Source of the DNA: Candidatus Woesearchaeota archaeon
GTDB lineage: Archaea > Nanobdellota > Nanobdellia > Woesearchaeales > JAFGLG01
Assembly (NCBI GenBank): GCA_016928155.1
Contig: JAFGLG010000002.1
Span: 80,412-144,411, forward strand
Direction of reading: 5' to 3'
Length of the DNA stretch: 64,000 nt
Shown: one piece after another, positions 1 through 64,000 of the stretch
Layout of the letters: each line of letters opens with the position of its first letter
How positions within the stretch are numbered: the stretch's first letter is position 1
Program-made: the position numbers and the translations under genes
The notes under the pieces: model-generated
Database searches by the model: none
Told to the model about the DNA's origin: nothing
What the model saw: only the letters and a program-made list of their open reading frames with translations

Positions 1-189
1 AATCTTCCGGATTCCAAAGCAGCAGCGAAGATCATTGAGACCCTCGACAAGCTGTTTGGCCTAGACGTGGATCCGAAGCCGCTGCTCGAGCAGGCAGAGA
101 AATTCGAGGGCAAGATAAAGAACCTCCTTGACCAGGCAAAGTTCGCGACACAGGAACAGAAGAAAAAGATGCTAAGCTATGTAGGATAA
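1..189 (+). CDS. 3' end of a CDS that starts upstream of the window (translates ...EQAEKFEGKIKNLLDQAKFATQEQKKKMLSYVG*); function unknown
   Basis: Open frame from position 1 to TAA at 187-189; codon usage resembles neighbouring genes; no family recognised. Confidence 0.4.
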   Translation, partial: NLPDSKAAAKIIETLDKLFGLDVDPKPLLEQAEKFEGKIKNLLDQAKFATQEQKKKMLSYVG

Positions 190-703
190 GCTTTTTTCTT
201 ATAATTTTTAGTGTTATGCTCACTTTCTTGATCTGTATATAAAGGAAAGCCTTATATTGGCTTAAAACCATGCCTGGGTATACCAGAATAGGCTGGCTAG
301 TTGCTCCGGAATCCATATTCTTACAAGCTCAATTTCTCAGGAAAACCTAAACCTTCGAATTCTGTGTCCTGGGGCTTTTTGGCCTTTGGATCCTATACAA
401 AATACCCCATCTCCCACTAGTGCCTAACTAATTAAAATACACTACCCAGATTTAGATGTGACATTTTAATCATGTTATCCTCACTTTACACTGATTTTTG
501 ATAGTTTTTTAATTAATTTCAATATTAACAATTATTAATATATATATTCTTTAAAATATATATTATGATTTATTTTTTAATAAGGGGCTATTTTTTTAGT
601 TATAATAAATTGTATATATTTTATAACACTAATATTTATATATTTATCTTATTAGTACTACTTAGTGATTACATTAAAAAAACAAAGCTGGGAGGTGTTT
701 TTG

Positions 704-903
704 TGAAATTCAAAGAACTCGTTAAAAGGTCTTTTTCAAAGGTTAGAGCCGAAATAGAGACATTCAAAGGTTCCATGAATGAGTGGATCATTTTCCTGGA
801 TGGGGGGCAAAGAGACCTCTCGCTTAGGGTCAGAGCAATGGAGAATAAAATAGAAGAATTAGAGCTTCTTTTGAAAGAATCAGGCATTATACAATCAAAA
901 TAA
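704..903 (+). CDS. small hypothetical protein (about 66 aa from a GTG start; the track ORF 565..903 has a low-complexity AT-rich N-terminus that is probably non-coding)
   Basis: GGAGGTG Shine-Dalgarno 6 nt before GTG at 704; coiled-coil-like C-terminus; no homolog recognised. Confidence 0.3.
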
Positions 904-904
904 C

Positions 905-1264
905 TTAATGCTTTTTTTGTTTTCCTTTGATAATCAATAAATCTTCTTTTTGCTCAACTTCAATTGATTCAAGGTCATTTATCACTATATCTGACCCAAA
1001 TGGCCAATATTCAACACAAAGACCGCATAACTCAACTTTTTGTATATTATCATACTCAAGCATCTCAAAAGGTACTTTATCTGTCAAATGCGGGTCATTA
1101 ATCTCGAATAAATGGATAAAAACTGGATAGTGATCTTCTACACGCTTTTTACGCCCAATAACAATGCTTTTTGTCTTGTAGTTCATTTTTAATCCCCTGC
1201 AAAATGGCCTTAATCTTTGCTTTACCAAGGCAATTAACCCACAATCGGTTAATATCTGACCCAA
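905..1264 (-). CDS. hypothetical protein (119 aa)
   Basis: Clean ORF bounded by an AT-rich intergenic region; no recognisable motif. Confidence 0.4.
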   Translation of the reverse strand: MGQILTDCGLIALVKQRLRPFCRGLKMNYKTKSIVIGRKKRVEDHYPVFIHLFEINDPHLTDKVPFEMLEYDNIQKVELCGLCVEYWPFGSDIVINDLESIEVEQKEDLLIIKGKQKKH

Positions 1265-1440
1265 TATTTAAATTTTCTCTATATAAGACATATCCACTGA
1301 GATCTAAAAGCTTTAATCATGATTTATCTTAGTTTGATATAATATTTTAATTAATAATTATAAATTATTATCTTTTTTTGACAGATTGCAGATTCCAGGA
1401 AACAGGCAAAAAAACAGGGGATTTTGATCTGGCCATATCT

Positions 1441-1844
1441 ATTCGGGATAATATCTTAACCAGGCTGTAAAACCCCTGAATAGTGCGACTTTGGGCATAT
1501 TTCTGCTCAGGAAGCCCCCTTCCTGAAGCAAGAGGGCTTGAAGTTATCTGTCGGAATGATGTATTAAAGGTATGGGAAAAGGTATATCAGACAGAGAAGA
1601 TTCCTTAATTTAGGTGTCTAGAGGCAGTTCTTAATATCGGGATAATACCGAATATTCTAAAAAGTCAGAAAATCCGAGTTTAATCTGATTTTAATCAGGA
1701 TTTTTGGACTATTAGGACCTGTTAAAGCAGGTTTAATGCGAGATTTGAATGTATAGTGTAATTTTGATAATATATTATTATCAAAAACTAAATTTTTTTA
1801 TCTAATAACTAATATTATTTTATCGATTAAATTCGGGATAATCC
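1441..1844. repeat. three copies of the 12-14-nt motif (A)TCGGGATAAT(A/C)C at exact 195-bp spacing (1441, 1636, 1831) inside a 618-bp non-coding region; an inverted partial copy ATCCCGAAT lies at 2486-2494
   Basis: Read directly from the sequence; the flanks of the three copies are otherwise unrelated. Confidence 0.6.
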
Positions 1845-1882
1845 AAACATTTAAATAAAACTAAATCCTGAAGATCCATGAG

Positions 1883-2383
1883 GTGATCAAAATCTCAAAG
1901 ATTGTACTGACAAATTCGAGCCCTGGGCTCAATGCAAATTCAGAGGAACTGGCAAAGATAATCATTGACCGGATAGGCCTAATGCCGCGAAAGAAAGGCT
2001 CCACAGACAAGATGCACAATGTGCTGATAGAGCTGTATGAGCGGAGCAAGGACGCATACAGGGAGAAGAAACCAGAATCTGCCGTCGTCACAGTGGAAAA
2101 CATGGCACTCCTGGCAGGCATCACAAGGCAGACAATGTATGAATACCTGAACAGATGGATAGATCTCAACCTGATATCAAAGACAAGCTATATCAAAGAC
2201 GGCAAGGTGATAATAGGCTATAAGCTGAATGGCAACACATTGGAGAATGCCTTTGAAAAAGTCAGGCAGAGAGTTGCTGACAACCTTGACCAGACAGCTG
2301 AGTACATAGGGGAAGTTCAGAAATTGCTGAAAAATGAAAAGATAAGTGAGTCTCAAAAGGCAAAACTTTCTGGAAATGATTAA
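1883..2383 (+). CDS. helix-turn-helix DNA-binding protein (putative transcriptional regulator)
   Basis: HTH-like segment NMALLAGITRQTMYEYLNRW; small basic protein; flanked by long non-coding regions carrying repeats. Confidence 0.55.
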   Translation: MIKISKIVLTNSSPGLNANSEELAKIIIDRIGLMPRKKGSTDKMHNVLIELYERSKDAYREKKPESAVVTVENMALLAGITRQTMYEYLNRWIDLNLISKTSYIKDGKVIIGYKLNGNTLENAFEKVRQRVADNLDQTAEYIGEVQKLLKNEKISESQKAKLSGND

Positions 2384-2550
2384 TTATTATTATCATTTTT
2401 TATAGTTTATATTAAACATTTTTTAGTTTGATGAATTTGTCGAAATTATATAGAATATATTAATATATAATGTTTTACTATTACAATCCCGAATTAATTC
2501 TTTATTATTCCGAATAATAAAGGAGAGGAAAAGAAGAGTTATATATAGAT

Positions 2551-2690
2551 TTTCAATATTGAAAATAAAAAAAGTGAGAGTTAAACCATAAAAAGGGGAA
2601 TATGGGATTAAGACAATTATTAATTTCCATATTGAAATATATTAAGGTGATTGCGGGCTTTAGTGATTATAAATTTCTATATTGAAAAAA
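2551..2690. promoter_or_regulatory. three palindromic boxes TTTCnATATTGAAA (2551-2566 perfect palindrome TTCAATATTGAA; 2624-2638; 2674-2690) in a 519-bp convergent intergenic region
   Basis: Seen directly; the same core recurs upstream of other genes in the window (about 520, 10090, 43232, 54320), so it is likely a promoter/TATA-BRE-like or operator element. Confidence 0.45.
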
Positions 2691-2902
2691 ATTAAAACAA
2701 TATAAGAGTTAGGCATTAGGGACTGAGTGGCATTTTGATTAATGGGAGGATAGGGTCAGGTGATGAAAGAGATGAAATCCTGCCAGATCCCTATCAGGGC
2801 AGAAGAAGGCATTAAACAGGCAGAAATACCCTAATGACAAATGTTTGTATAGGCTGTTTTTTAAATGAAATGAGAAAAGTGAGGAAAAAGTGAGGATAAA
2901 CC

Positions 2903-3199
2903 CTATAAATCCGGCAGATTGGCAAAATGCTGAGCCTTGAATATGGCCAAGAGCATCTCCTGGACATCATCCTTCTTGAACCTCCTTGTATCAAGCTGAC
3001 TGACCAGGATATGGTCTGTGCCTGAATAATCAACACTGGCAATTGGAATAAAATCAACCCGTCCTGGAACAAACCATTTCGCCTCGACATACTTGACCTG
3101 AGGATCCTTAGGATCAGGCATGATACGATACTGCCCGATAGACTCAATCTCACGAATGACCAATTCTATTGATTCACGTTCTATGTAGAGCCTTGCCAT
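2903..3199 (-). CDS. hypothetical protein (98 aa)
   Basis: ORF with plausible codon usage; no motif recognised. Confidence 0.4.
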   Translation of the reverse strand: MARLYIERESIELVIREIESIGQYRIMPDPKDPQVKYVEAKWFVPGRVDFIPIASVDYSGTDHILVSQLDTRRFKKDDVQEMLLAIFKAQHFANLPDL

Positions 3200-3281
3200 A
3201 ACAAGAGTATAGGCATTCAGTATAAATAATTTTTCTCGTCGTCACTAATCCAGACAAAGATGGCCGGACCGAAGAGACAAG

Positions 3282-3833
3282 CTAGACAGCGTTCAGGGAA
3301 ACAGACTCCATCCTGACAATGCTGTGCTTGGCATGCCTGGCTGCAAAAGCATCATCGAGCTCATAGAACAGAGTATTGTCGACTTCATTGGTCCTGACAA
3401 TAATCCCCTTCTCCATTATGGACCTGAGTATCTGCCTCACCTTCAGCTCAGTGAGGTTAGCCCTGCGGGCGATATCCTGCAGACTCAGCGGAGAACCGAT
3501 GCTGAAGGTATAGAGCACAAGGAACACCTTCGCCTCCACCTCATCAAGAAAAATCTCCTCCTTAGCCTTCGGAAGGCTGTGGATCATGAGCTGGAGCTCA
3601 TCCATCCTCTCCTCAAGCTTAGCGAGGCGAGCATCAAAATCAGAGAAAACAACTGAATTCTCCTGGATCTCCCGTGTATTCTCATTGATGGCTTCCCTGT
3701 GGTCATCCATCTCCTCTCGGATCGCATGGAAAGACCTCTTCAGAACCATATGCAAAGCTTCAAAATCCCCCGGAACATTCGCATCCCTTTTTTCCAAATC
3801 AATGACCCCGACGCCGGACAGCTTACCGGGCAA
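3282..3833 (-). CDS. coiled-coil protein with a C-terminal winged-helix DNA-binding domain (putative regulator)
   Basis: Central heptad-rich segment (LAKLEERMDELQLMIHSL) followed by a wHTH-like SLQDIARRANLTELKVRQILRSIMEKGII. Confidence 0.5.
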   Translation of the reverse strand: MPGKLSGVGVIDLEKRDANVPGDFEALHMVLKRSFHAIREEMDDHREAINENTREIQENSVVFSDFDARLAKLEERMDELQLMIHSLPKAKEEIFLDEVEAKVFLVLYTFSIGSPLSLQDIARRANLTELKVRQILRSIMEKGIIVRTNEVDNTLFYELDDAFAARHAKHSIVRMESVSLNAV

Positions 3834-3899
3834 GGATTTATAAATATTTCCAATATGTTATCCTTATCAGCAGTGACTATATGAAAAGATTTTAAGACA

Positions 3900-4520
3900 A
3901 TGAAACTGAGCAAATCCGGGCTCGCAATCGAGCTCTCAAAGCTGAAAGCCTTCGAGGATCCCTCAGCCAAGCAAGAGCAATACCCCACAGATTCCGAGAT
4001 TGCAGCAGAAGTGCTGTGGCAGGCAAAAATGCTCGGAGATGTCGACGACAAAAAAATCTCGGACCTCGGGGCAGGCACAGGCATATTGGGGATAGGGGCA
4101 CTGCTCCTCGGTGCAGAGGAATGCATATTTGTCGAGAAGGATGCAGATGCAGTCAAGATATGCAAAGAGAACATTGAAGGATATGATATAAATGCTGAAG
4201 TGATACAAGGGGATATCAATGATCTCAATGAGAAATGCGATGTCATCATAATGAATCCCCCGTTCGGCACAAAGAAGGAGCATGCAGACAAGAGATTCTT
4301 AGAGCAGGCATTCAGGACAGCAGACATAATATATTCATTCCACAAGACCAGCACTGAAAAATTTGTCAAGGCGATCGCAAAAGACCATGGATTCGATGTG
4401 ACCAACAGATGGGATTTCTCATTCCCCTTGAAAAAAACACATAAGTTCCATAAGCGAAAGATACACAGGATAGAAGTCAGCTGCTTCAGGATGCAGAGGA
4501 TGCAAGGCAAACATTTATAA
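3900..4520 (+). CDS. small N6-adenine-type RNA methyltransferase (HemK/METTL5-like, NPPF family)
   Basis: SAM-binding motif I DLGAGTGILG and catalytic motif IIMNPPFG. Confidence 0.75.
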   Translation: MKLSKSGLAIELSKLKAFEDPSAKQEQYPTDSEIAAEVLWQAKMLGDVDDKKISDLGAGTGILGIGALLLGAEECIFVEKDADAVKICKENIEGYDINAEVIQGDINDLNEKCDVIIMNPPFGTKKEHADKRFLEQAFRTADIIYSFHKTSTEKFVKAIAKDHGFDVTNRWDFSFPLKKTHKFHKRKIHRIEVSCFRMQRMQGKHL

Positions 4521-4544
4521 ATAAACCGAAGTTTTCCGGGTGCT

Positions 4545-4817
4545 ATGGAGATCAAGGTTCTAGAGAACAAGAAGACAAGATTTGTGGCAGAGATTTCAGG
4601 AGTCGGCCACACATTCTGCAACGCCCTAGTCTCTGAACTGTGGAATGACAAGGACGTGACAGCAGCAGCCTACAGCATAGACCACCCGTTTGTGGGGGTG
4701 CCTAAGCTTGTGCTAGAGACAAAATCCAAGAGCCCGAAAGATGTCCTGAAAGATGCCTCGAAAAGGATCCAAAAGAATTCTGAAAGCTTTGCAAAAACAT
4801 TCGCAAAGATGAAGTGA
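4545..4817 (+). CDS. rpoL: DNA-directed RNA polymerase subunit L (Rpo11)
   Basis: 90 aa; conserved GVGHTFCNALVSEL (E-G-H-T-x-x-N motif of Rpb11/RpoL); typical size. Confidence 0.8.
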   Translation: MEIKVLENKKTRFVAEISGVGHTFCNALVSELWNDKDVTAAAYSIDHPFVGVPKLVLETKSKSPKDVLKDASKRIQKNSESFAKTFAKMK

Positions 4818-4854
4818 AGCAACACTTATTAACAAGTTCTAATCCCACCTCTCA

Positions 4855-5496
4855 ATGATAAGAGAGTATAACATACGGCATATCAGGACATATGAGAATG
4901 CTATGAAGCTTATTTCTGGGCAGTCAGACGGCACCATGCTGACCGGTGATGATTACAGGGAAGCCAGGAGAATCATCGAAAGGCAAGCAAAATACCTGGC
5001 AGAATTAAAATATCCAATTGATGTCATACTGCATAGCCCTCAAGGAAGAACAACACATACAGTAGAGATCATAAAAGAATTCCTGCCGGATGTTCCAACT
5101 GATTCATTAGAGTACATGACTGAATATAATTGGGGGCCTTATGAGGCCCAACCAAAAACCGTCCTCGGAATGCCTACAAGGATATATGCAATAACACAAG
5201 ATGATCCAAGAACCGAAAACATGAAACACTTCATCGACAGGGTGAATGAGTATCATGAAACACTGTTCGAAAGATACAAAGGCCTCAGCATACTGTCTGT
5301 CGGACATGGATTCTGGTTTGCAGTAAGAAGAAATCTTGCTTTAGGACAAGAACCATCTCCAGAGAACACCAGGATCCTCCATAATGGACAGTTCCACATA
5401 TATGAATGGAAGGATAATGGAGAACTAATGGCCTGCAGATTCGGGAAAATGAAATCAAAGAAGCACTCACTTGCCGAAACGCCTTTGCCTGAGTGA
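4855..5496 (+). CDS. histidine phosphatase superfamily protein (phosphoglycerate-mutase-like)
   Basis: N-terminal RH motif (IRHIRTYEN), LTGDDYREARRI, SPQGRTTHT and late VGHG motifs consistent with the PGAM/SixA fold; weak. Confidence 0.5.
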   Translation: MIREYNIRHIRTYENAMKLISGQSDGTMLTGDDYREARRIIERQAKYLAELKYPIDVILHSPQGRTTHTVEIIKEFLPDVPTDSLEYMTEYNWGPYEAQPKTVLGMPTRIYAITQDDPRTENMKHFIDRVNEYHETLFERYKGLSILSVGHGFWFAVRRNLALGQEPSPENTRILHNGQFHIYEWKDNGELMACRFGKMKSKKHSLAETPLPE

Positions 5497-6171
5497 GTAT
5501 TCTTCCAGGCACTTGATGAAATCCTCTTCCTCAAAATCCGGCCAGAACTTGTCCAGAAAGATATATTCTGAATAGTCAGACTGCCAGAGCAGGAAACCTG
5601 AAGTCCTTTTTGCACCACCAGTCCTTATGATGAGGTCAGGAGCATCCTTCATATAAAGGTAATTCTCGAAGATCTTATTGGTTATCTGACCTGGCTTCAG
5701 CTTGCTGTCCTTGATATCTTTTGCCAGACTGTTGACAGCATCAATGATCTCGCCCCTGCCACCATAAGCCATTGCAAAATTTATAATAAACTTATCATGA
5801 TGCTTTGTGAGCTCCATGATATCTCTCATTGCCTTTTCGATGTCATCAGGGAACATGCCAATCCTCCCTATGACCCTTATCCTTATCCGATTCTCAAAGA
5901 TCCTCTTATCATCCTTCAATCTCTCAAAATTCTCCTTGAAGACCCTCATGAGATACTCAAACTCATCCTTCGGCCTGCCAAAATTCTCCAAGGAAAAAGC
6001 CCAGAGTGTGAGCTCCCTGATGCCAGACTCGTGAGCCCAGTCAACAAGAGCCTCAATCTTCTTGGCACCCCACTCATGACCCTTGAATGGATGATTTAGG
6101 AGCCTCTTTGCAAAACGCCTGTTGCCATCAAGTATTATAGCTACATGCTTCGGGGTGTTCTTAATCTTCAT
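5467..6171 (-). CDS. uppS: undecaprenyl/tritrans,polycis-prenyl diphosphate synthase (cis-prenyltransferase)
   Basis: HVAIILDGNRRFAKR, ELTLWAFSLENFGRP, RTGGAKRTSGFLLWQS - canonical UPP synthase motifs. Confidence 0.9.
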   Translation of the reverse strand: MKIKNTPKHVAIILDGNRRFAKRLLNHPFKGHEWGAKKIEALVDWAHESGIRELTLWAFSLENFGRPKDEFEYLMRVFKENFERLKDDKRIFENRIRIRVIGRIGMFPDDIEKAMRDIMELTKHHDKFIINFAMAYGGRGEIIDAVNSLAKDIKDSKLKPGQITNKIFENYLYMKDAPDLIIRTGGAKRTSGFLLWQSDYSEYIFLDKFWPDFEEEDFIKCLEEYSLRQRRFGK

Positions 6172-6224
6172 GGGTTCAGCAAAATGAGAATAATTTATAA
6201 AGGTTTTTGGGCATAAGATGAAAA

Positions 6225-6926
6225 ATGAGCAGAATACATGAGGATGATATCAGGAAATTCCACCCAGATCCAGAAGGAATGGAAAGGGAGATAGGACTTA
6301 TTGAGGAGAAAGAAAAAAGAGGACCTCTCCTAGCAATAATAGCTGTGTTCATCCTCATGCTCTTTGTGCTGATGATAATACCCCATTATTCAGTCAAAAT
6401 GAATCCAGAGCCGCAGAAAATCCCAAAGCTGGATGAGGTGCTGACCGACAGGAACTTCAGCTTCAACACATATGAATATGAGAATCCCTATGATATGCCC
6501 CAATTCGTGGAATCAAAAGACCCGACTGTAAAAGGTGTAGCAGACAGGATTGCGACACAGAGCTGCCCTGAAGGAGGAAGGATATGCCATGCAAAAGCCA
6601 TGTTCTACTTTGTGCGCGACAATTTCGAATATGTCAATGACCCTGCCAGGTATGAATATGTCAAGACAGCAAAAGAATCATTCCTGAACCATGGCGGGGA
6701 CTGCGATGACGCATCAGTCCTTCTGGCGACACTTGAAGAGGCTGTCGGCGTGCCGGCACGGTTCATCTTCATACCTGGGCATGTCTATGTACAGATATTC
6801 CTGCCAGAAGCGCCTGCCAGATACAAGCAAGAAGGATGGATAAGCCTGGACCCCACCTGCCAAAGCTGCGGGTTCGGAGAAGTGCCGTACAAGAACATAG
6901 GTGCAGACAATAGAGTGGTCGGATAA
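6225..6926 (+). CDS. membrane-anchored transglutaminase-like cysteine protease domain protein
   Basis: N-terminal TM helix; Cys-His-Asp triad context GGDCDDASVLLATL ... GHVYV ... DPT. Confidence 0.7.
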   Translation: MSRIHEDDIRKFHPDPEGMEREIGLIEEKEKRGPLLAIIAVFILMLFVLMIIPHYSVKMNPEPQKIPKLDEVLTDRNFSFNTYEYENPYDMPQFVESKDPTVKGVADRIATQSCPEGGRICHAKAMFYFVRDNFEYVNDPARYEYVKTAKESFLNHGGDCDDASVLLATLEEAVGVPARFIFIPGHVYVQIFLPEAPARYKQEGWISLDPTCQSCGFGEVPYKNIGADNRVVG

Positions 6927-7069
6927 GCCAATAAAGTCTGAAAGGCCTGAATCCTTTGTTTATAACCAATCTGATGCATTCAGTAACATTTAAATAAGAC
7001 CTGTTTTCCATGAACAGCTTGGCATCCCGTATACTATAGCCACCTTTTGGACTATAGTAGGGTGGAACA

Positions 7070-7717
7070 ATGGAACAGAAAGATATCATAAAGGCCGTGA
7101 AACAGGCCAGGGAATCTAAGAAAAGGAATTTCAAACAGGGCTTTGACCTAATCATAAACCTGAAGAACATAGACCTCAAGAAACAGGACAACCAGATAGA
7201 CCTCTATGTCATGGTCAAGCACCCTCCGAAGAAGAAAAAGATATGCGCACTCATCGGCGCAGAGCTGAAAGATGAGGCTTCAAAAGTCTGCGATCTGGCG
7301 ATACTGTCAGACAGCTTCCCTGAATATTCTGAAAAGAAGAAAGCAAGGCAGCTTGCGCAGGATCATGATTACTTCATAGCACAGGCGAATGTGATGCCAA
7401 AGGTGGCCAACATATTCGGCCGAGTGTTCGGCGTCAGGGGAAAGATGCCCAACCCGAAAGCAGGATGCGTAGTGCCCCCGAAAGCAAACCTCGGCCCGCT
7501 CTATGAAAAGCTCCAGAACACGATAAGGGTCACTGCAAAATCAGCTCCCATAGTGCAATGCGGGCTCGGCAATGAGGAGATGAAGGACGAGGACCTCGCA
7601 GACAATGTGCACACGATCTACAATGCAGTCCTCCATAAGCTCCCCAACGAGAGGAACAACATAAAATCAGTCTTTGTCAAGTTCACAATGGGAAAACCTG
7701 CACCAGTGAAATTTTAG
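7070..7717 (+). CDS. rpl1: 50S ribosomal protein L1 (uL1)
   Basis: Sequence typical of archaeal L1; heads the conserved L1-L10-L12 cluster. Confidence 0.95.
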   Translation: MEQKDIIKAVKQARESKKRNFKQGFDLIINLKNIDLKKQDNQIDLYVMVKHPPKKKKICALIGAELKDEASKVCDLAILSDSFPEYSEKKKARQLAQDHDYFIAQANVMPKVANIFGRVFGVRGKMPNPKAGCVVPPKANLGPLYEKLQNTIRVTAKSAPIVQCGLGNEEMKDEDLADNVHTIYNAVLHKLPNERNNIKSVFVKFTMGKPAPVKF

Positions 7718-7726
7718 GATGACCAA

Positions 7727-8578
7727 ATGAAAGCGCATGTAGCACAATACAAGAAGGACAATGTGAAGGAATTCACAAAGCTCCTGAAAGACTATCCAAT
7801 AATCGGGACTGTGAATCTCGAAAACCTTCCGACTGCACAGCTGCAGCAGATGAGAGGGCAGCTGCGAAATGCGATGGTCCTGAAGGTCACGAAAAGAAGG
7901 TTCATAAATATCGCGATCGACAATGCAGCAAAGGACAAACCAGGGCTTGAGAAGCTCAAAGAGCATCTTCCCGGGATGCCTGCGCTGTTCTTCACCAAGG
8001 AGAACCCTTTCAAGCTCTACAAAATCATACAGAAAAGCAAGTCAAATGCCCCTGCCAAGGCCGGCCAGACAGCGCCAAGAGACATCACAGTCCAGCCAGG
8101 CCCGACAAACTTCGCTCCGGGGCCGATCATCTCAGACCTTGCAGGTGTAGGGATCAAGGCGGGTATAGAGAACGGCAAAGTGGCTATAAAAGCAGAATCC
8201 ACCATAGTCAAGAAAGGCGCCATCATCAATGAGAAGCAGGCAGGCATAATGGCGAAGCTCGGCATAGAGCCGATGGAGATAGGACTCAATGTCGTCGCTG
8301 TATACGAGAACGGGATCATATTCACATCTGACATCATGGGAGTCGATGAGACAGAATACATCAACAAGATATCACAGGCTGCAAGCTGGGCATTCAACCT
8401 CGCAGTCGAAGCAGGCATCATGACAAAAGAGACAACAGAGCATCTCATAGTCAAGGCCTTCACAGAGGCCAAGGCACTGGCAATAAGCCAGAACATCTAT
8501 GGAAAAGATGTGATCGACCAGATAGTTGCAAAAGCGAACAACCAAATGTTGGCGCTGAAGACACAATTGAACTTATAA
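7727..8578 (+). CDS. rpl10: 50S ribosomal protein L10 / acidic protein P0 (uL10)
   Basis: N-terminal uL10 domain; position between L1 and L12. Confidence 0.95.
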
Positions 8579-8594
8579 TTCAGGAGGGATTAAG

Positions 8595-8900
8595 ATGGAA
8601 TACGTATATGCTGCAATGTTGTTGCACAAAGCCGGCCAGAAGATAGATGAAGCCAATGTCAAGAAAGTGCTAGAAGCTGCAGGAGCAAAGGCTGATGAAG
8701 CCAAGACAAAAGCTCTCGTCGCTGCCCTAGACGGCGTAAATATCGACGAGGCCATCAAGAAGGCAGCAGTAGTCGCTGCACCAGCCGCAGCACCGGCCGC
8801 AGGAGGAGCTGCACCGGCAGAGAAGAAGGAAGAGAAGCCCAAGGAAGAGAAGAAATCGGCTGAAGAAGCTGCAGCAGGACTGGGCGCCCTGTTCGGATAA
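8595..8900 (+). CDS. rpl12: 50S ribosomal protein L12 / P1 stalk protein
   Basis: Ala/Pro-rich hinge, acidic EEKKEE tail ending GLGALFG; SD AGGAGGG upstream. Confidence 0.9.
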
Positions 8901-8902
8901 TA

Positions 8903-8931
8903 TTTTCCCTTTTCATTTTTGAGGGATCAAT
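8903..8931 (+). terminator. T-rich archaeal-type terminator after the rpl12 stop
   Basis: TATTTTCCCTTTTCATTTTTGAGGG immediately 3' of TAA. Confidence 0.4.
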
Positions 8932-8948
8932 GCTAAATGTGGTAATCA

Positions 8949-9845
8949 ATGATAAGCGATGAAGAGAAGCAGGAAATATACGGGAAACTAAAGGATTTCC
9001 GCAGCGAGATTTCTAGACTGAAGAATGAGCTGAACCAGGTCAATGACGAGAAAGAAGCATGGTTCGCCAAGAAGCAGGAATACGGCAAGCAGATCAAGAC
9101 ACTCATCTCTGACATAACAGCCTCAAGGAAGAAAAGAGACGAGCTCACCAGAAACGTCAAGGAGCTCAAGAAAGAGAGAGGCCAAGTGGCAGAGGGCATA
9201 AAGAAGAGCATAGAAGAAGTCAAGAAAGTGAATGCCGAGAAGGACAAGGCGGCACAGGACCAGCAGGCCAGGGTCAATCCGAAGAGGCTGATGGAAGACA
9301 TAGAGAAGCTCGAGATGCAGATCGAAACAAATGTCATGAGCTTTGACAAGGAGAAGAAGCTCATGAAAGAGATAAAATCCATGAAGAAGCAGCTCGGCGA
9401 AGCGAAAGGCGCCTCCAACATATGGCAGAAGTCAAGGGACCTGTCCAAGACGATAAACGAGATGAAGAAGAAAGCGGATGCTGTGCATAACCAGATACAG
9501 ACCATGGCAAAGCAATCACAGGTGCTCCATGAGGAGCTCATAACAAAGTCAAAGGAAGTGGATGAGCTCAAGAAGAAAGAGGAAGAAGCATACAAGAAAT
9601 TCTCAGAACTCAAAGAAAAGTTCAATTCTGTCAATGAGCAGCTCAAGAAGAAGCTCGAAGAAGCAGGCATGGCGCATGAAAAGGTCAAGGAAGCCAAAGA
9701 GGACAGCTTCAAGGAGAAGAAGAAAAGAGAGACAGCGACATTGAAAGACAAACAGGACGCGATAAATGAGAAGATAGCCCGCGGAGAGAAATTGACTACA
9801 GAAGACCTTCTAGTGCTGCAGTCGTTCGATGATGAAGGCAATTAA
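8949..9845 (+). CDS. coiled-coil protein (298 aa), function unknown
   Basis: Almost entirely heptad-repeat K/E-rich sequence; the antisense 302-aa ORF is low-complexity and rejected. Confidence 0.55.
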   Translation: MISDEEKQEIYGKLKDFRSEISRLKNELNQVNDEKEAWFAKKQEYGKQIKTLISDITASRKKRDELTRNVKELKKERGQVAEGIKKSIEEVKKVNAEKDKAAQDQQARVNPKRLMEDIEKLEMQIETNVMSFDKEKKLMKEIKSMKKQLGEAKGASNIWQKSRDLSKTINEMKKKADAVHNQIQTMAKQSQVLHEELITKSKEVDELKKKEEEAYKKFSELKEKFNSVNEQLKKKLEEAGMAHEKVKEAKEDSFKEKKKRETATLKDKQDAINEKIARGEKLTTEDLLVLQSFDDEGN

Positions 9846-9847
9846 TT

Positions 9848-10045
9848 CTAAGAATTCATCAAGTCATAGATGAAACCAAGATAATAACAGAAGCCCATGA
9901 GCACTGAGGATATCAGGGCCCAGACAACAATCATGTTGAGCTGCTGCAGAATAAGCGCATTCTTGAAGTTGGGCATGAAGAACAATGCTCCAACGCAGAT
10001 GACAAAGCCGATGAATCCTGCAAGTGATTTCCCTGTGTGATACAT
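9848..10045 (-). CDS. small two-TM membrane protein (65 aa)
   Basis: Two hydrophobic helices; promoter-like TTTCAATATGGAA box about 45 nt upstream. Confidence 0.3.
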   Translation of the reverse strand: MYHTGKSLAGFIGFVICVGALFFMPNFKNALILQQLNMIVVWALISSVLMGFCYYLGFIYDLMNS

Positions 10046-10349
10046 GATAATGATTTTTTGAGATATTATTTAAATAGTTTTTTATTTTCAATATGGAATA
10101 ATTAAATTTCTTTATCAATGAGTGATAAATTATTAATATGAGTGGGTTGCCAGCTGCCTGGTGAGGGCGAGGGTGATCCACTATGAATGAAGAACCAAAT
10201 AAGATGCAAAGACCAGAAACACCGATCAAAACACAAGAGCAATATTTTCGTTCTAACATTGTTGAATGGTGCAAAGATGGAACAGTTGTCCACCTCATAG
10301 ATGGAAGATACTGCATGAGCCACATGGGAGAGTACATGAAGAGGGATTA

Positions 10350-12566
10350 TTATTTGTAATCTTTTCCGGTATACCTCTTCATCATCAATGAATTTGTGAC
10401 CACACTCACACTGGAAAATGCCATGGCTCCGCCAGCAATTATCGGTGACAAGAGCCAGCCTGTGACATGGTACAAGATACCTGCAGCAACAGGGATGCTG
10501 ATGATGTTATAGAAGAAAGCCCAGAAGAGGTTCTGCCTTATCTTTCTCATCGCATACCTGCTCAGATCCATTGCCCTGACAACATCCATCATGTCGTTCC
10601 TCACAAGCACAATATCACCTGACTCAATAGCGACATCTGTACCTGAACCAATAGCAATGCCAATATCTGCCTGAGCCAAAGCAGGGGCATCATTTATCCC
10701 ATCGCCGACCATTGCGACTAAACCTCTCTTCTGCAGCTTCCTGACCTCTCTAGCCTTGTCCTGGGGGAGAACTTCAGCAAGGACATGATCAATGCCAAGC
10801 TGGGCAGCTATTGCTTCACCAGTGCGCCTGTTGTCGCCAGTCATCATCACAACTTTCTTGCCCATCATCCTGAGCTTCTTGACAGCAGCAACAGAACTTC
10901 TCTTGGGGGTGTCAGCGACAGCTATCAGGCCGAGAGCCTTCGTATCAGCAAGAACCATCACAGTCTTGCCCTGCTTCTCCAGGTCCTGAATCTTTCTCTC
11001 AGCTTTGGATATTGAGATCTTTCTTGACTTCATGAGTTTCCTGTTGCCAAGATAATATGCCTTTCGATTGTAAGATGCCTTTATCCCGCTGCCGACAAAA
11101 GCCTTGAAGGAATCTGCATCAGGAAGCTTCATCCTTTTCTGCTTAGCAGCACCAACAATTGCATCTCCCAGAGGATGCTCTGAACCCTTCTCTAGAACAG
11201 CAGCAATCCTGAGCAATGAATCCTGCTTCTCTTTCCCAAGAGAAACAATGTCTGTGACAACAGGCTTACCCTCTGTCAGGGTGCCAGTCTTGTCAAATAC
11301 AATTGTGTCCATCTTATGGGCCTGCTGAAGTGCAGAAGCGCTCTTTATCAGGATACCATGCTGAGCAGCCAGACCTGTGCCTACCATTACAGCAGTCGGT
11401 GTGGCAAGACCAAGCGCACATGGACAGGCAATGATCATCACAGCAACAAAAATAGTAAGTGCAAAAGCAAAGCCGAAACCGAGGAAATACCATATCAATG
11501 CTGATATAATCGCGATCAAAACAACAACCGGGACAAAATAAGCTGAGATGATGTCAGCAAGCTTCTGGATAGGGGCTTTGGAGCCCTGTGCATCCTCGAC
11601 AAGCTGTATGATCTGAGCAAGGAAAGTATCAGAGCCTATCTTCGTTGCCCTGAACCTGAAAGATCCTGATTTGTTTATAGTGGCTCCGATAACCTTGGCC
11701 CCTTTAGATTTCTCCACTGGAATTGATTCTCCTGTGATCATTGACTCATCAACAGAAGAATGGCCCTGAGTCACAATGCCATCAACAGGGATCTTCTGGC
11801 CTGGCTTCACAACAACAGTATCCCCTACAACAACCTGGTTGATCGGTATGATTAACTCCTTCCCTTTCCTGAAAACTGCAGCGGTCTTAGGCTGCAGTCC
11901 CATCAGATTCTTGATCGCTTCAGATGTCTTGCCCTTGGCAACAGCCTCAAGATACCTGCCAAGCATGATGAAGACGACAAGAAGACCGGCAACCTCAAAA
12001 TACAAATCATTAGAACCGTAATTTTGACTGCCAGACCAAATCATGATCGCTATGAACAAGCTGTAGAGGTATGCAGATCCAGTGCCCAGGGCAACAAGAG
12101 TATCCATGGTAGCTGTGCCAGATTTGAATATCGTCGATATGCCCCTTGTGTAGAAATGATAATTAGCAATCAGTATTGGTGTTGTGAGAATAATCTGGAT
12201 CAGTGCCATGTTCCGTAATATGAAATCCGGGAGAGCTATGCCAATATGAGGGGCCATTGCAAAGACCAACAATGGAAAGCCCAAGACTACAGAGAAGATA
12301 AGCTGCTTCTTTATTGTCAGAATCTCTTTCTGCCTGGCCTTCTTCTCATGATCAACAGAAGCTGAAGCCAGAGAATAACCAATACCCCCGATAGTCTTCT
12401 TTATGAGCTTCATATCCAGCTCATCCTTGTGGGACACTGTAGCCTTATGAGTAGCGTAGTTGACAGTGGCATTGTCTATACCGGGAACCTTCTTCAGCTT
12501 GCGTTCAATCCGTGCAGCGCAGGAAGCGCAATGCATCCCTCCTATCGGCAGATCTGTCTTCTTCAT
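10350..12566 (-). CDS. copA: copper-translocating P1B-type ATPase
   Basis: N-terminal [11 protein letters not shown], transmembrane CPC motif [11 protein letters not shown], phosphorylation DKTGTLT, hinge [10 protein letters not shown]. Confidence 0.95.
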
Positions 12567-12769
12567 TGTATTCTTACCTTATAATCCCCTTCTGACTCTA
12601 TCGAACTGATGATATTCTTGCTTGATCTTTCTGTCTTAATGGTGAGGACTCCTATCTTAGATTTCTCATCAACCTTGAATGATGAGATCTTCGCTCCCTG
12701 CTCTTCCATGATATCCTCAATAAGACCTTTGCATGCTTTGCAATGCAATCCTTTAATCTCTAATTCCAT
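12563..12769 (-). CDS. copZ: heavy-metal-associated copper chaperone
   Basis: 68 aa; GLHCKACKG (MxCxxC-type HMA site); 4-nt overlap with copA start. Confidence 0.8.
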
Positions 12770-12793
12770 CTTAAGACCTCCAGAAAAGAAAGG

Positions 12794-13240
12794 TTATGCA
12801 AACCTTCTCTTGCCTGCTGCAAGATCTGCCTTGTTGATGACTAGACTATCACCTTGGACCTTGCTTGGCAGAAAACCAGGCCAGCAACCACCACCCATGG
12901 TGTTCTCAGTGCCTAAACCGCTTAGGGGATACTTGTTGCCACAATTATTGCAGACCATCTGATCACCTTCCTGTCTATAACCCTTTTTCTGTGCACCACA
13001 GACATCACAGGCATCAAAAGCGGTCTTGATAGAGCCGTCACTGTCTTTCACTGCAAAGAACCTGACAGCAACACCATTTACAGCATATTCATAAAACTGA
13101 GCTGTCGATGAGATCTGCGATGTTGGAATGCTCATGACCCCTGTCGCAGCAATAGCATTGCCTGCAACACCTGATGGCTTCAGCACATAACCTAAAGCAA
13201 TGACGACAAACAATATCAAAACAGCATATCCTTTCTTCAT
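12794..13240 (-). CDS. membrane-anchored Cys4 zinc-ribbon-like metal-binding protein
   Basis: N-terminal TM/signal region, then CDVCG-x15-CNNCG; internal ATG at 13238-13240 preceded by GAGGGGG SD (the track ORF extends into the upstream gene). Confidence 0.55.
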   Translation of the reverse strand: MKKGYAVLILFVVIALGYVLKPSGVAGNAIAATGVMSIPTSQISSTAQFYEYAVNGVAVRFFAVKDSDGSIKTAFDACDVCGAQKKGYRQEGDQMVCNNCGNKYPLSGLGTENTMGGGCWPGFLPSKVQGDSLVINKADLAAGKRRFA

Positions 13241-13253
13241 CTTAGATACCCCC

Positions 13254-14246
13254 TCAGCCGCCAGTGCAACCGGCACCTGAACTATCATAATCACCATAGC
13301 CACCACAACCGCCACCACAACCAGTTTTGCCACAACCTCCAGCCCCGCCGCACCCTATTGATCCTGCTTCAGCAGTATTTGCACTAACTGCTTTGAGGCC
13401 ATCCTGGGCAACAGCTCCTGTTGAATCATCAAGGACTGTAGCAGGATACTCGCTGAAAACCTCCAATTGCAGCATCTGCTCTTTTGATGTCTGAGATGAA
13501 TCATAAGATACATCAAAATCATTGGGGAAGCTGAATCTGACAGATTCAACTCCGGCCACAGTCTTAAGCTCATTTGAGATAAGAGGGGCGTGACCAGGGC
13601 AGGGTATATCAACACTTATCTTGAGCAGTGAATCAGGTGAACCGGGGATCCCTGCAGATGATGCTGAAGGGGAAGCTATTGAGATATTGGCCATCAGAGG
13701 GAATATCAGGAAAAAGAGCACAATATTTATCCCAACTGTAGAGCCATACATTGAAGCCAAGTACTTCCATTTCTTCCTGACACCCTCAAAAGAGAGGAGG
13801 GAATTCCTCCTCAGATAGAGGGCACTCGAGAGGGTTGCGAAAAGAATCGAAATGCCAATCAGGAAATGGAAAAAGTAACGGTTCATCAGCAAGGGCTTGA
13901 AGAACTGCATCAGCACAGTGACTCCCAGCACAGAACCGATTATGAAAGCTATACAGCCAATGTGCGGGATAAGACCATATCCAAGACCCTGCCAAAAAGT
14001 ATGCTTCCTCTTCTCTCCATTTACACCATCAATAGCGTAACCAAGATCCAAGACCTTGCTCTTGATCTCATCCAGACTAATAATATCCTGGTCATACTTA
14101 ATATCTGCAGTGCCCTTATCCAAAAATACCTCAATCCTCTGCACACCTTCCAGCTTTATCAGGCGCTTCTCAATAGTCCTGACACAGCTCTGGCATGTCA
14201 TACCATCAATCCTAAATGTCTCATCCTTCATGTCAAAAACCTCCAT
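13254..14246 (-). CDS. HMA-domain-fused polytopic membrane protein with a C-terminal Gly/Cys-rich tail
   Basis: N-terminal GMTCQSCV HMA domain, about 5 TM helices, a second ferredoxin-like module with CPGH, and the tail CGGAGGCGKTGCGGGCGGYG. Confidence 0.7.
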   Translation of the reverse strand: MEVFDMKDETFRIDGMTCQSCVRTIEKRLIKLEGVQRIEVFLDKGTADIKYDQDIISLDEIKSKVLDLGYAIDGVNGEKRKHTFWQGLGYGLIPHIGCIAFIIGSVLGVTVLMQFFKPLLMNRYFFHFLIGISILFATLSSALYLRRNSLLSFEGVRKKWKYLASMYGSTVGINIVLFFLIFPLMANISIASPSASSAGIPGSPDSLLKISVDIPCPGHAPLISNELKTVAGVESVRFSFPNDFDVSYDSSQTSKEQMLQLEVFSEYPATVLDDSTGAVAQDGLKAVSANTAEAGSIGCGGAGGCGKTGCGGGCGGYGDYDSSGAGCTGG

Positions 14247-14327
14247 AATGAGTTTGATGACAATACAAAAGTTGAAACAGCATATTATATATTGTATGAA
14301 ACCAGTTTCATTGCCATAAGAACAGAT

Positions 14328-14786
14328 TCAGTGCTTGAGAACAACCACATTGGTCATGCCGCGCCTCTTGCGCTCTATCAGACCTTTACCTTCAAGCCTG
14401 TCAAGAAGCCTAGTGACCTTGACCTTGCTCATATTAGTCTTCTCGACCAGGTCTGACTGGAAAATGGTGCCATCAGAAGATGCCAGGGCAGCCATGATGA
14501 GCTTCTCATCATTGCTGAGATCCTTTGGAAGGGCTTTCCGGGGCTTTTTATCGAATGATTCCTTGTCACCCCATAACACCAGATAGATACCTCCGATAAT
14601 AACAAAGACCATGATCACAATACCTATATTTGTCTGGACATCAAGGGTCTGCCACATGGGACATTCTGATCCATGGGTACAGGATGCATTGACAATATCA
14701 GTCAAGGCCCTGTTGAATAGGTATACAATAAATCCTATCAAAACTGCAATGCCTATAATCAACAATCCCACTGTGCGGTTCTTCAT
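14328..14786 (-). CDS. membrane-anchored winged-helix transcriptional regulator (putative metal sensor)
   Basis: Two TM helices flank the loop NASCTHGSECPMWQ; C-terminal wHTH LIMAALASSDGTIFQSDLVEKTNMSKVKVTRLLDRLEGKGLIER; start taken at internal MKNRTV (coordinates approximate by 1-2 nt). Confidence 0.6.
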   Translation of the reverse strand: MKNRTVGLLIIGIAVLIGFIVYLFNRALTDIVNASCTHGSECPMWQTLDVQTNIGIVIMVFVIIGGIYLVLWGDKESFDKKPRKALPKDLSNDEKLIMAALASSDGTIFQSDLVEKTNMSKVKVTRLLDRLEGKGLIERKRRGMTNVVVLKH

Positions 14787-14868
14787 TTTACTTAACAATA
14801 GTTTATTATTTATAAATGTTTCCATATGCACGGCCTTGAAAAGGGAAATCCATTTATACCAGGATATA

Positions 14869-14882
14869 TTAACAATTGTTAA
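14869..14882. promoter_or_regulatory. perfect 14-bp palindrome TTAACAATTGTTAA in the divergent region between the metal-island regulator and sod
   Basis: Seen directly, about 20 nt upstream of the sod GTG start. Confidence 0.45.
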
Positions 14883-14899
14883 TAAATCCATGAAAGGGG

Positions 14900-15511
14900 G
14901 TGAATGAGATGCATGAACTGCCAAAACTGGATTATGGATATGATGCACTTGAGCCGCATATCGATGAAAAGACAATGAGGATCCACCACACAAAGCACCA
15001 TCAGGGATATGTAGACAAATTGAATGAAGCAGTCAAAGGCACAGAGTTCGAGAGCATGACTGCAGAAGGGCTGCTGATGCACCTGGAAAAGGTGCCGGAG
15101 AGGATCAGGACTGCTGTAAGAAACAATGGAGGGGGGCATTATAACCACTCCCTTTTTTGGAAAGTGATAGGACCTGACTGTGGGGGAAAACCCGGCGGAA
15201 AGCTAGGAGACGACATCCAGAAGAAATGGGGAAGCTTCGAGAAATTCAAAGAAGAATTCTCAAATGCAGCAGCAATAATATTCGGCAGCGGATGGGCGTG
15301 GTTAGTTGCGGACAAAGGGAAACTCGAGATAACCATCACAGCAAACCAAGACAGTCCTATAAGCAAGGGAAAGATGCCTCTCATAGGGTTAGATATCTGG
15401 GAGCACGCATACTACCTCAGATATCAGAACAAGAGGCCGGAGTATATCAAAGCCTGGTGGAATATGGTTGATTGGAAGCGAGCAGATGAAAGATATAGAA
15501 GGGCTTTATAA
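14900..15511 (+). CDS. sod: Fe/Mn superoxide dismutase
   Basis: [25 protein letters not shown], metal-ligand context DIWEHAYYL. Confidence 0.95.
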
Positions 15512-15550
15512 ACCACAATATATAAAAGGGGCGAGCTTTCACTTTAAGGC

Positions 15551-16585
15551 ATGCTGAATGATGAAACAAGAAAGGAGCTTGAAAAGCAGCAATACCGCCT
15601 TGTAGGGAACCACAGCGCTGTGAAGATATGTGGCTGGACAAAGAAGATGATAAAAGGGGAAGGATGCTGCTACAAGGAGAGATTCTACGGCATAATGAGC
15701 AACCAGTGCCTGCAGATGACCACAGCATTATCATGCGCCAACAGATGCCAATTCTGCTGGAGAGGATACAAAGCACCAGTATCAATAAAATGGGAAGGAC
15801 CTATAGATGAACCCAACACCATCATTGATGGATGCATGGAAGAGCATCACGACCTGCTCGCAGGACTGAAAGGATACAAGAAGGTGAATATGGGAGCTTA
15901 TGAGAGATCCAAAAATATCAGGCATGTCGCCCTGTCCTTGACCGGAGAGCCGATAATATACCCGAAGATCAATGAGATAATATCAGAATTCCACAGACGC
16001 AAGATATCGACATTCCTCGTGACAAACGCACAATACCATGAAGAGATAAACAACCTGGGACCTGTGACACAGCTCTACCTGAGCATCGGGGCGCCGAACA
16101 AGGAACTCCTGAAAGAGATCGAAAAGCCGCTGTTCCCTGACTATTGGGAGAGACTGCACAAAAGCCTTGAAAATCTGGCCAAAAAAAAGCACAGGACATG
16201 CATAAGGCTCACGATGGTAAAGGACATGAACATGACAGAACCGCAAGGATATGCAGAGCTGATAAAGAAAGGGGACCCTGACTTTGTAGAGGCCAAGGCA
16301 TACATGTTTGTCGGAGCGTCAAGGCAGAGGCTGAAGCTCGAGAACATGCCATACCATCATGAGGTCATGGAATTCACCAAGAAGCTGATCGAATACCTGC
16401 CGGATTATGAGATAGCATCAGAGCATGAGCCATCAAGGGTCGTGTGCCTGGCAAAGAAAAAATTTAAGAAGGATGGCAGATGGCACACGTGGATAGACTT
16501 CAAGAGGTTCTTCCATCTTATTGAAGCAGGAGAAGAAGCCGCAGATTACAACAGACTGATGCCAGAGGCATTCGAATATGTATGA
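15551..16585 (+). CDS. taw1: tRNA 4-demethylwyosine synthase (radical SAM, Tyw1/Taw1)
   Basis: Radical-SAM cluster CANRCQFCW plus the upstream Cys pair (CCYK) for the auxiliary cluster; TYW1-like overall. Confidence 0.85.
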   Translation: MLNDETRKELEKQQYRLVGNHSAVKICGWTKKMIKGEGCCYKERFYGIMSNQCLQMTTALSCANRCQFCWRGYKAPVSIKWEGPIDEPNTIIDGCMEEHHDLLAGLKGYKKVNMGAYERSKNIRHVALSLTGEPIIYPKINEIISEFHRRKISTFLVTNAQYHEEINNLGPVTQLYLSIGAPNKELLKEIEKPLFPDYWERLHKSLENLAKKKHRTCIRLTMVKDMNMTEPQGYAELIKKGDPDFVEAKAYMFVGASRQRLKLENMPYHHEVMEFTKKLIEYLPDYEIASEHEPSRVVCLAKKKFKKDGRWHTWIDFKRFFHLIEAGEEAADYNRLMPEAFEYV

Positions 16586-16835
16586 TCTTGAGATCAACAG
16601 GCTGAAAGAGGAGATCAGGAAAAGGAATGCGAAGAGAGTGCTGCTGCAGCTGCCTGACGGGCTCAAGCCAAAGGCGAAGGAGATAGTCGATGAGCTGCAG
16701 AAATATTCAGCGGTCGAAGTGTTTGTGTGGCTAGGGAGCTGCTATGGCGGATGCGACATACCAGATGTAAAAGCCCTGGGTGTCGACCTGATAGTGCAAT
16801 ACGGCCACAGTATATTCCATAAGGAGGAATGGTGA
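16578..16835 (+). CDS. dph2: diphthamide synthesis Dph2, N-terminal domain fragment (2-(3-amino-3-carboxypropyl)histidine synthase)
   Basis: AKRVLLQLPDGL, GGCD, QYGHS match Pyrococcus Dph2 domain 1; ends at TGA 16833-16835. Confidence 0.7.
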   Translation: MYDLEINRLKEEIRKRNAKRVLLQLPDGLKPKAKEIVDELQKYSAVEVFVWLGSCYGGCDIPDVKALGVDLIVQYGHSIFHKEEW

Positions 16836-17569
16836 TGGGCATAATCTTCATGGATGCAAAGTGGGACAAGGAGATCAAGCTAGGGGAAGAAGTGATTGAA
16901 TACCTCGAAGAGTATGCAAACTCAGTGGCGCTGTTCGCTTCAGTGCAGTTCCTGAACCTTGACACTGTGAAGCAGCAGCTGCGCTCCCGGGGGATAGAGA
17001 TAAGGACAACAAAAGCAAAAAGGACAGATGAAGAAGAGCAGATACTAGGATGCGACTGCTACCCTGATTCATTTGCAAAAGGCATAATCCCAGAAGCTGA
17101 TGCAATCCTCTATATAGGGGACGGCATGTTCCACCCCCAGGCGCTACTGCTAGCACAGATGCATACAGATAAGAAAAAAGAGATAATCACATGGAATCCT
17201 GCAGCAGAGAAGATGAGGATAATCAAGCCTCTGGAAGTCAAGAAAAATCTTGCAAAATACAAGGCGAACGTAATGAGATTCATGTCTGCAAAGAACATCG
17301 GCATCATGGTGACGACAAAACCGGGCCAGCAGTTCCTGGAGAAAGCGATAGAGCTCAAGGATGGCATCGCTGCCAAAGGAAAGAAAGCATACATATTCCT
17401 GGATGATTCAGTAAGCCTTAATCAGACAGAGAACTTCAACTTCATAGAGTGCTGGGTCAACACAGCATGTCCCAGGATAGGTCTTGACGACATACTGCAT
17501 CTTGAAAGGCCTATGATAAACATCAAAGAAGCCTTTGAGCCAGAGAAAGCACTGGAGCAGATAAAATGA
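16829..17569 (+). CDS. dph2: Dph2, C-terminal two domains, in a different frame (split gene or frameshift)
   Basis: GCDCY and TACPRIGLDD match the domain 2 and 3 cluster cysteines of Dph2; AAGGAGGAA SD directly upstream of ATG/GTG/ATG at 16829-16837. Confidence 0.7.
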   Translation: MVMGIIFMDAKWDKEIKLGEEVIEYLEEYANSVALFASVQFLNLDTVKQQLRSRGIEIRTTKAKRTDEEEQILGCDCYPDSFAKGIIPEADAILYIGDGMFHPQALLLAQMHTDKKKEIITWNPAAEKMRIIKPLEVKKNLAKYKANVMRFMSAKNIGIMVTTKPGQQFLEKAIELKDGIAAKGKKAYIFLDDSVSLNQTENFNFIECWVNTACPRIGLDDILHLERPMINIKEAFEPEKALEQIK

Positions 17570-18642
17570 ACAGGATGCTTGAATTCATAATATTCTTCAG
17601 CTTCTTCCTGGGGGTCTATGCTGCAATGAACTATTATGCCTATCTAAGGCTTGACATCATACTCGGAAGCAGACCCTGGCTCATGCCATTGATCATATTA
17701 TTGGGGCTGAGCTTCCCATTGCTCAGCGTGACCGAGCGGTTCATGCATCATAATACAGTGAGATATGCTTACATAATGTCCACAATATACCTAGGGGTAT
17801 TGTTCTTCATGATAGTGGCATTCGCATTATTGGATCTTGCCCATCTGGGTTCACTCATAGCAAAATCAAGCTTCAACTACCAACTAATCGGCCTGATAGC
17901 CCTGATAATAGTGATACTGGTGTCAGGATATTCAATGTTCAATGCCACACAGCTGAACATCAAGAAAATAAGCGTGCCAGGGGATGATGAGCTGAAGATA
18001 GTGCAGCTATCAGACATACATGTCGGCACAATACACACATCAAGATACCTGAAGAAGATTGTCAGAATCTCGAATGAACAAGAACCTGATATTGTGGCAA
18101 TAACAGGAGACCTGTTCGACGGAAGCGACGGAGTCAATAAGGAACTGATAATGCCCCTGAAAGACCTGAAGGCACGCCTTGGAGTGTACTTTGTGACTGG
18201 AAACCATGAGACCTACCTTGAGACAGACAAGATAGTGGAAATGGTGAGATCACTGAATGTGACAGTACTCAGGAATGAGATGACAGAAGCCGGCGGGGTG
18301 CAGATCATAGGGATAGACAACCCTACAAATGACCTCAAGAACAACATCCATCATCTCAAGAATATGGATATAGACAAGAAAAAGACCACAATACTGCTAT
18401 ATCATACGCCGATAGGGGTGAAAGAGGCATCAGAAGCAGGAGTTGACCTGATGCTCTCCGGCCACACGCACAATGGCCAGATATGGCCATTCGACATCAT
18501 GGTGAGGCTGTTCTTCAGATATGTGAAAGGCCTGTATGAGGTCGGGGACATGCACCTCTATCTCTCTCCGGGGGCAGGGACTTGGGGACCGCCGATGAGA
18601 CTTGGATCAAGATCAGAGATATCCGTCATAGAGATGAAATAG
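17566..18642 (+). CDS. membrane-bound calcineurin-like metallophosphoesterase
   Basis: 4 N-terminal TM helices, then the MPE motifs SDIHVG, GDLFDG, GNHE, GHTHNG. Confidence 0.8.
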   Translation: MNRMLEFIIFFSFFLGVYAAMNYYAYLRLDIILGSRPWLMPLIILLGLSFPLLSVTERFMHHNTVRYAYIMSTIYLGVLFFMIVAFALLDLAHLGSLIAKSSFNYQLIGLIALIIVILVSGYSMFNATQLNIKKISVPGDDELKIVQLSDIHVGTIHTSRYLKKIVRISNEQEPDIVAITGDLFDGSDGVNKELIMPLKDLKARLGVYFVTGNHETYLETDKIVEMVRSLNVTVLRNEMTEAGGVQIIGIDNPTNDLKNNIHHLKNMDIDKKKTTILLYHTPIGVKEASEAGVDLMLSGHTHNGQIWPFDIMVRLFFRYVKGLYEVGDMHLYLSPGAGTWGPPMRLGSRSEISVIEMK

Positions 18643-18666
18643 AGAAAAATAGAGAAAATAAATGTC

Positions 18667-19092
18667 TTACTGCAATTCTCCGATATAGAATTCATCAAGC
18701 TTCAGAAGAGCCTTGCCAGAATGGGGCTGACCATCACCGGGCTTTGCCTCGAAAAGCGTGGTCGCATCAGTCCCGCAGCCTTCAAGGATAGCATCCCCTC
18801 CAGGATGAGCACCGCTTGAGATGAAACCAGTTACATCAAATACCTCACCATTGACAGCCATCCAGCAATCATCAGCAGAATCGTGCTCTGCAATCTGATA
18901 CATAGCAATCCCTCCAATGACCATCGCAGGGTCAAGACCTGACTCGTTGTCAGGATAAAAAGTAGTCTTCAGCTCCTGCTTCTTATCCTTGGCAGGGTCA
19001 GAAATATCCTGAGCTGTATTCTCATCAGGCAATCCCGCAGGAGAACATGCAACAATGAAAATCAAGAATATCAGCAAAGCAACATACCGCAT
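18667..19092 (-). CDS. secreted lipoprotein with a cytochrome b5-like heme-binding domain
   Basis: Signal/lipobox MRYVALLIFLIFIVAC; b5 signature HPGG (SSGAHPGGDAILEGCG) and the second His region; start taken at internal Met. Confidence 0.6.
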   Translation of the reverse strand: MRYVALLIFLIFIVACSPAGLPDENTAQDISDPAKDKKQELKTTFYPDNESGLDPAMVIGGIAMYQIAEHDSADDCWMAVNGEVFDVTGFISSGAHPGGDAILEGCGTDATTLFEAKPGDGQPHSGKALLKLDEFYIGELQ

Positions 19093-19093
19093 A

Positions 19094-19462
19094 TCAACCA
19101 CCCAGGCATATCCTGCAATTCTTAGGCAAGGACTTATCATGCTTCCTATGGATGCAGCACAAAGTCTTTGAGCCCCTGAAACTGGCACACAGATCATAGA
19201 TGAGCTTCATCACATTCTTCCCATCATCAATGATGCTGCGGGCTGTCTTCCTTATCCTATCTTTCTCGGCAATCGTAAAATTAATCTCCGCGCCCCTTTT
19301 GTCCTTCAGATACTGCGAGACAGCAGCCTCTGTGATGCCAAGCAATCGGGCTGCGTCCTTCTGCTTGAGCTGGAAATCATGCACAAATGACTTGGCAAGG
19401 GCTTTCCTGATAGAAGGAAGAAGATACCAGACTTCAATCTCCTGAGGCATGACATGAGTCAT
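19094..19462 (-). CDS. HTH (XRE-like) transcriptional regulator with a C-terminal Cys cluster
   Basis: HTH AARLLGITEAAVSQYLK; C-terminal CASFRGSKTLCC ... CRIC; immediately upstream of the b5 gene (1-nt gap). Confidence 0.5.
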   Translation of the reverse strand: MTHVMPQEIEVWYLLPSIRKALAKSFVHDFQLKQKDAARLLGITEAAVSQYLKDKRGAEINFTIAEKDRIRKTARSIIDDGKNVMKLIYDLCASFRGSKTLCCIHRKHDKSLPKNCRICLGG

Positions 19463-19592
19463 TTTACAATCGTTAAGTATGAGGTCATTTAAATAATTTA
19501 CCATAGTTAAGCAACATATTTTACAATATTCAGGCAGCATATGCGCCTACGGAGGAGGAAAATTTTTATAGACATATACAATCCAGTGAAAC

Positions 19593-20831
19593 ATGCTAAA
19601 AATAAAAGATATTAAGTTCATAGAGCAGGATGGAAAAGTGAAAGTGACAGTGTATAACCTGTTCTACAAAGAATTCAACAAAGAAGAGCTGGATGAGATA
19701 GGTGATTACCAAATAAAAGAGAACAGGATAAGCATAGGAAATCTTGATGATGATGCAGCCTCGAAAAGATTCATGCGATTCTTCCGCAGGCATAAGACAG
19801 AACTTCAGTTTTCTCTGAATGGGAATAAAGCAGTATATGTCGATGAGGATCTTGGCTTGCCTTTGATTGGACTTAATTTCCTGGGCATTGTTGACAAGGG
19901 AAGCGAGATGATAGAGGTCAAGCCCATCACGAACTGCAATGCAGACTGCAGTTTTTGCTCAGTGAATGAAGGCTGTTCCTCCAATAAGCAAGCTGATTTT
20001 GTTGTTGATGTTGATTATCTGATTGCTGAGACTGTCAAGCTGCTTGAATTCAAGGGAACACCGGTGAGCATATGGATAAACCCCCACGGAGAGCCCACAC
20101 TATATGCAAAACTGGCGCTTTATTGCGATGAGATGCTCTCACATGAGCTTGTCTCTGATATACACATCGTGACAAATGGAGTATTGTTCAACTCTCCGCT
20201 GACAGACTGCTTATCTGACATTGCAGAGAGATACGGCAAAGAGATAAAGATCTCGGTTTCTATGTCAGGTGTCGGTGTGGAGAGACAGGAGAAGAGCAAG
20301 CATAACAAGAACGGCTTCATGACATCAAAACTGATGATGGGCTCTGGCTATAATATTGATGTGGTCCTCAAGAATCTCAATTATGCAAAGGAAAGGCTTC
20401 CGGTCATGATAACACCAGTATGGGTCAATGGGATGAATGATGACGACATCAAGAAACTTGCGCTGTTAGGCAAGAAACTCGGCCTTGAGGTGTCTATCCA
20501 GAAATTCTGCAAGAACAAACGCGGCAGGAATCCTGCTCCGGAGATCAGCTGGGATGAATTCTTTGAAAACATGAAAAAGCTTGAGGAGGAGACTGGAGTC
20601 AAGCTCTTGAAGCCTCTTGGCAAAATAAAGGAGACAAAAGAGCTCCCGATGGTCTGCAGGAAAGGTGATAAGGTGCAGGTGCAGGTCCTGTGCGGGGGGA
20701 GATATCTGAATGAGAGAATCGGTGCTCTTGATGGGAGAGCCATCTCTTTGATCGGATGTTCAAAAGACAAAGGGACAATTAAGGCAACAATACTGCAGGC
20801 AAAGCATAATCTCTATCTAGGGAAGTGCTAG
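19593..20831 (+). CDS. radical SAM protein with a C-terminal TRAM-like domain
   Basis: CNADCSFC (CxxxCxxC); C-terminal beta-barrel-like MVCRKGDKVQVQVLCGG. Confidence 0.75.
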   Translation: MLKIKDIKFIEQDGKVKVTVYNLFYKEFNKEELDEIGDYQIKENRISIGNLDDDAASKRFMRFFRRHKTELQFSLNGNKAVYVDEDLGLPLIGLNFLGIVDKGSEMIEVKPITNCNADCSFCSVNEGCSSNKQADFVVDVDYLIAETVKLLEFKGTPVSIWINPHGEPTLYAKLALYCDEMLSHELVSDIHIVTNGVLFNSPLTDCLSDIAERYGKEIKISVSMSGVGVERQEKSKHNKNGFMTSKLMMGSGYNIDVVLKNLNYAKERLPVMITPVWVNGMNDDDIKKLALLGKKLGLEVSIQKFCKNKRGRNPAPEISWDEFFENMKKLEEETGVKLLKPLGKIKETKELPMVCRKGDKVQVQVLCGGRYLNERIGALDGRAISLIGCSKDKGTIKATILQAKHNLYLGKC

Positions 20832-22597
20832 ACACCCCATAAAGGGTTTGATTTCCTCATGATATCAGCAATCTCTTTGAGAAGCGCTATCTCAGCGGGC
20901 TTCAGGAGCGATTTGAGGTCCTTCAGCTTCCTGAAATCCTCCTCTGGGATGAAAGAATAAAGTATATCTCGTTCATTTATCTGCCTTCCCACTGTGACGC
21001 CTTCATAGGCGACTGCGACCTGCTTGCCCCTGTCAGCAGAAGAGATTGTCTTGGATTCTAATTGCAGTGATTTTATTGTTGTGAATGGCTTTCCATCAGG
21101 CTTCATCAATTGCATGCCTGACTTCACAGTGCCTTCAGTGACTTCAGTGCCGACAATCGCAGGATTGTTCTGGCGGAACACATAACCTGCCATCAGCATC
21201 AGCTTGCAAGGCCTGACAAGACCTTCAAGCTGAGACTTCTCCATGGCACCTGACCTCTCCTGCTTCCACTTCTCATAATCCTCAAGCAGACGATAGATGA
21301 CATCATTCAGCAATATCTTACAATGATCAGTCTCCTTGACATCAAGGTCCATGCAGATATTGAAACCAAGAATCACTGCAGTGAGGGGATCCTCCTCAAA
21401 ATTCGATTCTGCCTCAGAGACATCCTTCTTGGATATATGGCCGATAGCAGCTTTCCTTATAGGGATGCCTTTCTCCTTGAGCAGATGATGCATAGCCTCA
21501 AGGCTGCCGAGAGTATCAGCCTTGATGATGATGCCATTCTTCTCAGTGCTCAACAAAGCCTCATCAACCTCCTGCCTGATATCCTCCTTGACCCTGTCAA
21601 CATCCTCAGGATTGCAGGAGACAATCGGCATGCCAGAGATCGCAGCCTCTATATTAGGCGCAGAAATCTTCACACCGATAGCTGCGCTCACTGATTTCAC
21701 AGGAGAGAACTTCGACTTCCTGTCGCGCATCTCAGCAAGAGGTGCTGGCTGGAAAAGAGCCCTGACTTTCGTCACAATGGGCTCTCCAAGAGTCCCTATG
21801 ACAATAGTGTCATTGACCTTCAGAGCACCATCATATATTATGACATCAAGAGTCTTGCCCATGCCCTTTGACTCCTTGACTTCCATTATTGTGCCTTTTG
21901 CAGCGCCATCCACATCAATCTTCAGGGATTTCTCAAGGTATCTCTGGGCCAACCCTGCAATGACCATCAACAATTCAGGGATACCAGAACCGGTCTTGGC
22001 AGAGCAAGGGACAATCGCAATCTGGGAAGTGTAATCCTCGACGCGATCAAAGCGTTCAGAATTCATGCCGAACCTCTCATTGATCTGGCCGACAAGCTCA
22101 TACAGCTTGGTATCTACCTTTGTCCTGGCATCATCAGACTGCTGGGCAATCTGAGCCAGGAGAGGACCTTCATATGACCTCCACCCAGGCACGAGATCAA
22201 TCTTATTTGCGGCAATTATGAAAGGGGTCTTTGAAGCCCTGAGAATCTCAATGGCCTCAACTGTCTGGGGCTTGAAACCCTCATTCATGTCAATCACGAC
22301 AATCGCGATGTCTGACAATGAACCGCCACGCTTCCTCAGTGTGGTGAATGCAGCATGACCAGGTGTGTCGATGAACAGCAGGCCCTGGATCGTGAAATCC
22401 ATCTTCAAGGCCTTGAGAAGAGAACCGCACTTCTGCCTTATGACATCCAAAGGTATTATGGATGCACCAATGGATTGGGTGATCTTACCAGCCTCTGCAT
22501 CAACAATACAGGAACCTCTAACCTTATCAAGTATTGAAGACTTTCCATGGTCCACATGCCCCAAAAATGCACAAATAGGGCTTCTGATGACTGCCAT
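20828..22597 (-). CDS. infB: translation initiation factor aIF5B (IF2 homolog)
   Basis: GHVDHGKSS (G1), DTPGH (G3), NKID (G4); archaeal aIF5B length and domain order. Confidence 0.95.
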   Translation of the reverse strand: MAVIRSPICAFLGHVDHGKSSILDKVRGSCIVDAEAGKITQSIGASIIPLDVIRQKCGSLLKALKMDFTIQGLLFIDTPGHAAFTTLRKRGGSLSDIAIVVIDMNEGFKPQTVEAIEILRASKTPFIIAANKIDLVPGWRSYEGPLLAQIAQQSDDARTKVDTKLYELVGQINERFGMNSERFDRVEDYTSQIAIVPCSAKTGSGIPELLMVIAGLAQRYLEKSLKIDVDGAAKGTIMEVKESKGMGKTLDVIIYDGALKVNDTIVIGTLGEPIVTKVRALFQPAPLAEMRDRKSKFSPVKSVSAAIGVKISAPNIEAAISGMPIVSCNPEDVDRVKEDIRQEVDEALLSTEKNGIIIKADTLGSLEAMHHLLKEKGIPIRKAAIGHISKKDVSEAESNFEEDPLTAVILGFNICMDLDVKETDHCKILLNDVIYRLLEDYEKWKQERSGAMEKSQLEGLVRPCKLMLMAGYVFRQNNPAIVGTEVTEGTVKSGMQLMKPDGKPFTTIKSLQLESKTISSADRGKQVAVAYEGVTVGRQINERDILYSFIPEEDFRKLKDLKSLLKPAEIALLKEIADIMRKSNPLWGV

Positions 22598-22643
22598 GAG
22601 ACAGAAAAATAAGAAAGACCTTTTTAAAGGTAGCGAAATATCA

Positions 22644-23330
22644 TCATCCCTTATTAAAAAGCTTCGGATTCACCTTCGCAAACTTCTCCAGGAGCAGATT
22701 GAAGCCTTTGAGATGACCTGACTTCACATAAAAATAGCCCGCTGTCGAAACCACCAGGGCGCCGCAGGCATCGATGATCAGGTCCCACATGGTGTCAACA
22801 AGGCCGGACTTCTGCATATTAAACCCGAGAGTCGAGTCGACAGTGAACTCGACAATCTCCCAAAGAGCACCGATGCTTAGAGCGAAAGAGAAAGAAAACA
22901 ATGCTACAAAGAATGGGTCTAATATAATCTTCCTGGAGATGTACAAGGAATAAACTATCATGAAACCCAGGAAAGCAAGCACAATTGCAGATGAGCAGTG
23001 GAGGACCAGGTCCCACCACCAGAACTTCGTATAATAACCATGGACCTCTCCGAGGAATATCGAAGAGAAAAGGAATATGATGACAACCAGCTCAAGCTCA
23101 ATGGGCAGGGTTATGTAATAATTCCTCTTGATAAGAGCAGGCAGGAAAGTCAGGACAAAAGTGGAGAAAGAGAGAAAAAGAGTGAACCATTCCCTCTGCC
23201 AGACAGAACTGACAACTGCAACAACCAATATCATCCTTATGATGGTGGTCACAAGGAATGCAGTCCTGACATAAAGCCTGTCAGCTTTAGGAAGCCGGGG
23301 AAATCTTAAAAATCCTATCATCAGAATCAT
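22644..23330 (-). CDS. polytopic membrane protein, function unknown
   Basis: 6-7 predicted TM helices; no motif recognised. Confidence 0.5.
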   Translation of the reverse strand: MILMIGFLRFPRLPKADRLYVRTAFLVTTIIRMILVVAVVSSVWQREWFTLFLSFSTFVLTFLPALIKRNYYITLPIELELVVIIFLFSSIFLGEVHGYYTKFWWWDLVLHCSSAIVLAFLGFMIVYSLYISRKIILDPFFVALFSFSFALSIGALWEIVEFTVDSTLGFNMQKSGLVDTMWDLIIDACGALVVSTAGYFYVKSGHLKGFNLLLEKFAKVNPKLFNKG

Positions 23331-23357
23331 AATCCAGAATCAATTTATATATTTTGT

Positions 23358-23383
23358 CAAGAAAAAAGAGCAAAAAAAAATTA
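23358..23383 (-). terminator. T9 ... T6 tract immediately 3' of the 878-aa gene stop (minus strand)
   Basis: Plus-strand GAAAAAAGAGCAAAAAAAAATT reads as oligo-T on the coding strand. Confidence 0.45.
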
Positions 23384-26020
23384 TTACTTCTTCTTGCCTG
23401 GCTTCTCATCCTCAGGTGTCTTCAGGGACAGATAACCGACAACAGCTATGACAAGCACACCAAGGACCACAAGCAATGCAGTGATCTTCCTGGAAGCTGA
23501 GTCATCGATCTCCTCGACAACCTGAACATCCTCGACCTGAGGCTCTGGTTCAGCTACGGGCTCTGGAGCCGGAGCAGGGGCTTTCTTCCCTGCAATGGCG
23601 AACTCTGAGAGACCAGGAGCATCAGCCCAGAACATAGTGTAATCTGAGTTGCTTCCCTGAGATTGGGTCTCGAGCTCTGTCCAAGAGTCTGTATACCTAT
23701 AAAGCCTTATGTCCTCAGCCTTGAAGCCATTCTGCTGCATCCAGGCATTGTCCACCCTGAACCTGAACCTTGCTCCCTGTACGGCGGAGTCATCAAGATT
23801 CTCGTGCTCAACAATAAGATACCTGTAGACATTGCCTAATTCTGAGGCTTTCAATGGCTTGGCAGGAACACCTACAACCATATCAACCCTCTGGCTGGCC
23901 TTCTGGACCGAGACCTCGAGCTGAGTGACAGGAATGTCTGCCTTGTCGATGCTCATAGTAAGGAGGGACGGCGCACTGACCTCAGGATAATAGTGCTTTG
24001 CATTCGGATAGGTTGGCAGGAAATCTGTCTTAGGCCCTGTCCATCCTCCCTTCATGACCAAAGGAGATCCCCCTTTCATGACCAAAGGCGAACTGCCGCC
24101 TGATGAACATTTCTTGTCAGCACCATTGCAGTCCTCGTCAATGCCATTCCCGCAGATCTCATTCTGAGGCATCACGGCATCGCAGTCATTGTTCCATGCG
24201 CCTGCTGTGCAGGTCTGAGTGCCGAGAGTGCAGATGCCTATGTTGCCGACTCCGCAGTCCCTTGTGGCTGTTGATCCTACCGAGGCATTATCATCGTCGC
24301 AATCTGAAGCCAATACCAGACCATCCTGATCAAGGTCATCGTCCAATGTCGCAGGATTGCAGTCATCATCCAAACCATTGTATGGAGTCTCTGACTTCCC
24401 TGGATTTATGTTCGGATTGTCATCGTTGCAGTCAATGAGCACAGGCTCGCAGAATCCTGGAACAAATTGGTCATAACCATCACTGTCCCTATCGCATTCT
24501 GTATCCGATGTTGCAGGATTGCAGTCATCGTCAATGCCGTTGAAAGGGATCTCTGCTGCTCCTGGATTTACATCCGGATCTGTGTCATCGCAATCATAGA
24601 CGCTCAGACCAGAGCATGCAGCTTCAGGGACATAATTATCGCCATCAGCATCAAAGCCCTCATCAGTCTGGCCGTCGCAATCATTGTCCTTGCCGTCGCA
24701 GACGGACTCATCAGCCTGATAATCAACGCTGTGGGCTGCATAAGTGGCCTGTGTGCAGGCATCCCACTCACCATCTGTGCAAACATCCTTGACAGATCCT
24801 GCGCAGACACCGACCTGGTTGTCGCAAAGAGGAGCGACATCGCAGGAATTCACGACAGTGAACTGGACTGGATCGCTTGTTGTCTTGTATATGGATTGGG
24901 CTGAATCAGCAATCTCAACCCTGTACGAAACAACATCCTGAGGCAGGAACTTGCCGATATTTGCTGTGAAGTCAAACATGCTCTTTGTCATTGCCACAAC
25001 CTGCTGTGCACCGCCATTTACTGTGTACTTGACCACGCCAGACAGGGTGTCATGATAGCCGAAAGCAGATGCTCCGACAATCACATCATCATTATGGCCT
25101 GGCTCCAGAGGTGTGTGGGAAACTGAATTTATTATGGGCTTGAAGTGGCCATAAGCAAAGAATGCAGATACAGTCTTTGACTCAGAGCTTCCTGTCACAG
25201 TGGCCTGAAGCCTGAATTTACCTGCAGGCGTATCAGGTGTATCCTTCACCCAAATAGTTGCAGTGCAGTCAGGCTGGACAAGACCATTGATCTCCCAGCC
25301 TGTCCCTCTGGTAACTTCAGCACCGCTCGGATTGAAAAGCTTCAGTGCACAGGAAACCAAACCACCCTCATCTTCCCTAGCATCGCTTGCAATATTTATA
25401 TTCTGGGCAGGATCTGAACATGCAGGACCTGGCCAGCAAGTAGCTGGATCCACAGAATAATCATTCAATGTAAGCTGTGTGAAAAAAAGACCTGCCGGCG
25501 GATCATCACTGTCAGGAGTAGAAGGATCGCAATCATCATCCTTGCCGTTACCCATTATCTCGGTCTCACCCGGATTGACATCCGGATCATTGTCATTGCA
25601 GTCATCGCCACCATAAGCGACTGCATCATATCCGTCGCTGTCAGCATCAGTTATCTGGCCTGTGTTGATGGTGAAAGTGACGCTGTCACATGCATCTGGG
25701 TACTGGTCAAGAGTGCAGTAATTGGTGCCGCCTGATGAAGCCATCCAGACATTAACTGTGTGCTGACCATCAGCAAATGTCCCGGGAAAAACATATGTCT
25801 CAGTCAAACCATCAGCAAATGGTGTGGCTAGAAATACAGACGGATTACCATCCATCTGCACATACACCCGCGGAACATTGAAATCTCCTGTAAACTGGAT
25901 TGTGACAGTATCGATATCAAGAACCTCTCCCTGAGCAGGTGAGTCTATCGTGATGACAGCACCCAAGGCTGAGAAGCTCATGATTAACAATACACACAAA
26001 AACAATGCTAGTTTCCTCAT
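23384..26020 (-). CDS. giant secreted surface protein with many Asp/Cys-rich MopE-like putative metal-binding repeats and a C-terminal TM anchor
   Basis: Signal peptide; repeated DxDGDGxxxxDCDDxDPxxNPGAxExPxNGxDDDCN modules (at least 6); Pro/Glu-rich linker, TM helix, KKK tail; internal tandem 27-nt duplication encoding GGSPLVMKGG x2. Confidence 0.8.
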   Translation of the reverse strand: MRKLALFLCVLLIMSFSALGAVITIDSPAQGEVLDIDTVTIQFTGDFNVPRVYVQMDGNPSVFLATPFADGLTETYVFPGTFADGQHTVNVWMASSGGTNYCTLDQYPDACDSVTFTINTGQITDADSDGYDAVAYGGDDCNDNDPDVNPGETEIMGNGKDDDCDPSTPDSDDPPAGLFFTQLTLNDYSVDPATCWPGPACSDPAQNINIASDAREDEGGLVSCALKLFNPSGAEVTRGTGWEINGLVQPDCTATIWVKDTPDTPAGKFRLQATVTGSSESKTVSAFFAYGHFKPIINSVSHTPLEPGHNDDVIVGASAFGYHDTLSGVVKYTVNGGAQQVVAMTKSMFDFTANIGKFLPQDVVSYRVEIADSAQSIYKTTSDPVQFTVVNSCDVAPLCDNQVGVCAGSVKDVCTDGEWDACTQATYAAHSVDYQADESVCDGKDNDCDGQTDEGFDADGDNYVPEAACSGLSVYDCDDTDPDVNPGAAEIPFNGIDDDCNPATSDTECDRDSDGYDQFVPGFCEPVLIDCNDDNPNINPGKSETPYNGLDDDCNPATLDDDLDQDGLVLASDCDDDNASVGSTATRDCGVGNIGICTLGTQTCTAGAWNNDCDAVMPQNEICGNGIDEDCNGADKKCSSGGSSPLVMKGGSPLVMKGGWTGPKTDFLPTYPNAKHYYPEVSAPSLLTMSIDKADIPVTQLEVSVQKASQRVDMVVGVPAKPLKASELGNVYRYLIVEHENLDDSAVQGARFRFRVDNAWMQQNGFKAEDIRLYRYTDSWTELETQSQGSNSDYTMFWADAPGLSEFAIAGKKAPAPAPEPVAEPEPQVEDVQVVEEIDDSASRKITALLVVLGVLVIAVVGYLSLKTPEDEKPGKKK
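24045..24097. repeat. 27-nt tandem duplication inside the CDS (encodes GGSPLVMKGG-SPLVMKGG)
   Basis: CCCTTCATGACCAAAGGAGATCC / CCCTTTCATGACCAAAGGCGAAC read directly. Confidence 0.6.
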
Positions 26021-26320
26021 TTTCTACCCCCCAAAATCCCCCTAAAAGGGCCATATTGATTATTATTAAATAGTATCTCGATGGCTTTACTTGCTCATAA
26101 TAAAGCACGTTGAGTACTAGTGAGGAAGGAATAAGTTGGCATATATAAAGATTGTTGAATTACAGGCTAGAAAGCCAAAATTCTGGGGTTTTACCACTTG
26201 TTAGGGAATATGAATTTTTCAAAACTTGACAAGCCATGATAACCCTGAAATCTGACTCCTAAAAGGAAATCAAGAAAAATATACATTAATATTAAATATT
26301 AGTGTATACTTTTTTGTGGC

Positions 26321-26530
26321 ATGAAAATTGAGAAAGTCATCAAAGAAATCCAACAGATACTTGCAAAAGATACCAGAGGATTGACAATCCAAGAACTTTC
26401 TGAGATAACCAAAGTGTCAAGGATAACAACATCCATGGCACTGATGAAGCTAGAAGGGGCAGAAACCATAGTTGTCCGCCCAGTCGGAAACTGCAAACTC
26501 CACTATCTAAAGGAGAAATACCCGAAATGA
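26321..26530 (+). CDS. small winged-helix DNA-binding protein (69 aa)
   Basis: LTIQELSEITKVSRITTSMALMKLEGAETIVVRP; 4-nt overlap with the next giant gene. Confidence 0.6.
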   Translation: MKIEKVIKEIQQILAKDTRGLTIQELSEITKVSRITTSMALMKLEGAETIVVRPVGNCKLHYLKEKYPK

Positions 26531-29500
26531 GCAGAAAAAAAATCATGGAAATTGCATTATTTATTATAATAATACACTTAATAATATATTCATCTGCAGC
26601 ATTGCACCCTAATGATTACTGGACAGAATCAAACAATGGCATTGTGAGCTGGAATGTGAGAAGCATAGCAGTTGACCATCAGAATTCTTCAATAATATAT
26701 GCATTGACACAGGCCAATGGAGTATATAAATCAGTGGATGGAGGAGAGACATGGAACCCAAAAACAAATGGGATCCCCGCTGATCCGAGCGTCACATGGG
26801 GCCACCTGTTCGGCAACCAGCTGACAATGGATCCGAGCAACAGCTCGATATTATACACGAACTTCGGAGGCATGCCTTTCAGGACAGCAGATGGAGGAGA
26901 GAGCTGGCAGAACATCACAGAAGGGATAGACACATGCCTGCCGCAGCATGCAATAGCTGGTGTTGCAGTGGATCCACAGAACAGCAGCCACATATTCGCA
27001 GCATTCACAGTATCAAGCTGTCCGGGGGGGATATATGAATCAGATGACAGCGGTGCGACATGGACACATATCGCGTCATATTCTGGATCAGGGGACCTCA
27101 ACAATGATGCATGGGCATTGACTGTTGATCCTACAAACAGCTCAAGATTATACAGCGCACCGCAATACCTGGGATTCCTGTACTCGACCGATGGAGGGCA
27201 TCACTGGACAAGGAATTCTCCAACAGGAGCAACATTGATACCTGGAATGGAAGTCGAGGTGCATCCAGAGAATACAAGCAGAATAATTTTGGGACAGGAC
27301 ACAGGCCTCTATGTATCACAAGATCATGGCATCAGCTGGACAGATAAGACTGATGTCATGGGCGGAGCAGTCTATGACATCGACTTTGCACCATCAGACC
27401 CCAGCATAGGATATGCAGTCGGTATGGGTGGAATAGCAAAATCAACAGATGGAGGTCTCAGCTGGTCAAAGATGAATGATGATGAAAGCCTTTCACTGAG
27501 AAGCGTCGCAATCGATCCAGATGACCCAGAAAGGATATACCTCGCTGACCTTGGAAAGGGAGTATTCATGTCGACAAATTCAGGAGAAGACATCGAGCAG
27601 AAGAATTCCGGGCTGCCAATCTCACGCGATATAAGAGCAACAGCGATAGCGCCTAGCGACCCGACAATATATTACATATCTGTGATCGGGAATGGATTCT
27701 ACAGGAGTGAGGACAAAGGGGAGAGCTGGACACTCATGAGCGTGCATGGAGATGTGATAAACACAATCGACATAGAAGTTGACAACAATGACCCAGAAAT
27801 CGTATTTGCAGGAATCACTAACATATACAAATCGACTGACGGTGGCATCACATGGAATGAAACACTTGAATCTGGAGATGATACAATAACAGACATTCAA
27901 ATGGACCCAAATGACAATTCCATCATATTTGCCACGAGCTCAAGATGGCCCTCTTCATCCTTGATATATAAATCAGAAGACAATGGGGATACATGGGGGA
28001 CAAAAACCGGATTCAGCCTTGTAACAAGAAGCGTTACACCGATAGTCATAGATGAGAGCAACAGCTCAAGGATATATGTAGGGACATACAATGGTCTCCG
28101 CAGAAGCATGGATGGGGGAGAGACATGGAGCCTGATAACCAACGGACTAACAGGCTATGGAACATGGATAGATGGAATTGGGATATACCCTGAAAATCCA
28201 AGCAGGCTATACCTCACTGCAAGAGACCATAACCTCCATTATTCAGATGATTATGGAAGCAGCTGGGCCACAAAAACCAATACTGCATCCTACCCCGGCA
28301 GGATAATAATCGATTGGCATAACCCTGATGATTTCTATGTCTTCACGCTCTATTCCTGGATGAAGTTCCTTGCAAATGCATCATCAAAAATATATATGCC
28401 CACAACAGGAATCAAAGGTGATGCCAAACGCTTCAGGGAATCTGCACTGCAAGACCCATTGAACCCGAACAGATTCATAAGCGGAGACTTCAACCAGGGA
28501 TTCATGGTATACAATAGGTATGAAGACAGAAAAGTCTCATATATGCTCCCAAAAAGGGTGATCCAGAACCATACACTCTATATCTCAGGGACAGTTGAGG
28601 ACAAACTGGATGGTGATGTGGACCTGATGGTCAATGACAGCGGGACAATCCTGCTCAACAAAACTGTTCCTGCTGAAAACGGTCACTTCGAATATCAATT
28701 CCTTGTCAATGCCAGTATCCCTATAGGGCAGAAGAAAATAACGTTCTATTTCCACAATCTCAGCGCAGGAGCCGACGGGTATAATGAGGCATATTTCACA
28801 GTGGATGATCTCAACATCCCCACCAATCACATGCCGCAGACATCTGGCTTCAACATGAGCTATGACTATACCTTAGACTGGGTGCGAGCAGGAGATTTCA
28901 ATTATTATGATGAAGACGATGATGAAGAAACTGGCTCCATAAAGGATATCTACATAAACAATGCGTTCCTGAAATCAGAGAGCTCCAGCCAGACTGCACT
29001 CATCCACTTTGATGGGAGCCCGAATACAACAGAAAACGACCCTTATGACTACAATGTGGATGGAGAATTTGATTATGCAACAGGAAAATTCGGACAGGCC
29101 ATCCATTTCGGAAACTACAGCTGGGTCAACTATGACTCCAGAGATGTCATGGATCTCCATCAAGGAACCATCGAGTTCTGGGTGAATACAGACTGGGATT
29201 GGGACAACCTGACAGAAGATGTATGGTTCATATGGTTCTCAGGATACTACGGGGACTATATCTATCTCCTGTGCAATGCAACAACAGACACCTTGGACTA
29301 TATCCTATATTCCAACAGCACAAAAAGTAACATCAGCATAGACACGTCAGACTGGACCAAAGACGAATGGCACCATATCGCAATCACATATAACCTATCC
29401 GGCAGCCATGAAAATAATTCCATGGAGATATTTGCAGACGAGAGATACAGTTCAGAATCAGGCATATACCCTATCAGGACAATAGGATTATATGACGCGA

Positions 29501-30471
29501 TCGGATTCGGCCATCATCACTATTCAATGGATGAACTCAGGATATCAGATGCAGTGCTTGATCCCACAGTAATAAACTACAGCAGGCACAGGGACACAAC
29601 ATTCTATGATGATGAGATTCTCGTCGACAATAGTCATTATGGTGGATTGGACAACATCACGCTCAAATACTGCCCTTATGATGGAACGATGTATGGGGAA
29701 TGCTTGAACAGGACTGTGCTTATCAACCAGCCGCCGATTGCGGAAAGCATACTCCTGAATCCCGAAACTGTTCTGCCAGATGGGACACTGACCTGCTATG
29801 GGGCTGCATCTGATCCTGAAGGACAGCCAATGACATATTATTACCAATTCTACATCAATTCAATCGGACAAGGATGGAGCCTTAGCAGTCAATTCGACTG
29901 CGATGGTGTATGCAACGAGCTCGATGATATATACTGCGAATTCTACGCGAATGACAACGAGTGGAACACATCCATACTGCAGAGCAATAATGCCACAGTG
30001 GTCAGTGACTCAGATGGAGACACCGGCGGAGACACCGGCGGAGGCTCTCCGCTCGCGCTCAAGGGAGGAGGGGGCGGAGCGTATTATGCCGCCGAAGCTG
30101 CAACAAACGAGACCTGCACTGAAGACTGGAGCTGTGGAGAATGGAGCGAATGCATGGAGGGTATCAGAATCAGGGAATGCTTTGATACAAATGACTGCAA
30201 GACAAGTGTTAATATCCCGGCGACACAAACTGCATGCGAAGGAGAACCTCCTATATTCATAGAAAAGGCAAAAGGGACAACAGAAGAATTTGAGACAATA
30301 ATGGGACTGAAAGAGATAAATTACCACAACCTTATAATGTGGACAGCATCAATGGCAACAAGCGCCCTGATAATAATATTCATAATACTGGCACATGCAA
30401 GACCGCCGAAGAACAAAATCGATGAGATAAAGAAAGAGATGGAAGAATTTGGAATAAAATCAGCCAAATAA
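26527..30471 (+). CDS. giant surface protein: at least 11 BNR/Asp-box repeats (beta-propeller), a LamG/concanavalin-like domain, a Cys-rich module and a C-terminal TM anchor
   Basis: Repeated S-x-D-x-G-x-T/S-W (SVDGGETW, TADGGESW, SDDSGATW, STDGGHHW, SQDHGISW, STDGGLSW, SEDKGESW, STDGGITW, SEDNGDTW, SMDGGETW, SDDYGSSW); signal peptide; hydrophobic helix then basic tail at the C-terminus. Confidence 0.85.
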   Translation: MSRKKIMEIALFIIIIHLIIYSSAALHPNDYWTESNNGIVSWNVRSIAVDHQNSSIIYALTQANGVYKSVDGGETWNPKTNGIPADPSVTWGHLFGNQLTMDPSNSSILYTNFGGMPFRTADGGESWQNITEGIDTCLPQHAIAGVAVDPQNSSHIFAAFTVSSCPGGIYESDDSGATWTHIASYSGSGDLNNDAWALTVDPTNSSRLYSAPQYLGFLYSTDGGHHWTRNSPTGATLIPGMEVEVHPENTSRIILGQDTGLYVSQDHGISWTDKTDVMGGAVYDIDFAPSDPSIGYAVGMGGIAKSTDGGLSWSKMNDDESLSLRSVAIDPDDPERIYLADLGKGVFMSTNSGEDIEQKNSGLPISRDIRATAIAPSDPTIYYISVIGNGFYRSEDKGESWTLMSVHGDVINTIDIEVDNNDPEIVFAGITNIYKSTDGGITWNETLESGDDTITDIQMDPNDNSIIFATSSRWPSSSLIYKSEDNGDTWGTKTGFSLVTRSVTPIVIDESNSSRIYVGTYNGLRRSMDGGETWSLITNGLTGYGTWIDGIGIYPENPSRLYLTARDHNLHYSDDYGSSWATKTNTASYPGRIIIDWHNPDDFYVFTLYSWMKFLANASSKIYMPTTGIKGDAKRFRESALQDPLNPNRFISGDFNQGFMVYNRYEDRKVSYMLPKRVIQNHTLYISGTVEDKLDGDVDLMVNDSGTILLNKTVPAENGHFEYQFLVNASIPIGQKKITFYFHNLSAGADGYNEAYFTVDDLNIPTNHMPQTSGFNMSYDYTLDWVRAGDFNYYDEDDDEETGSIKDIYINNAFLKSESSSQTALIHFDGSPNTTENDPYDYNVDGEFDYATGKFGQAIHFGNYSWVNYDSRDVMDLHQGTIEFWVNTDWDWDNLTEDVWFIWFSGYYGDYIYLLCNATTDTLDYILYSNSTKSNISIDTSDWTKDEWHHIAITYNLSGSHENNSMEIFADERYSSESGIYPIRTIGLYDAIGFGHHHYSMDELRISDAVLDPTVINYSRHRDTTFYDDEILVDNSHYGGLDNITLKYCPYDGTMYGECLNRTVLINQPPIAESILLNPETVLPDGTLTCYGAASDPEGQPMTYYYQFYINSIGQGWSLSSQFDCDGVCNELDDIYCEFYANDNEWNTSILQSNNATVVSDSDGDTGGDTGGGSPLALKGGGGGAYYAAEAATNETCTEDWSCGEWSECMEGIRIRECFDTNDCKTSVNIPATQTACEGEPPIFIEKAKGTTEEFETIMGLKEINYHNLIMWTASMATSALIIIFIILAHARPPKNKIDEIKKEMEEFGIKSAK

Positions 30472-31122
30472 TATCAAGACAAGCGTATAGAAGACAGCAC
30501 CTGCAAGGAACCAAAGCGGCCTGCCATGCCTGCCATGGGGTATAGAATGCCTGATGACAGAGAAAGCTATTATACCGATCACCAGGCCAAGTATTATGGT
30601 CTCAGTCAGAAGAGACATATGATGAACATAAGTCCTGTAAATTATGCCCAGCAAAGTGGATGATGAAAGGATGATCTTGACCCAGACATGCCTCGAGGCC
30701 TCGACAGGCAGGGTATCCAAAGTCGTGTAAAGCAGGACAGGGATGAAGAAAAGGAAAGCCCGGGTGAAACTGAAAAAAGTGAAGCTGGCAATTATGATGC
30801 CAATGGCAAAATGATATATGAAGGATATCACAGAATCCTCAATAGCCAATTCCTTTTTCCTGAGCCTCCTAGGAGCCCTTGTGTAGATATATTTCTCCAC
30901 AAGATGGATCATGATGAAACCTACAAGCAGCGAGAGGAAAAGGAAGCGGTTCTGCACAGAAAGAGCAAAATTAGGGAGGAGCTCAAGGAAAAGATAAGTG
31001 ATCGACACTCCGGCTGAGAAAGAGACAAGATGCACATAATACCTTGTCCTGTTAGCTGAAAAGGTCTGGCCAAAATACAAGGCCAAAGCCATCACGAGTC
31101 CGAAAAATATTGGCTGGATCAT
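30460..31122 (-). CDS. polytopic membrane protein, weakly ZIP-transporter-like
   Basis: About 7 TM helices; HSIPHG resembles the ZIP H-N-x-P-E-G signature; last gene of a 4-gene overlapped operon. Confidence 0.45.
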   Translation of the reverse strand: MIQPIFFGLVMALALYFGQTFSANRTRYYVHLVSFSAGVSITYLFLELLPNFALSVQNRFLFLSLLVGFIMIHLVEKYIYTRAPRRLRKKELAIEDSVISFIYHFAIGIIIASFTFFSFTRAFLFFIPVLLYTTLDTLPVEASRHVWVKIILSSSTLLGIIYRTYVHHMSLLTETIILGLVIGIIAFSVIRHSIPHGRHGRPLWFLAGAVFYTLVLILFG

Positions 31123-32618
31123 AATTTCCTCACAATGCCTTTCACTGCATCCACCTCAACAAGATCCTCATCTTTTAAAACTTTTGTGGCAATCTTGGTG
31201 CCGATAATGCAAGGGACATTCAGTTCTCTTGAAACAATTGCTGCATGGGATGTTACACCTCCAGCATCAGTTATTATCGCAGCCGCCTTCTTCATGGCAG
31301 GCACAACATCAGGATTAGTGGCAGGAGAGACAAGTATATTTCCCTGCTCCATCTTTGACATATCTTCTGGGAAGAAGATGAGCTTGACAATGCCAGTTGC
31401 TATTCCCGGGCAGGCGCACATGCCCTTTATCTCATCAGAATCCGGCATTTCATGCTGCTCAATCTGAATAATATATGCCTTTGCTTGCTTGCCATACTCA
31501 AAACTGTTCTTCCCATTCCTGCTTACCATGACACAGCCCATGTTACGCTTCTCCAACTCCATCTTGTCAACCATCTTGTTATTTAGGAAGAGCTCTCTTC
31601 TCTCTTCGGGAAGCATCCACCTTGACTGATCAAGAGAATAATCATATCTGCGGCAGATCTCCTTATATATCTTATAGATATAATAAAAAGAATGAGTGAA
31701 TCTCTCTTTCCTATATGGTTTTGTATAGAGAAATCCTTGAGCAATCTTGAAAAGCTTCTGATGCTTCTCATCAATAATATATTTCTCTATGCATTCTCTC
31801 TTCTTTTTCTCAACCTGTTCATCTTTTTTCCTAATCTCTGCCAAAAACTGTTCAGGCTTCTGGGAACTTGAGGCCAATGTGAGCAGCTTCTCATAAAAAT
31901 ATTCCATACCCCATAATGCACCGAGGAAATCATGAGGTATCCAGTGATATTCCGCATGATGTGCCTCAAGAAGCTTGAATTCTTCAGGGAAACTCTCCTT
32001 GAAATGCCCGATCTTTGGGTTATCCTTCAGGAATTTTGTTGATTCTGGTGAAAATATCTTCTTGCACATCTCTAGGAAAGCAATCTCCTCTTCTGCAACA
32101 ACAGTCTTTCCTTCGGGTGTGCAAAGTACAGAGAAGACCTCGCCTGCGTTATCACCTGCAACGCTCTTAAGATAGTCAAGCAGATAATTGGAGAAAAAAG
32201 GCTCCCAAGCATCAAGAATCATAGGGATATTCCCTGAAATGAACATCTCGATACCAAGCTGGTAAAACTCATTGAAACATCGCCAGAGCTCTTCTCCTGA
32301 AGCCTTCTCAACATCCAAATCCTTTAGGTTCTTCTCTGTTGTTGCAAAGATATTGTCTGCGTGCTTCATTATGTCTTTGATCACCCGCATACCATAATCT
32401 GGATCATCAATGAGTCTCTTTAGAATATCCTTAGCTGCCTTCTCCAGTTCATCCTTCAAATAACATACCTGGCCGGTCTGCAGGTCCTTGAAATTGACTA
32501 GAGTTTCAGAGAAATTCTTGCCTAAGCTCTTTGTGATATGCTCTGTGTTGCACTCACCATACATCATGACAACATCCGGGACCATATTTATCTCATCGAA
32601 CATAACAACAAAAGTCAT
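31119..32618 (-). CDS. protein with a C-terminal PEP-utilizer phosphohistidine swivel domain; about 370-aa N-terminal region of unknown function
   Basis: C-terminal GMCACPGIATGIV...ILVSPATNPDVVPAMKKAAAIITDAGGVTSHAAIVSRELNVPCIIG (catalytic His in TSHAAI); no ATP-grasp (VRSS) or PEP-binding TIM motifs seen. Confidence 0.75.
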   Translation of the reverse strand: MTFVVMFDEINMVPDVVMMYGECNTEHITKSLGKNFSETLVNFKDLQTGQVCYLKDELEKAAKDILKRLIDDPDYGMRVIKDIMKHADNIFATTEKNLKDLDVEKASGEELWRCFNEFYQLGIEMFISGNIPMILDAWEPFFSNYLLDYLKSVAGDNAGEVFSVLCTPEGKTVVAEEEIAFLEMCKKIFSPESTKFLKDNPKIGHFKESFPEEFKLLEAHHAEYHWIPHDFLGALWGMEYFYEKLLTLASSSQKPEQFLAEIRKKDEQVEKKKRECIEKYIIDEKHQKLFKIAQGFLYTKPYRKERFTHSFYYIYKIYKEICRRYDYSLDQSRWMLPEERRELFLNNKMVDKMELEKRNMGCVMVSRNGKNSFEYGKQAKAYIIQIEQHEMPDSDEIKGMCACPGIATGIVKLIFFPEDMSKMEQGNILVSPATNPDVVPAMKKAAAIITDAGGVTSHAAIVSRELNVPCIIGTKIATKVLKDEDLVEVDAVKGIVRKL

Positions 32619-33697
32619 CTTATCTTCCTCACAATACCCTCATCAGCATCCACTTCAACCTCATCACCATCATTCAGGACCTTGGTGGCTACTTTTGTGC
32701 CTACAATGCATGGGATGCCGAGCTCTCTTGCCACTATGGCAGCATGGGAGGTGAGGCCACCTTCATCTGTTACAATGGCACCAGCCTTCTCAATAGCAAG
32801 CATCATCTCGGGGCCTGTAGTCTCAGCAACCAAAACATCACCATCCATCACTTTTTTGATCTCCTCCTTGAAATTATCACTGAAAACTGTCCTTACTACT
32901 TTGACAATCCCAGAATAAATACCCTTATTTGCTATTGTGCCTGGAATCTCGTCCAAATTCTCACTGAAGAAATAATTTTCAAACTTATCCATCAAATCCT
33001 TCACTTCTCTGCCTTGTATAATATTCCAGTCATTATGTCTTGAGAGCATCCAATAAGTCTTGTCCCTGTCTGATAGAGGAATCTCTTTGTTATCCAGAAT
33101 GTCTACTATCTCCTGGAAACTGAGCCACTGGAGATCAGATCTTTCCTTTCTTTTCTGGATCTCATCAATATACTTCTTCCACATGATATTGTGATTATAG
33201 AACTTATTCAGGAGCTTCCTTGCTTCAAGCTTCAACCCACCCATCCTGTTCAGATTATGCGCAAGACCGCTCTTTGGATCCTCTTTAGCAATCATCTCCA
33301 CCTTTTCCAGGAAAAAGAACTCAGTATAGAAATAATTTCCACCTAAATCCTGAAACAGACCTGCTCTTGCTCCAATCCTTTGCTTCAACTCATCATCATT
33401 CAGCTTTGCCACATCATCTTTCTCTGTCTCTTTGACAAGCTCTTCTCCTTTTCTGATGCTATTCTTGATGTCCTTCTCCCAATCTGCAATATCTGAATAG
33501 AAATCAACAGCAGAAGCTGAGAATCTCTTAATATCTTTCTTTGAGAGATAGAACCTGAGCCCCTTATCCTTGTGATCATAGAAGAAAACCATGTCTGATT
33601 CTCGGATCTCCTTGAAAAGATAGCAAGAAGTGAAGATGAAATTCACATCATGGTCTGTCCAAAGATAGGTGTAATCCTGCGGGTTTGGGACTTTCAT
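32615..33697 (-). CDS. paralogous protein with a C-terminal PEP-utilizer phosphohistidine swivel domain; about 230-aa unknown N-terminal region
   Basis: GTIANKGIYSGIV...VLVAETTGPEMMLAIEKAGAIVTDEGGLTSHAAIVARELGIPCIVG; ATGA overlaps with both neighbours. Confidence 0.75.
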   Translation of the reverse strand: MKVPNPQDYTYLWTDHDVNFIFTSCYLFKEIRESDMVFFYDHKDKGLRFYLSKKDIKRFSASAVDFYSDIADWEKDIKNSIRKGEELVKETEKDDVAKLNDDELKQRIGARAGLFQDLGGNYFYTEFFFLEKVEMIAKEDPKSGLAHNLNRMGGLKLEARKLLNKFYNHNIMWKKYIDEIQKRKERSDLQWLSFQEIVDILDNKEIPLSDRDKTYWMLSRHNDWNIIQGREVKDLMDKFENYFFSENLDEIPGTIANKGIYSGIVKVVRTVFSDNFKEEIKKVMDGDVLVAETTGPEMMLAIEKAGAIVTDEGGLTSHAAIVARELGIPCIVGTKVATKVLNDGDEVEVDADEGIVRKIR

Positions 33698-34293
33698 TTT
33701 ATTCTAATTAGCTTACCTTTCGGGCCTGGATTGATTATTGTTGTCTTCTTTATCCTATCCTGCTTGCCTGCATTCTCATGGATGTGGCCGCAGATGACAA
33801 GATTGAGGTCGACTTCCTCGATGAAATCCCTCAAGGTCCTGTTGCCTACACAATCCCCATTCAGAACATCAAGCGTTGTCTGGAAAGGCGGGGGATGGAT
33901 GATGAAGACTTTCTTAAGATTCCTGTGCTCATCCATGAGGATCTTGAATGCCTTTGCAGTCTTCCTCAATCCAGGCTCATCCATGACAAACCCATTTCCT
34001 GCAAAACCCATGAAAAGATGATCCTTCACTATTATAGCATGCTTGTGCAGATAGATTATCTTATCAAATCCCTTGCAGGCGATCTTCAAAGACCTCGGGC
34101 TCTCATGATTGCCAGGGATTATGAGGACTTTCTTCTTCAGCCTGCTGAGCCTGCGAAGCCACTGCTCCAAGTCCTGCTCAAAAATAGTGAGATCACCGGC
34201 ACAGATGATGATATCTGCCTTCGGCGCCTTCTTTGCCAGGGAGGCCCAGGCAGTCTCGCTGCCATGCAAATCAGTGAATGCGAGGATGTTCAT
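33694..34293 (-). CDS. calcineurin-like metallophosphoesterase (YfcE/MJ0936-like)
   Basis: FTDLHG, GDLT, GNHE, GHIH motifs. Confidence 0.85.
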   Translation of the reverse strand: MNILAFTDLHGSETAWASLAKKAPKADIIICAGDLTIFEQDLEQWLRRLSRLKKKVLIIPGNHESPRSLKIACKGFDKIIYLHKHAIIVKDHLFMGFAGNGFVMDEPGLRKTAKAFKILMDEHRNLKKVFIIHPPPFQTTLDVLNGDCVGNRTLRDFIEEVDLNLVICGHIHENAGKQDRIKKTTIINPGPKGKLIRIK

Positions 34294-34334
34294 CTTATAT
34301 CCCGGTTCTCATTCTGTTTATATAATTATTGTGC

Positions 34335-35303
34335 CTAAAAAGGCAAATATCTTATCTTAACAGTCTCATAAAACATGAAAGTCCTGTAATCGCCTATCAT
34401 CTCAGGGAACTTAAGCCTGAGATCGCTCACAAAATCAAAAAGCTCCTGGTTGTTCTTGACCATGATCTCAACATCAAGGTCTTCAGGAAGGCCAACACCC
34501 TTGACTATGTAAAGGATTATAGGATTCATCTTGATATACTGATAAATCCTGTTCATCTTCTCCTTTGAGATGTTGTTGAGATTGATCCAGAGTTTGTAAT
34601 AAGTATAACCCAGCTTATTATGATCAAGATCGGGCCTGTAGCCTTCAATGAGCTTGTTCTTCTCCATGCCCCTTATCCTGTTAGCGATGGTTTTTGGAGA
34701 TAGATCAATCCTTCTTGACATATCAGTCAGGGACATCCTTGCATCTTCACAAAGAAGAGAGAGAATCCTCTTGTCATCATCATCAATCTCAATCCTTTCG
34801 GGGGTCTCCTGGATATGAATCTCCTTTGTCCTGGATTCCTTAAGGAGCCAGCGATGCTGGAAATGCACAACATCAGTTGTGATAGATTCATTCTTGTATT
34901 TTATGTAAGCGCTGAATCTTGAGAAGATGTCAAGCACAGCCTCTTTATATTCAGTGATGCTCTTAGCCCACATCACAAACAACAGATCATAGACTCCTTG
35001 CGTCGTGAAGACCCAGAACCATCTTGGGTCATGCTTGATGTAATCAAGAATCTCCTGCTCTTTCTCTGGGGTAATGTTGCTCAATGTGAGCGAGAGGCGA
35101 CAATAGATGTAGCCAAGCTTGGGGACATTGATGATCGGAACAAAACCCTTAATGACACCGAGCCTCATAAGACGATTCATCTTATATTTGGTGCCTTGCT
35201 TGCTGAGACCAATCCTCTTTGCCAACCGTGAAAGCGGAGCTCTCGCATCAAAATCCAGCAGGTGGATGAGCTTCCGGTCCTTCAGATCCAGCTTGATAGT
35301 CAT
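34335..35303 (-). CDS. tandem-duplicated Lrp/AsnC-family transcriptional regulator (two HTH+RAM units fused)
   Basis: Two repeats of DxxDRKILxLLxxDARxSLxxLAxxIGLSxxxxxxRIxxLExxGVIxGY followed by ligand-binding-domain-like segments. Confidence 0.8.
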   Translation of the reverse strand: MTIKLDLKDRKLIHLLDFDARAPLSRLAKRIGLSKQGTKYKMNRLMRLGVIKGFVPIINVPKLGYIYCRLSLTLSNITPEKEQEILDYIKHDPRWFWVFTTQGVYDLLFVMWAKSITEYKEAVLDIFSRFSAYIKYKNESITTDVVHFQHRWLLKESRTKEIHIQETPERIEIDDDDKRILSLLCEDARMSLTDMSRRIDLSPKTIANRIRGMEKNKLIEGYRPDLDHNKLGYTYYKLWINLNNISKEKMNRIYQYIKMNPIILYIVKGVGLPEDLDVEIMVKNNQELFDFVSDLRLKFPEMIGDYRTFMFYETVKIRYLPF

Positions 35304-35415
35304 TTTATATCTTTTCTTAATTCCTTTACTTTAAGACATCATTATATATAAATTATTTCATTTTGTCAAATTTTTTCTTAAATATTTTATTATATTTCAT
35401 CACTTACCAATAGTC

Positions 35416-36156
35416 ATGGACAATATATTAGCAAGCATGTGGGAAGAGTTTGTAGGAAAAAGGAGCGAGATGGAGAAAGAGTTCTATCGCTCAATCCTGT
35501 GTGCGCATGACTGCAACAGAATTTTTGACGCGGCAACAGGGACAGGAGATGATTCGATAGACCTGATCCTAGCGGGATTTGATGTGACAAGCAATGAGAT
35601 AAATGAAGACCTAAGAATAAAATCACATAAGAAAGCAGGGGAATCTGGAGTGGAACTGGTATTCACATCATATGACTGGAGAAAACTACCAGGTGACATG
35701 ATACATCAATATGATGGCATGATCTGCCTGGGTAACTCACTGACGATACTGCGACATCCAGGTGAGCAAGCAAAAGCATTGAGGAAAATGAGAAGGAGCC
35801 TGAGAGATGGTGGGGTGCTGATAGTTGATCAGAGAAATTATGATTATATATTGGATTCAAGAGAAGATATCATAAACAATGGGTTGAGATTCAAATATGA
35901 GATAAGATATTGCGGCAAGACAATCAGGGCAAGGCCATGCAGTATCCGCGATAATCTTGTTGTGATGGAATATGTGGACAACAAAGCAAGACAAGGACCT
36001 GCATTCCCACCAATCCTGAAGATGTACCCATTCAGGTTCCATGAACTCAGAGCACAGATAATAAATTCCGGGTTCAGGGATGTGACAAGCTACAGCGACC
36101 TAGAACTTGGATACAATAGAGATGCTGACTTCCATCAGCATGTATGTGTTAAATAA
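35416..36156 (+). CDS. glycine/sarcosine N-methyltransferase family SAM-dependent methyltransferase (GNMT-like)
   Basis: IFDAATGTGDDSIDL (motif I), ICLGNSL, and IVDQRNYDYIL nearly identical to the GNMT VIDHRNYDYIL. Confidence 0.8.
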   Translation: MDNILASMWEEFVGKRSEMEKEFYRSILCAHDCNRIFDAATGTGDDSIDLILAGFDVTSNEINEDLRIKSHKKAGESGVELVFTSYDWRKLPGDMIHQYDGMICLGNSLTILRHPGEQAKALRKMRRSLRDGGVLIVDQRNYDYILDSREDIINNGLRFKYEIRYCGKTIRARPCSIRDNLVVMEYVDNKARQGPAFPPILKMYPFRFHELRAQIINSGFRDVTSYSDLELGYNRDADFHQHVCVK

Positions 36157-36200
36157 AATTTATAAATACAATAACAATTAAATTATTAAGAGGTGATCAT

Positions 36201-36602
36201 ATGAAAAAAATCATGATTGCAATATTCACTATTTCTTTACTATTAGTGCTCGGCTGCACCAAACCTGCTCCGCTCGTGGGTGGGGACAGGGATGAGCATG
36301 GATGCATAGGTAGCGCAGGATATTCCTGGTGCGAGAGGCTTGATAAGTGCGTCAGGATATGGGAAGAGCCTTGCACAGTAGAGGACCTTGCCAGGACGCA
36401 TTGCAATGAAGAGAATGTGGATTCGTTGTACACGTGCGGAGAATACGCGAAAGTCATCAGCACACTGCTCGGCGGAGGAGCGACATACTACAAACTTGGT
36501 GGCAGCTCATTTCAGTGCCCAGTTGTCGGACCTGACTCAATGACAGAAGAATGCAAGCAGATGATGGATGCAGAGTGCGAAGAGGTCAGCTGCCAAAGCT
36601 GA
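36201..36602 (+). CDS. secreted Cys-rich lipoprotein (133 aa), function unknown
   Basis: Signal peptide with lipobox LLVLGC; 12 Cys in the mature part; GGAGGTG-like SD (AGAGGTGATCATATG). Confidence 0.5.
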   Translation: MKKIMIAIFTISLLLVLGCTKPAPLVGGDRDEHGCIGSAGYSWCERLDKCVRIWEEPCTVEDLARTHCNEENVDSLYTCGEYAKVISTLLGGGATYYKLGGSSFQCPVVGPDSMTEECKQMMDAECEEVSCQS

Positions 36603-37077
36603 TTACCTCTTTCTTCTGTTCCAGCAGATCCATAAACCTGTGAAACATCTCTCTTGACAATTCAAGCGATTCTGTATTAATATTAGGATGGAAGCTGACA
36701 ATATCTGCATCCCAGACATCATGGTCTATGTAAACAATCACCTTCCCCTCCTTATCATTCAACAGGCCAAATGGGGAGACTGAACCTTTTGTCAGGCCTA
36801 ATAAATCCATGAGCTCCCTATCATCCCCGAACCTGATATGCTTGGACCCTATAATCCCAGAAAACCACCTAAGATCAATCTTCTTATCTGCAGCCATTAT
36901 GACCAGGAAAAAACGACCTGATATCTTATCCTTAAGGAATAGGTTCTTGCATGCAAGACCAGGAATATGACTGCAATGCTTCTCTGCCTCCTCCACTGTA
37001 AAAACCGCAGGATGGGTGTGAAGCCTGTAAACAATATGGTTCTCTTCCAGGAATCTCTTGACTTCGGACCTCATCAT
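36586..37077 (-). CDS. YbaK/ProX-type aminoacyl-tRNA deacylase (Cys-tRNA(Pro)/Ala-tRNA(Pro) editing domain)
   Basis: Size about 160 aa and motif pattern (FTVEEAEKH, ...GSVSPFGL..., VYIDHDV) typical of the YbaK fold. Confidence 0.75.
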   Translation of the reverse strand: MMRSEVKRFLEENHIVYRLHTHPAVFTVEEAEKHCSHIPGLACKNLFLKDKISGRFFLVIMAADKKIDLRWFSGIIGSKHIRFGDDRELMDLLGLTKGSVSPFGLLNDKEGKVIVYIDHDVWDADIVSFHPNINTESLELSREMFHRFMDLLEQKKEVISFGS

Positions 37078-38267
37078 GGACCCTTTGTCGCATAATAATC
37101 CTGCAAGATAATGGAATCCATCTCTTCCAGGTCCTTGACAATGTATAATCTGCCTTCGCCGAGCTGGGTTATCTCCTCAGCAAGCTTCTTCCCTTTCTTA
37201 TCAAGGCTGATGCCGATCAGCGAGATAGTGATACCATTGGCCCTGGCAAGAGAGACAGCTTCCAAGGTCACTCTATGCGGATCCTCCCCTATTGTAGGAA
37301 GGGCATCAGTTAAGAAGATAAGATGCTTTGTGCAGGTCTCAGAAGGGAAGAGCTCGACAGCCTTCCTTATTGTGGAGACAAGATCAGTCTCGCTTGCCGG
37401 TCTTATCGAGGTAATTGAATCCAAAATCTTGCCAAAATCATCAGTGGGCTGGACAAAATCCTTCACCTCCTTGCCAAAAACAATAAGACCTACCTTGTCG
37501 CCCTCATCAATGGCCTTGAAGGCGAGCGCAATCCCAGCCTTCTTGGCATGCTCAATCTTCCGGCCCTTCATGGAACCTGATGAGTCCAGGGCATAGATGA
37601 TATAAGAATGGCCTTTTGACTGGCGTTCATAGGATTTCATATCATCTTTCTCAAGCCGGGGATGGGATCTCCTTATAGCCTGCCTGATTGATGCCTTTAT
37701 TGCAATATCACGATAACGATCACCTTTATGATAAGACTTGATGGCATCCTTCTCACCATACAAATCCTTCTCCTTATTGTATCTCTCGCCGACAATGCCT
37801 TTCGGGATGAGATTCTCAATCTCCTCAATATACATGACAATGGAAGCAAGCTCCAGTGCTTTCCTTGTCAAGGAGTTATCCTTTGTTATGATCCCTTCCT
37901 TCTTGAGCCTCCTCAGGGACTCATTGATCCTCTGCTTCATCTCCTTCTGGAACTCCGGAAGCCGTATATTCCTCTCGACATAATCTGGGTCAAAGCCAGA
38001 AAGAATCCTCAGAATGCGCTTGCCATAAAGCTTCTCTGCATACTTGTAATTCGAGACAAGACCCTGCATCATGATATCAGGAGTGAAAGAAGAGATGTTG
38101 AAATTGATCGCATCAGAGACAAGCTTGCCATCATCAATCTTGTCCTTATCCCCCTCAAGAACAGAATGCATCAGCTTGTCCTCAATGAACTGTGTTGACA
38201 GTTTCCCCTGGATCTCATCAATAGGAGTCAGCTCAGCAACCTGCTTATCGCTGCTAAAGTGAATCAC
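37074..38267 (-). CDS. von Willebrand factor A (VWA) domain protein, partner of the upstream AAA+ ATPase
   Basis: MIDAS DSSGSM ... TDALPT; the track start at 38315 is TTG; a GTG at 38267 preceded by GGAGAGGA is the more likely start. Confidence 0.7.
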   Translation of the reverse strand: MIHFSSDKQVAELTPIDEIQGKLSTQFIEDKLMHSVLEGDKDKIDDGKLVSDAINFNISSFTPDIMMQGLVSNYKYAEKLYGKRILRILSGFDPDYVERNIRLPEFQKEMKQRINESLRRLKKEGIITKDNSLTRKALELASIVMYIEEIENLIPKGIVGERYNKEKDLYGEKDAIKSYHKGDRYRDIAIKASIRQAIRRSHPRLEKDDMKSYERQSKGHSYIIYALDSSGSMKGRKIEHAKKAGIALAFKAIDEGDKVGLIVFGKEVKDFVQPTDDFGKILDSITSIRPASETDLVSTIRKAVELFPSETCTKHLIFLTDALPTIGEDPHRVTLEAVSLARANGITISLIGISLDKKGKKLAEEITQLGEGRLYIVKDLEEMDSIILQDYYATKGP

Positions 38268-39303
38268 CTTGATCCTCTCCTCTGGAGAATTTATTAGAAT
38301 CAAAGAACTTGGCAAACTCCTCCTGTATGAACTGGCGATTCTCTTTCAGATACCTTATGGACGGCTTGAGCTTGATCCTGTGCGAGATGACAGAGAGGAT
38401 AGCCTCCTGCACATCAGCAAAAGCAACCTCATCCCTGCCGGAGATCAGGGCATTGGATTGGGCGCGCTCGTAGAGACCTATTGATGCTCTTACGCTCGGA
38501 AAACGCTCAAGATTCGGGCTTTCCCTCAGATCCCTCACAAAACCTATGGCCTTGTCCAAGATAGGTTCTGGAAATTTCACAAGAGGCTCAGAGTTGCATT
38601 TCACAATATCCTTCTCCACCTTCAATGATTCGGGATAGGACATGTAAACAACATCAAACCTGTCCATGAGGACAGTGGAAAGCCTCTCAGTGCCGGAGAA
38701 ATCCTCAGGGTTCATGGTAGCAATAAAGATGAAATTGGCAGGGATGTCAATATCATAGCTGCCGATAGTTGCATAACCCTCCTGCAAGACCTGGAGCAGG
38801 GCATTCTGGAGCTTCTCAGGGCAACGGTTCAGCTCATCAAAGAAAAGGATTCCATTATTCGCGCGAAATATCTTGCCTGGAGTGAAAGCCTCGATGCTGA
38901 GAGGCCCGAACTTCAATGCCTTGATGGGATCAATATCACCCAGTATATCCTCAACAGTAAGGTCTGGAGAACCCTGAATCCTGACAAAACGATCCTCCCC
39001 TGAAATCCTCTTTGTCTTAGGCTTCTTGTTCCTGCACTCAGGGCATAATGGTGATCCGGGATCACAATGATAAGAGCAGTCATTCACTTCTATCTCTGGA
39101 AGAAGCTTGGCGACACCCTTTGCCAATGTGGTCTTGCCTATGCCAGGAGGACCGGCAATGATAAGATGCCTTCCGACTAACAGTGCAGACGCCAATTCCT
39201 TCTTTGTCCTCGCCTGGCCCTTGACATCAGGGAAAGGATCAGAGACAAGCAAATTATCCTTGAGTTTTTCCATAATCACCACAAAGGCGCGCTGATTCTG
39301 CAA
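38254..39303 (-). CDS. MoxR/ChlI-like AAA+ ATPase with an inserted Cys4 zinc-ribbon
   Basis: Walker A GPPGIGKTTLAK; insert CSYHCDPGSPLCPECRNKK; Walker B FFDELNR; sensor regions. Confidence 0.85.
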   Translation of the reverse strand: MQNQRAFVVIMEKLKDNLLVSDPFPDVKGQARTKKELASALLVGRHLIIAGPPGIGKTTLAKGVAKLLPEIEVNDCSYHCDPGSPLCPECRNKKPKTKRISGEDRFVRIQGSPDLTVEDILGDIDPIKALKFGPLSIEAFTPGKIFRANNGILFFDELNRCPEKLQNALLQVLQEGYATIGSYDIDIPANFIFIATMNPEDFSGTERLSTVLMDRFDVVYMSYPESLKVEKDIVKCNSEPLVKFPEPILDKAIGFVRDLRESPNLERFPSVRASIGLYERAQSNALISGRDEVAFADVQEAILSVISHRIKLKPSIRYLKENRQFIQEEFAKFFDSNKFSRGEDQGDSL

Positions 39304-39364
39304 TTTAAATAGGTTTTGGAAAAAATCAGGGCGCGTAGACGTCGGAGTTTAAATATTTTTTGGG

Positions 39365-39898
39365 TCAGAAGAGAATGCGTATGAGCAGTATGACAAGGCC
39401 GGCAGCCATCGGAATAGTGAGGTTGTCATCAAGGATCACCTTGAACCTTCTTGATTCAACAGCCTCTATCAGCATACCGACAATGGAAGCGAACAGGGCT
39501 TCGGGAACAGAGACAAAAAGCAATGCAACAATAAAGGCAGCTGCACCGCCCGCTATATTACCCTCTGCAAATTTCTTCCTAGAGAGGGGATGCTGGACTC
39601 TGCCGAAGGCAATGCCATAAAGAGCTGAGACTGAATCACCGAATGTAAGAACAGCAATCGATGCAAGCGCTATGTCCTTTGGAAAAATGATGATTGCCAA
39701 GATGGTGCCGAACAGGAACATCAAGGCGCCCCTTCCGGGAAAGACCTTAAGATGCTCTTCTTTCTCAAAGATATCCAACAGATAGGATATAAGAGGAACC
39801 CTTGAAAACCTGCACCAGACAGAAAGGAAAATGCCTGCGATGAGAAGAGCCATCAACTGCAGCAAGGAGACCATATCAGCCCATATCAGGAATAGCAT
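39365..39898 (-). CDS. CDP-archaeol synthase-like (CarS/DUF46) or dolichol-kinase-like polytopic membrane protein
   Basis: About 5 TM helices and 177 aa from an internal Met (the track ORF overlaps the PAP2 gene by 91 nt); family assignment by size and topology only. Confidence 0.4.
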   Translation of the reverse strand: MLFLIWADMVSLLQLMALLIAGIFLSVWCRFSRVPLISYLLDIFEKEEHLKVFPGRGALMFLFGTILAIIIFPKDIALASIAVLTFGDSVSALYGIAFGRVQHPLSRKKFAEGNIAGGAAAFIVALLFVSVPEALFASIVGMLIEAVESRRFKVILDDNLTIPMAAGLVILLIRILF

Positions 39899-39957
39899 CA
39901 CAGAGCCAAAGACAATATGAAAAATTTTCCTCCTGAAATGAAATTCAAACTGCCTGT

Positions 39958-40545
39958 TCAAATGCGCCACCCCTTCTTCATAGACACAATTATGAAATGG
40001 CCGAAGAGATACCCTAACACAGACCCGCCGACAATATCTGAAAACCAATGGACCCCAAGATACAGCCTGCTCAGAAGAACAATCGAGACAAACACAATCC
40101 AGAATATCCTTATCTTAGGGAACTCCTTCTCAAGGAAAGGCAGGACTGCAAAACACATGGCAGCATGGGCGCTGGGAAAGGCAAAATCAGGAAAACCAAA
40201 ATGATACATTGGGAAGGGTCTTGGACGCTGGATCAGGAACTTCAGGACATAGCTTGAAAACATCGCAAGCGCGAAGCTGACCCACATGGGGAGTATATAC
40301 CTTGTCTTGCGCTCCTCATACATGAAAAGCGAAGAGAGGACAAGAAGAACAAGGATTATTGTTATCATCGAGCTGAACCATGAAAAGAAGATATCCAGAT
40401 AATGATACTTCACAGCCGAGAAAAAGCTGTGGATCATGCTGTCCAGCAGGAAAGACATGCCCAGCACAAGAAGCAATGCTATCACCAGGCATGGCCTACA
40501 GTCCCATACACTGTCTTTTGTCTTCATCCATCCCACATCATTCAT
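39958..40545 (-). CDS. PAP2-family phosphatidic acid / undecaprenyl-diphosphate phosphatase
   Basis: KFLIQRPRP, PSAHAA, SRLYLGVHWFSDIV - the three PAP2 signature motifs. Confidence 0.85.
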   Translation of the reverse strand: MNDVGWMKTKDSVWDCRPCLVIALLLVLGMSFLLDSMIHSFFSAVKYHYLDIFFSWFSSMITIILVLLVLSSLFMYEERKTRYILPMWVSFALAMFSSYVLKFLIQRPRPFPMYHFGFPDFAFPSAHAAMCFAVLPFLEKEFPKIRIFWIVFVSIVLLSRLYLGVHWFSDIVGGSVLGYLFGHFIIVSMKKGWRI

Positions 40546-40552
40546 ATCGATT

Positions 40553-41032
40553 TCACAAAAATTTCACAAAAATGCTGAATGCCTGGCTCCCGGTCATCAC
40601 GATCAGAGTTACAAGGATGCCTGCTATCAGCACACCAATAATATTTGCAATGATGAACTTCCTGTAACCCAGACCAAGAATGTAAGAGCCCAGAGCACCC
40701 GAATATGTCCCAGAGCCAGGCAAAGGGACTGCGATGAACAGAGCGACACCCAGCCAGCCGAACCTCTCCATGAACTTATGTATCCTCCTCTGGGTCCTCT
40801 CCACTGACTTATGCCAGCACTTCTCGATCCACCTTATCTTCAAAAAAACATGAATTATCCTATCAAGGAAAAAATAGACAATAGGCCCGAGCAGGATATT
40901 CGAAAGCACGCAGACAATGAACACAACCTGCCAGGCCAGGTCAGTCGCGAGCATACCATAAGGGATAGATGCCCTCAGCTCCAGAAAAGGGAGCAAAGTC
41001 AAGCCAATGAGGATAAGAATCTCATACATCAT
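40553..41032 (-). CDS. small membrane protein resembling the putative small multidrug export family
   Basis: LELRASIPYG ... AVPLPGSGTYSG pattern; 4 TM helices. Confidence 0.5.
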   Translation of the reverse strand: MMYEILILIGLTLLPFLELRASIPYGMLATDLAWQVVFIVCVLSNILLGPIVYFFLDRIIHVFLKIRWIEKCWHKSVERTQRRIHKFMERFGWLGVALFIAVPLPGSGTYSGALGSYILGLGYRKFIIANIIGVLIAGILVTLIVMTGSQAFSIFVKFL

Positions 41033-41793
41033 TTTCTGTCCCTGTAAAGCTTCCTGACATGCTCAAGCTGCTCCTTGCTTCCGATGTCAAACCACCTGCC
41101 CCTGAAACTGTATCCATATACTGGCTTCTTTGATGACAGGTACCTGACAAAATCACCTGTGTTGTCAGGCTTCTTGTGCTCGGCAATGCACCTCTCCAGC
41201 TCGGCCATATCATCCTTTGAGAACATATAGCAGGCAGTCGATGCCAGAGATGATTTCGGATTATCCGGCTTCTCCTCGAAACCGATTATCCTCTGGTCCT
41301 TGTCCAATTCCACGACACCCAGCTTCCTGGCAAGCAATGACCTGTCCTGCATGTCATAAACTGCAATGACTGATGCCTGCTTCTTAATGAAGAATGAATG
41401 CATGTCAGCAAGAGAGAAATCAAAGAGATTGTCACCTGCAATGACCAATGCATCATCATCGATAGCCTCCTTCTTGATCACAAAATCCATGTCGCCGATG
41501 GCTCCGAGGCGGTCCTCATTGCATGTGGTGCCATCATCAATGATCGCCAGCTCTATGGGGCAATCAAAACCACTGTTCCATGCATCGAAATGCGGGAAGA
41601 ACTTGGAGTTCGTGACTATTATTATCTTCTCGATGATCCTCCCAGCCTGGTTCATCTCGACAATCCTCTCGATGATATGCTCCACCATCAGCTTTTCCCC
41701 GACGTCAAGCAGGGGCTTAGGAGTATCAAGAGTCAATGGATAGAGCCTCGTGGCGTATCCGGCGCCAAGTATGATCGCTTTCAACATCATCAC
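41029..41793 (-). CDS. sugar-phosphate nucleotidyltransferase
   Basis: N-terminal ILGAGYATRLYPLT (G-x-G-T-R-L signature); NTP_transferase fold. Confidence 0.8.
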   Translation of the reverse strand: MMMLKAIILGAGYATRLYPLTLDTPKPLLDVGEKLMVEHIIERIVEMNQAGRIIEKIIIVTNSKFFPHFDAWNSGFDCPIELAIIDDGTTCNEDRLGAIGDMDFVIKKEAIDDDALVIAGDNLFDFSLADMHSFFIKKQASVIAVYDMQDRSLLARKLGVVELDKDQRIIGFEEKPDNPKSSLASTACYMFSKDDMAELERCIAEHKKPDNTGDFVRYLSSKKPVYGYSFRGRWFDIGSKEQLEHVRKLYRDRK

Positions 41794-43142
41794 CCGTGTT
41801 CCTGCACTGAAATCCTCTTTGTCCTTTCAGTGACATATGAATTCTTTATCGTATTCCTTATCAGAGAGCCCGGTGTTATGAACTCCCGCTCGACAAGAGC
41901 ACAGACCCTGCCTTTATCCACAAAGGTCTCCTTGTGCTTCTTCATGAAAAGATCAGCATTCTTCTCGGCATTGAGCGGAGGACCGAGCCAGGTCTTCTTC
42001 CTGGCAAGAGGATCCCTGTCAAACACAAAAAAAGCAACAGCCGGATCATCCTTCCACTGCCAGCTGAAATCCAACAGCCTGAAATCATTCAGCTTCAGCA
42101 CAGTCTTCAGGAAATCCAAGGATTTCAGCATCTTCGACCCGACCACATCATCCTTCCCATCCAGCGGCCATATCCTGAGCTCGATTATCTTCCTGCCCTT
42201 GTGCTTCCTGACAAAATCAGCATGGTTCAATACCTTCTTCTGGAAGAAATCCTGCGATGGAGCATCCAGGAAGGACGCAGCCGCCTGCCTGAACCTCATG
42301 AACCTCTCATCAGAAAGAGAGGCTGCCGCATTCCTCTCAGGCATTATTGGATCGACGACAATTATAGGGGACTGTGTCTTGGATGAATTCATCCTCTTGC
42401 CCGCATCACCTGCCTTATAATGATGCTCCACATCTATCACATCACCTTTCTTCCATGACTGTGAAGCCTTAAGCAGAGCGATGAAGCCACCGTAATTCAT
42501 TGTCAGAATGTCGAGTACATGACCAGAGAAACCCTTTATGTAAGACTCTGCGCCATAAAGGTCCTGGGCCTTGCAGAATATCTTGGAAAGAAGCATCTCA
42601 TCTGTCAGCCCAGGGTCTTTCCTGACCCTAGACATCACCCAATCCACATGCAAAGGGCTCATATCAGTTACATTCACGGCCTGCTTTGAATCCTTGACAT
42701 CCAGCACAGGGATTATCTCATACTTGACGCCCTTGTGCATTATGCGGTAATAATCACGGGAGCCGTGCACTTCCTCGAACCTGAAGGATTTCACAAGGTC
42801 AAAAAGAGTCTTGGAAAGATTATAATTCTTCATAGACAGGTCAAATGCAACAAAGATATCGCAGTCAAAATCCCCTTTGATGGTTGTGCCCTTGGCTGCA
42901 CTGCCTCCGAGAATAACCTTTGCCTTAATCCTGGACTTGGCGATGTTCTGCTCAATCCTTGAGATGACTTCCTTTATCTTGCCATCCAGCAGCATCTTCT
43001 CTTTCTTCGGCAAGGAATGCTTTGCTATGGCCTCTGCAAGGATCTTATCCAACTCATCTGAACAAGACCCATAGCGGGTATCTGACCTGGGTCTAGGCAT
43101 ATTGTTAGGGATATGTTTAGGCATATATCCTGATAATTCCAT
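41790..43142 (-). CDS. cca: archaeal class-I CCA-adding tRNA nucleotidyltransferase
   Basis: GGSAAKGTTIKGDFDCDIFV, DMSPLHVDWV, YGAESYIKGFSGHVLDIL, VVDPIMPERNAAASLS align with the A. fulgidus CCA enzyme. Confidence 0.85.
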   Translation of the reverse strand: MELSGYMPKHIPNNMPRPRSDTRYGSCSDELDKILAEAIAKHSLPKKEKMLLDGKIKEVISRIEQNIAKSRIKAKVILGGSAAKGTTIKGDFDCDIFVAFDLSMKNYNLSKTLFDLVKSFRFEEVHGSRDYYRIMHKGVKYEIIPVLDVKDSKQAVNVTDMSPLHVDWVMSRVRKDPGLTDEMLLSKIFCKAQDLYGAESYIKGFSGHVLDILTMNYGGFIALLKASQSWKKGDVIDVEHHYKAGDAGKRMNSSKTQSPIIVVDPIMPERNAAASLSDERFMRFRQAAASFLDAPSQDFFQKKVLNHADFVRKHKGRKIIELRIWPLDGKDDVVGSKMLKSLDFLKTVLKLNDFRLLDFSWQWKDDPAVAFFVFDRDPLARKKTWLGPPLNAEKNADLFMKKHKETFVDKGRVCALVEREFITPGSLIRNTIKNSYVTERTKRISVQEHG

Positions 43143-43290
43143 ATTTCTTTAAATATTTAGGGATTTAGGATTGTATTTTAATTTTTTTAATATGTTTATT
43201 AAAATTAGATTTATATTTCCAATATATTGTAAAAAATCGGGTGAGAAATCCAAAATATTTAAAAAAGAATATCCAATAAATCAATGGAAG

Positions 43291-43773
43291 ATGCTGTCAA
43301 ATTTTTTGAAGAAACTGATGTTCGCGAGGCAGTTCGAGATGAACGAGGGCAAGATAGAGATACTCGGCATCAGGCAGAACATGTTCAGCACAGAATTCTT
43401 CGTCAACCTCCAGGAAAACCATGCAAAAGAGATAAGCAAGGCAATCATGGACAGCACAAGGAATGAGATGAGGATATACGCGAAGCAGCTTGACGTCGAC
43501 AAGAAGAGCATCATAAAATATGTCCCTGAGCTCTTCAACCTGTTCGGCCTCGGCAAGATAGAGATAGTGGATGCAGATTTCGCAAAGAAAAAGGCCATAA
43601 TCAAGGTGCACGAGAGCCCGCTTGTCCAGAGCTACAAGAAGATAAAGGAATGCGTCGTGACCGGATCAGTGCTTGCCGGGATGATGGGATTCTGCTTTGA
43701 CAAGGATCTTGAATATGAGGAAAAGAACTGCATGTCAAAAGGGGATACGTCCTGCCAGTTCATACTCAAATGA
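43291..43773 (+). CDS. V4R-domain protein (putative small-molecule/hydrocarbon-binding domain)
   Basis: C-terminal CVVTGSVLAGMMGFC...C..C pattern typical of V4R; start taken at internal Met (the track ORF has a low-complexity leader). Confidence 0.5.
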   Translation: MLSNFLKKLMFARQFEMNEGKIEILGIRQNMFSTEFFVNLQENHAKEISKAIMDSTRNEMRIYAKQLDVDKKSIIKYVPELFNLFGLGKIEIVDADFAKKKAIIKVHESPLVQSYKKIKECVVTGSVLAGMMGFCFDKDLEYEEKNCMSKGDTSCQFILK

Positions 43774-43898
43774 TAAGGAATTAGGTTTTATAATGAACTA
43801 TTAGGTTTGATAAGTGTCTGTTAGTCTTCTGGGGCAATACTTTATAAATGAAAACAAAGTATTTATAAATGAGTAAATGCTACAATCACCACTAGATA

Positions 43899-45407
43899 GT
43901 GGTTTTATCTATCTATGATCAGGATGGGATTGGAATGGAATTTGACATATACAGGATTGAAGAGGGTATGCTGACAGCGCAAAATGCCTGGATAAAAGCC
44001 CTCGAGAGAATCAACAGGAAAAGAAGGGATAAGGATGCGATCAGGCCAATCAGCGAATGGCTGTTCAGCCTCGGCCCGGATGCACATTATGAAAGAGTCA
44101 GTGTCCTGGACGAAAGGGGAGCATCAGCAAGGGTCTTCAGATCAAGGCTGGTGAACGGGACAGAATCACTGGAACAGATACAATTTGTCGAGAAACTATA
44201 TACTTTCAACAAACTCAGGGAAATGGAAAGCCACTGGAAAAAATCCTTTGAGATGATCACCACACTTGATGACACCATCCAGAGCCTTGAAGGAGCGCAA
44301 GACCACGACTCAATAATAGAACTTGTCAGGAAAAAATACCAGCGGAGAGAACAGGCCCGCGAGAGGCAGGCGACAGAGAAAGACTTCAATTTTCTGTGGA
44401 ACTTATTTGTCCAGCAGCTTGGAGTCTTCCTGGGCACCTCAGTCGACCTCGGACTAAAGGGTATTGCAGTCCCTGCAGAGACATATGCCATAAATGGAGA
44501 AACTCTCTCTGTGTACCAGAACATGTACAGCACGACATTCCAGGACTACATCGGCAGAATGGAGGATGACATGCAAGGCCTGACCCTCAAGCAATGGCTG
44601 AGGATGAAAGAGACAAGACAGACAGGAGACTACCAACTCATGCCGGTAAGAGGGGAACTTGATATGGACCCTTCGAGCGAGAGGGTATATGAAATCGCAC
44701 TGCTGACCCTGGGTGCAGCAGAGCTTGTAGCAGCAAGAGTCAGGGCAGGATGGAAAGACAGGGACTGGAAACTCCTGAACACGGTACTAATACCACAGCA
44801 TACTGGAGACAGATGGGAATACAGGATAGCACTGATAGACCAGGCATCATGGAGCCCTTACGGTGAACTCTACTCAATGCTCACACCATCGGAGAAGTGC
44901 CTGATATACCCATCCGAGAGCCCGGATGTGGTGGAGATGACGATAAGAGCAGCACCTACAAGAAGAATCCTCGGAGCTGTCGGAACATTCTGGCATAACT
45001 GGGAACTGCCTAGGATCATGACTGAACACCTAAAGGACTGGCAAGAAAAGACAGGATACCACAGATGGACATTCGCGACTGAGCTTGATGATCCGCAGAT
45101 GCTGGCAAGCGAATTCCTCAGTATGCTCGGGCTGTATGAGGACATTTTCCAGCAGAACCCTGTGCTTCAGGCAAAGGAATACTGCACAAGGAGGGCCCAA
45201 TTCATCATAGGGGAATATGCACTGGATGTACCTGAACCACTCCAGCCATTAATACCCCTCTTCAGGAAAGCCATCCTTGGCAGGCATGACTACACTGCAG
45301 AGAAATTCCTTGCAGATATAAAGGACGCCTGCAACAAGATACTGCCAGACGGCATAAATGATGACAACTACTCATTCAGGGACGGAGTGCTCAGATATAA
45401 CAAGTGA
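43899..45407 (+). CDS. hypothetical protein (about 500 aa), W/R/Q-rich, no recognised domain
   Basis: Long ORF with coding-like composition; the true start may be the internal Met at 43935. Confidence 0.5.
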   Translation: MVLSIYDQDGIGMEFDIYRIEEGMLTAQNAWIKALERINRKRRDKDAIRPISEWLFSLGPDAHYERVSVLDERGASARVFRSRLVNGTESLEQIQFVEKLYTFNKLREMESHWKKSFEMITTLDDTIQSLEGAQDHDSIIELVRKKYQRREQARERQATEKDFNFLWNLFVQQLGVFLGTSVDLGLKGIAVPAETYAINGETLSVYQNMYSTTFQDYIGRMEDDMQGLTLKQWLRMKETRQTGDYQLMPVRGELDMDPSSERVYEIALLTLGAAELVAARVRAGWKDRDWKLLNTVLIPQHTGDRWEYRIALIDQASWSPYGELYSMLTPSEKCLIYPSESPDVVEMTIRAAPTRRILGAVGTFWHNWELPRIMTEHLKDWQEKTGYHRWTFATELDDPQMLASEFLSMLGLYEDIFQQNPVLQAKEYCTRRAQFIIGEYALDVPEPLQPLIPLFRKAILGRHDYTAEKFLADIKDACNKILPDGINDDNYSFRDGVLRYNK

Positions 45408-45429
45408 TCTTCCCAGATATATCAAATTA

Positions 45430-46722
45430 TCATCTTGCAGATCTCTTCTGACTAACCAAAGTCTTCACAGATTTCACAGGCTTCATAGTCTTCACAGGCT
45501 TTGCCGGCTTCTTGGGCTCAACCTTGAGTATCACCTCAGCAGGATGAGGGGCAGTCCTGATGAAGAACTTGGAGAATCTCGATACAACAGTCGAGAGAAT
45601 CACACTGTAGATCATGAAAAAAAGAGTGAGGTCAAGTATCTTAGAGATGCCCATGATATTGAAAGCGGCAAGAGAGAAGATGACAGTCGCCACTGCAATG
45701 CCTTTAGGCATATTAAGAGTCATGAACCAGATCTCCCTCAACTTCAGATCCTTCCTGAAAACCAAAATGACTGTGAAATACCTTATCATGATATACAATA
45801 CAAAGAGTATCAGGCTCTTGACATAGAAGACCCAGTTCAATGGTACCTTCACAACAAGACCGACAAGAACAAAAACCAAAATCTCAAGCGACATAGTGAA
45901 TATAGATGAGTATTTCTGGACCTCTGCTTTCTTGAATATGGTGCTTGAACCGAAGAAAAGGCCCAGAGTCGTCACAGCCAAGACCCCGTTGCCGCCGAGA
46001 TTCTCAGCAAGGACATAAGAGAGCATTGCAGTCACAAAAAGAGCGAAAGGGCTGAGAACAGGGCTGTAGAACCTGCTCATGATCCTGAAGACGACAACAC
46101 CAATCAGGATACCGGCACCGATCCCTGATACAAACTGCTGAAGGAAAGGAGCCAGCTGCATCACAACCTGACTCAGCTCAAGCTTCCCCGGAGTTGTCAT
46201 CATCACATCTATGATTATGAAAGGCAGGATCACAGTGAACGGTGTGTTGATGAGGGATTCAAGCTGGAGAATCTTGACAATCCTGTTATCCTCACCCTTG
46301 AACATGGTTATGATGACGTCTGCAGCAGTGGCGCCCATAATCGCTGAGAAAATCATGCAGACAGCCACAGAACCTATGTTGAAGGTTATATACGTGAAGA
46401 AGCTCAAGAAAATGAGATTGAACAGGATGAAAAATATGACCAGCTTTATGACCTTGACAGAAAGGGTGTCGAACTCCTTCCACTTGAACTCGCTGGCCCC
46501 CTCGAACACTATGAGGACAAGAGCAAGGATACCTATGCTCGAGAGGAAAACAGGCGGGAACTCCACCAGAGGCTTGCCGCCGACATGGATATTCCTCAGG
46601 ATCATCCCAACCAATATGAGGAAAAGCACATTCGTCATGCGGACCTTCTCGCTGAAGATCGTGAAAACAAGACCTATGAGCAGCACAACCGCCAACTGGG
46701 TAATTATCAGCATCGGGTCCAT
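45430..46722 (-). CDS. monovalent cation:proton antiporter (CPA/NhaP-like)
   Basis: 11-12 TM helices over 430 aa; Lys/Pro-rich C-terminal tail. Confidence 0.6.
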   Translation of the reverse strand: MDPMLIITQLAVVLLIGLVFTIFSEKVRMTNVLFLILVGMILRNIHVGGKPLVEFPPVFLSSIGILALVLIVFEGASEFKWKEFDTLSVKVIKLVIFFILFNLIFLSFFTYITFNIGSVAVCMIFSAIMGATAADVIITMFKGEDNRIVKILQLESLINTPFTVILPFIIIDVMMTTPGKLELSQVVMQLAPFLQQFVSGIGAGILIGVVVFRIMSRFYSPVLSPFALFVTAMLSYVLAENLGGNGVLAVTTLGLFFGSSTIFKKAEVQKYSSIFTMSLEILVFVLVGLVVKVPLNWVFYVKSLILFVLYIMIRYFTVILVFRKDLKLREIWFMTLNMPKGIAVATVIFSLAAFNIMGISKILDLTLFFMIYSVILSTVVSRFSKFFIRTAPHPAEVILKVEPKKPAKPVKTMKPVKSVKTLVSQKRSAR

Positions 46723-46746
46723 TCCATATCACATCAGTCAAGCGGA

Positions 46747-47490
46747 TCAGTATTCAAATCCGCTAATATGCATCCCTCTTCTCCCGAAATGCATCATCTG
46801 CAATCCAGGCTCAATATTGGTTTTCCTCATCTTCCTGACCTGCAAGGTCCGATAGACAGTCTTCCCCATCTCCATCATCTTCAGCTGCAATACACTGTCA
46901 CACGCGAATTCAGAGACACTGTCCCTGGTCAGATACCTGGTCCCGGGCGCAGAATCAGAGATGAACAAGCATGTCGCACCAAGGCCCATGATCCTTGAGA
47001 TCAGGATGTAAATAAACTGCTGCATCTCGAACTCCCCGCCCAGCGAACTCGGCTGAAGCTCATGGATCTCCCACTTTGTCCTTGTCCTCACCTTGACAGG
47101 AAGCTTGTACATCGATGCATTGATGGCCATGATGGAAAGGGAATCAATGACAATGCGCTTCGCCTTGACCTTCCTGGAAGCGCTCCTGATTGCACTGAAG
47201 ATGTCAAAATTTGACATGTCAACGGGTATCTTCAGAAAATTTATCCTGCTGTTGAACCTGTTGAAATCCATGCCGAACTGCCTCGCCTGCTGCTTCAGAT
47301 TGATCGGTTTTTCCTCGATCGTCACATACAGTCCGTTCTCGCCATTCATGGCACCCTGATAAAGGAACTGGAGACCGAAGATGCTCTTGCCTGTACCAGG
47401 ACCGCCGCAAACCAGCACTGAGCTCCTGCAGGGTATGCCTCCCTGGATGAGCTTATCAAGACCCAGGATGCCTGACTTAATCCTATTCAT
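46747..47490 (-). CDS. KaiC/RadA-like RecA-superfamily ATPase (single-domain KaiC-like)
   Basis: GLDKLIQGGIP, Walker A GGPGTGKS, Walker B RIVIDSLS. Confidence 0.8.
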   Translation of the reverse strand: MNRIKSGILGLDKLIQGGIPCRSSVLVCGGPGTGKSIFGLQFLYQGAMNGENGLYVTIEEKPINLKQQARQFGMDFNRFNSRINFLKIPVDMSNFDIFSAIRSASRKVKAKRIVIDSLSIMAINASMYKLPVKVRTRTKWEIHELQPSSLGGEFEMQQFIYILISRIMGLGATCLFISDSAPGTRYLTRDSVSEFACDSVLQLKMMEMGKTVYRTLQVRKMRKTNIEPGLQMMHFGRRGMHISGFEY

Positions 47491-47746
47491 GCTCTTCCCT
47501 CATCAACTCATGCATCACCCTCAGCTTCTCAATCTGGGTGGGCCATGCGACCAATGCCCTGTCGAGCTTCTTTGTCCTTATCTTGCTCTGCTTGGCAAGC
47601 ATGTCAAAATGGTATTTTATCTTCGAGATATTGGATACAGTGGTCTCCAGCCCGAGTGTCCTGCACACACCTGACGGGTGTATCGGCCATTCCTTCTGGA
47701 TTATCTCATATACCTTCTGTGTCAGTCTCTTTGCGTTCAGTTTCAT
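47483..47746 (-). CDS. small winged-helix protein (87 aa from an internal Met)
   Basis: wHTH-like SGVCRTLGLETTVSNISKIKYHFDMLAKQ; sits between the flavodoxin-like and KaiC-like genes; the track ORF start would overlap the upstream gene by 107 nt. Confidence 0.45.
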   Translation of the reverse strand: MKLNAKRLTQKVYEIIQKEWPIHPSGVCRTLGLETTVSNISKIKYHFDMLAKQSKIRTKKLDRALVAWPTQIEKLRVMHELMREEHE

Positions 47747-47747
47747 C

Positions 47748-48191
47748 TCAATACATCCAGATGTATTTGGCGTATGCTTTTGCCTTCTCAAGCTCGCCTG
47801 CATCCAACTTCCCATGATCGTCTTCGAATAGATCAAGGTGCTTGGCCACAACATTCAGCCTTATCATCCTCATGAACTTCTCTATCCTCTTGCTCGCACT
47901 GCCGGCAAGGGTGTGCTTCAGCCTTAGCCCGAAAGCTGCACCAGCCTTGAACTGCACATTCTTCCCACGGATGTAGCTGAGGAATCCCATGACCTTGTTC
48001 GATGCACCCCAGTTCACTGTATCGCTCCCTATCAGGAAAAGATCTGCTGAGGTTATGTCCCTGTCGCTCACCTTGTCTATGGGCTTCTCAGATATGCTCA
48101 TGCTGTTCCCCTTGACAGACCTCAGGGACTGCATCATTGCATCTGCCACTTTCTTCAGGACAATGCCATCATAGACGATGAGTATGTTCAT
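47748..48191 (-). CDS. flavodoxin-like fold protein
   Basis: ILIVYDG ... LFLIGSDTVNWG pattern of the flavodoxin/NrdI-like alpha/beta fold; the canonical T-x-T-G-x-T phosphate loop is absent. Confidence 0.5.
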   Translation of the reverse strand: MNILIVYDGIVLKKVADAMMQSLRSVKGNSMSISEKPIDKVSDRDITSADLFLIGSDTVNWGASNKVMGFLSYIRGKNVQFKAGAAFGLRLKHTLAGSASKRIEKFMRMIRLNVVAKHLDLFEDDHGKLDAGELEKAKAYAKYIWMY

Positions 48192-48210
48192 TTTCTCCTT
48201 CTCATGCCTT

Positions 48211-48954
48211 TCAGTATTCGAATGGCTTTATGACAAGACCATCCTTGGAGAAATCCAGGAGCTGAAGGCCTGGGACGATCTTCGTCTTCCTCATCTTCTT
48301 TATCTCGACTGTCCTGTTCACGGTCTTGCCCATCTCCATCAGCTTGACCTGGATGAGGCCGTCGCAGGCGAACTCAGAGACTGTATCCCTGGTGAGATAA
48401 TTCTCTGCCTGCGGAGAATCTGCAATGAAAAGGGTTGTCGCACCCAAGTCACTCATGCGTGCAACAAAGATATAGATGAACTGCTGGGTCTCCTCGCCCT
48501 GATTGAGCGCGCTCGGCTGGATCTCGGTTCTCGCAAACCTGGCCTTGGTCTTGACCTTGATCGGAAGCCTGTACATCGGGCCATTGATGGCAAGGATAGA
48601 AAGAGAATCCAGAACAACCCTCTGCGCCTTGATCCTCTTCGCCTCTTTCTCTATCAATGACATGATATCGACATTCGCCTCATCTATAGGCACCTTGAGG
48701 AATGAGACCCTATTCTTGTATTTGGCAAAATTCCAGCCGAACTGGACAGCCTGCTGCAAGAGATTCTGAGGCTTTTCCTCAATAGAGACATACAAGCCGT
48801 TCTCGCCTTTCTGGACACCTTCCCAGAGGAACTGGAGACCGAAGATACTCTTGCCAGTACCCGGACCGCCGCAAAGAACAATAGAACTCTTCTCAGGGAA
48901 ACCACCTTGGATAAGCTTGTCAAGACCTTTTATCCCGCTGCTAACTCTTTTCAT
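48211..48954 (-). CDS. KaiC/RadA-like RecA-superfamily ATPase (paralog of 46747..47490)
   Basis: GLDKLIQGGFP, GGPGTGKS, RVVLDSLS; same length (247 aa) as the paralog. Confidence 0.8.
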   Translation of the reverse strand: MKRVSSGIKGLDKLIQGGFPEKSSIVLCGGPGTGKSIFGLQFLWEGVQKGENGLYVSIEEKPQNLLQQAVQFGWNFAKYKNRVSFLKVPIDEANVDIMSLIEKEAKRIKAQRVVLDSLSILAINGPMYRLPIKVKTKARFARTEIQPSALNQGEETQQFIYIFVARMSDLGATTLFIADSPQAENYLTRDTVSEFACDGLIQVKLMEMGKTVNRTVEIKKMRKTKIVPGLQLLDFSKDGLVIKPFEY

Positions 48955-49093
48955 CTTTCCACCTCTTGGATATTGAATATTATATTCAGCTAATTCAGCT
49001 ATTACTTATTAGGCTAGCATAGTCTGATTTAAATAGTTTTTGCAACATACTGCAAATTAGTACTGGAGAATAGAGAAAATTTCAATGAAATCT

Positions 49094-49163
49094 CAATCTG
49101 AAATATGGATCTAAAACATCAATCCAAAATATCAACCTGGAATATGAATCTGAAACATCAATC
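49094..49163. repeat. two 31-nt imperfect direct repeats (period 39 nt) upstream of the KaiC-like gene
   Basis: CAATCTGAAATATGGATCTAAAACATCAATC / CAACCTGGAATATGAATCTGAAACATCAATC (5 mismatches). Confidence 0.6.
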
Positions 49164-50702
49164 TGACTCCAGTTTTGACTTCACATGGCGAGAAAAAAAC
49201 TCAAAGTCTGACTTCAACCCCTTCTTTTTTCTCCTAATATCATCCTCAGACATCTCATTGAATCTGGCATGGATCCTAAGCTTCTCCATTGAAGCAAAAT
49301 ATATCATCCCGGCAATATCCTTCCTGCTGAAAAAATCAGTCTCAAAACCAATAAGATCAGACCAGTGCCTGCTCTTCCTTATTGCCAGGGATATCTTCGA
49401 CAAGGTGCTGAAATTAATCTTCACGCCAAACTTCTCAGGATCCCTGAACAATACAGAACCGGGATCTATCAGCATCAAGTAGCACATCGTAGCATAGACC
49501 GGATTTCCGACAAAATCATCCTTGTACTTCCGGGACATGCTGTACAATCTCGACATCATCCTCAGAGAATCCCTGACACCGCCCAGATCCTGGAAAGGCA
49601 ATGGCGACATGAAAAAATATGACTGATGCACCTGATTCCTCGCAAGCAGGTGAAGCTGCTTCTCAATCTGGGCATTGGTATAATTGCGCCCGAGCCTCAT
49701 CCTGAGACTCTCATCAGCAGTCTCCGGAGACATGGAGAAGCCCACATCAATCCCGGATCTTTTCCACATGGAGAGGAAGCCGGAATCCATGGGGAAGAAA
49801 AGCTCTCCCCTCAGCACCACATCAAGCCTCTCATTTTTCAGCTCTGAGAAGAATGAATCCAATGCTTTCCGGGGAAGCAGCCTCAGATCACCGTACAAAA
49901 AAATGTAGTCCCTGCCGATGCCCTTGAGCGCCCTGAACTGGCTGACAATATCCTTGATATCAGGATGAGAGACTGATCTGCGGCAGAAATTCGATGCATA
50001 GGAATCCTTTGATCCCCCACAGAATACGCAATCCTGGGTACAGCCCCTTATCATCGGTATGTTCGCCCGCCTAGCAGAAAAATCATCCTTCTTCTCGACG
50101 ACAAGATCATATCTTGAATAATTGAAAGCCTGGGACCTTGGGACAGTGATCCCTGCTTTCCCGGATCCTGCTCTGGATCCCATCATGAGATTGCCCGGGA
50201 AAGCCTTCCTCTCGCCCAAGAGATATCTCACGATGTCAATGATCCTATGATCGCACTCAGCAAGTATTATGCCATCGACAAAACCAAAACGAGCCATGAT
50301 CTCCTGCCTGAAAAATGTCGCAGAGAGGCCGCCCAGCACAACAACCGAATCAGGATATCTCCTCTTAAGATAGGAAGCCAGCTTCAAAGCAGAATTCGCA
50401 TGCACGCTCCAGTGCAGTGAGATCGCGAAGATCCTAGACCTGAACCTGGAGAAGAACCTGTCCAAATCAATCTTGATATCCTTATCCTTGCAGAAAGAAG
50501 CAAGGTTGAGGATCCTTGTCTTATACCCAGCCATGTCAACCTGATCTGCAAGATTCAGCAGGCCCACCGGAAAACTCGGGAACTGGTTCCCGTAGCCAGT
50601 CTCAGAATCCAGGAATCCGGAGTATCCTGACCTAGGACTGATCAATGCAGGAGGATGAATAAAGAGGATATCATACATCCTTCCCCTTATCTGATCATAC
50701 AA
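49158..50702 (-). CDS. B12-binding-domain radical SAM protein
   Basis: N-terminal Rossmann-like B12-binding region; radical SAM GCTQDCVFCGG (CxxxCxxC). Confidence 0.85.
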   Translation of the reverse strand: MYDQIRGRMYDILFIHPPALISPRSGYSGFLDSETGYGNQFPSFPVGLLNLADQVDMAGYKTRILNLASFCKDKDIKIDLDRFFSRFRSRIFAISLHWSVHANSALKLASYLKRRYPDSVVVLGGLSATFFRQEIMARFGFVDGIILAECDHRIIDIVRYLLGERKAFPGNLMMGSRAGSGKAGITVPRSQAFNYSRYDLVVEKKDDFSARRANIPMIRGCTQDCVFCGGSKDSYASNFCRRSVSHPDIKDIVSQFRALKGIGRDYIFLYGDLRLLPRKALDSFFSELKNERLDVVLRGELFFPMDSGFLSMWKRSGIDVGFSMSPETADESLRMRLGRNYTNAQIEKQLHLLARNQVHQSYFFMSPLPFQDLGGVRDSLRMMSRLYSMSRKYKDDFVGNPVYATMCYLMLIDPGSVLFRDPEKFGVKINFSTLSKISLAIRKSRHWSDLIGFETDFFSRKDIAGMIYFASMEKLRIHARFNEMSEDDIRRKKKGLKSDFEFFSRHVKSKLESD

Positions 50703-50777
50703 TAAAAGAATTTGGGTTACAGGATTTGTATTATGGCATCAATAAATTATATAAAGACAGGTTGCAGGCAATCAGTG

Positions 50778-51161
50778 ATGGAGAAGATAGTGCTAGACAC
50801 AAATTTTGTCATGATCCCTGCTGAGTTCGGCATCGATGTTTTCAAAGAGATAAGGAATTGCTTGGATTGCCAATATAAGCTTTTTATTGTCGATAAAACA
50901 ATCAAAGAGCTTGAAAAAATTCTGGAAAAGGGAAAAGGGAAAGAAAAAAGCTCTGCAAAGCTCGCTCTGGACCTCATAAAAGCAAAAGCTTTAAATATAA
51001 TCCCAATGGAATCACCAGAATATACGGACCGCTTGCTCTTAGACTTGGGGGAAAAGGGATATATAATCGCAACCCAGGACAAAGAACTGAAAAGAAAACT
51101 CAAGGAAAAAGGAGCGAAGGTATTGACATTGAGACAGAAGAGAACAGTAATCTTCGGGTGA
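50778..51161 (+). CDS. PIN-domain protein conserved upstream of rpoE in archaea
   Basis: VLDTNFV...D acidic PIN pattern; conserved synteny PIN-Rpo7-Spt4-S24e-S27ae. Confidence 0.65.
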   Translation: MEKIVLDTNFVMIPAEFGIDVFKEIRNCLDCQYKLFIVDKTIKELEKILEKGKGKEKSSAKLALDLIKAKALNIIPMESPEYTDRLLLDLGEKGYIIATQDKELKRKLKEKGAKVLTLRQKRTVIFG

Positions 51162-51165
51162 AAAA

Positions 51166-51720
51166 ATGTTTTACAAGACAGAACTTCAGGATCACATAAG
51201 GGTGCCGCCGAACCTTTTCGGACTGCCAAAAGAGGAAGCAGTGATAAAGCAGATAAAGGCACAGTATGAAGGATACATATCAAAAGATCTGGGCATAGTG
51301 ATTGATGTGTCGAGCGTAAAGGCTATCGGAGAAGGGGTCATCATACCCGGAGACGGCGCAAGCCACTTCGAGACGACATTCGAGCTGCTCGTGTTCAAGC
51401 CAGAGCTCCAGGAGATCATATTCGGAAGAGTGAAGGATATCGCTGACTTCGGCGCATTCATGAACATAGGCCCTATCGACGGCATGATACATATCAGCCA
51501 GTCGATGGATGACTTCGTGAGCTTCAGCAAGGACAAGACCCTGCTCGGAAGGGATACGAAAAGGAGCCTGAAGGTCAATGACAAATGCAGGGCAAGGGTC
51601 ATAGCAGTCAGCTACAAGGACATAACAAACCCAAAATTCGGGCTGACCATGAGACAGCCTTTCCTCGGAAAACTCGAGTGGATGGATGAGGATACGAACA
51701 ATCCCAAGAAGAAAAAATAG
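51166..51720 (+). CDS. rpoE: DNA-directed RNA polymerase subunit E' (Rpo7)
   Basis: N-terminal Rpb7 fold plus S1 domain (GRVKDIADFGAFMNIGPIDGMIHISQ). Confidence 0.9.
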   Translation: MFYKTELQDHIRVPPNLFGLPKEEAVIKQIKAQYEGYISKDLGIVIDVSSVKAIGEGVIIPGDGASHFETTFELLVFKPELQEIIFGRVKDIADFGAFMNIGPIDGMIHISQSMDDFVSFSKDKTLLGRDTKRSLKVNDKCRARVIAVSYKDITNPKFGLTMRQPFLGKLEWMDEDTNNPKKKK

Positions 51721-51727
51721 GTGACTT

Positions 51728-51913
51728 ATGAAAAAGAAGGCATGCAAGAACTGCAAGATCTTTGTCGAAGGCGACGAATGCCCGCTCTGCAAGGGCTCCA
51801 ACTTCACCACGACCTGGAAAGGGAGACTCTTCATACTCGATGCGAAGAAATCGCAGATTGCAGAAAAAATCAGCGCGAAAGTCAAAGGCGAATACGCCAT
51901 AAAGACAAGGTAG
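51728..51913 (+). CDS. spt4: transcription elongation factor Spt4 / RNAP subunit E''
   Basis: 61 aa; zinc ribbon CKNC...CPLC. Confidence 0.8.
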   Translation: MKKKACKNCKIFVEGDECPLCKGSNFTTTWKGRLFILDAKKSQIAEKISAKVKGEYAIKTR

Positions 51914-52255
51914 ATGAAAATGGATGTAGAGGTACTAAAGGAAAACGAGACACCGTTGCTTTCAAGGAAAAGATACACTCTCAAGATAGAGAGCACAGGA
52001 GCCACACCATCAAGGAAGGAGCTCATCAAGGCAGTGTCTGCAAAGATCAAATCAAACCCAAACCTGACAATAATCAAGCATATTTACCCGCAGTTCGGAG
52101 GGAAATACACTAAGCTCATAGCCCATGTCTACAAGGACATGGATGCGCTTGAGAAGATCGAGCATGAGTACCTGATAAAGAAGCACAAGGACGAGAAGAA
52201 AAAGGATGAGAATCCTGCCCAGGCAGACGCCAAGCCTGCTGAAGCCAAGGAGTGA
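51914..52255 (+). CDS. rps24e: 30S ribosomal protein S24e
   Basis: Sequence and size typical of S24e; acidic C-terminal tail. Confidence 0.85.
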
Positions 52256-52446
52256 TCAAGATGGCAGACAAGAAAGGCAAGAAAGAGAAGAAGCCATTCA
52301 ACAGATACAAGATGTACAAGATATCAGGCGACAAGCTCGAGAGGAAGAACAAGACCTGCCCGAAATGCGGCTCAGCAAGCTATCTTGCAGAGCACAAGAA
52401 CAGGCTCAGCTGTGGGAAATGCAACTACACTGAGTTCAAGAAGTGA
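52252..52446 (+). CDS. rps27ae: 30S ribosomal protein S27ae (eS31)
   Basis: 64 aa; zinc ribbon CPKCG...CGKC; basic N-terminus. Confidence 0.9.
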
Positions 52447-54187
52447 CCTTTCTGAGAACCTTATATGCAATCTTTTCCTGCCCAAAGGCTGTCTTGGCAA
52501 GCTCCCTGTTGAGTATCTCAAAACTCCCATTAAGCCCATTGTTGTTCTTAAGGAAAGAAATATAACCGCCTGCCCTAGGATTAAGAAGTATATCCCCTTC
52601 AGCTGTCGAGAGTGAACCATTATACCTACCTTGTGACATCTGTCCGAAATACCTTCCGAAGAAATCATTCAAGGAAGCATCTTGAAGGATGCCATTCAGA
52701 TCGACATCACCATCCAGCATACATAGCTTGAGCCCAAAATGATGAGTCCTCCTGTAGAGTCCTCTGAGTTCTCTCTCAAGCCTGGCAAGCTTTGAGAAGT
52801 CCTTTATCGGGTCGCCAGCCACCTTCCACCTGACCCCAATCATGGTATCATAAACATCGATATCAAAATTAGCGAAAGGCCCGAGGAAACCATCCCTGAT
52901 CTGCCATATCCTGTCATTGATATCCTTCTTGTCCTCAATGCCATGTGTATTGAGCCTGTAAACAAGAACATACTGGCTGCCATAAGGCACAGTAGGTATG
53001 TTGACAACCACGCGAGGAGCCCCATTCGCAACCTCTGCCAATTCCTTATTCATCTCCTCAGACTCAGCCAGCCTTATCCTGAGCTCGCTTATCTCACGCT
53101 GATACCTATCAGTCGCTTCTTTTATCTTAGGCGCCATGATCCTCTCAGGGACCTCCTCTTTGTGCAATCTCTCGAGCTCCTCTGTAAGCTTAAGAAGGAT
53201 TCCATGAGATTCATCCTGCTGTTCGGAAAGATCACGAACCATGGCCTCAAGATCAGAGATCCTGCCCTCCTTAATCTCGAGCGCCTCCACAGCATCACCA
53301 TGCATCTGCATCAGCGCGGCATATTGTTCAGCAACACCAGCCAGTCCATCGAGCCTTTCGCGGGCAGACTCCAGCTCAACCTGGGCAGACTCAAGCTGCT
53401 TCCTGAGACCTTCATCACCATCGCTTGCTGAGAGAGCCTCACTCAGAGCTCTGCTATATTTAGCTTCCAATTGCGCCTTCTGCTTGGCCAAAGACTTCTT
53501 ATGGGAATCCATCACCCGCGTGTACGCATCAATGTCTGCTTTGCGACATTCCTTGAGATGATTGACAGCGCCTTCAAGGACTTCCACTCTCTCCCTGCTT
53601 GCAAGATATAGGCTGACTGACATGTCCAGCAGCATATGGAAAGGTAGATAAGCTATCCCTGTGTCATTGTCTATATGGGCTTCCTGGAAAAATGAGAAAG
53701 GCACATGAGAGGAATCCTGCACAATCAGCTGCTTCTGATAGTCAAGATATGGAACCACTATATTGGAATAAAGACCAAACCTCTCTTCCATCTTCTGGAA
53801 ATCAGGCAAGGTGCGACCAGATCCATGCTCTTTCACTGTGGCAAACCTGCAGACAGGGACATATCCAACAATGCTTGACAAATCAGGCCTGGCATCTGAA
53901 GCAGAAACAGATGCATCCTGCGCAGAAGACTTCTTCCCAGACAGCTCTTCGACACCGATCCCACGTCTCAGAAATATCTGGGTCATACTCTCCCCATCAT
54001 GCCCTTTGACAGATTCCTGGACAGAGCCATCAGGGAGAATCATGTAATTCATTGTCTGGGTATCAATCCTGGATGGGTTCAACCTATCATCTATAGAAGA
54101 GACACTAAGATGCGATGTCTCAAAAACCGGGATATCTTCCGGCTCAGCATTCTTTGGTTTTTTCTTTTTGGGATCCATTTTAAGCAT
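52436..54187 (-). CDS. hypothetical protein (583 aa) with a central Ala/Glu/Leu-rich coiled coil
   Basis: Long ORF with coding-like composition; no family recognised. Confidence 0.5.
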
Positions 54188-54280
54188 GCATCAATGCATT
54201 TATAGCAGGTCTGCGCATATAGTACATTGGCTCATTATTTAAATCTTTCGTTAAGTTTGTCACTCCAAAGTAAGTAAAAA

Positions 54281-54303
54281 TGTTGTTACACCCCGTAACA
54301 ACA
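54281..54303. promoter_or_regulatory. perfect 9-bp stem / 5-nt loop hairpin (TGTTGTTAC-ACCCC-GTAACAACA) in a divergent intergenic region
   Basis: Seen directly; followed at 54317-54335 by the TTTCTATATTG promoter-like box. Confidence 0.35.
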
Positions 54304-54387
54304 GAATACTATAAAATTTCTATATTGTAAATAATATAAAAGCAGATTTGCCCAATATTTAAAAAGGATGATACATGAAACAGGTCC

Positions 54388-54858
54388 ATGCAAAAAGCAA
54401 GAATACTGAACACAAGAGAGACCAAACAGATAATGAAAAAAATCGAAGAGCAGTGGGGTTTCAGAGGAGACCTGAGATATACATTCATACAGAATGAGAG
54501 GGACAAGATATTTGTCATAACCAACGACCTCAAACTGCTTGAAAAACCGGAAGACCTGAGGATAGATTCACTAGGACTCTATTTCGGAGAATTCAAGAAC
54601 AACGAGCTCAGGCTGTCAATAGAAGGGAGCCAGATGATCGGACCAGGAGCCACCCATGATGTGATCGATCTCACGCGCGCCCAGATGATACAATGGTTCA
54701 AGGGGGATGACATCGAGATGGATATCGGAGGAGAACCGAGATATGTCATCATGAGGCATGAGAAAGACTTCCTAGGCACAGGAAGATACAAAGAAGGCAA
54801 GATACTGAACTTCGTGCCGAAGGCAAGAAGGCTTGACTACAAATATGCGGAAGATTAG
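54388..54858 (+). CDS. nip7: Nip7-like ribosome biogenesis protein (PUA domain)
   Basis: DSLGLYFGEF ... RLSIEGSQMIG pattern aligns with the archaeal/yeast Nip7 YSLGTxFGK region; about 156 aa. Confidence 0.6.
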   Translation: MQKARILNTRETKQIMKKIEEQWGFRGDLRYTFIQNERDKIFVITNDLKLLEKPEDLRIDSLGLYFGEFKNNELRLSIEGSQMIGPGATHDVIDLTRAQMIQWFKGDDIEMDIGGEPRYVIMRHEKDFLGTGRYKEGKILNFVPKARRLDYKYAED

Positions 54859-55298
54859 GAATTCCAGATCCTGTCGCCGACATAATGGATGTTCCTGATG
54901 ACCTTCCCCTTATCGATCCGCTTCATCTCTCCGGAAGAATACTTCGCCTGGCCGACCGCAAGCGGCTTGCCGTGCTTCTCATCAACAACCAATACCAAAG
55001 CGCCATCATGGAAATCATCAAAAGATACGATGCCTGGACGCATGATGTCAGCGCCGGAAGCGACAAATTTCACAGCACCCATGTCGACGACAACCCGGGA
55101 CATCCGGATGCCCCTGCTGATTATGGCCTTCAGGGTAGGCAGGATGATATCCCCTGACACAAGACAGACAGGCGCACCATCAAGCAGGATAAAATCATCA
55201 ACCTGCTCAACCTTATCCTTCTTAGAAAATGAAAGGCCAAAAGGAGACAGCCTCTGACCCAGCTCTCTCTTCTCGGAATTGCTGAAAACCTTCCTCAT
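54855..55298 (-). CDS. PUA-domain RNA-binding protein (MCT-1/Tma20-like)
   Basis: C-terminal PUA pattern VVVDMGAVKFVASGADIMRPGI. Confidence 0.65.
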   Translation of the reverse strand: MRKVFSNSEKRELGQRLSPFGLSFSKKDKVEQVDDFILLDGAPVCLVSGDIILPTLKAIISRGIRMSRVVVDMGAVKFVASGADIMRPGIVSFDDFHDGALVLVVDEKHGKPLAVGQAKYSSGEMKRIDKGKVIRNIHYVGDRIWNS

Positions 55299-55513
55299 TT
55301 AAGGGAGTCCTCTAAAGGCTTCTTCTTCTCCTGCTGCATCCTCTGAGCCTCCTTCTCCAGATCAACACCAAGATTCTTGAGCTCCTTGATGTGCATCTGC
55401 ATGAGCTGCTCAACAATGCCGACAATCTTCAGAAGCTCCTCGCGCTCCTTCGCCAGAGTGCTCAGAGAGCCCTTATGAAACCCAATCTGCTCATCTTTTG
55501 AAATATCAGCCAT
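55295..55513 (-). CDS. small coiled-coil protein (72 aa), translationally coupled to the PUA gene
   Basis: ATGA overlap with the downstream gene; no motif recognised. Confidence 0.35.
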   Translation of the reverse strand: MADISKDEQIGFHKGSLSTLAKEREELLKIVGIVEQLMQMHIKELKNLGVDLEKEAQRMQQEKKKPLEDSLK

Positions 55514-55550
55514 ATTATCACCTTCTCCTTGGATTCATCCAGGGTTTATA

Positions 55551-58103
55551 TTATTTCTCCTTCCTCATAAGCTCTTCAAGACGCTTGTGGATATTCATTA
55601 TCGATTCCTGGGCAACACTCCTGTATGAATAGATATAATTGCCCAGCATGCCCACAATGACAACCAATGCTACTGTAGCCATCAGGACCTGATTCTTTGT
55701 CTTGTGGTCAATGCCACTGAACCATTCCTTTATCTCTGCACGGCCCTGCTCTGAGAAAAGCATCCCGAGATTCGGGAACTTCCTTGCAGTCGGCCTAGGA
55801 GCCTCCTGCTCAGGAACAGGTTCAGGCTGCTTCACAGGAGGAGGAGCACCTGTATCAACACGCTTGGCAGGAGCGGATTCCTTTATGATAGATTTATCAG
55901 CATCTTCTGTATCATCTTCTTCATAACTTTTTGGACAGTCCTCAGGACAGGTAGTTGAATCCTCATTACTATCACATGTCCCATCACCGCAAGTCCCTAT
56001 CCCTGGTTCGTAATCGCCACCGCCACCGCTACTGCAATCTGCAGGACATGAGCTTGAAGTCTCTCCTGAACCACAATAATTGTTTCCGCATACCTCAGTG
56101 AAACTCCTTGTCTCACTATTCCCTGAATGACCACCCTGCGCAATGCACCTTATGTCCCAGTAACGGTCTACTATTGTCGGGGTATAAGTTATGAGTGTCG
56201 TGACATCCTCCTGTGTTGAGACATTTGTGGCCTTCTTGACGCCATTGACATACAAGCTGCAATTTGTCTCATCCAGCCTATCAGAAATGCTGAAGACAAA
56301 TTTATTAGTCGTGGTATTCCAGAGCACATCATCATCGGGCCAATCCAGGTACACACAGAATCTGTCTCCCAGCAGGCTATATGAATTATTCACCCCTCCC
56401 TCAGATATGTACTTCGTATTATGGCAGATCAGATTGTCGCTGACAGTCGTGTTATAAGAATCACGCGTCAAGATCGCAGTTGATGAATTCTGGATCGTAT
56501 TTGATGTTATGGATGCGAATGTCGAGTTCTGCAGATAGACACCCTGATTCACATCAATTATATTCTCAGAAATCTCCAGATGATCAGTCCTATTAAGGAA
56601 AAAACCAAATGTATAATTATGCAGTGCACAGTCATGCAAGGATATATTCGTCAGATTGATAATATGGAATGCAGAGCCTGAACCGTCACCTGTCAAGGAT
56701 GCGCCATTGCATTCCACGGTGATTCCTGACAAGGTGATGTTGAATATCCCGTCAAGATTCTTGTCAACCAGACTATAAGACCCAAGACAGAGAGTGATGC
56801 TCCTGTTGACAAGCAGATCATCATATGGCGAGAGGGTGTCAGAATCATAAGGGGCACAGTCTGTCGGATCAGGGTCGCCGTCACTGTCTGAATCAAGGGC
56901 GGTCAAGGAGATATCCAATGAGTAATCTGAAATGTTAAATCCGGCAGAATTCATGGCATAACCACCTGCAGTTGTATTCATGGTATATAAACCCACATAC
57001 AACGCGTCAGATACATTCACAAAAAATCCGGTCAAGAAAGGCACATCCACATACCCATTTGAATCTGATATCTTGGAAAATGCCACTCTTCCCAATCCAT
57101 CCCATGCAACCACATTTGCATCCCCGACAGGCAATCCTTCTGTGTCATTCACATGAATATCAACATATTCTTTTACATGCACCTCATAATCCCCCTGTTC
57201 TATATCAATTTTGGAATTATTCACTGATGTGTTCACCAATGAAAGCACATGGGTTCTTGCGAACGAATTCGGATTTGTGATATAGACATCCTTAGTGGCA
57301 CCACTGAATGAACTATCAAATGCAGATATATTGCCGAATTGCCCTATACCATTCAGGCCATACCTACTTCCTGCAGCCTGAATATTATGCATCTGCATTG
57401 AATTGAACCTACTGATCGGATTTGATGATGCACTAATGGCTATATTGATCCCGTCTCCGACATTCGCTATCGCCACAGAATTCTTAAATACAACATCACT
57501 TATCACATATCCGAATTGGATTGCTGCATAAGCAACATGAATCCCACTATATATGGAGGTAAGGTTGTCACCATAAAAGTTATTAGTGCCAATAATAATG
57601 GGATAATTATTGCCAGAGGAATTCACAAAGACATTTGACATGTTCAGGCTGTTGTTTAGGTCAGTACCCAAAAACTCCATTGTGCTGTCTGTCCTTATGC
57701 CAGAAACAAAGAAATCAATAGGCTTATACACATAAATGCTTTTGCTGTAATTGTATATATCACAATCAAGTATTGTCACATTATCTGAACCAGATTCTGA
57801 ATAGATCGCATATCCTGACATATTGCCCCGAATCAGAGAACCATTGCAGTCGAGCACTATGTCGCTTGCATTGATTATCATAACACCATTGTTGCCGGTG
57901 TCATTCACCTGATAGACAAGGCCGCAGAGGACTGTGTCATCGTTTATGTAGGTGTCATCATCGGTAATATTAATGCATGCCAAGGCAGAGGTCGAGAATA
58001 CAAGAGTGAATACCATTGCAGCAATCAACAGTGCAAATCTTGACATGCTTCTCATCTTCTTCAACCTCTTTTTCGAATAATCCTGCATCATCATCTTCTC
58101 CAT
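55551..58103 (-). CDS. secreted right-handed parallel beta-helix (PbH1/NosD-like) repeat surface protein with a Cys-rich module and a C-terminal TM anchor
   Basis: Signal peptide; many short Asn/Gly/Ile-rich turns typical of beta-helix; CGNNYCGSGETSSSCPADC...CGDGTCDSNEDSTTCPEDC; Pro/Glu linker, TM helix, basic tail. Confidence 0.8.
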   Translation of the reverse strand: MEKMMMQDYSKKRLKKMRSMSRFALLIAAMVFTLVFSTSALACINITDDDTYINDDTVLCGLVYQVNDTGNNGVMIINASDIVLDCNGSLIRGNMSGYAIYSESGSDNVTILDCDIYNYSKSIYVYKPIDFFVSGIRTDSTMEFLGTDLNNSLNMSNVFVNSSGNNYPIIIGTNNFYGDNLTSIYSGIHVAYAAIQFGYVISDVVFKNSVAIANVGDGINIAISASSNPISRFNSMQMHNIQAAGSRYGLNGIGQFGNISAFDSSFSGATKDVYITNPNSFARTHVLSLVNTSVNNSKIDIEQGDYEVHVKEYVDIHVNDTEGLPVGDANVVAWDGLGRVAFSKISDSNGYVDVPFLTGFFVNVSDALYVGLYTMNTTAGGYAMNSAGFNISDYSLDISLTALDSDSDGDPDPTDCAPYDSDTLSPYDDLLVNRSITLCLGSYSLVDKNLDGIFNITLSGITVECNGASLTGDGSGSAFHIINLTNISLHDCALHNYTFGFFLNRTDHLEISENIIDVNQGVYLQNSTFASITSNTIQNSSTAILTRDSYNTTVSDNLICHNTKYISEGGVNNSYSLLGDRFCVYLDWPDDDVLWNTTTNKFVFSISDRLDETNCSLYVNGVKKATNVSTQEDVTTLITYTPTIVDRYWDIRCIAQGGHSGNSETRSFTEVCGNNYCGSGETSSSCPADCSSGGGGDYEPGIGTCGDGTCDSNEDSTTCPEDCPKSYEEDDTEDADKSIIKESAPAKRVDTGAPPPVKQPEPVPEQEAPRPTARKFPNLGMLFSEQGRAEIKEWFSGIDHKTKNQVLMATVALVVIVGMLGNYIYSYRSVAQESIMNIHKRLEELMRKEK

Positions 58104-61100
58104 CTTGTGCTCCAGGAGATCTTACCATCAGGCCCTATCTTCATGAAGTACTTTATCCTCTTCATCTCCTTCTTCAGCTCAAACGGAATCTCCTTCTTGG
58201 TATAGACCCTCGGCCTGAAATGCTTACTTGCAGCAACAAGAAGGTCAGATGTCTCCCTGCTTATGCTGTGCTTCTTCGACAGCTCATGGGATATCCTGCT
58301 CTGCTCAGGCGTGAGCTTATCAACTCCCAAATTCTTTATGCCTTTATGAGGACGCACAACACGGACTTTAGGCACCCAAGCAAGCTTCTTGAGCTTCAGC
58401 AGAGCATCAAATGAGGCCACATCCATGAATGCCTTAGGCGCCATGACACCAGGGGACAGGATGAACAGCAGAATCGCTATCGTGAGAAGCACTGTGCCCA
58501 TGAACCTGTTAGGGAGAGGAGTAGGCTCTTCTATCACAAAGCCCCTGTCAGCCTCATGCCCTCCATCTTTGGTCTCTGGCTCCTCGCGGATCCCTGAATC
58601 AAAGAAACCGCCCTGCTTATGCTCTGGCTCATGACCAGGGCAATAACCGCAATCCTGAGGACAGGACTCACATGTCTCTCCGTCATTGCATATCTCATCA
58701 GGGCATTCAGGGAAATAAGTCAGATGCACGCCGCCACCGCCCTGGCAAACACCGCAGTCCTGAGGACAGTTCGAACATGTCTCAGAGCCGAAACATATCC
58801 CGTTCCCGCAGTGCTGGACAGGCCTGGGGCCAAGATCATTGACTGTGCCTGTGACATCAGCACCATTTGTGAAATTATAAGGATAATCCAGACCGGAATC
58901 ACCATAGCCATCTGAATCTGAATCAGAAATATCCAGCGGAGCCGCAAGGATGTCGCTCCAATAGTTGCCTCTCGGCGTCCCTGTCGAATTATCATAGAAC
59001 AGATTAGAGCTGTTGTCTGCAGAGGCCTGCAGGGTGTTTCCCTGGAAAGTGTTTGCGTGAATAATATTATCTACTGACAATGATGTTATGTTAATGCCCA
59101 CAAGGTTCTCAATCATCAGATTGCCCCTGATGATGTTGAGATCAGAATCCTCAAGCAGGATGCCCTCTGCGTCATTATACCTCACAGTGTTGTTGGTGAC
59201 ATTATTAGAATCAGCGCTGTCAAGATGGATGCCCGGTCCTACGCTGTATTCCACAATATTATCGCTGATATCATTGCCTGAAGAAGCCACATAGATGCCT
59301 GAATCAGCCCCCTGGCTCAGGATGACACTGTTGCCTGTCACAGCATTCCCGCTAGAATAGAGCACAATGCCATCATTAGAGCAATTCATGAAAGTGTTAT
59401 CCTCGATCACTGCGCCGTCCATATACACAATGACTCCATCACCGGCATTCTCAATGTAATTGCCCTGAAGCACAAAATCAGAGGTGTACACCTCAAGGTT
59501 GGCCATCAAAGAGCCGCCAAAATCATAGCCGCCGTCGATAAGTCTGGAATTCTTTATCAATAAGCTCGAGCCATCATCTGCGGTTATCACAAAGCCAGTC
59601 TTATGATACCCTCCGGGAGTGCCCGGATTCCAATTGCATCCACTGACAGACAGGCAATTCAGCTCGTTCCTAAGCTCATTACATGATAATGGCCGACATG
59701 GAACTTGCCCGATGGGACAGAACCCACTTGTCTGGACACATCCCAGAGGACATGACCTGGCACAACCTGGACATAATGCTGTACTTAAACCGCTGCAAAA
59801 ACCATCTGTCCCCGGGACATAGACTGTAGGATTCAGAGTTGTGATTATGGATGCATCATCCTCTGTGAGCGGATCATTGTCTGCATCATCAAGAATCAAA
59901 GTGCCTCCGCTCTGGACAGTCACACCGAATTCTCCTGGATAAGAGCTGTCGATATAAATCGTGGTGTTGCTCAGATTGAGCGTCCCGCCGGATTGTATCA
60001 CAATATCATAATCCGCAGTACATATCCCATGACTGATGCTGCAGACACCATCGATAATTCCCGAGTTGTTGTAAAGGCAGAAACAATTATCTGTGATGAC
60101 AAGATCTATGACAGTGCCCTCAGAGATGGTCATGACAGAGTCAATACCGACGAGGCTGACATTCGGCTGGAAACCCGCCTTTGACGCGACTATCCTGTGG
60201 GGATTCATATCAGAGAAAGAACCGTCATTCTCCACCATGTATTCATAAGACATGAATTCAGATGTGATCCCTGCAATTGAGGTCAGACCTGAATATTTCT
60301 GAACAACAGATGAATCAGGCTCATATACCTCGACTGAAGCGTCTACGATGTAATTGCTAGACTGATCCATGACACGCACCTGCGAGGTCCACTCCTGGAG
60401 CTGCTGGCCAATGATGTTCGAGCCTGAACAGAAATCATTTGAGGCATTCATATCGGACCATGCAGTGACCGGCTCTGCGTCCAATGAATGGACGGCATAT
60501 TCCTGATTATGGCAGATAGTGTTGTCCAGCACCACAATATTCGGAGCCAGCAGATAATCATGATTGAATATTCCGCTGCCTCCATTGGAATTGAGGGTGC
60601 TGTTGGTCAGATTTGCCAATGAACCAAGTGAGAAAACACCATGACCTGTGCTGTGAGAGACGGAATTCATGACAAAAGAGGCGCTGGAATTCTCCAGATA
60701 AACACCGTCCAATCCGCTCCTGTTGATATCATTATCAGTCAGGTTCGAATATGAATCCACGAGAACAACACCATAAAACAAATTACCCAGGATCATGTTG
60801 CCTGTAAGATTGAAATCCGAATCCAACAGATATACACCATACCGCACATTTCCGGAGATGTTATTTCCTATCAGATAATGGCCTGATCCCACTGCATACA
60901 CGCCATCGGCACCATTAACAGTGATATTATTATCTTCCAGACTCGAAGAAGAGCCTGTCAGCCTGACACCGCTGACATCATTAGAATAGATGAGATTACC
61001 TGAAAGATTGCACCTGGAATCAGCAGAATCCACACCATCCCCTGTGTTGTCAATGATATGATTGCCTATTAAAGAGGCATTTGATACTGAAAGCGACACA

Positions 61101-63100
61101 CCATCTCCAGCATTCCAAATAATATGATTATCAGTGAGGTTGAAATATGAATCAAGAAGACTTACCCCAGCCCCATCGTTATGAGAGATGGTATTCCCTG
61201 AAAGATTGCACCTTGATCCGGCCGAATTAATCCCAATCGCGCCATTAGAAGAGACATTATTATCCTTGAACACCAATCCAGAGACTTCAATATAGATGCC
61301 ATGGATACCACCGCCGATTATTGAATTGCCATCAAACACAGCACCCTCTGTCGAGGACACAAACAAGGAATAACTCACCCCGCCCACCAGAGTATTATTC
61401 CTGAAGATGCTGTCATCACCGGAATACACCCTCATGTTCATCTGGTTATCGCTGAAACTGTTATGGGCAAACAAATCCCCGAGAGTACTGTTCACATCCA
61501 TCCCAGACAATGAGCTTCCTTTCAGCGTGTTGCCCAGGAACGATGAATTGCTGTGCATGAGATTGTTATCCATTAAGATGCCTATGGAATTATTTTCAGC
61601 TGTGTTATCCGATACTGTCAGATTCCAGACATCCCTGAAAGAAAAGCCTGAATAATCATTCTCATATGCAGAATTCCCTGAGATGAGGCTGTCATTGCAT
61701 CCGGAAAGAAAGAACCCATCTGCTGTATGATCATAAAATGAATTGCCTGATATCTCCATATCCACCAAGCCAGATCCGTACAAGCCTCCCCTATTATTCG
61801 AGAATATCTCGTTATCGATGATACTCCCGGACGAATCAAACACCTTCAGACCATAAAATTCATCATCCCATAACCGGTTATTAATCACTGAAATGTTATC
61901 TGAAATGTTTATATAAACGCCGCTTGAACCCAAAGATAGATGACCATCTTCTGAATTGCTGTATATATCATTGGATGAAATGACTGAATCATCAAAATTA
62001 ATAAAATGCATCCCAAAAAAGCGGTTATCCCACACATCATTATCATGGATATAGGTCTGCGAGGAACCAGTCCCACGTATCCCATATTGTGAGTTACTAA
62101 AAATATTGTTTCGGGTTATATTTGTGTTATCGGCATAATCAAGGTTAATCCCATTATTGCAGTCTGAAATATTATTCTCAATTAAGGCATTATGGTGAAT
62201 AGTATTAGTTATTCTGATCCCAGAATTAACACCATATATTGTGTTTGATCTTATTGTCACATTGTTTGAATTTATCCCAAATTGCATACCCTCTCCTGTC
62301 CCATTATGGATCCTGTTCCCGGAAACAAGGCTATCTGTCACATTAGATACAAAGATACCAAAACCGACAAAACTTGATATGTTATTATCAATTAAATTCA
62401 GATCAGGGCAGTTGTGTATCTGCACTCCCCCCCCAGACAGATTATATAACCTGTTGCCTTCTATTATTGGATTATCCGAATCATGTAGGATAAAAGCATA
62501 AACGACATCGAATATCTCATTCCTCTTAAGCACAACAGAATCAACATACCTGGCATATAATCCATGGTAAGGCGCTTGTGTCTGATTACCCATCCTGCTC
62601 AAAAAGGAATCCTCCATCCTGAGATTACCATACCACACCTGCATATAAGCAGAGTAATCCTGATCATATGTCGATATGAAAGAACCATCCAGTATTGTCA
62701 GATTGCCACCATTGGAATACATACCATATTCACAGTCAAATGAGTTGTTGAAAAGTATGGTCGTGTTTGACATCCCCAGTATGCTGCTGGATACTCTGAG
62801 ATCACCATTCAGGATTATCCCTGTATCCTCACAAAAGGTGTCAGAATTGACAATCCAGTCTCCGGAAGCAGGTGGCTCGATGCCTGTGCAGTCACCTGCA
62901 TCATACAATACAGTGAAACCACTGCCTGATGCAGAAGAGCCTGTCATGATGGACCTGCCTGTATGGAGGTTTGCAGGCCTCTCCACGACAATGGTCTGAT
63001 CGGCTGCATTGCGGTCTGAATCGAACATGAAAGGTGCGCTGAATGCAAGAACTGCAAGGACAACCAGGAGAATCATGCTTAAAGTCCTCATTTTATCCAA
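58091..63100 (-). CDS. giant (about 1670 aa) parallel beta-helix repeat surface protein with Cys-rich CxDGxCxxxETCxxCPxDC modules, a TM anchor and an about 120-aa cytoplasmic tail
   Basis: Dozens of N-x-I-x-x-N/G-x-G-I repeats (NNISxNxxxGI...); CGNGICFGSETCSNCPQDCGVC / CNDGETCESCPQDCGYC; the likely real start is ATG at 63091 (MRTLSMILLVVLAVLAF signal peptide), overlapping the RHH stop. Confidence 0.85.
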   Translation of the reverse strand: MDKMRTLSMILLVVLAVLAFSAPFMFDSDRNAADQTIVVERPANLHTGRSIMTGSSASGSGFTVLYDAGDCTGIEPPASGDWIVNSDTFCEDTGIILNGDLRVSSSILGMSNTTILFNNSFDCEYGMYSNGGNLTILDGSFISTYDQDYSAYMQVWYGNLRMEDSFLSRMGNQTQAPYHGLYARYVDSVVLKRNEIFDVVYAFILHDSDNPIIEGNRLYNLSGGGVQIHNCPDLNLIDNNISSFVGFGIFVSNVTDSLVSGNRIHNGTGEGMQFGINSNNVTIRSNTIYGVNSGIRITNTIHHNALIENNISDCNNGINLDYADNTNITRNNIFSNSQYGIRGTGSSQTYIHDNDVWDNRFFGMHFINFDDSVISSNDIYSNSEDGHLSLGSSGVYINISDNISVINNRLWDDEFYGLKVFDSSGSIIDNEIFSNNRGGLYGSGLVDMEISGNSFYDHTADGFFLSGCNDSLISGNSAYENDYSGFSFRDVWNLTVSDNTAENNSIGILMDNNLMHSNSSFLGNTLKGSSLSGMDVNSTLGDLFAHNSFSDNQMNMRVYSGDDSIFRNNTLVGGVSYSLFVSSTEGAVFDGNSIIGGGIHGIYIEVSGLVFKDNNVSSNGAIGINSAGSRCNLSGNTISHNDGAGVSLLDSYFNLTDNHIIWNAGDGVSLSVSNASLIGNHIIDNTGDGVDSADSRCNLSGNLIYSNDVSGVRLTGSSSSLEDNNITVNGADGVYAVGSGHYLIGNNISGNVRYGVYLLDSDFNLTGNMILGNLFYGVVLVDSYSNLTDNDINRSGLDGVYLENSSASFVMNSVSHSTGHGVFSLGSLANLTNSTLNSNGGSGIFNHDYLLAPNIVVLDNTICHNQEYAVHSLDAEPVTAWSDMNASNDFCSGSNIIGQQLQEWTSQVRVMDQSSNYIVDASVEVYEPDSSVVQKYSGLTSIAGITSEFMSYEYMVENDGSFSDMNPHRIVASKAGFQPNVSLVGIDSVMTISEGTVIDLVITDNCFCLYNNSGIIDGVCSISHGICTADYDIVIQSGGTLNLSNTTIYIDSSYPGEFGVTVQSGGTLILDDADNDPLTEDDASIITTLNPTVYVPGTDGFCSGLSTALCPGCARSCPLGCVQTSGFCPIGQVPCRPLSCNELRNELNCLSVSGCNWNPGTPGGYHKTGFVITADDGSSLLIKNSRLIDGGYDFGGSLMANLEVYTSDFVLQGNYIENAGDGVIVYMDGAVIEDNTFMNCSNDGIVLYSSGNAVTGNSVILSQGADSGIYVASSGNDISDNIVEYSVGPGIHLDSADSNNVTNNTVRYNDAEGILLEDSDLNIIRGNLMIENLVGINITSLSVDNIIHANTFQGNTLQASADNSSNLFYDNSTGTPRGNYWSDILAAPLDISDSDSDGYGDSGLDYPYNFTNGADVTGTVNDLGPRPVQHCGNGICFGSETCSNCPQDCGVCQGGGGVHLTYFPECPDEICNDGETCESCPQDCGYCPGHEPEHKQGGFFDSGIREEPETKDGGHEADRGFVIEEPTPLPNRFMGTVLLTIAILLFILSPGVMAPKAFMDVASFDALLKLKKLAWVPKVRVVRPHKGIKNLGVDKLTPEQSRISHELSKKHSISRETSDLLVAASKHFRPRVYTKKEIPFELKKEMKRIKYFMKIGPDGKISWSTRWRR

Positions 63101-63237
63101 CCTCTGCCCTCATCTTTCTTCTGCTTGATGAGGAACTCAAATCCATGGGAGCGGTTCGCGAATATCTTCTCAGAGATCCTCTTGTCCAGCCACTCGAGAA
63201 GCTCCCTGTCAATCGACACTGTTATGCGTTCTTTCAT
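63088..63237 (-). CDS. unannotated 49-aa ribbon-helix-helix (CopG/Arc/MetJ-type) DNA-binding protein, translationally coupled to the giant beta-helix gene
   Basis: Hand translation: MKERITVSIDRELLEWLDKRISEKIFANRSHGFEFLIKQKKDEGRGWIK; beta-strand ITVSID plus two helices; TGA overlaps the ATG of the giant gene (ATGA); below the 60-aa track cutoff. Confidence 0.55.
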   Translation of the reverse strand: MKERITVSIDRELLEWLDKRISEKIFANRSHGFEFLIKQKKDEGRGWIK

Positions 63238-63480
63238 TTTTTAGACCAGTATAGGCTAGTGCATACTAATACTTAATTATGTAGTTTTTGTATTAAGTAA
63301 TATTTAAATGTATCTATTTGTATAATTATGTACTAATTAGTAATAGATAATAAGAATAATACATATTAGTACATACTTAAATATCATTATCTATCTTTTT
63401 AGAAGGAAACAGGAAAACAGGGGCATATAGAGAAAGAAGGGGAAGAGAAAATAGGAGGAATAAATGAAAAAACCGCAGAA

Positions 63481-63846
63481 TCAGCCAAAAACCGATTTAG
63501 CCCTCCTAAGAAGGTCTTCAGGATCAAACGGCTTTGTTATGTAATCAGCGCTGCCGCCCAAAGAGAGGGCCTTCATCTTGTCAGACCATTCTCCCTTTGC
63601 TGTAAGGAATATTATCGGGATGCTTTTCATGGCCTCATCGCGCTTCATGACCCGCATTGTATCATAACCATCCATCTGAGGCATCATCACATCAAGGAGG
63701 ACAAGACTGGGCTTATGCTTCCTTATCACATCAAGCGCCTCCTCCCCTGAAAGGGCGCCATGAACCTCAAAGTCATCCTGCAGCGTCATCTTCACCAGAT
63801 TCAGGATATGCTGCTCATCATCCACAACCACAATCTTTCTCTTCAT
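63481..63846 (-). CDS. CheY-like response regulator receiver domain protein (stand-alone)
   Basis: KIVVVDDEQHIL (acid pocket), LVLLDVMMPQMDG (phospho-Asp), FLTAKG, SLGGSADYITKPF; start probably the internal Met at 63846. Confidence 0.8.
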   Translation of the reverse strand: MKRKIVVVDDEQHILNLVKMTLQDDFEVHGALSGEEALDVIRKHKPSLVLLDVMMPQMDGYDTMRVMKRDEAMKSIPIIFLTAKGEWSDKMKALSLGGSADYITKPFDPEDLLRRAKSVFG

Positions 63847-64000
63847 AACAACACCTCCTACTTCTTGATCATCCATCATTCACTCAAATCAAAAAAACAT
63901 CATATCTCCGGCGGGCAGAAGACATGCCAGCCCATGCTATCATTCCCCTTAACAAAAGGGCAGTCATCATGGCTGCAGTCGATATGCTCCCAGCAAATCT

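Follow-up and report, generated by a model that had tools for sequence, protein, structure and literature searches.

Does the dph2 locus of this woesearchaeal genome hold a single gene that was broken by an error or a mutation, or does it encode a diphthamide synthase that is made as two chains? In the window, by which we mean the whole stretch of 64,000 nucleotides that was analysed, Dph2 is encoded by two overlapping open reading frames (ORFs), and the comparison of this locus with its counterparts in related archaea leads us to conclude, with high confidence, that the pair is a genuine and ancient gene fission that would give a two-chain Dph2 from tightly coupled, overlapping genes.

Two overlapping genes that together encode Dph2

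The earlier note had described two ORFs in different frames, of 85 aa and 246 aa with a 7-nt overlap, and the sequence and the ORF list agree with this description. The pair and its immediate surroundings comprise the following features:

15551..16585, plus strand: tyw1 (radical-SAM wyosine synthesis; PF08608 and PF04055)
16578..16835, plus strand: dph2-N (ORF1, predicted small subunit), 85 aa, stop TGA at 16833-35
16829..17569, plus strand: dph2-C (ORF2, predicted large subunit), 246 aa from ATG 16829 or 244 aa from ATG 16835
16820..16837, plus strand: junction, with the ORF2-frame stop, the Shine-Dalgarno-like GGAGG, the candidate ORF2 starts and the ORF1 stop
16820-22, plus strand: junction TAA, which shuts the ORF2 frame just 5' of ORF2
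16823-27, plus strand: Shine-Dalgarno-like GGAGG core
16829 (ATG), 16832 (GTG) and 16835 (ATG), plus strand: candidate ORF2 starts
17566..18642, plus strand: membrane metallophosphoesterase (PF00149)

The matches of the two ORFs to Dph2 are collinear and far beyond chance, and the whole Dph2 profile is covered only by both together. Against PF01866, ORF1 aligns to profile positions 1-58 (E=6.8e-14) and ORF2 to positions 78-289 of 302 (E=7.3e-39); against TIGR03682, the respective positions are 1-66 and 73-292 of 308. Taken singly, the two fragments score 64.4 bits and 141.9 bits in TIGR03682, below the equivalog cutoff of 202.8 bits. Likewise, when the ORFs are aligned with M. smithii Dph2 (6q2d), residues 1-78 of ORF1 match its residues 6-84, and residues 7-234 of ORF2 match its residues 96-312. 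The collinear profile matches thus bear out the assignment of the pair to Dph2 that had been made from the letters and the translations, and NCBI carries both products of the contig as separate 'diphthamide synthesis protein' entries.

The ligands of the [4Fe-4S] cluster in PhDph2 are Cys59, Cys163 and Cys287 (PMC11048331). As had also been observed previously, the corresponding motifs are divided between the ORFs in a 1 + 2 fashion, with GGCD (C59) in ORF1 and GCDCY (C75) and TACPR (C214) in ORF2; these cysteines align to the PhDph2 ligand positions and are invariant in the relatives and in unsplit homologues. Three Dph2-type cluster cysteines, one per domain and not in a CX3CX2C arrangement, are therefore present in the pair and are the predicted ligands. 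The residues that form the SAM pocket of CmnDph2, namely G158, H180, Q237, R285, D289 and D290 (PMC10669111), have their equivalents in ORF2 (G74, H102, Q167, R216, D220 and D221), again invariant in the relatives. Furthermore, C59, D60, G57, P62, G76 and H77 are kept in 80/80 small-piece sequences, and C75 and C214 are invariant among the large-piece relatives. Both halves show 40-65% identity across many species and are free of internal stops, and purifying selection on both is clearly indicated at the sequence level.

ORF2 lies in the −1 frame relative to ORF1, and the 7-nt stretch shared by the two is ATGGTGA. The neighbouring genes are packed in the same manner: the tyw1 stop and the dph2-N start share 8 nt, and the dph2-C stop and the metallophosphoesterase ATG share 4 nt (ATGA). 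This series of stop/start overlaps, from tyw1 through the two halves of dph2 to the next gene, points to operon-like packing with coupled translation. In our survey of 80 related dph2 neighbourhoods (see below), the metallophosphoesterase was absent beside dph2, and tyw1 was found at no more than 3 kb from dph2 in 27 loci. When near the split dph2, tyw1 is mostly located directly downstream on the same strand; in the window and in one other locus (L035) it is directly upstream. The two genes, both of which encode Fe-S/SAM enzymes for modifying the translation machinery, are thus linked recurrently.

The same split in related genomes

The earlier note had proposed comparing the dph2 loci of close relatives. 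We surveyed one genome per species and obtained 80 loci, all in MAGs assigned to Woesearchaeota, Pacearchaeota or Nanoarchaeota unless labelled otherwise (see below). One of the loci ends at a contig edge, which leaves 79 that are informative. In 79/79 informative loci, the break in dph2 falls at the same residue, with the small gene upstream on the same strand.

The layout of the junction differs among these 79 loci. Relative to ORF1, ORF2 lies in frame +0, +1 and +2 in 17, 30 and 32 loci, respectively, and the small gene ends with TAA in 44 loci, with TAG in 19 and with TGA in 16. The halves overlap by 7 nt in 15 loci, by 4 nt in 1 and by 1 nt in 3, or are separated by spacers of 0-30 nt (36 loci), 31-150 nt (5 loci) or more than 150 nt (19 loci), so that the half-to-half distance ranges from a 7-nt overlap up to 2.1 kb. 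The coupled layouts seen in the relatives are ATGGTAx, which corresponds to the 7-nt overlap in 15 loci, and TGATG/TAATG, the 1-nt overlap in 3. In the 19 loci with a spacer longer than 150 nt, the halves are separated by open reading frames unrelated to dph2; the intervening genes tested were those of a low-molecular-weight (LMW) phosphatase, the UDG superfamily and a YhcG/DUF1016 nuclease.

A gene for an LMW phosphotyrosine phosphatase/ArsC-like protein (CX5R) lies between the halves in six genomes (loci L023, L037, L038, L041, L043 and L050); PF01451 was confirmed in both copies tested (L038 and L050), and in at least four of the six genomes the start of the phosphatase gene overlaps the dph2-N stop. 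The same slot is occupied elsewhere by UDG-superfamily genes (L067 and L077, with PF03167 confirmed for L077) and by a YhcG/DUF1016 nuclease gene (L065).

The lengths of the homologues were analysed as well. For ORF2, the best 120 homologues (48-59% identity) range from 233 to 276 aa, mostly ~245-250 aa, and none comes near the ~330 aa of an unsplit enzyme; for ORF1, the range among the best 120 is 78-122 aa, with nearly all of them at ~80-92 aa, and none is full-length. Among the representatives of 50%-identity clusters, the first ~100 matches are fragments or proteins of 205-258 aa, and most of the short representatives start aligning at one common N-terminal position; full-length proteins (301-337 aa) first show at about E=4e-26. 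Three short representatives were looked up: two are named as Woesearchaeota/Nanoarchaeota, one of these as a 'synthase subunit', and the third, from JGI, carries the enzyme name only. A 337-aa representative that was looked up comes from Thermoplasmata.

Several MAGs whose split dph2 is of this Woese-/Pacearchaeota type bear labels such as 'uncultured Methanosarcinales archaeon', 'Acidobacteriota bacterium', 'Paceibacterota bacterium' or 'Patescibacteria group bacterium'. These labels are probably taxonomic mislabels, or the contigs were mis-binned.

The break point

When the break (…GHSIFHKEEW | MGIIFMD…) is aligned with ten unsplit homologues, it falls in a short loop that leads from an invariant G-H to the next hydrophobic strand. 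The length of this loop varies among the unsplit proteins, and no residues were lost at the split. The small protein ends with a tryptophan in 75/79 relatives (Trp85 in the window, codon 16830-16832), and none of the ten aligned unsplit homologues has Trp at this position of the loop. In 15 loci, the ATG of the downstream gene takes its TG from the terminal TGG codon (A-TGG-TAx).

The AF2 model of the large piece alone has a pLDDT of 85. Its residues 1-19 are unstructured; a single helix comes next, and after this helix the chain forms two complete units, each built of four strands and three helices. A Foldseek search with this model returned Dph2 crystal structures as all of the top 15 matches, with query-normalised TM-scores of 0.64-0.78. 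PhDph2 reportedly consists of three domains, each with a four-stranded parallel sheet and three helices. Counting the secondary-structure elements of the model against this architecture, we place the break within the first domain and not between domains; three strands of this domain would then belong to the small piece, with the fourth strand and the final helix contributed by the large piece. AF2 applied without an alignment to the fused window sequence gave an unusable model (pLDDT 38). A comparison of the three domains with hhalign as internal repeats paired GGCD...YGHSIFH of the first with LGCD...IGDGMFHP of the second at E=0.09, which is not significant.

Alternatives to gene fission

Among the alternatives to a two-chain enzyme, the one that fares best, although we still consider it very unlikely, holds that the large piece alone is the enzyme, with the 85-aa protein being dispensable or repurposed and the cluster held by two cysteines and some other ligand. 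ORF2 does carry every SAM-contact residue, along with two cluster ligands out of three, and PhDph2 mutants with single Cys-to-Ala replacements are said to keep both the cluster and the activity in vitro. However, the persistence of the small gene on the same strand at every informative locus, with C59-D60 and G76-H77 invariant and the C-terminus fixed, is hard to reconcile with dispensability. Moreover, the N-terminal 19 residues of the large piece are left without a partner in the isolated model, which suggests that the small piece is needed.

Because the frames, stop codons, spacers and inserted genes differ among 79 loci with the same break, a sequencing error, a programmed frameshift and recent decay are excluded as general explanations, and the preference for a genuine split over a sequencing error or a frameshift, voiced in the earlier note, is supported by this survey as well as by the homologue lengths and an additional assembly.

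A programmed −1 ribosomal frameshift at the junction, which would produce a single fused Dph2, is suggested by the position of ORF2 in the −1 frame, overlapping ORF1, and by a purine-rich run before the ORF1 stop. Nevertheless, there is no slippery heptamer in 16820-16835, and the TAA at 16820-22 shuts the ORF2 frame 9 nt upstream of ATG 16829. In addition, a fused product cannot be the conserved state, given that ORF2 of the relatives occupies the +0, +1 or +2 frame and that the halves can be as much as 2.1 kb apart, with further open reading frames between them. We therefore regard frameshifting as exceedingly improbable.

An indel introduced by sequencing or assembly into a single dph2 of ~330 aa has a practically negligible probability. 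The two ORFs are indeed one base out of frame, and the window for a repair is small: because the TAA at 16820-22 closes the ORF2 frame upstream, a single-base repair of the frame is confined to ~10 nt. However, the Logan assembly of run SRR13394437, made independently from the same sample, shows 100% identity to the window along 6,258 bp that take in the junction, and the same two genes are called in it. The recurrence of the break in 79/79 other species with differing frames, stop codons and spacers and the lack of a full-length protein among the best 120 homologues of either half likewise speak against an indel.

There is just as little to be said for a decaying pseudogene in an organism that lost diphthamide synthesis, as did some Asgard archaea and Korarchaeota (loss of dph genes in some archaea is documented in PMC6143161), given that across many species the two halves keep 40-65% identity, uninterrupted frames and an unchanged set of cluster and SAM-pocket residues, and that the genes are tightly packed, which suggests coupled translation.

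Start codon and Shine-Dalgarno sequence of the large-subunit gene

The sequence AAGGAGGAA occupies positions 16821-16829, and its GGAGG core stops 1 nt short of ATG 16829, which is too close for GGAGG to serve this codon. The distance from the core to ATG 16835 is 7 nt, and because of this difference in spacing, ATG 16835 is more likely to be the ORF2 start than ATG 16829. A start at ATG 16835 yields a protein of 244 aa and a 1-base overlap with the TGA (TGATG), and it is the start chosen both in the NCBI protein and in the Logan gene call. Thus, of the previous observation that a strong Shine-Dalgarno sequence stands directly before ORF2, the motif itself is retained, but on account of the spacing it is reassigned to the second ATG.

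It had further been argued that the presence of this motif at the junction favours a real split. The split stands, but the Shine-Dalgarno motif does not prove it. GGAGG is not enriched upstream of the starts of long ORFs in the 64-kb window (11%, compared with 6-20% for control pentamers), and at this junction it coincides with the conserved K-E-E-W codons of ORF1. Because GGAGG is no more common than control pentamers before ORF starts, the argument from the Shine-Dalgarno sequence is weak and is unsupported in the window.

A model of the two-chain enzyme

Taken together, gene fission and the conservation of both halves translate into a simple model of the enzyme. Under this model, the two chains would form 2-(3-amino-3-carboxypropyl)histidine synthase, which catalyzes the first step of diphthamide synthesis on EF-2. 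The 85-aa chain would make up the greater part of the first domain and bring in Cys59 as a cluster ligand, and the chain of 244/246 aa would supply the last strand and helix of the first domain, the other two domains, Cys75, Cys214 and the whole SAM pocket. By strand complementation, the N-terminal strand of the large chain would complete the beta-sheet of the small chain, resulting in a Dph2-like protomer in which the [4Fe-4S] cluster is held across the subunit interface by cysteines of both chains. Two such chain pairs would be the equivalent of the archaeal Dph2 homodimer, and the assembled enzyme would cleave SAM and transfer the 3-amino-3-carboxypropyl group onto the EF-2 histidine. Strand complementation combined with cross-interface cluster binding is the most likely arrangement of the two chains; whereas the split, its conservation, the collinear coverage of the family, the retained catalytic residues and the large-piece fold are observed, the production of both chains, their assembly, its stoichiometry and the activity are inferred.

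A more far-reaching reading is that the fission is more than neutral breakage. The unvarying position of the break within the first domain and the near-invariant Trp, which unsplit Dph2 lacks, could be signs of a true (alpha-beta)2 heteromer. One of the three cluster ligands would then be located on an 85-aa protein that is produced separately, so that the supply of the small subunit could control cluster loading or activity. The linkage to tyw1 could reflect shared Fe-S/SAM handling in modifying the translation apparatus. We consider this possibility to be unlikely.

Relationship to known systems

A split dph2 in DPANN archaea is already known, and the pair in the window is the same phenomenon in the same lineage. 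Dph2 is given as split in the nanoarchaeon Nst1 by Podar et al. 2013 (PMC3655853); Narrowe et al. 2018 describe split Dph1/2 in DPANN including Woesearchaeota and caution against its use as a completeness marker (PMC6143161); and Dombrowski et al. 2019 list split Dph1/2 in Woesearchaeota, Pacearchaeota, Parvarchaeota and Altiarchaeota (PMC6349945). As in the window, the N- and C-terminal parts of these proteins are encoded by two genes, and there is no essential difference. Compared with the portions of these reports available to us, our analysis makes small additions, namely the uniform break in the first domain, the terminal Trp, the varied junctions with inserted genes and the linkage to tyw1. 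We know of no biochemistry for any split form of Dph2.

The archaeal Dph2 homodimer (P. horikoshii, 3LZC/3LZD; Ca. M. nitroreducens, 6BXM-O; M. smithii, 6Q2D/E) belongs to the same PF01866/TIGR03682 family and has in common with the window pair the three Cys ligands, the SAM-pocket residues and the fold of the large piece. The archaeal enzyme consists of one chain of ~330 aa, whereas the window encodes two (85 + 244), and the ligands of a cluster would here come from two different subunits.

The eukaryotic Dph1-Dph2 complex, which the split had brought to mind previously, is a heteromeric form of the Dph2 enzyme family as well, and to this extent the comparison holds. Otherwise, it is loose: the eukaryotic complex joins two full-length paralogues that both carry a cluster of their own, with the SAM pocket retained in Dph1 only (PMC10669111), whereas the window pair consists of complementary fragments of one protomer.

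Further parallels are the split genes of Nanoarchaeum equitans (reverse gyrase, alanyl-tRNA synthetase and others), which, like the window pair, are fissions in genome-reduced DPANN. The function of the split N. equitans proteins is presumed to be restored by non-covalent assembly (PMC3655853, PMC6349945). Many of the N. equitans halves are dispersed in the genome, whereas the dph2 halves are usually adjacent and translationally coupled; furthermore, the dph2 split is common to a very large radiation, and the N. equitans splits belong to a single species.

Other features of the window

No tRNA genes were detected in the 64-kb window by ARAGORN, no Rfam family reached the gathering score in positions 1-64000, and EF-2, dph5 and dph6 were not found among the ~29 ORFs scanned of the ~61 larger ORFs of the window. 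Upstream of tyw1, a metal-handling cluster on the minus strand spans 10350-14993 and is followed by a superoxide dismutase gene:

10350-12566, minus strand: heavy-metal P-type ATPase with an HMA domain
12794-13333, minus strand: FtrD-like membrane Fe-S protein
13254-14246, minus strand: HMA-domain protein, 329 aa
14328-14993, minus strand: MarR/DUF7343 regulator
14900-15511, plus strand: Fe/Mn superoxide dismutase, after the metal-handling cluster

Very large predicted surface proteins are encoded at 55551-63100 (minus strand) and 23384-30471. The predicted surface proteins include a 1,668-aa protein with beta-helix/NosD repeats and an adjoining 849-aa NosD-like protein, a 1,314-aa protein with BNR/sortilin repeats, and an 877-aa protein with MopE-type metal-binding motifs.

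Implications

Dph2 is used as a single-copy marker, and because the split halves fall below the equivalog cutoff, there is a risk that the gene is miscounted or flagged as frameshifted. The risk of miscounting the split Dph2 when genome quality is scored has already been raised by Narrowe et al. (PMC6143161). In general, the present findings on the split dph2 leave the current understanding unchanged. The fixed break point of dph2 is a candidate shared derived character of the radiation that comprises Woesearchaeota, Pacearchaeota and Nanoarchaeota.

What the first reader, a model, noticed from the sequence alone, without database searches (positions are those of the whole stretch)
23384..30471. 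Second case of a small DNA-binding gene overlapping a giant surface-protein gene, divergent from a MopE-like repeat protein
The 69-aa wHTH gene (26321-26530) overlaps by 4 nt the 1314-aa BNR-propeller/LamG surface-protein gene. This parallels the RHH-giant coupling at 63 kb. It is divergently transcribed from an 878-aa protein built from at least six Asp/Cys-rich DxDGDG…DCDDxDP…NPGAxE…NGxDDDCN modules. These resemble the putative copper/calcium-binding motif of MopE-type proteins. Two independent 'tiny regulator plus huge cell-surface protein' units in 64 kb suggest a recurring, probably lineage-specific architecture for controlling host-attachment or S-layer-like proteins.
Basis: partly seen in the sequence, partly recalled or inferred. 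Interest (0 to 1): 0.55.

Follow-up and report, generated by a model that had tools for sequence, protein, structure and literature searches.

The report
Tiny regulator heading giant surface-protein gene
In this tiny symbiotic archaeon (Woesearchaeota) and its relatives, a very conserved 67-70 residue DNA-binding protein, with a conserved palindrome in its own promoter, sits directly in front of large, highly variable cell-surface protein genes, giving a first testable handle on how these organisms control likely host-attachment proteins.

Summary
A 69-aa winged-helix gene (26321-26530) overlaps a 1314-aa membrane-anchored BNR/sortilin-type protein gene (26527-30471) by ATGA. The divergent 878-aa protein matches Pfam PF11617 (MopE-type motif), but with 4 modules, not six or more.

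The small protein is not a local oddity. It belongs to a family 52-83% identical across Woesearchaeota, Pacearchaeota and Nanoarchaeota. In 26 of 34 evaluable species-level genome loci, the gene directly downstream encodes a protein of at least 400 aa with an N-terminal hydrophobic anchor. The background rate in the same loci is 7%, and about 26 of 37 junctions overlap or abut. The partners are mostly unrelated to each other.

About 30 of 37 loci also share a promoter layout: a TATA box, then the palindrome TATAyACTAGTGTATA at the predicted transcription start. The window has TATACATTAAT-N7-ATTAGTGTATA at 26280-26308, its only copy in 64 kb.

The 49-aa ribbon-helix-helix gene at 63 kb belongs to a second family that behaves similarly and has its own promoter repeats.

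Best reading: self-regulated operons in which a minimal transcription factor, probably a repressor, gates a costly surface protein. DNA binding is inferred, not shown. I found no description of this in the literature. The divergent MopE-like neighbour is not a conserved part of the unit.

The parts
26321..26530 (+). 69-aa minimal winged-helix (wHTH) protein. It belongs to a DPANN-wide family. Conserved features include DTRGLTIQELS, VSRIT..MALMKLEG (the recognition helix) and GNCKLHYLK (the wing).
   Evidence: ORF and translation. 353 homologues at 68-83% identity. 25 invariant columns in alignment A1. AF2 pLDDT 89.8 with H3-16, H23-30, H34-46, E50-55, E58-63. Best PDB folds are ArsR/SmtB/CadC and MarR/ZitR cores.
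26280..26308 (.). Operator-like palindrome TATACATTAAT-N7-ATTAGTGTATA. It lies between the TATA-like element and the start codon of the wHTH gene, ending 12 nt before the ATG.
   Evidence: It is the only site in the 64-kb window. Exact AYTAGTGTATA gives 18 hits in the fetched loci, nearly all just upstream of the wHTH gene. The degenerate half-site occurs at 19.1/kb within 150 nt upstream against 0.86/kb elsewhere. 32 of 37 loci match the TATACACTAGTGTATA consensus at 11 or more of 16 positions.
26275..26283 (+). Putative TATA-like element (AAAAATATA). It overlaps the left arm of the palindrome. The predicted transcription start is near 26306-26308.
   Evidence: Inferred from the alignment with the TTTATATA boxes of related loci, which end about 22-24 nt before the palindrome, and from the usual archaeal TATA-to-start spacing (general knowledge). 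Not mapped experimentally.
26511..26530 (+). Translational-coupling junction: AGGAG (26511-26515), then ATGA (26527-26530), where the start of the large gene overlaps the stop of the wHTH gene.
   Evidence: Sequence. The same -4 overlap occurs in 18 of 38 junctions (37 loci plus the window), and about 26 of 37 loci overlap or abut.
26527..30471 (+). 1314-aa type-I membrane surface protein. In order: N-terminal signal or anchor, BNR/sortilin-type beta-propeller region, a possible LamG-like domain, a Cys-rich module, a C-terminal transmembrane helix and a short basic tail.
   Evidence: Sortilin-Vps10 121.4 bits, BNR, and Laminin_G_3 23.4 bits (below cut-off). NF045728 183 bits. Hydrophobic termini in the translation. 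No T5+ run in 3.9 kb of the sense strand.
23384..26020 (-). Divergent 878-aa surface protein. In order: signal peptide, 3 complete and 1 degenerate PF11617 (MopE-type) Asp/Cys modules, a CBM_56-like region, a PGF-pre-PGF domain and a C-terminal transmembrane anchor. It is a neighbour, not a conserved member of the unit.
   Evidence: The upstream neighbour is not conserved across loci. The operator lies proximal to the wHTH gene, 260 nt from this gene's start.
63088..63237 (-). 49-aa ribbon-helix-helix protein, the head of the second unit in the window.
   Evidence: ORF. 257 homologues at 57-84% identity, which sources name RHH/CopG. 14 invariant columns in A3. The family's promoters carry (A/G)TATGTA repeats at 16.2/kb against 0.36/kb elsewhere.
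55551..63091 (-). 1666-aa right-handed beta-helix/NosD-type protein (58091-63091; the ATG at 63091 makes an ATGA overlap with the RHH stop). It is followed by an overlapping 850-aa NosD-like protein (55551-58103).

Best explanation
The 69-aa protein is a minimal, stand-alone winged-helix transcription factor. It most likely binds, as a dimer, the conserved palindrome that spans the TATA box and transcription start of its own promoter (26280-26308). This would most likely repress a bicistronic transcript.

The large surface-protein gene has no room for a promoter of its own. Its ATG overlaps the regulator's stop codon and an AGGAG lies inside the regulator gene. It would therefore be transcribed and translated only together with the regulator.

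The result would be negative feedback that caps and steadies expression of a very costly membrane-anchored extracellular protein. An unknown signal would have to lift the repression.

The same regulator-plus-operator cassette is reused across Woesearchaeota and Pacearchaeota in front of unrelated large surface proteins. A ribbon-helix-helix family with its own operator does the same job at other loci, including 63 kb in this window.

**Shown:** gene order, overlap, conservation, fold, the promoter motif and its specificity.
**Inferred:** DNA binding to that motif, the direction of regulation, co-transcription, and the role of the surface proteins in attachment.
For: - **Fold.** A confident wHTH model is closest to ArsR/SmtB and MarR repressor cores. 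The predicted recognition helix and wing are nearly invariant.
- **Operator.** Exact AYTAGTGTATA is confined almost entirely to the 150 nt upstream of the wHTH genes. The degenerate half-site is enriched 22-fold there. It occurs once in the 64-kb window, as an inverted pair.
- **Position.** The palindrome begins about 22-24 nt after the TTTATATA box and ends 3-15 nt before the ATG in most loci. From general knowledge, this is where archaeal repressors usually act.
- **Absence where expected.** Loci in which the wHTH gene abuts or closely follows an upstream gene, so that no promoter is expected, lack the motif (L027, L003, L024). The second wHTH copy behind the large gene in L047 also lacks it.
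- **Coupling.** An ATGA or other overlap occurs at about 26 of 37 junctions.
- **Partners.** 26 of 34 are large and carry an N-terminal hydrophobic anchor, against a 7% background. Their domains are typical of surface proteins: Beta_helix 8, NosD 7, DUF4215 5, LamG_3 4, plus Ig-like domains and propellers. Most are not homologous to each other.
- **Dimer use.** Natural tandem wHTH-wHTH chains (P0247, P0249) fit use as a dimer.
- **Parallel family.** The RHH family repeats the whole pattern with a different motif.
Against: - There is no experimental or transcript evidence. The transcription start is predicted from spacing only.
- The protein lacks the dimerisation helices of ArsR and MarR proteins, so how it would dimerise is unknown.
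- The left arm of the palindrome is less conserved than the right arm. Binding could therefore be asymmetric or by monomers.
- A site at the transcription start does not exclude activation.
- Identity this high across orders is unusual for a local regulator and could point to an extra constraint, such as contact with the basal transcription machinery.
- About a quarter of the loci have other partners: a 186-aa HTH protein, a Schlafen/AlbA_2 protein, or cytoplasmic-looking proteins.
- Some wHTH copies lie behind a large gene rather than in front of it.
Confidence: 0.6

Rival explanations
1. The wHTH protein binds the same motif but acts as a dedicated activator or promoter-specificity factor. 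It would be needed to fire the promoters of large surface-protein operons (positive autoregulation, an on/off switch).
For: The motif also overlaps the TATA box (TTTATATACTAAT), so the protein could cooperate with TBP/TFB. Several copies per genome share one operator (L027/L030 from one genome and L047), which would suit coordinated or switch-like control. The very high conservation fits contact with the conserved basal machinery.
Against: From general knowledge, archaeal activators usually bind upstream of BRE/TATA. Here the best-conserved arm lies at the predicted start site, downstream of the TATA box. Good TTTATATA boxes are already present.
Confidence: 0.15
2. The small protein and the large membrane protein form a two-part trans-membrane sensing device. 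The state of the large ectodomain, for example contact with a host cell, would control the availability or activity of the wHTH protein, as in membrane-tethered one-component regulators.
For: A distant family member, P0313 (2119 aa), has the wHTH domain fused in frame to a transmembrane helix and a large ectodomain. Its promoter has its own palindrome, CTAACATTGATGTTAG. Translational coupling would give fixed stoichiometry and synthesis in the same place.
Against: Only one fusion, on a single contig, turned up among the 150 listed representatives. The cytoplasmic N-terminal tail of the window's large protein is only about 8 residues, leaving little to bind. The partners are unrelated proteins, which argues against a specific protein-protein interface.
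Confidence: 0.1
3. The conserved sequence acts in the mRNA, as a 5' hairpin that affects stability or translation. The wHTH protein would then act on RNA, or not at this site at all.
For: The palindrome is predicted to lie at or just after the transcription start, so at least part of it would be transcribed. The window's version can form a 13-bp A-U-rich hairpin of -9.9 kcal/mol, z = -2.3.
Against: In L022, L025 and L029 the hairpins are only -3.3 to -4.1 kcal/mol with z between -0.7 and +0.45. Arm positions do not co-vary: position 3 is A in 14 of 32 loci while its partner, position 14, stays A in 28 of 32. Further half-sites overlap the TATA box, upstream of any transcript. There is no Rfam match.
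Confidence: 0.05
4. The small protein is a processivity or anti-termination factor. It would load at the start site and allow RNA polymerase to finish very long genes, analogous to RfaH/LoaP-type factors at long bacterial operons.
For: It is specifically associated with very long genes. The conserved site lies at the start of the transcript. Weak fold matches to the winged-helix domains of RNA polymerase III subunit Rpc34/39 appear among the hits.
Against: The 1314-aa gene has no T5+ run in 3.9 kb, so it already avoids the oligo-T signals that terminate archaeal transcription. Partners as short as 425 aa occur. No homology to NusG/Spt5 was found.
Confidence: 0.05
5. The linkage has no functional meaning. 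The wHTH protein would be a general nucleoid or housekeeping protein that happens to lie next to large genes.
For: It is extremely conserved, like a housekeeping protein. Its neighbours in the window are housekeeping genes: aIF5B, a radical-SAM protein and PEP-utilising enzymes. Small archaeal wHTH proteins of the Lrs14 family are now discussed as nucleoid-associated proteins (titles and abstracts listed).
Against: The association holds with unrelated partner proteins across species-level genomes at 76% against 7%. Overlapping reading frames are the rule. The motif is specific to its own promoter. Several copies occur per genome, each next to a large gene.
Confidence: 0.05

Closest known systems
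ArsR/SmtB and MarR families of winged-helix repressors (for example SmtB 1r23, CadC 1u2w, ZitR 5yi3)
   Same: The same three-helix plus beta-wing DNA-binding core, with TM 0.75-0.84 over 57-67 residues. From general knowledge, these proteins typically bind palindromes in their own promoters and autoregulate, as proposed here.
   Different: The protein is only 67-70 aa. It lacks the N- and C-terminal dimerisation helices and the metal or ligand sites of those families. All sequence-profile scores are below family cut-offs: HTH_5 14.6/22, MarR_2 15.6/27, NF033788 16.8/55. It is restricted to DPANN archaea and tied to large surface-protein genes.
Lrs14/AbfR1 family of Sulfolobales (small archaeal wHTH proteins linked to biofilm, adhesion and motility control)
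   Same: A small archaeal wHTH protein linked to cell-surface behaviour. From general knowledge and the abstracts listed, Lrs14 autoregulates.
   Different: No family membership: NF040939 scores 14.2 bits against a cut-off of 90, and the PDB Lrs14-like chain 6cmv gives E = 0.39. Lrs14 proteins are about 100-140 aa, are not translationally coupled to large genes, and are now viewed partly as nucleoid proteins.
Single-domain TrmB-family regulator OxsR of Haloferax volcanii (PMC9426492, abstract)
   Same: A transcription factor made of a single winged-helix domain, with a functionally important cysteine. The DPANN family has an invariant Cys58 and His61 in the wing.
   Different: No detectable sequence relationship was found here. 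A thiol-sensing role for Cys58 is pure speculation. The genomic context is different.
CopG/Arc/MetJ ribbon-helix-helix repressors (for the second unit at 63 kb)
   Same: A protein of about 45-50 aa with the beta-strand/helix/helix pattern. Tandem and inverted short repeats lie next to the start codon. From general knowledge, these repressors typically autoregulate.
   Different: The window protein has no Pfam hit at E <= 0.01. This family heads large surface-protein genes, ABC transporters and P-type ATPases rather than plasmid copy-control or toxin-antitoxin genes. It often occurs as RHH-RHH tandems.
MopE-type 'putative metal-binding motif' proteins (Pfam PF11617) and archaeal PGF-pre-PGF surface proteins (for the 878-aa neighbour)
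   Same: PF11617 scores 99.9 bits with 4 repeats. TIGR04213 PGF-pre-PGF scores 67.5 bits. The protein has a signal peptide and a C-terminal anchor.
   Different: No PGF tripeptide precedes the C-terminal helix, so there is no evidence for archaeosortase processing. Metal binding is untested. This protein is not a conserved partner of the wHTH unit.

Membership tests
Winged helix-turn-helix DNA-binding fold (superfamily level) | Three-helix bundle with a helix-turn-helix, followed by a two-stranded beta wing | tested here: met
   The AF2 model has pLDDT 89.8 with H3-16, H23-30, H34-46, E50-55 and E58-63. Foldseek gives probability 1.00 and TM 0.75-0.84 to ArsR/MarR cores.
ArsR/SmtB family | Profile score above the curated cut-off (PF01022 HTH_5; NF033788) | tested here: not met
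   HTH_5 scores 14.6 bits against 22. NF033788 scores 16.8 against 55.
ArsR/SmtB family | Flanking alpha1 and alpha5 helices that form the dimer interface and the metal sites | tested here: not met
   The protein ends right after the wing. There is only one helix before the HTH and none after the wing. The structural targets are 95-108 aa against 69 aa here.
MarR family | Profile score above cut-off (PF01047, PF12802), with N- and C-terminal dimerisation helices | tested here: not met
   MarR scores 14.3 against 24.6. MarR_2 scores 15.6 against 27. No dimerisation helices are present.
Pfam HTH_11 (PF08279) | Score at or above 25 bits | tested here: inconclusive
   The window protein scores 17.8 bits. 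Many close homologues carry a precomputed PF08279 hit.
Lrs14 family (NF040939) | Equivalog score at or above 90 bits | tested here: not met
   14.2 bits.
Autoregulated repressor-operator unit | A conserved inverted repeat in the regulator's own promoter, between the TATA box and the start codon | tested here: met
Autoregulated repressor-operator unit | The protein binds that repeat and lowers transcription | not testable with these tools
   This needs gel-shift or footprinting assays and in-vitro transcription.
Sortilin/BNR beta-propeller proteins (1314-aa protein) | Profile score above cut-off, with Asp-box repeats | tested here: met
   PF15902 scores 121.4 against 33, and PF02012 47.6 against 27. 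NF045728 scores 183 against 175.
LamG / Laminin_G_3 (1314-aa protein) | PF13385 score at or above 27.6 bits | tested here: not met
   23.4 bits, E = 7.1e-5, residues 862-971. Four other partner proteins do carry strong LamG_3 hits.
PF11617 Cu-binding_MopE motif (878-aa protein) | Profile score at or above 27 bits, with repeated DxDxDG...DC(D/N)DxD...NPGxxE...NGxDDDC modules | tested here: met
   99.9 bits with 4 stretches. The regular-expression count gives 3 complete modules and 1 degenerate one.
PF11617 Cu-binding_MopE motif (878-aa protein) | Actual copper or calcium binding | not testable with these tools
   Needs biochemistry.
PGF-CTERM / archaeosortase substrates (878-aa protein) | PGF-pre-PGF domain, followed by a PGF motif, a transmembrane helix and a basic tail | tested here: inconclusive
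   The PGF-pre-PGF domain is present at 67.5 bits. A transmembrane helix and a basic tail are present, but no PGF tripeptide precedes the helix.
Ribbon-helix-helix (CopG/Arc/MetJ) for the 49-aa protein | Pfam RHH profile hit | tested here: inconclusive
   No Pfam family at E <= 0.01. One homologue carries PF01402, and sources name relatives RHH/CopG. The sequence pattern MKERITITxDKELLxWLD fits a strand-helix start.

The most novel reading that the evidence does not exclude
Woesearchaeota and Pacearchaeota may use a small set of near-invariant leader cassettes. Each would consist of a tiny DNA-binding protein (wHTH, RHH or possibly GerE-type) plus its own operator, and could be placed in front of interchangeable large adhesin-like genes. 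Several copies in one genome share the same operator, so the regulators could cross-talk. This could give coordinated, hierarchical or mutually exclusive expression of alternative host-attachment proteins, a transcriptional analogue of surface-antigen switching. The rare fusion of the wHTH domain to a large membrane protein hints at feedback from the cell surface.
Probability: 0.2. Interest if true: 0.8.

Novelty: new variant of a known kind. Interest (0 to 1): 0.62.

Why it matters
DPANN archaea are thought to live attached to other cells. Their large, fast-changing surface proteins are the prime candidates for host recognition, but nothing is known about how these proteins are controlled, and almost none of these organisms can be grown.

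A regulator that is nearly identical across many species, with a short and well-defined DNA site, is unusually tractable. The protein can be synthesised and its binding tested in vitro. The motif can be used to predict which surface-protein operons are under this control in any metagenome-assembled genome. Metatranscriptomes can then be read for on and off states.

The pattern also gives annotators a rule. It flags real small genes that gene callers and Pfam thresholds tend to miss, and it marks the true starts of large genes.

Tried and rejected
- **Mobile or viral origin.** No relative of the wHTH protein was found in 2.9 million IMG/VR contigs. The neighbours in the window are housekeeping genes.
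- **Paralogues in the window.** tblastn found no second copy of either small protein in the 64 kb.
- **Known RNA element in the intergenic region.** No Rfam hit reached threshold. The two weak hits lie elsewhere and are far below their gathering scores.
- **RNA hairpin reading.** Disfavoured by the weak energies, the z-scores and the lack of co-variation.
- **Divergent MopE-like protein as part of the unit.** The upstream neighbour is not conserved.
- **The shared GGSPLxxKGG peptide as a general sorting signal.** It occurs only in the two large proteins that flank the wHTH gene in this window.
- **The sigma-70 promoter and terminator scan.** Uninformative for an archaeon.
- **PDB sequence-profile search.** Nothing better than E = 0.013 (MJ223, 1ku9), so no solved close relative exists.
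- **Literature.** Four full-text searches and targeted term searches ('find') in two papers turned up no description of this gene pair or motif. The winged-helix marker OG0000296 in the 2026 Nanobdellota preprint is highly divergent (minimum pairwise identity 13.2%) and was not tied to surface proteins, so it is probably a different protein.
- **Not attempted.** A homologue search for the 1314-aa or 878-aa proteins, because the diversity of partners was already clear from 37 loci. Dimer or DNA-complex modelling, because no tool for it was available.

Full report
**What is in the window**

The three reading frames named in the finding exist exactly as stated:
- an 878-aa ORF on the minus strand (23384-26020);
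- a 69-aa ORF (26321-26530, +);
- a 1314-aa ORF (26527-30471, +).

The start codon of the large gene overlaps the stop codon of the small one in the sequence ATGA. An AGGAG lies 12 nt upstream, inside the small gene. The exact 69-aa sequence is on record as a hypothetical protein of a Candidatus Woesearchaeota archaeon. The surrounding genes are ordinary chromosomal ones: aIF5B, a radical-SAM protein and PEP-utilising enzymes. No tRNA lies in the window, and no relative of the small protein was found in viral contigs.

**The three proteins**

*The 69-aa protein.* Its HTH profile hits are all below threshold. With an alignment of 31 homologues, AlphaFold2 gives a confident model (pLDDT 89.8) of three helices and a two-stranded wing. 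Its best structural matches are the DNA-binding cores of ArsR/SmtB/CadC and MarR/ZitR repressors, with TM 0.75-0.84 relative to the query. It lacks the extra helices those families use to dimerise and to bind ligands. It fails the curated cut-offs of ArsR, MarR and Lrs14. I therefore file it as a wHTH fold and not as a member of any of those families.

*The 1314-aa protein.* It has an N-terminal hydrophobic segment, a BNR/sortilin-type propeller region (PF15902 121 bits; NF045728 183 bits), and a LamG-like stretch below threshold (23.4 against 27.6 bits). A Cys-rich module, a C-terminal transmembrane helix and a short basic tail follow. This is the layout of a type-I anchored surface protein.

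*The 878-aa protein.* It matches PF11617 (the MopE-type putative metal-binding motif) at 99.9 bits with four repeats. By regular expression there are three complete modules and one degenerate one, not six. It also has a marginal CBM_56 match, a PGF-pre-PGF domain and a C-terminal anchor.

**The small protein is a conserved family**

A search of 5.8 billion proteins returned 353 relatives of 66-88 aa at 68-83% identity among those listed. Where a source names them, they come from Woesearchaeota, Pacearchaeota or Nanoarchaeota. In an alignment of 31 of them, 25 columns are invariant. These include most of the predicted recognition helix (VSRIT..MAL.KLEG) and the wing (GNCKLHY).

A profile search of 1.84 billion cluster representatives found about ten core clusters and a tail of roughly 330 more distant small wHTH proteins. 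The tail includes two-domain tandem versions and PAS-fused versions. These top hits were selected for similarity to the query, so the identity values are biased upwards. The genome survey below spans 52-78% identity.

**The coupling is recurrent and far above chance**

A scan of one genome per species (GTDB) gave 37 loci. I called the gene directly downstream of the wHTH gene in each.

- *Large anchored partners:* 26 of the 34 loci that could be judged. Each partner is at least 400 aa, up to 2533 aa, with an N-terminal hydrophobic segment. L029 is counted by homology.
- *Junctions:* 18 of the 38 junctions (37 loci plus the window) have the same -4 overlap. About 26 of the 37 loci overlap or abut.
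- *Background:* among 310 other genes in the same loci and the window, 22 (7%) meet the size-plus-anchor criterion. The binomial P is about 1e-23. The loci are related organisms, so this number overstates independence.
- *Partner diversity:* this argues that the signal is not one inherited gene pair. An all-against-all BLAST shows one sub-family with a shared N-terminal module of about 400 aa and many unrelated proteins. The window's BNR protein has essentially no homologue among them.
- *Partner domains:* right-handed beta-helix/NosD, DUF4215, LamG, Ig-like, PQQ and sortilin propellers, and Hint.
- *Exceptions:* a 186-aa HTH protein (three loci), a Schlafen/AlbA_2 protein, and two related proteins of about 500 aa without an N-terminal anchor.
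- *Copy number:* some genomes carry several copies. L027 and L030 come from one genome. L027 and L047 each have a wHTH gene both before and after a large gene.

**A conserved operator-like motif**

Lining up the 110 nt upstream of the wHTH genes shows a shared layout. A BRE/TATA-like aaacaTTTATATA often runs into ACTAAT. About 22-24 nt later comes the palindrome TATA(C/T)ACTAGTGTATA(G). A purine-rich GAGG and the ATG follow within 3-15 nt.

- 32 of 37 loci match the 16-mer at 11 or more positions. The right arm, CTAGTGTATA, is the most conserved part.
- Exact AYTAGTGTATA occurs 18 times in the fetched loci, almost always just upstream of the wHTH gene.
- A degenerate half-site occurs at 19.1 per kb in the 150 nt upstream, against 0.86 per kb elsewhere.
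- The window has TATACATTAAT-N7-ATTAGTGTATA at 26280-26308. Its left arm overlaps a TATA-like AAAAATATA and its right arm ends 12 nt before the ATG. This is the only occurrence in 64 kb.
- Loci in which the wHTH gene abuts or closely follows an upstream gene (L027, L003, L024), and the second copy behind the large gene in L047, lack the motif. That is expected if the motif belongs to the promoter.

With the usual archaeal spacing between the TATA box and the transcription start (general knowledge), the palindrome sits on the start site. An RNA-hairpin reading is weak. Predicted stems in three other loci are -3.3 to -4.1 kcal/mol with z-scores near zero, the arms do not co-vary, and no Rfam family matches.

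**The second unit at 63 kb**

The 49-aa ORF (63088-63237, -) has 257 relatives at 57-84% identity, which sources name RHH/CopG. An in-frame ATG of the 1669-aa beta-helix protein at 63091 makes an ATGA overlap with it, and an 850-aa NosD-like gene follows.

- In six contexts read from assemblies, five show RHH followed by proteins of 1048-2567 aa, sometimes with a second large gene behind. One shows an ABC transporter.
- In 80 metagenome loci, 24 of 41 evaluable partners are large with an N-terminal anchor, and 12 are at least 1000 aa. Seven are ABC ATPases and a few are P-type ATPases. This family is therefore linked to envelope proteins more broadly.
- RHH genes often come as tandem pairs.
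- Their promoters carry a different shared motif. A TATA box is followed by CTACATACT, and tandem (A/G)TATGTA repeats lie next to the ATG. The density is 16.2 per kb against 0.36 per kb elsewhere. The window's copy is degenerate.
- One locus also shows a 63-aa GerE-type HTH gene in front of an 1132-aa gene.

**How it most likely works**

*Shown:* a near-invariant minimal wHTH protein, a near-invariant palindrome at its own promoter between the TATA box and the ATG, overlapping reading frames with a large anchored extracellular protein, and reuse of this cassette with unrelated partners.

*Inferred:* the protein binds the palindrome, probably as a dimer. Natural tandem wHTH-wHTH chains fit this. 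Binding would repress the bicistronic transcript, so that the costly large protein is made under negative feedback and released by an unknown signal. I put this at about 0.6.

*Rivals:*
- activation from the same site (0.15);
- a membrane-coupled sensing pair (0.1), suggested by one distant in-frame fusion of a wHTH domain to a transmembrane helix and a 2000-aa ectodomain with its own promoter palindrome;
- an RNA-level element (0.05);
- a processivity factor for long genes (0.05), weakened because the 1314-aa gene contains no T5+ run at all;
- incidental linkage of a nucleoid protein (0.05).

**What is not part of it**

The divergent MopE-like protein is a neighbour only. In 25 of 31 loci the upstream gene is on the same strand, and it is usually unrelated. 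Ten loci instead share a different upstream gene: a 570-710 aa membrane protein that starts MAYKKYIxKNGKxYGPYxYHS. The operator lies at the wHTH end of the 300-nt intergenic region.

**Comparison with what is known, and novelty**

In mechanism, this looks like a classical autoregulated winged-helix (or RHH) repressor-operator unit. The closest functional parallel in archaea is the Lrs14/AbfR1 group, which is linked to adhesion. Family membership fails for ArsR, MarR and Lrs14 on scores and on architecture.

Full-text searches of 8 million papers and preprints found no description of this gene pair, of the motif, or of small regulators heading large DPANN surface-protein genes. Published work does note large Woesearchaeota- and Pacearchaeota-specific extracellular proteins (PMC8204110).

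I rate it a new variant of a known kind: a known regulatory logic, in a new protein family and a lineage-wide modular arrangement. Interest is moderate to high (0.62). The mechanism is probably conventional, but it offers a concrete, testable entry point into the regulation of host-attachment candidates in an uncultivated phylum.

Noticed in passing
window 24043-24097 (-) and 30040-30066 (+): The peptide GGSPL(V/A)(M/L)KGG occurs twice in tandem in the 878-aa protein (a 24-nt tandem repeat) and once in the 1314-aa protein, each time just before the C-terminal part. It was found nowhere else in the window or in the other fetched loci, apart from L001, the Logan copy of this same region. It could be a linker, a processing site or a modification site.
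   Followed up: partly
L002, L004, L006, L013, L022, L025, L028, L029, L034 (about 2 kb upstream of the wHTH gene); L107:5950-6069: A conserved three-gene cluster. A 570-710 aa membrane protein starts MAYKKYIxKNGKxYGPYxYHSxRVxGKV. It is followed by the wHTH gene and then by a large protein with a shared N-terminal module (AFQxxSSSYxxxxKxDFG). In L107 an RHH gene precedes a protein of this KYI type. The cluster is absent from the window.
   Followed up: partly
L049:4001-10360 (protein P0313): A distant relative of the wHTH domain is fused in frame to a transmembrane helix and an ectodomain of about 2000 aa. The promoter has its own perfect palindrome, CTAACATTGATGTTAG. It is seen on a single contig only, so an assembly error is not excluded.
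   Followed up: partly
L047:2449-10121; L027:1684-6657: A wHTH gene lies both before and after a large gene (2421 aa and 1507 aa). The trailing copy has no operator. In L027 it is frameshifted and followed by another RHH-like gene and a membrane ORF. This suggests tandem arrays of small-regulator-plus-large-gene modules.
   Followed up: partly
L039:8001-8269, L040, L064, L070, L103 and about 20 other RHH loci: RHH genes frequently occur as two adjacent paralogues (RHH-RHH) in front of the large gene. The 44-48 aa 'unknown' ORFs called between the RHH gene and the large gene are second RHH copies.
   Followed up: partly
L039:11669-15281: A 63-aa GerE/LuxR-type HTH gene lies directly in front of an 1132-aa gene. 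This may be a third type of small-regulator-plus-large-gene unit.
   Followed up: no
window, whole length: There is a strong strand asymmetry. Genes on the + strand have almost no runs of five or more T in the sense strand, while genes on the - strand have 0.5-5 per kb. The AT skew of the + strand is positive throughout nearly the whole window. This could reflect replication-strand bias or selection against oligo-T terminators on one strand.
   Followed up: no
window 63481-63879 (-): A 132-aa response-regulator-like receiver protein is encoded just upstream of the RHH-plus-large-gene unit, on the same strand.
   Followed up: no
wHTH residues C58 and H61 (window 26492-26503): An invariant Cys and an invariant His lie in the wing strand (GNCKLHY) of the core DPANN family. 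More distant relatives have Ala in place of the Cys. This might be a redox or metal-sensing site.
   Followed up: no
L026: about 6310-6680 (587-950 nt after the wHTH start): The large partner gene contains 120-nt tandem repeats, seen as the motif TTAATGCATA recurring every 120 nt.
   Followed up: no

What the first reader, a model, noticed from the sequence alone, without database searches (positions are those of the whole stretch)
30460..34293. Four-gene ATGA-overlapped operon: metallophosphoesterase, two paralogous orphan phosphohistidine-swivel proteins, and a membrane protein
Four minus-strand genes are chained by 4-nt start/stop overlaps (33694-33697, 32615-32618, 31119-31122), which argues for obligate co-expression. 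The two central proteins (360 and 499 aa) share only a C-terminal PEP-utilizer mobile His domain (…GGxTSHAAIVxRELxxPCIxG). This is the phospho-carrier module of PEP synthase, PPDK, enzyme I and rifampin phosphotransferase. I could not find the ATP-grasp (VRSSA) or PEP-binding TIM-barrel motifs that normally accompany it. Their N-terminal regions (about 230 and 370 aa) are unrelated to each other and to anything I recognise. Two swivel-His carriers, a calcineurin-type phosphoesterase and a weakly ZIP-like membrane protein could together form a phosphotransfer system. A phosphorylation-based small-molecule-inactivation system (RPH-like) is another possibility. This is the best candidate for an undescribed system in the window.
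Basis: partly seen in the sequence, partly recalled or inferred. Interest (0 to 1): 0.7.

Follow-up and report, generated by a model that had tools for sequence, protein, structure and literature searches.

The report
Split RPH-like dikinase subunits, ATP-grasp missing
Two adjacent genes in a Woesearchaeota genome encode the substrate-binding plus phosphohistidine-carrier halves of a split, rifampin-phosphotransferase-like dikinase; this family is greatly expanded in small-celled CPR bacteria and DPANN archaea, and here it sits in one operon with a phosphatase and a ZIP-like metal transporter, with no ATP-binding partner anywhere in the 64 kb.

Summary
The four minus-strand genes and their three ATGA overlaps are real. 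The proteins are a metallophosphoesterase (199 aa), SwvA (360 aa), SwvB (499 aa) and a roughly 6-TM protein whose family is ZIP-related.

In 70 related CPR/DPANN loci these genes form tandem arrays of up to 9 diverged paralogues. The commonest neighbour is a stand-alone PEPS-type ATP-grasp of about 314 aa (19 loci). In 9 more loci the ATP-grasp is fused N-terminally to 1-4 units. Phosphatases of several folds also recur beside the arrays.

The window has no ATP-grasp in 64 kb. The MPE-Swv-ZIP frame recurs in only one related contig.

Verdict: this is a new variant of a known enzyme class, not a categorically new system. The expansion of the family in CPR and DPANN was not found in the literature I could search. 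The substrate is unknown.

The parts
34318..34325 (-). TATA-box-like TTATATAA, 25-32 nt upstream of the MPE start codon, in the 41-nt spacer after the Lrp-type regulator gene. It is a candidate archaeal promoter for the four-gene operon.
   Evidence: Read directly from the sequence. This is inference only. No archaeal promoter tool was available.
33694..34293 (-). Calcineurin-type metallophosphoesterase, 199 aa, YfcE-like. All metal-binding and catalytic motifs are present (DxH, GD, GNHE, H, GHxH). Its stop codon overlaps the SwvA start codon (ATGA).
   Evidence: PF00149 E 1.6e-17 and PF12850 E 3.4e-13. TIGR00040 YfcE scores below its cutoff. Motifs read from the translation. A 53%-identical orthologue sits in the same position in L091. 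No homologue occurs in the 89 other related loci then held (before L090-L095 were fetched).
32615..33697 (-). SwvA, 360 aa: the short substrate-binding/swivel ('H-type') dikinase subunit. It has a reduced RIF-binding-like N-domain that lacks about 90-140 residues present in SwvB, and a C-terminal phosphohistidine swivel domain.
32636..32845 (-). PEP-utilizer mobile (swivel) domain of SwvA, residues 285-354. The phospho-carrier His318 codon is at 32744-32746.
   Evidence: PF00391 E 2e-27. GGLTSHAAIVA. H318 is invariant in 62 homologues.
31119..32618 (-). SwvB, 499 aa: the full-size substrate-binding/swivel ('H-type') dikinase subunit. It has a RIF-binding-domain-like N-domain (about residues 1-390) and a C-terminal phosphohistidine swivel domain.
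31137..31349 (-). PEP-utilizer mobile (swivel) domain of SwvB, residues 424-494. The phospho-carrier His458 codon is at 31245-31247.
   Evidence: PF00391 E 7e-25. GGVTSHAAIVS. H458 is invariant in 72 homologues.
30460..31122 (-). Short ZIP-related membrane protein, 220 aa, with about 6-7 hydrophobic segments. It is the last gene of the operon and its start codon overlaps the SwvB stop codon (ATGA).
   Evidence: No Pfam family reaches its cutoff for this sequence itself. The family has 353 representative clusters. 25 of 66 homologues match PF02535 Zip, best E 3.8e-10. The family profile hits BbZIP 5tsa and 8j1m at E 0.001-0.002. Hydropathy. A 61%-identical orthologue sits in the same position in L091.
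34335..35303 (-). Tandem Lrp/AsnC-type HTH regulator, 322 aa, immediately upstream on the same strand. It is a possible regulator of the operon and is listed as context, not as a proven part.
   Evidence: Two PF13404/PF13412 stretches. LrpA-like in NCBIfam, below cutoff. No homologue occurs next to arrays in other loci.

Best explanation
SwvA and SwvB are two paralogous substrate-binding/phosphohistidine-swivel ('H-type') subunits of a split small-molecule dikinase of the RPH / PpsAB / CreHI / HpeHI kind.

Established mechanism in that class: an ATP-grasp module transfers the beta-phosphate of ATP to the swivel histidine, releasing AMP and Pi. The swivel domain then moves to the helical substrate-binding domain and phosphorylates a bound small molecule.

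Shown here:
- Both proteins keep the invariant carrier His.
- SwvB has the RIF-binding-domain-like fold, with a conserved basic residue at the position of RPH's catalytic Arg666.
- Relatives in CPR and DPANN carry a stand-alone or N-terminally fused PEPS-type ATP-grasp in the same gene cluster.
- Paralogues within one array keep the swivel domain (about 51-57% identity) but have diverged strongly in the binding domain (about 15-21% identity).

Inferred:
- In this Woesearchaeote the ATP-grasp is encoded elsewhere in the genome and charges both subunits in trans.
- SwvA and SwvB act on two different, still unknown, small molecules or on two positions of one molecule.
- The translationally coupled metallophosphoesterase removes a phosphate from the product, from a by-product or from the phospho-enzyme.
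- The ZIP-like transporter supplies the divalent metal (Mn2+ or Zn2+) that the phosphoesterase, and probably the dikinase, need.
For: - Domain content: PF00391 is the only Pfam hit in either swivel protein.
- Sequence: the family profile aligns to RPH 452-866. K300 and R303 are conserved, and K300 aligns to RPH R666. PMC4844700 shows that R666/E667 are critical for the second phosphotransfer.
- Published precedent (PMC12167813): HpeH is a RIF-BD-like domain plus swivel, HpeI is the ATP-grasp, both are required, and the carrier His is essential.
- Neighbourhoods: 70 non-redundant family loci. 18 have a stand-alone PPDK_N of about 314 aa (PF01326 E 2e-86), and L090 adds a nineteenth. 9 have the ATP-grasp fused N-terminally to 1-4 H units. 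25 of the 49 loci of 12 kb or more have an ATP-grasp.
- L038 (828 aa) reproduces the RPH domain order.
- L090, which holds the SwvA homologue of 58% identity, has an ATP-grasp inside the array.
- Fusions of two units occur.
- Paralogue divergence pattern.
- Phosphatases of different folds lie next to arrays: HAD in 9 loci and fused in P0110, LMWPc-like in 4-5 loci, a weak PP2C-like match in L006, and MPE in the window and L091.
- The MPE-Swv-ZIP frame is conserved in L091.
- Mn2+ stimulates HpeHI.
Against: - There is no ATP-grasp anywhere in the 64-kb window. I could not establish whether this MAG has one elsewhere.
- About half of the related loci also lack an ATP-grasp within the fetched 16 kb.
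- RPH's Glu667 is not conserved in the family. The alignment is at 16% identity, so residue equivalences are approximate.
- The swivel domains are more like those of PEP synthase (TSH motif, E 4e-47 to 8a8e) than those of RPH or HpeH.
- The substrate is unknown.
- A kinase and a phosphatase in one operon could form a futile cycle unless they act on different groups.
- Outside L091, the MPE and ZIP-like genes are not found next to family members.
- The next ZIP-like homologue, at 44% identity, lies in an unrelated context.
Confidence: 0.6

Rival explanations
1. ATP-grasp-independent phosphotransfer. SwvA and SwvB never see ATP. They take a phosphoryl group from a phosphorylated donor metabolite onto the swivel His and pass it to another acceptor (transphosphorylation). 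The metallophosphoesterase gives the reaction direction or resets the phospho-enzyme.
For: No ATP-grasp lies within 30 kb on either side. About half of the related loci lack one locally. HpeH alone catalyses phosphotransfer from 4-phosphoacetophenone to acetovanillone (PMC12167813). Phosphatases of several unrelated folds recur next to the arrays.
Against: The ATP-grasp is by far the commonest neighbour and is repeatedly fused to these units. The swivel domain stays at about 51-57% identity among paralogues, as expected if all must dock on a common charging module. The locus holding the SwvA homologue of 58% identity has an ATP-grasp. Absence from 64 kb of a MAG says little about the rest of the genome.
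Confidence: 0.2
2. A split PEP synthase or PPDK of central carbon metabolism, with pyruvate/PEP interconversion distributed over several polypeptides.
For: The best sequence matches of the swivel domain are archaeal PEP synthases (8a8e, E 4e-47 with the family profile). NCBIfam partial hits to PEP_synth. The ATP-grasps associated with relatives are PEPS-like.
Against: No PEP/pyruvate-binding TIM-barrel domain (PF02896) occurs in the proteins, the window or any neighbourhood. All full-length PEPS models score far below their cutoffs. The N-domains have the RPH RIF-binding fold. Genuine 750-800-aa PEP synthases exist separately in these lineages. Up to 9 diverged paralogues per locus is not what one central enzyme would need.
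Confidence: 0.03
3. A genuine rifamycin-inactivating phosphotransferase, or another antibiotic-resistance kinase.
For: RPH is the closest solved structure. RPH belongs to a wide superfamily, some members of which act on antibiotics (PMC4844700).
Against: Identity to RPH is only 16-20%. NCBIfam RPH models match only the swivel domain and score far below cutoff (45-52 bits against 999). The ATP-grasp is absent. From general knowledge, archaeal RNA polymerase is not a rifamycin target, so rifamycin resistance would have no obvious value to a Woesearchaeote. Conservation of the RIF-contacting residues was not tested.
Confidence: 0.05
4. Non-catalytic or regulatory swivel proteins, like the extra C-terminal PEP-utilizer domain of Geobacillus pyruvate kinase, or a component of an anti-phage defence island.
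Against: The carrier His and the GGxTSH loop are invariant across 62-72 diverse homologues. Neither swivel protein matches any PADLOC model. The PDC-S10 match is a generic metallophosphoesterase match. The association with ATP-grasps argues for catalysis.
Confidence: 0.05

Closest known systems
Two-component small-molecule dikinases: HpeHI (Rhodococcus), CreHI (Corynebacterium), phenylphosphate synthase PpsAB (Thauera, Aromatoleum)
   Same: The enzyme is split into an ATP-grasp subunit and a subunit that combines a RIF-binding-domain-like substrate domain with a C-terminal His swivel domain (PMC12167813). SwvB has exactly that subunit architecture. Relatives encode the separate ATP-grasp of about 300 aa next to it.
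   Different: SwvB (499 aa) and SwvA (360 aa) are much smaller than HpeH (71 kDa). No sequence-level match to PpsA-like models extends beyond the swivel domain (PRK08296 hits cover only the C-terminal 105 aa). The swivel loop is PEPS-like (TSH). Relatives have one ATP-grasp per array of up to 9 diverged H subunits instead of a 1:1 pair. The hosts are CPR and DPANN organisms, not aromatic-compound degraders. In the window the ATP-grasp is absent, and a phosphoesterase and a ZIP-like transporter are coupled instead.
Rifampin phosphotransferase RPH (Listeria RPH-Lm; PDB 5fbs, 5hv1)
   Same: It is the only solved structure that aligns beyond the swivel domain: RIF-binding-like domain plus His swivel, in the same order, with a basic residue at the R666 position. 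Some relatives (L038, 828 aa) have the full RPH order of ATP-grasp, binding domain and swivel in one chain.
   Different: There is no ATP-grasp in SwvA or SwvB. Identity is 16-20%. Glu667 is not conserved. SwvA lacks part of the binding domain. Rifamycin is an implausible substrate in an archaeon.
PEP synthase / pyruvate phosphate dikinase / PTS enzyme I
   Same: They share a homologous phosphohistidine swivel domain with the GGxTSHAAI loop, and archaeal PEPS gives the highest sequence similarity. The partner ATP-grasps in relatives are PEPS-like.
   Different: SwvA and SwvB have no PEP/pyruvate-binding TIM barrel and no HPr-binding domain. Their swivel is C-terminal rather than central, and their second substrate domain has a different fold.
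Starch dikinases GWD/PWD with phosphoglucan phosphatases SEX4/LSF2 (an analogy from general knowledge, not tested here)
   Same: Paralogous His-swivel dikinases work together with dedicated phosphatases in a cycle of phosphorylation and dephosphorylation.
   Different: GWD and PWD are single-chain enzymes with carbohydrate-binding modules. No CBM or glucan-related domain was seen here. This is only a functional analogy for why a kinase and a phosphatase might be co-encoded.

Membership tests
Two-component small-molecule dikinase, substrate-binding/swivel component (HpeH / CreH / PpsA type) | C-terminal phosphohistidine swivel domain with a conserved T/SxxGGxxxH loop and a catalytic His | tested here: met
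   PF00391 E 2e-27 and 7e-25. TDEGGLTSH318 and TDAGGVTSH458. The His is invariant in 62 and 72 homologues.
Two-component small-molecule dikinase, substrate-binding/swivel component (HpeH / CreH / PpsA type) | N-terminal substrate-binding domain homologous to the RIF-binding domain of RPH | tested here: met
Two-component small-molecule dikinase, substrate-binding/swivel component (HpeH / CreH / PpsA type) | A separate ATP-grasp (PPDK_N) partner subunit encoded with it | tested here: not met
   Not met in this window: no PF01326 among window proteins of 250 aa or more, and no hit in a six-frame HMM search of the 64 kb. Met in relatives: 19 loci with a stand-alone ATP-grasp and 9 with a fused one, out of 70. 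The rest of this genome could not be examined.
Two-component small-molecule dikinase, substrate-binding/swivel component (HpeH / CreH / PpsA type) | ATP-dependent phosphorylation of a small molecule via His~P (dikinase stoichiometry: AMP + Pi) | not testable with these tools
   This needs biochemistry.
Rifampin phosphotransferase (RPH, NF041857) | Single chain with ATP-grasp, RIF-binding domain and swivel; score above the family cutoff | tested here: not met
   There is no ATP-grasp. NF041857 scores are 45.7-51.9 bits against a cutoff of 999, and the hits cover only the last ~105 residues, i.e. the swivel domain and its linker.
Rifampin phosphotransferase (RPH, NF041857) | Catalytic Arg666-Glu667 (and Lys670) in the binding domain | tested here: inconclusive
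   In the HMM alignment K300 aligns to R666 and K304 to K670, while E667 aligns to a non-conserved position. At 16% identity the alignment register is uncertain.
PEP synthase / PPDK (TIGR01418, TIGR01828) | N-terminal ATP-grasp, central swivel and C-terminal PEP/pyruvate-binding TIM barrel (PF02896) | tested here: not met
   Only the swivel domain matches. Scores are 107-119 bits against cutoffs of 740-843. There is no PF01326 or PF02896 hit.
Calcineurin-like metallophosphoesterase (PF00149) | Pfam score above cutoff and the DxH / GD / GNHE / H / GHxH metal-binding motifs | tested here: met
   65 bits against a cutoff of 21.5. The motifs D8xH10, G32D33, G61NHE64, H133 and G168HxH171 are read from the translation.
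ZIP metal transporter (PF02535) | Pfam Zip match above cutoff; 8-TM ZIP core with a binuclear metal centre | tested here: inconclusive
   The window protein itself has no Zip hit. 25 of 66 homologues do, with best E 3.8e-10. The family profile matches only the C-terminal ~65 residues of BbZIP, at E 0.001-0.002. The protein has 220 aa and about 6-7 hydrophobic segments, which is shorter than canonical ZIPs.

The most novel reading that the evidence does not exclude
CPR bacteria and DPANN archaea carry a previously undescribed modular phosphorylation platform. One PEPS-type ATP-grasp charges many diversified carrier subunits (RIF-binding-like domain plus swivel), arranged as tandem arrays of up to 9 genes or as 2000-aa polypeptides with four units. 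These subunits would phosphorylate a repertoire of host-derived or environmental small molecules, working with dedicated phosphatases. The window operon would be an offshoot in which two such subunits are wired to a metallophosphoesterase and a ZIP-like metal importer and work without a locally encoded ATP-grasp.
Probability: 0.35. Interest if true: 0.7.

Novelty: new variant of a known kind. Interest (0 to 1): 0.5.

Why it matters
CPR and DPANN organisms have genomes of about 1 Mb and very limited metabolism. Even so, many of them devote 10-16 kb to arrays of these carrier subunits, so the family is probably important to their host-dependent lifestyle. Possible roles are scavenging, detoxifying or modifying small molecules.

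Recognising these 'PEP-utilizing enzyme' and 'hypothetical' genes as substrate-binding subunits of split RPH/HpeHI-type dikinases has three practical consequences:
- It gives a concrete and testable biochemical mechanism.
- It stops them being mis-annotated as PEP synthase, which distorts reconstructions of gluconeogenesis in these lineages.
- It extends the recently defined two-component dikinase subfamily from aromatic-compound catabolism to a much larger and more diverse group with a one-to-many subunit arrangement.

For the window itself, the coupling to a phosphoesterase and a metal transporter is a small variant that recurs once. Its substrate remains unknown.

Tried and rejected
- Looking up the window's own proteins (P0121, P0001) in the contig index to see the rest of the MAG: not on record.
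- Looking for the MAG's ATP-grasp by searching with the L090 ATP-grasp and reading cluster names: no JW968-tagged hit was visible, and most NCBI entries carry no name, so the result is inconclusive.
- Relating the window membrane protein to the DUF5656 protein after SwvB in the Moranbacteria locus, or to the 257-aa protein in L006: no credible similarity.
- Relating the divergent window methyltransferase (35416-36156) to the methyltransferases inside arrays (L001, L090): only the generic SAM motif is shared.
- Testing whether the unknown 310-340-aa family found in arrays is a swivel-less copy of the binding domain: hhalign probability 0.2%, and no PDB or Pfam hit.
- L095 377-aa protein upstream of the SwvB homologue of 54% identity: MPE-like motifs by eye, but only a sub-threshold Metallophos hit (E 0.089) and no similarity to the window MPE. 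Treated as a hint only.
- PADLOC: only a generic MPE hit.
- AFDB fold search: the library was unavailable.
- Literature searches for CPR/DPANN together with PEP-utilizing, dikinase or swivel terms found no description of these arrays.

Caveats on my neighbourhood statistics:
- ORFs were called crudely (longest ATG ORFs of 70 aa or more).
- Loci were chosen by swivel-motif patterns from the SwvA alignment, and only the best 80 of at least 594 matches were kept.
- Taxon names come from the record titles. Several TPA_asm records labelled 'Gammaproteobacteria' or 'Methanosarcinales' look mislabelled.

Full report
**1. The observation**

- The four minus-strand ORFs exist exactly as described: 33694-34293 (199 aa), 32615-33697 (360 aa, here SwvA), 31119-32618 (499 aa, here SwvB) and 30460-31122 (220 aa).
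- Each junction is an ATGA start/stop overlap.
- Such overlaps are common in this compact genome. Six of 39 same-strand neighbouring gene pairs in the window have one, three of them outside this operon. The chain therefore argues for co-transcription and translational coupling but is not remarkable in itself.
- A TATA-like TTATATAA lies 25-32 nt upstream of the first gene, in the 41-nt spacer after a tandem Lrp/AsnC regulator gene. Its role as a promoter is inferred.
- The source is a Candidatus Woesearchaeota MAG (JW968_00790 and JW968_00795, contig of 199 kb).

**2. Domain content**

- Protein 1 is a calcineurin-type metallophosphoesterase (PF00149, E 1.6e-17) with all metal-binding motifs intact.
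- SwvA and SwvB each carry only PF00391, the PEP-utilizer mobile domain, at the C-terminus. Their loops are GGLTSH318 and GGVTSH458.
- Every full-length NCBIfam model (PEP synthase, PPDK, RPH, PigC, PRK08296, enzyme I) matches only the C-terminal ~100 residues (swivel domain and its linker) and scores far below its cutoff.
- No ATP-grasp (PF01326) or PEP-binding barrel (PF02896) occurs in these proteins or in any of the 19 other window proteins of 250 aa or more.
- A six-frame HMM search with an ATP-grasp profile built from relatives finds nothing in the whole 64 kb.

**3. The N-terminal regions**

Both statements are wrong.

- BLASTP aligns the two proteins at 41% identity over about 190 residues, well beyond the 72-aa swivel domain.
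- Profile-profile comparison of the two families aligns SwvB 242-510 with SwvA 141-383 (probability 100%).
- The N-terminal sub-alignments also match: SwvB 10-153 against SwvA 2-140, probability 92%, E 5e-7.
- SwvA is therefore a shortened paralogue that lacks roughly SwvB residues 154-240.
- AlphaFold2 models built from 72 and 62 homologues are confident (pLDDT 94.9 and 94.6).
- At sequence level, SwvB-family profile positions 100-503 align to RPH residues 452-866, E about 3e-26.
- In RPH-Lm the ATP-grasp is residues 1-314, the RIF-binding domain 327-754 and the swivel 767-865 (PMC4844700). SwvB therefore corresponds to RPH without its ATP-grasp.
- The family's invariant K300 aligns with RPH R666, and K304 with K670. 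R303 is conserved in at least 90% of the homologues. RPH E667 is not conserved. At 16% identity this residue register is tentative.

**4. What this architecture is known to be**

- PMC12167813 describes a subfamily of two-component small-molecule dikinases: HpeHI, CreHI and phenylphosphate synthase PpsAB.
- One component (HpeI) is the ATP-grasp. The other (HpeH) combines the RIF-binding-like domain with the swivel domain.
- Both components are needed for ATP-dependent phosphorylation, and the swivel His is essential.
- HpeH alone can shuttle phosphate between a phosphorylated product and a substrate.
- SwvA and SwvB have the HpeH-type architecture.

**5. Relatives and neighbourhoods**

- Both proteins have thousands of homologues, almost all annotated only with PF00391. 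They come from DPANN archaea (Woesearchaeota, Nanoarchaeota, Micrarchaeota, Diapherotrites) and from CPR/Patescibacteria.
- I fetched 79 genome loci and several metagenome loci, called ORFs and searched them with my own HMMs.
- Seventy non-redundant loci hold family members, often as tandem same-strand arrays: 36 loci have three or more members, and some have up to 9 in 16 kb (L016, L019, L023, L024).
- The closest SwvB homologue (60% identity) sits in a run of at least seven paralogues (L001).
- Proteins of about 860 aa with two swivel domains are fusions of two units.
- Clustering the non-family neighbours showed that the commonest one is a protein of about 314 aa that is a full-length PPDK_N ATP-grasp (PF01326, E 2e-86).
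- With an HMM of it, 18 loci have a stand-alone copy, and L090 adds a nineteenth. In 9 loci it is fused at the N-terminus of polypeptides carrying 1-4 units, for example L038 (828 aa, the RPH domain order), L057 (687 aa) and L076 (2004 aa). Of the 49 loci of 12 kb or more, 25 have an ATP-grasp.
- The archaeal locus holding the SwvA homologue of 58% identity reads SwvA - methyltransferase - Swv481 - 202-aa LMWPc-like protein - Swv464 - Swv499 - PPDK_N293 - Swv356 (L090).
- Within arrays, paralogues are about 51-57% identical in the swivel domain but only about 15-21% identical in the binding domain. This fits a common charging partner with diversified substrates.

**6. The other two genes**

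- The membrane protein has no Pfam family of its own, but it belongs to a family of 353 representative clusters.
- 25 of 66 members match Pfam Zip (best E 3.8e-10), and the family profile hits BbZIP structures at E 0.001-0.002. 'Weakly ZIP-like' is a fair description.
- In the 89 other loci then held (before L090-L095 were fetched), neither the MPE nor this membrane protein has any homologue (jackhmmer). The four-gene arrangement is therefore not a general feature of the family.
- The closest membrane-protein homologue (61% identity) lies on a 4.2-kb contig, L091. It reads MPE (199 aa, 53% identical) - a B-type swivel protein (487 aa, only 30% identical to SwvB) - ZIP-like protein. So the frame MPE-[swivel unit(s)]-ZIP recurs once, with different swivel content.
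- The next homologue, at 44% identity, is in an unrelated context.
- Phosphatases of several unrelated folds occur beside arrays elsewhere:
  - HAD in 9 loci, 5 of them adjacent on the same strand, and fused to a unit in P0110.
  - LMWPc or LMWPc-like in 4-5 loci.
  - A weak PP2C-like protein in L006.
- This pattern of non-orthologous phosphatases suggests a real functional link between the carrier subunits and dephosphorylation. Each case is individually infrequent.

**7. Interpretation**

- The best-supported reading is that SwvA and SwvB are two substrate-binding/swivel subunits of a split RPH/HpeHI-like dikinase.
- The steps from ATP-grasp to His~P to small molecule are established for the class. 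They are supported here by fold, by the invariant His, by a conserved basic residue at the second active site, and by the ATP-grasp partnership in relatives.
- Three points are inferred: that this genome supplies the ATP-grasp from another locus; that the MPE acts on a product or on the phospho-enzyme; and that the ZIP-like protein supplies metal. HpeHI is stimulated by Mn2+, and metallophosphoesterases are metal-dependent.
- The main rival is ATP-independent transphosphorylation. It is kept alive by the absence of an ATP-grasp from 64 kb and by HpeH's exchange activity.
- A split PEP synthase is essentially excluded: there is no PEP-binding domain anywhere, and the second domain has the wrong fold.
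- A true rifamycin kinase is unlikely, given 16-20% identity, scores far below cutoff, and an archaeal host whose RNA polymerase is not a rifamycin target (general knowledge).

**8. Novelty and score**

- The enzyme class is known, so this is not a categorically new system and the 'orphan' label does not hold.
- Several things appear new relative to the literature I could search, where four searches found no description:
  - The size of the CPR/DPANN expansion.
  - The organisation of one ATP-grasp with many carrier subunits, including four-unit polypeptides of 2000 aa.
  - The short SwvA form.
  - The recurrent phosphatase partners.
  - In this window, the coupling to an MPE and a ZIP-like transporter without a local ATP-grasp.
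- I rate the finding a new variant of a known kind, with interest 0.5. The window instance itself is modest. The family-level pattern deserves a dedicated study. The substrate remains unknown.

Noticed in passing
L014:10942-11901, L034:6091-7062, L041:3799-4788 and about 10 further loci: An uncharacterised protein family of about 310-340 aa is embedded in the swivel arrays of about 13 CPR loci, in 12 cases adjacent on the same strand. It has no Pfam or PDB sequence match and no similarity to the swivel family. It may be a further subunit or accessory of these dikinase arrays.
   Followed up: partly
L043:5565-11624, L058:6000-11984, L076:29-6043 (also L030, L065, L069, L075): Very large single ORFs of 1000-2019 aa consist of one N-terminal PEPS-type ATP-grasp followed by up to four substrate-binding/swivel units. 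I did not check whether any of them are assembly or frameshift artefacts.
   Followed up: partly
window 31119-32618 (-): The GenBank product for this gene (JW968_00790, P0001) is 423 aa, which is 85% of the ORF. Homologues align from residue 1, the AF2 model is confident from residue 1, and the upstream ATG gives the ATGA overlap. The deposited start codon therefore looks too far downstream.
   Followed up: partly
L086:6001-7774: In a CPR bacterium, a SwvA homologue of 59% identity stands alone, without a B-type partner. It is followed 2 nt later by a P-loop uridine-kinase/phosphoribulokinase-family protein (PF00485), between scpA and scpB. This is a different kinase pairing.
   Followed up: no
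L001:12082-12804, L090:11347-11865, window 35416-36156 (+): SAM-dependent methyltransferases lie inside or beside three swivel clusters. The window's is a glycine/sarcosine N-methyltransferase-like gene, divergent from the Lrp regulator gene. They are not homologous to each other beyond the class I fold, so a functional link is unproven.
   Followed up: partly
L095:5405-6538: A 377-aa protein overlaps the start of a swivel pair that includes the SwvB homologue of 54% identity. By eye it shows metallophosphoesterase-like motifs (HGD, GNSE, MHG, YGHDG), but it has only a sub-threshold Pfam Metallophos hit (E 0.089).
   Followed up: partly
window 17566-18642 (+): There is a second calcineurin-like metallophosphoesterase in the window (358 aa, PF00149 E 6.8e-15). 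It is joined by an ATGA overlap to the preceding 246-aa ORF, in a cluster with radical-SAM and wyosine-formation genes.
   Followed up: no
window 26527-30471 (+): A 1314-aa ORF with a hydrophobic N-terminus and a C-terminal hydrophobic segment converges on the operon and overlaps the end of the ZIP-like gene by 12 nt. It looks like a large surface protein. It was not analysed.
   Followed up: no
window 23384-26020 (-), 55551-58103 (-), 58091-63091 (-): Several very large predicted extracellular proteins are present: MopE-type metal-binding repeats with CBM_56, and NosD/beta-helix repeat proteins of 850 and 1666 aa. Proteins of this size stand out in a genome this compact.
   Followed up: no
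L015, L018, L024, L039, L040, L048, L051 and others (record titles): Many TPA_asm MAG records that carry these CPR/DPANN-type arrays are titled 'uncultured Gammaproteobacteria', 'Methanosarcinales' or 'Bdellovibrionales'. These taxon labels look unreliable.
   Followed up: no
L090:861-1973 and L090:18974-21011: The archaeal array locus is flanked by a reverse-transcriptase gene (RVT_1) and by small DUF3368/UPF0175 and nucleotidyltransferase/HEPN gene pairs, which are toxin-antitoxin-like. This suggests a mobile or variable genomic region.
   Followed up: no
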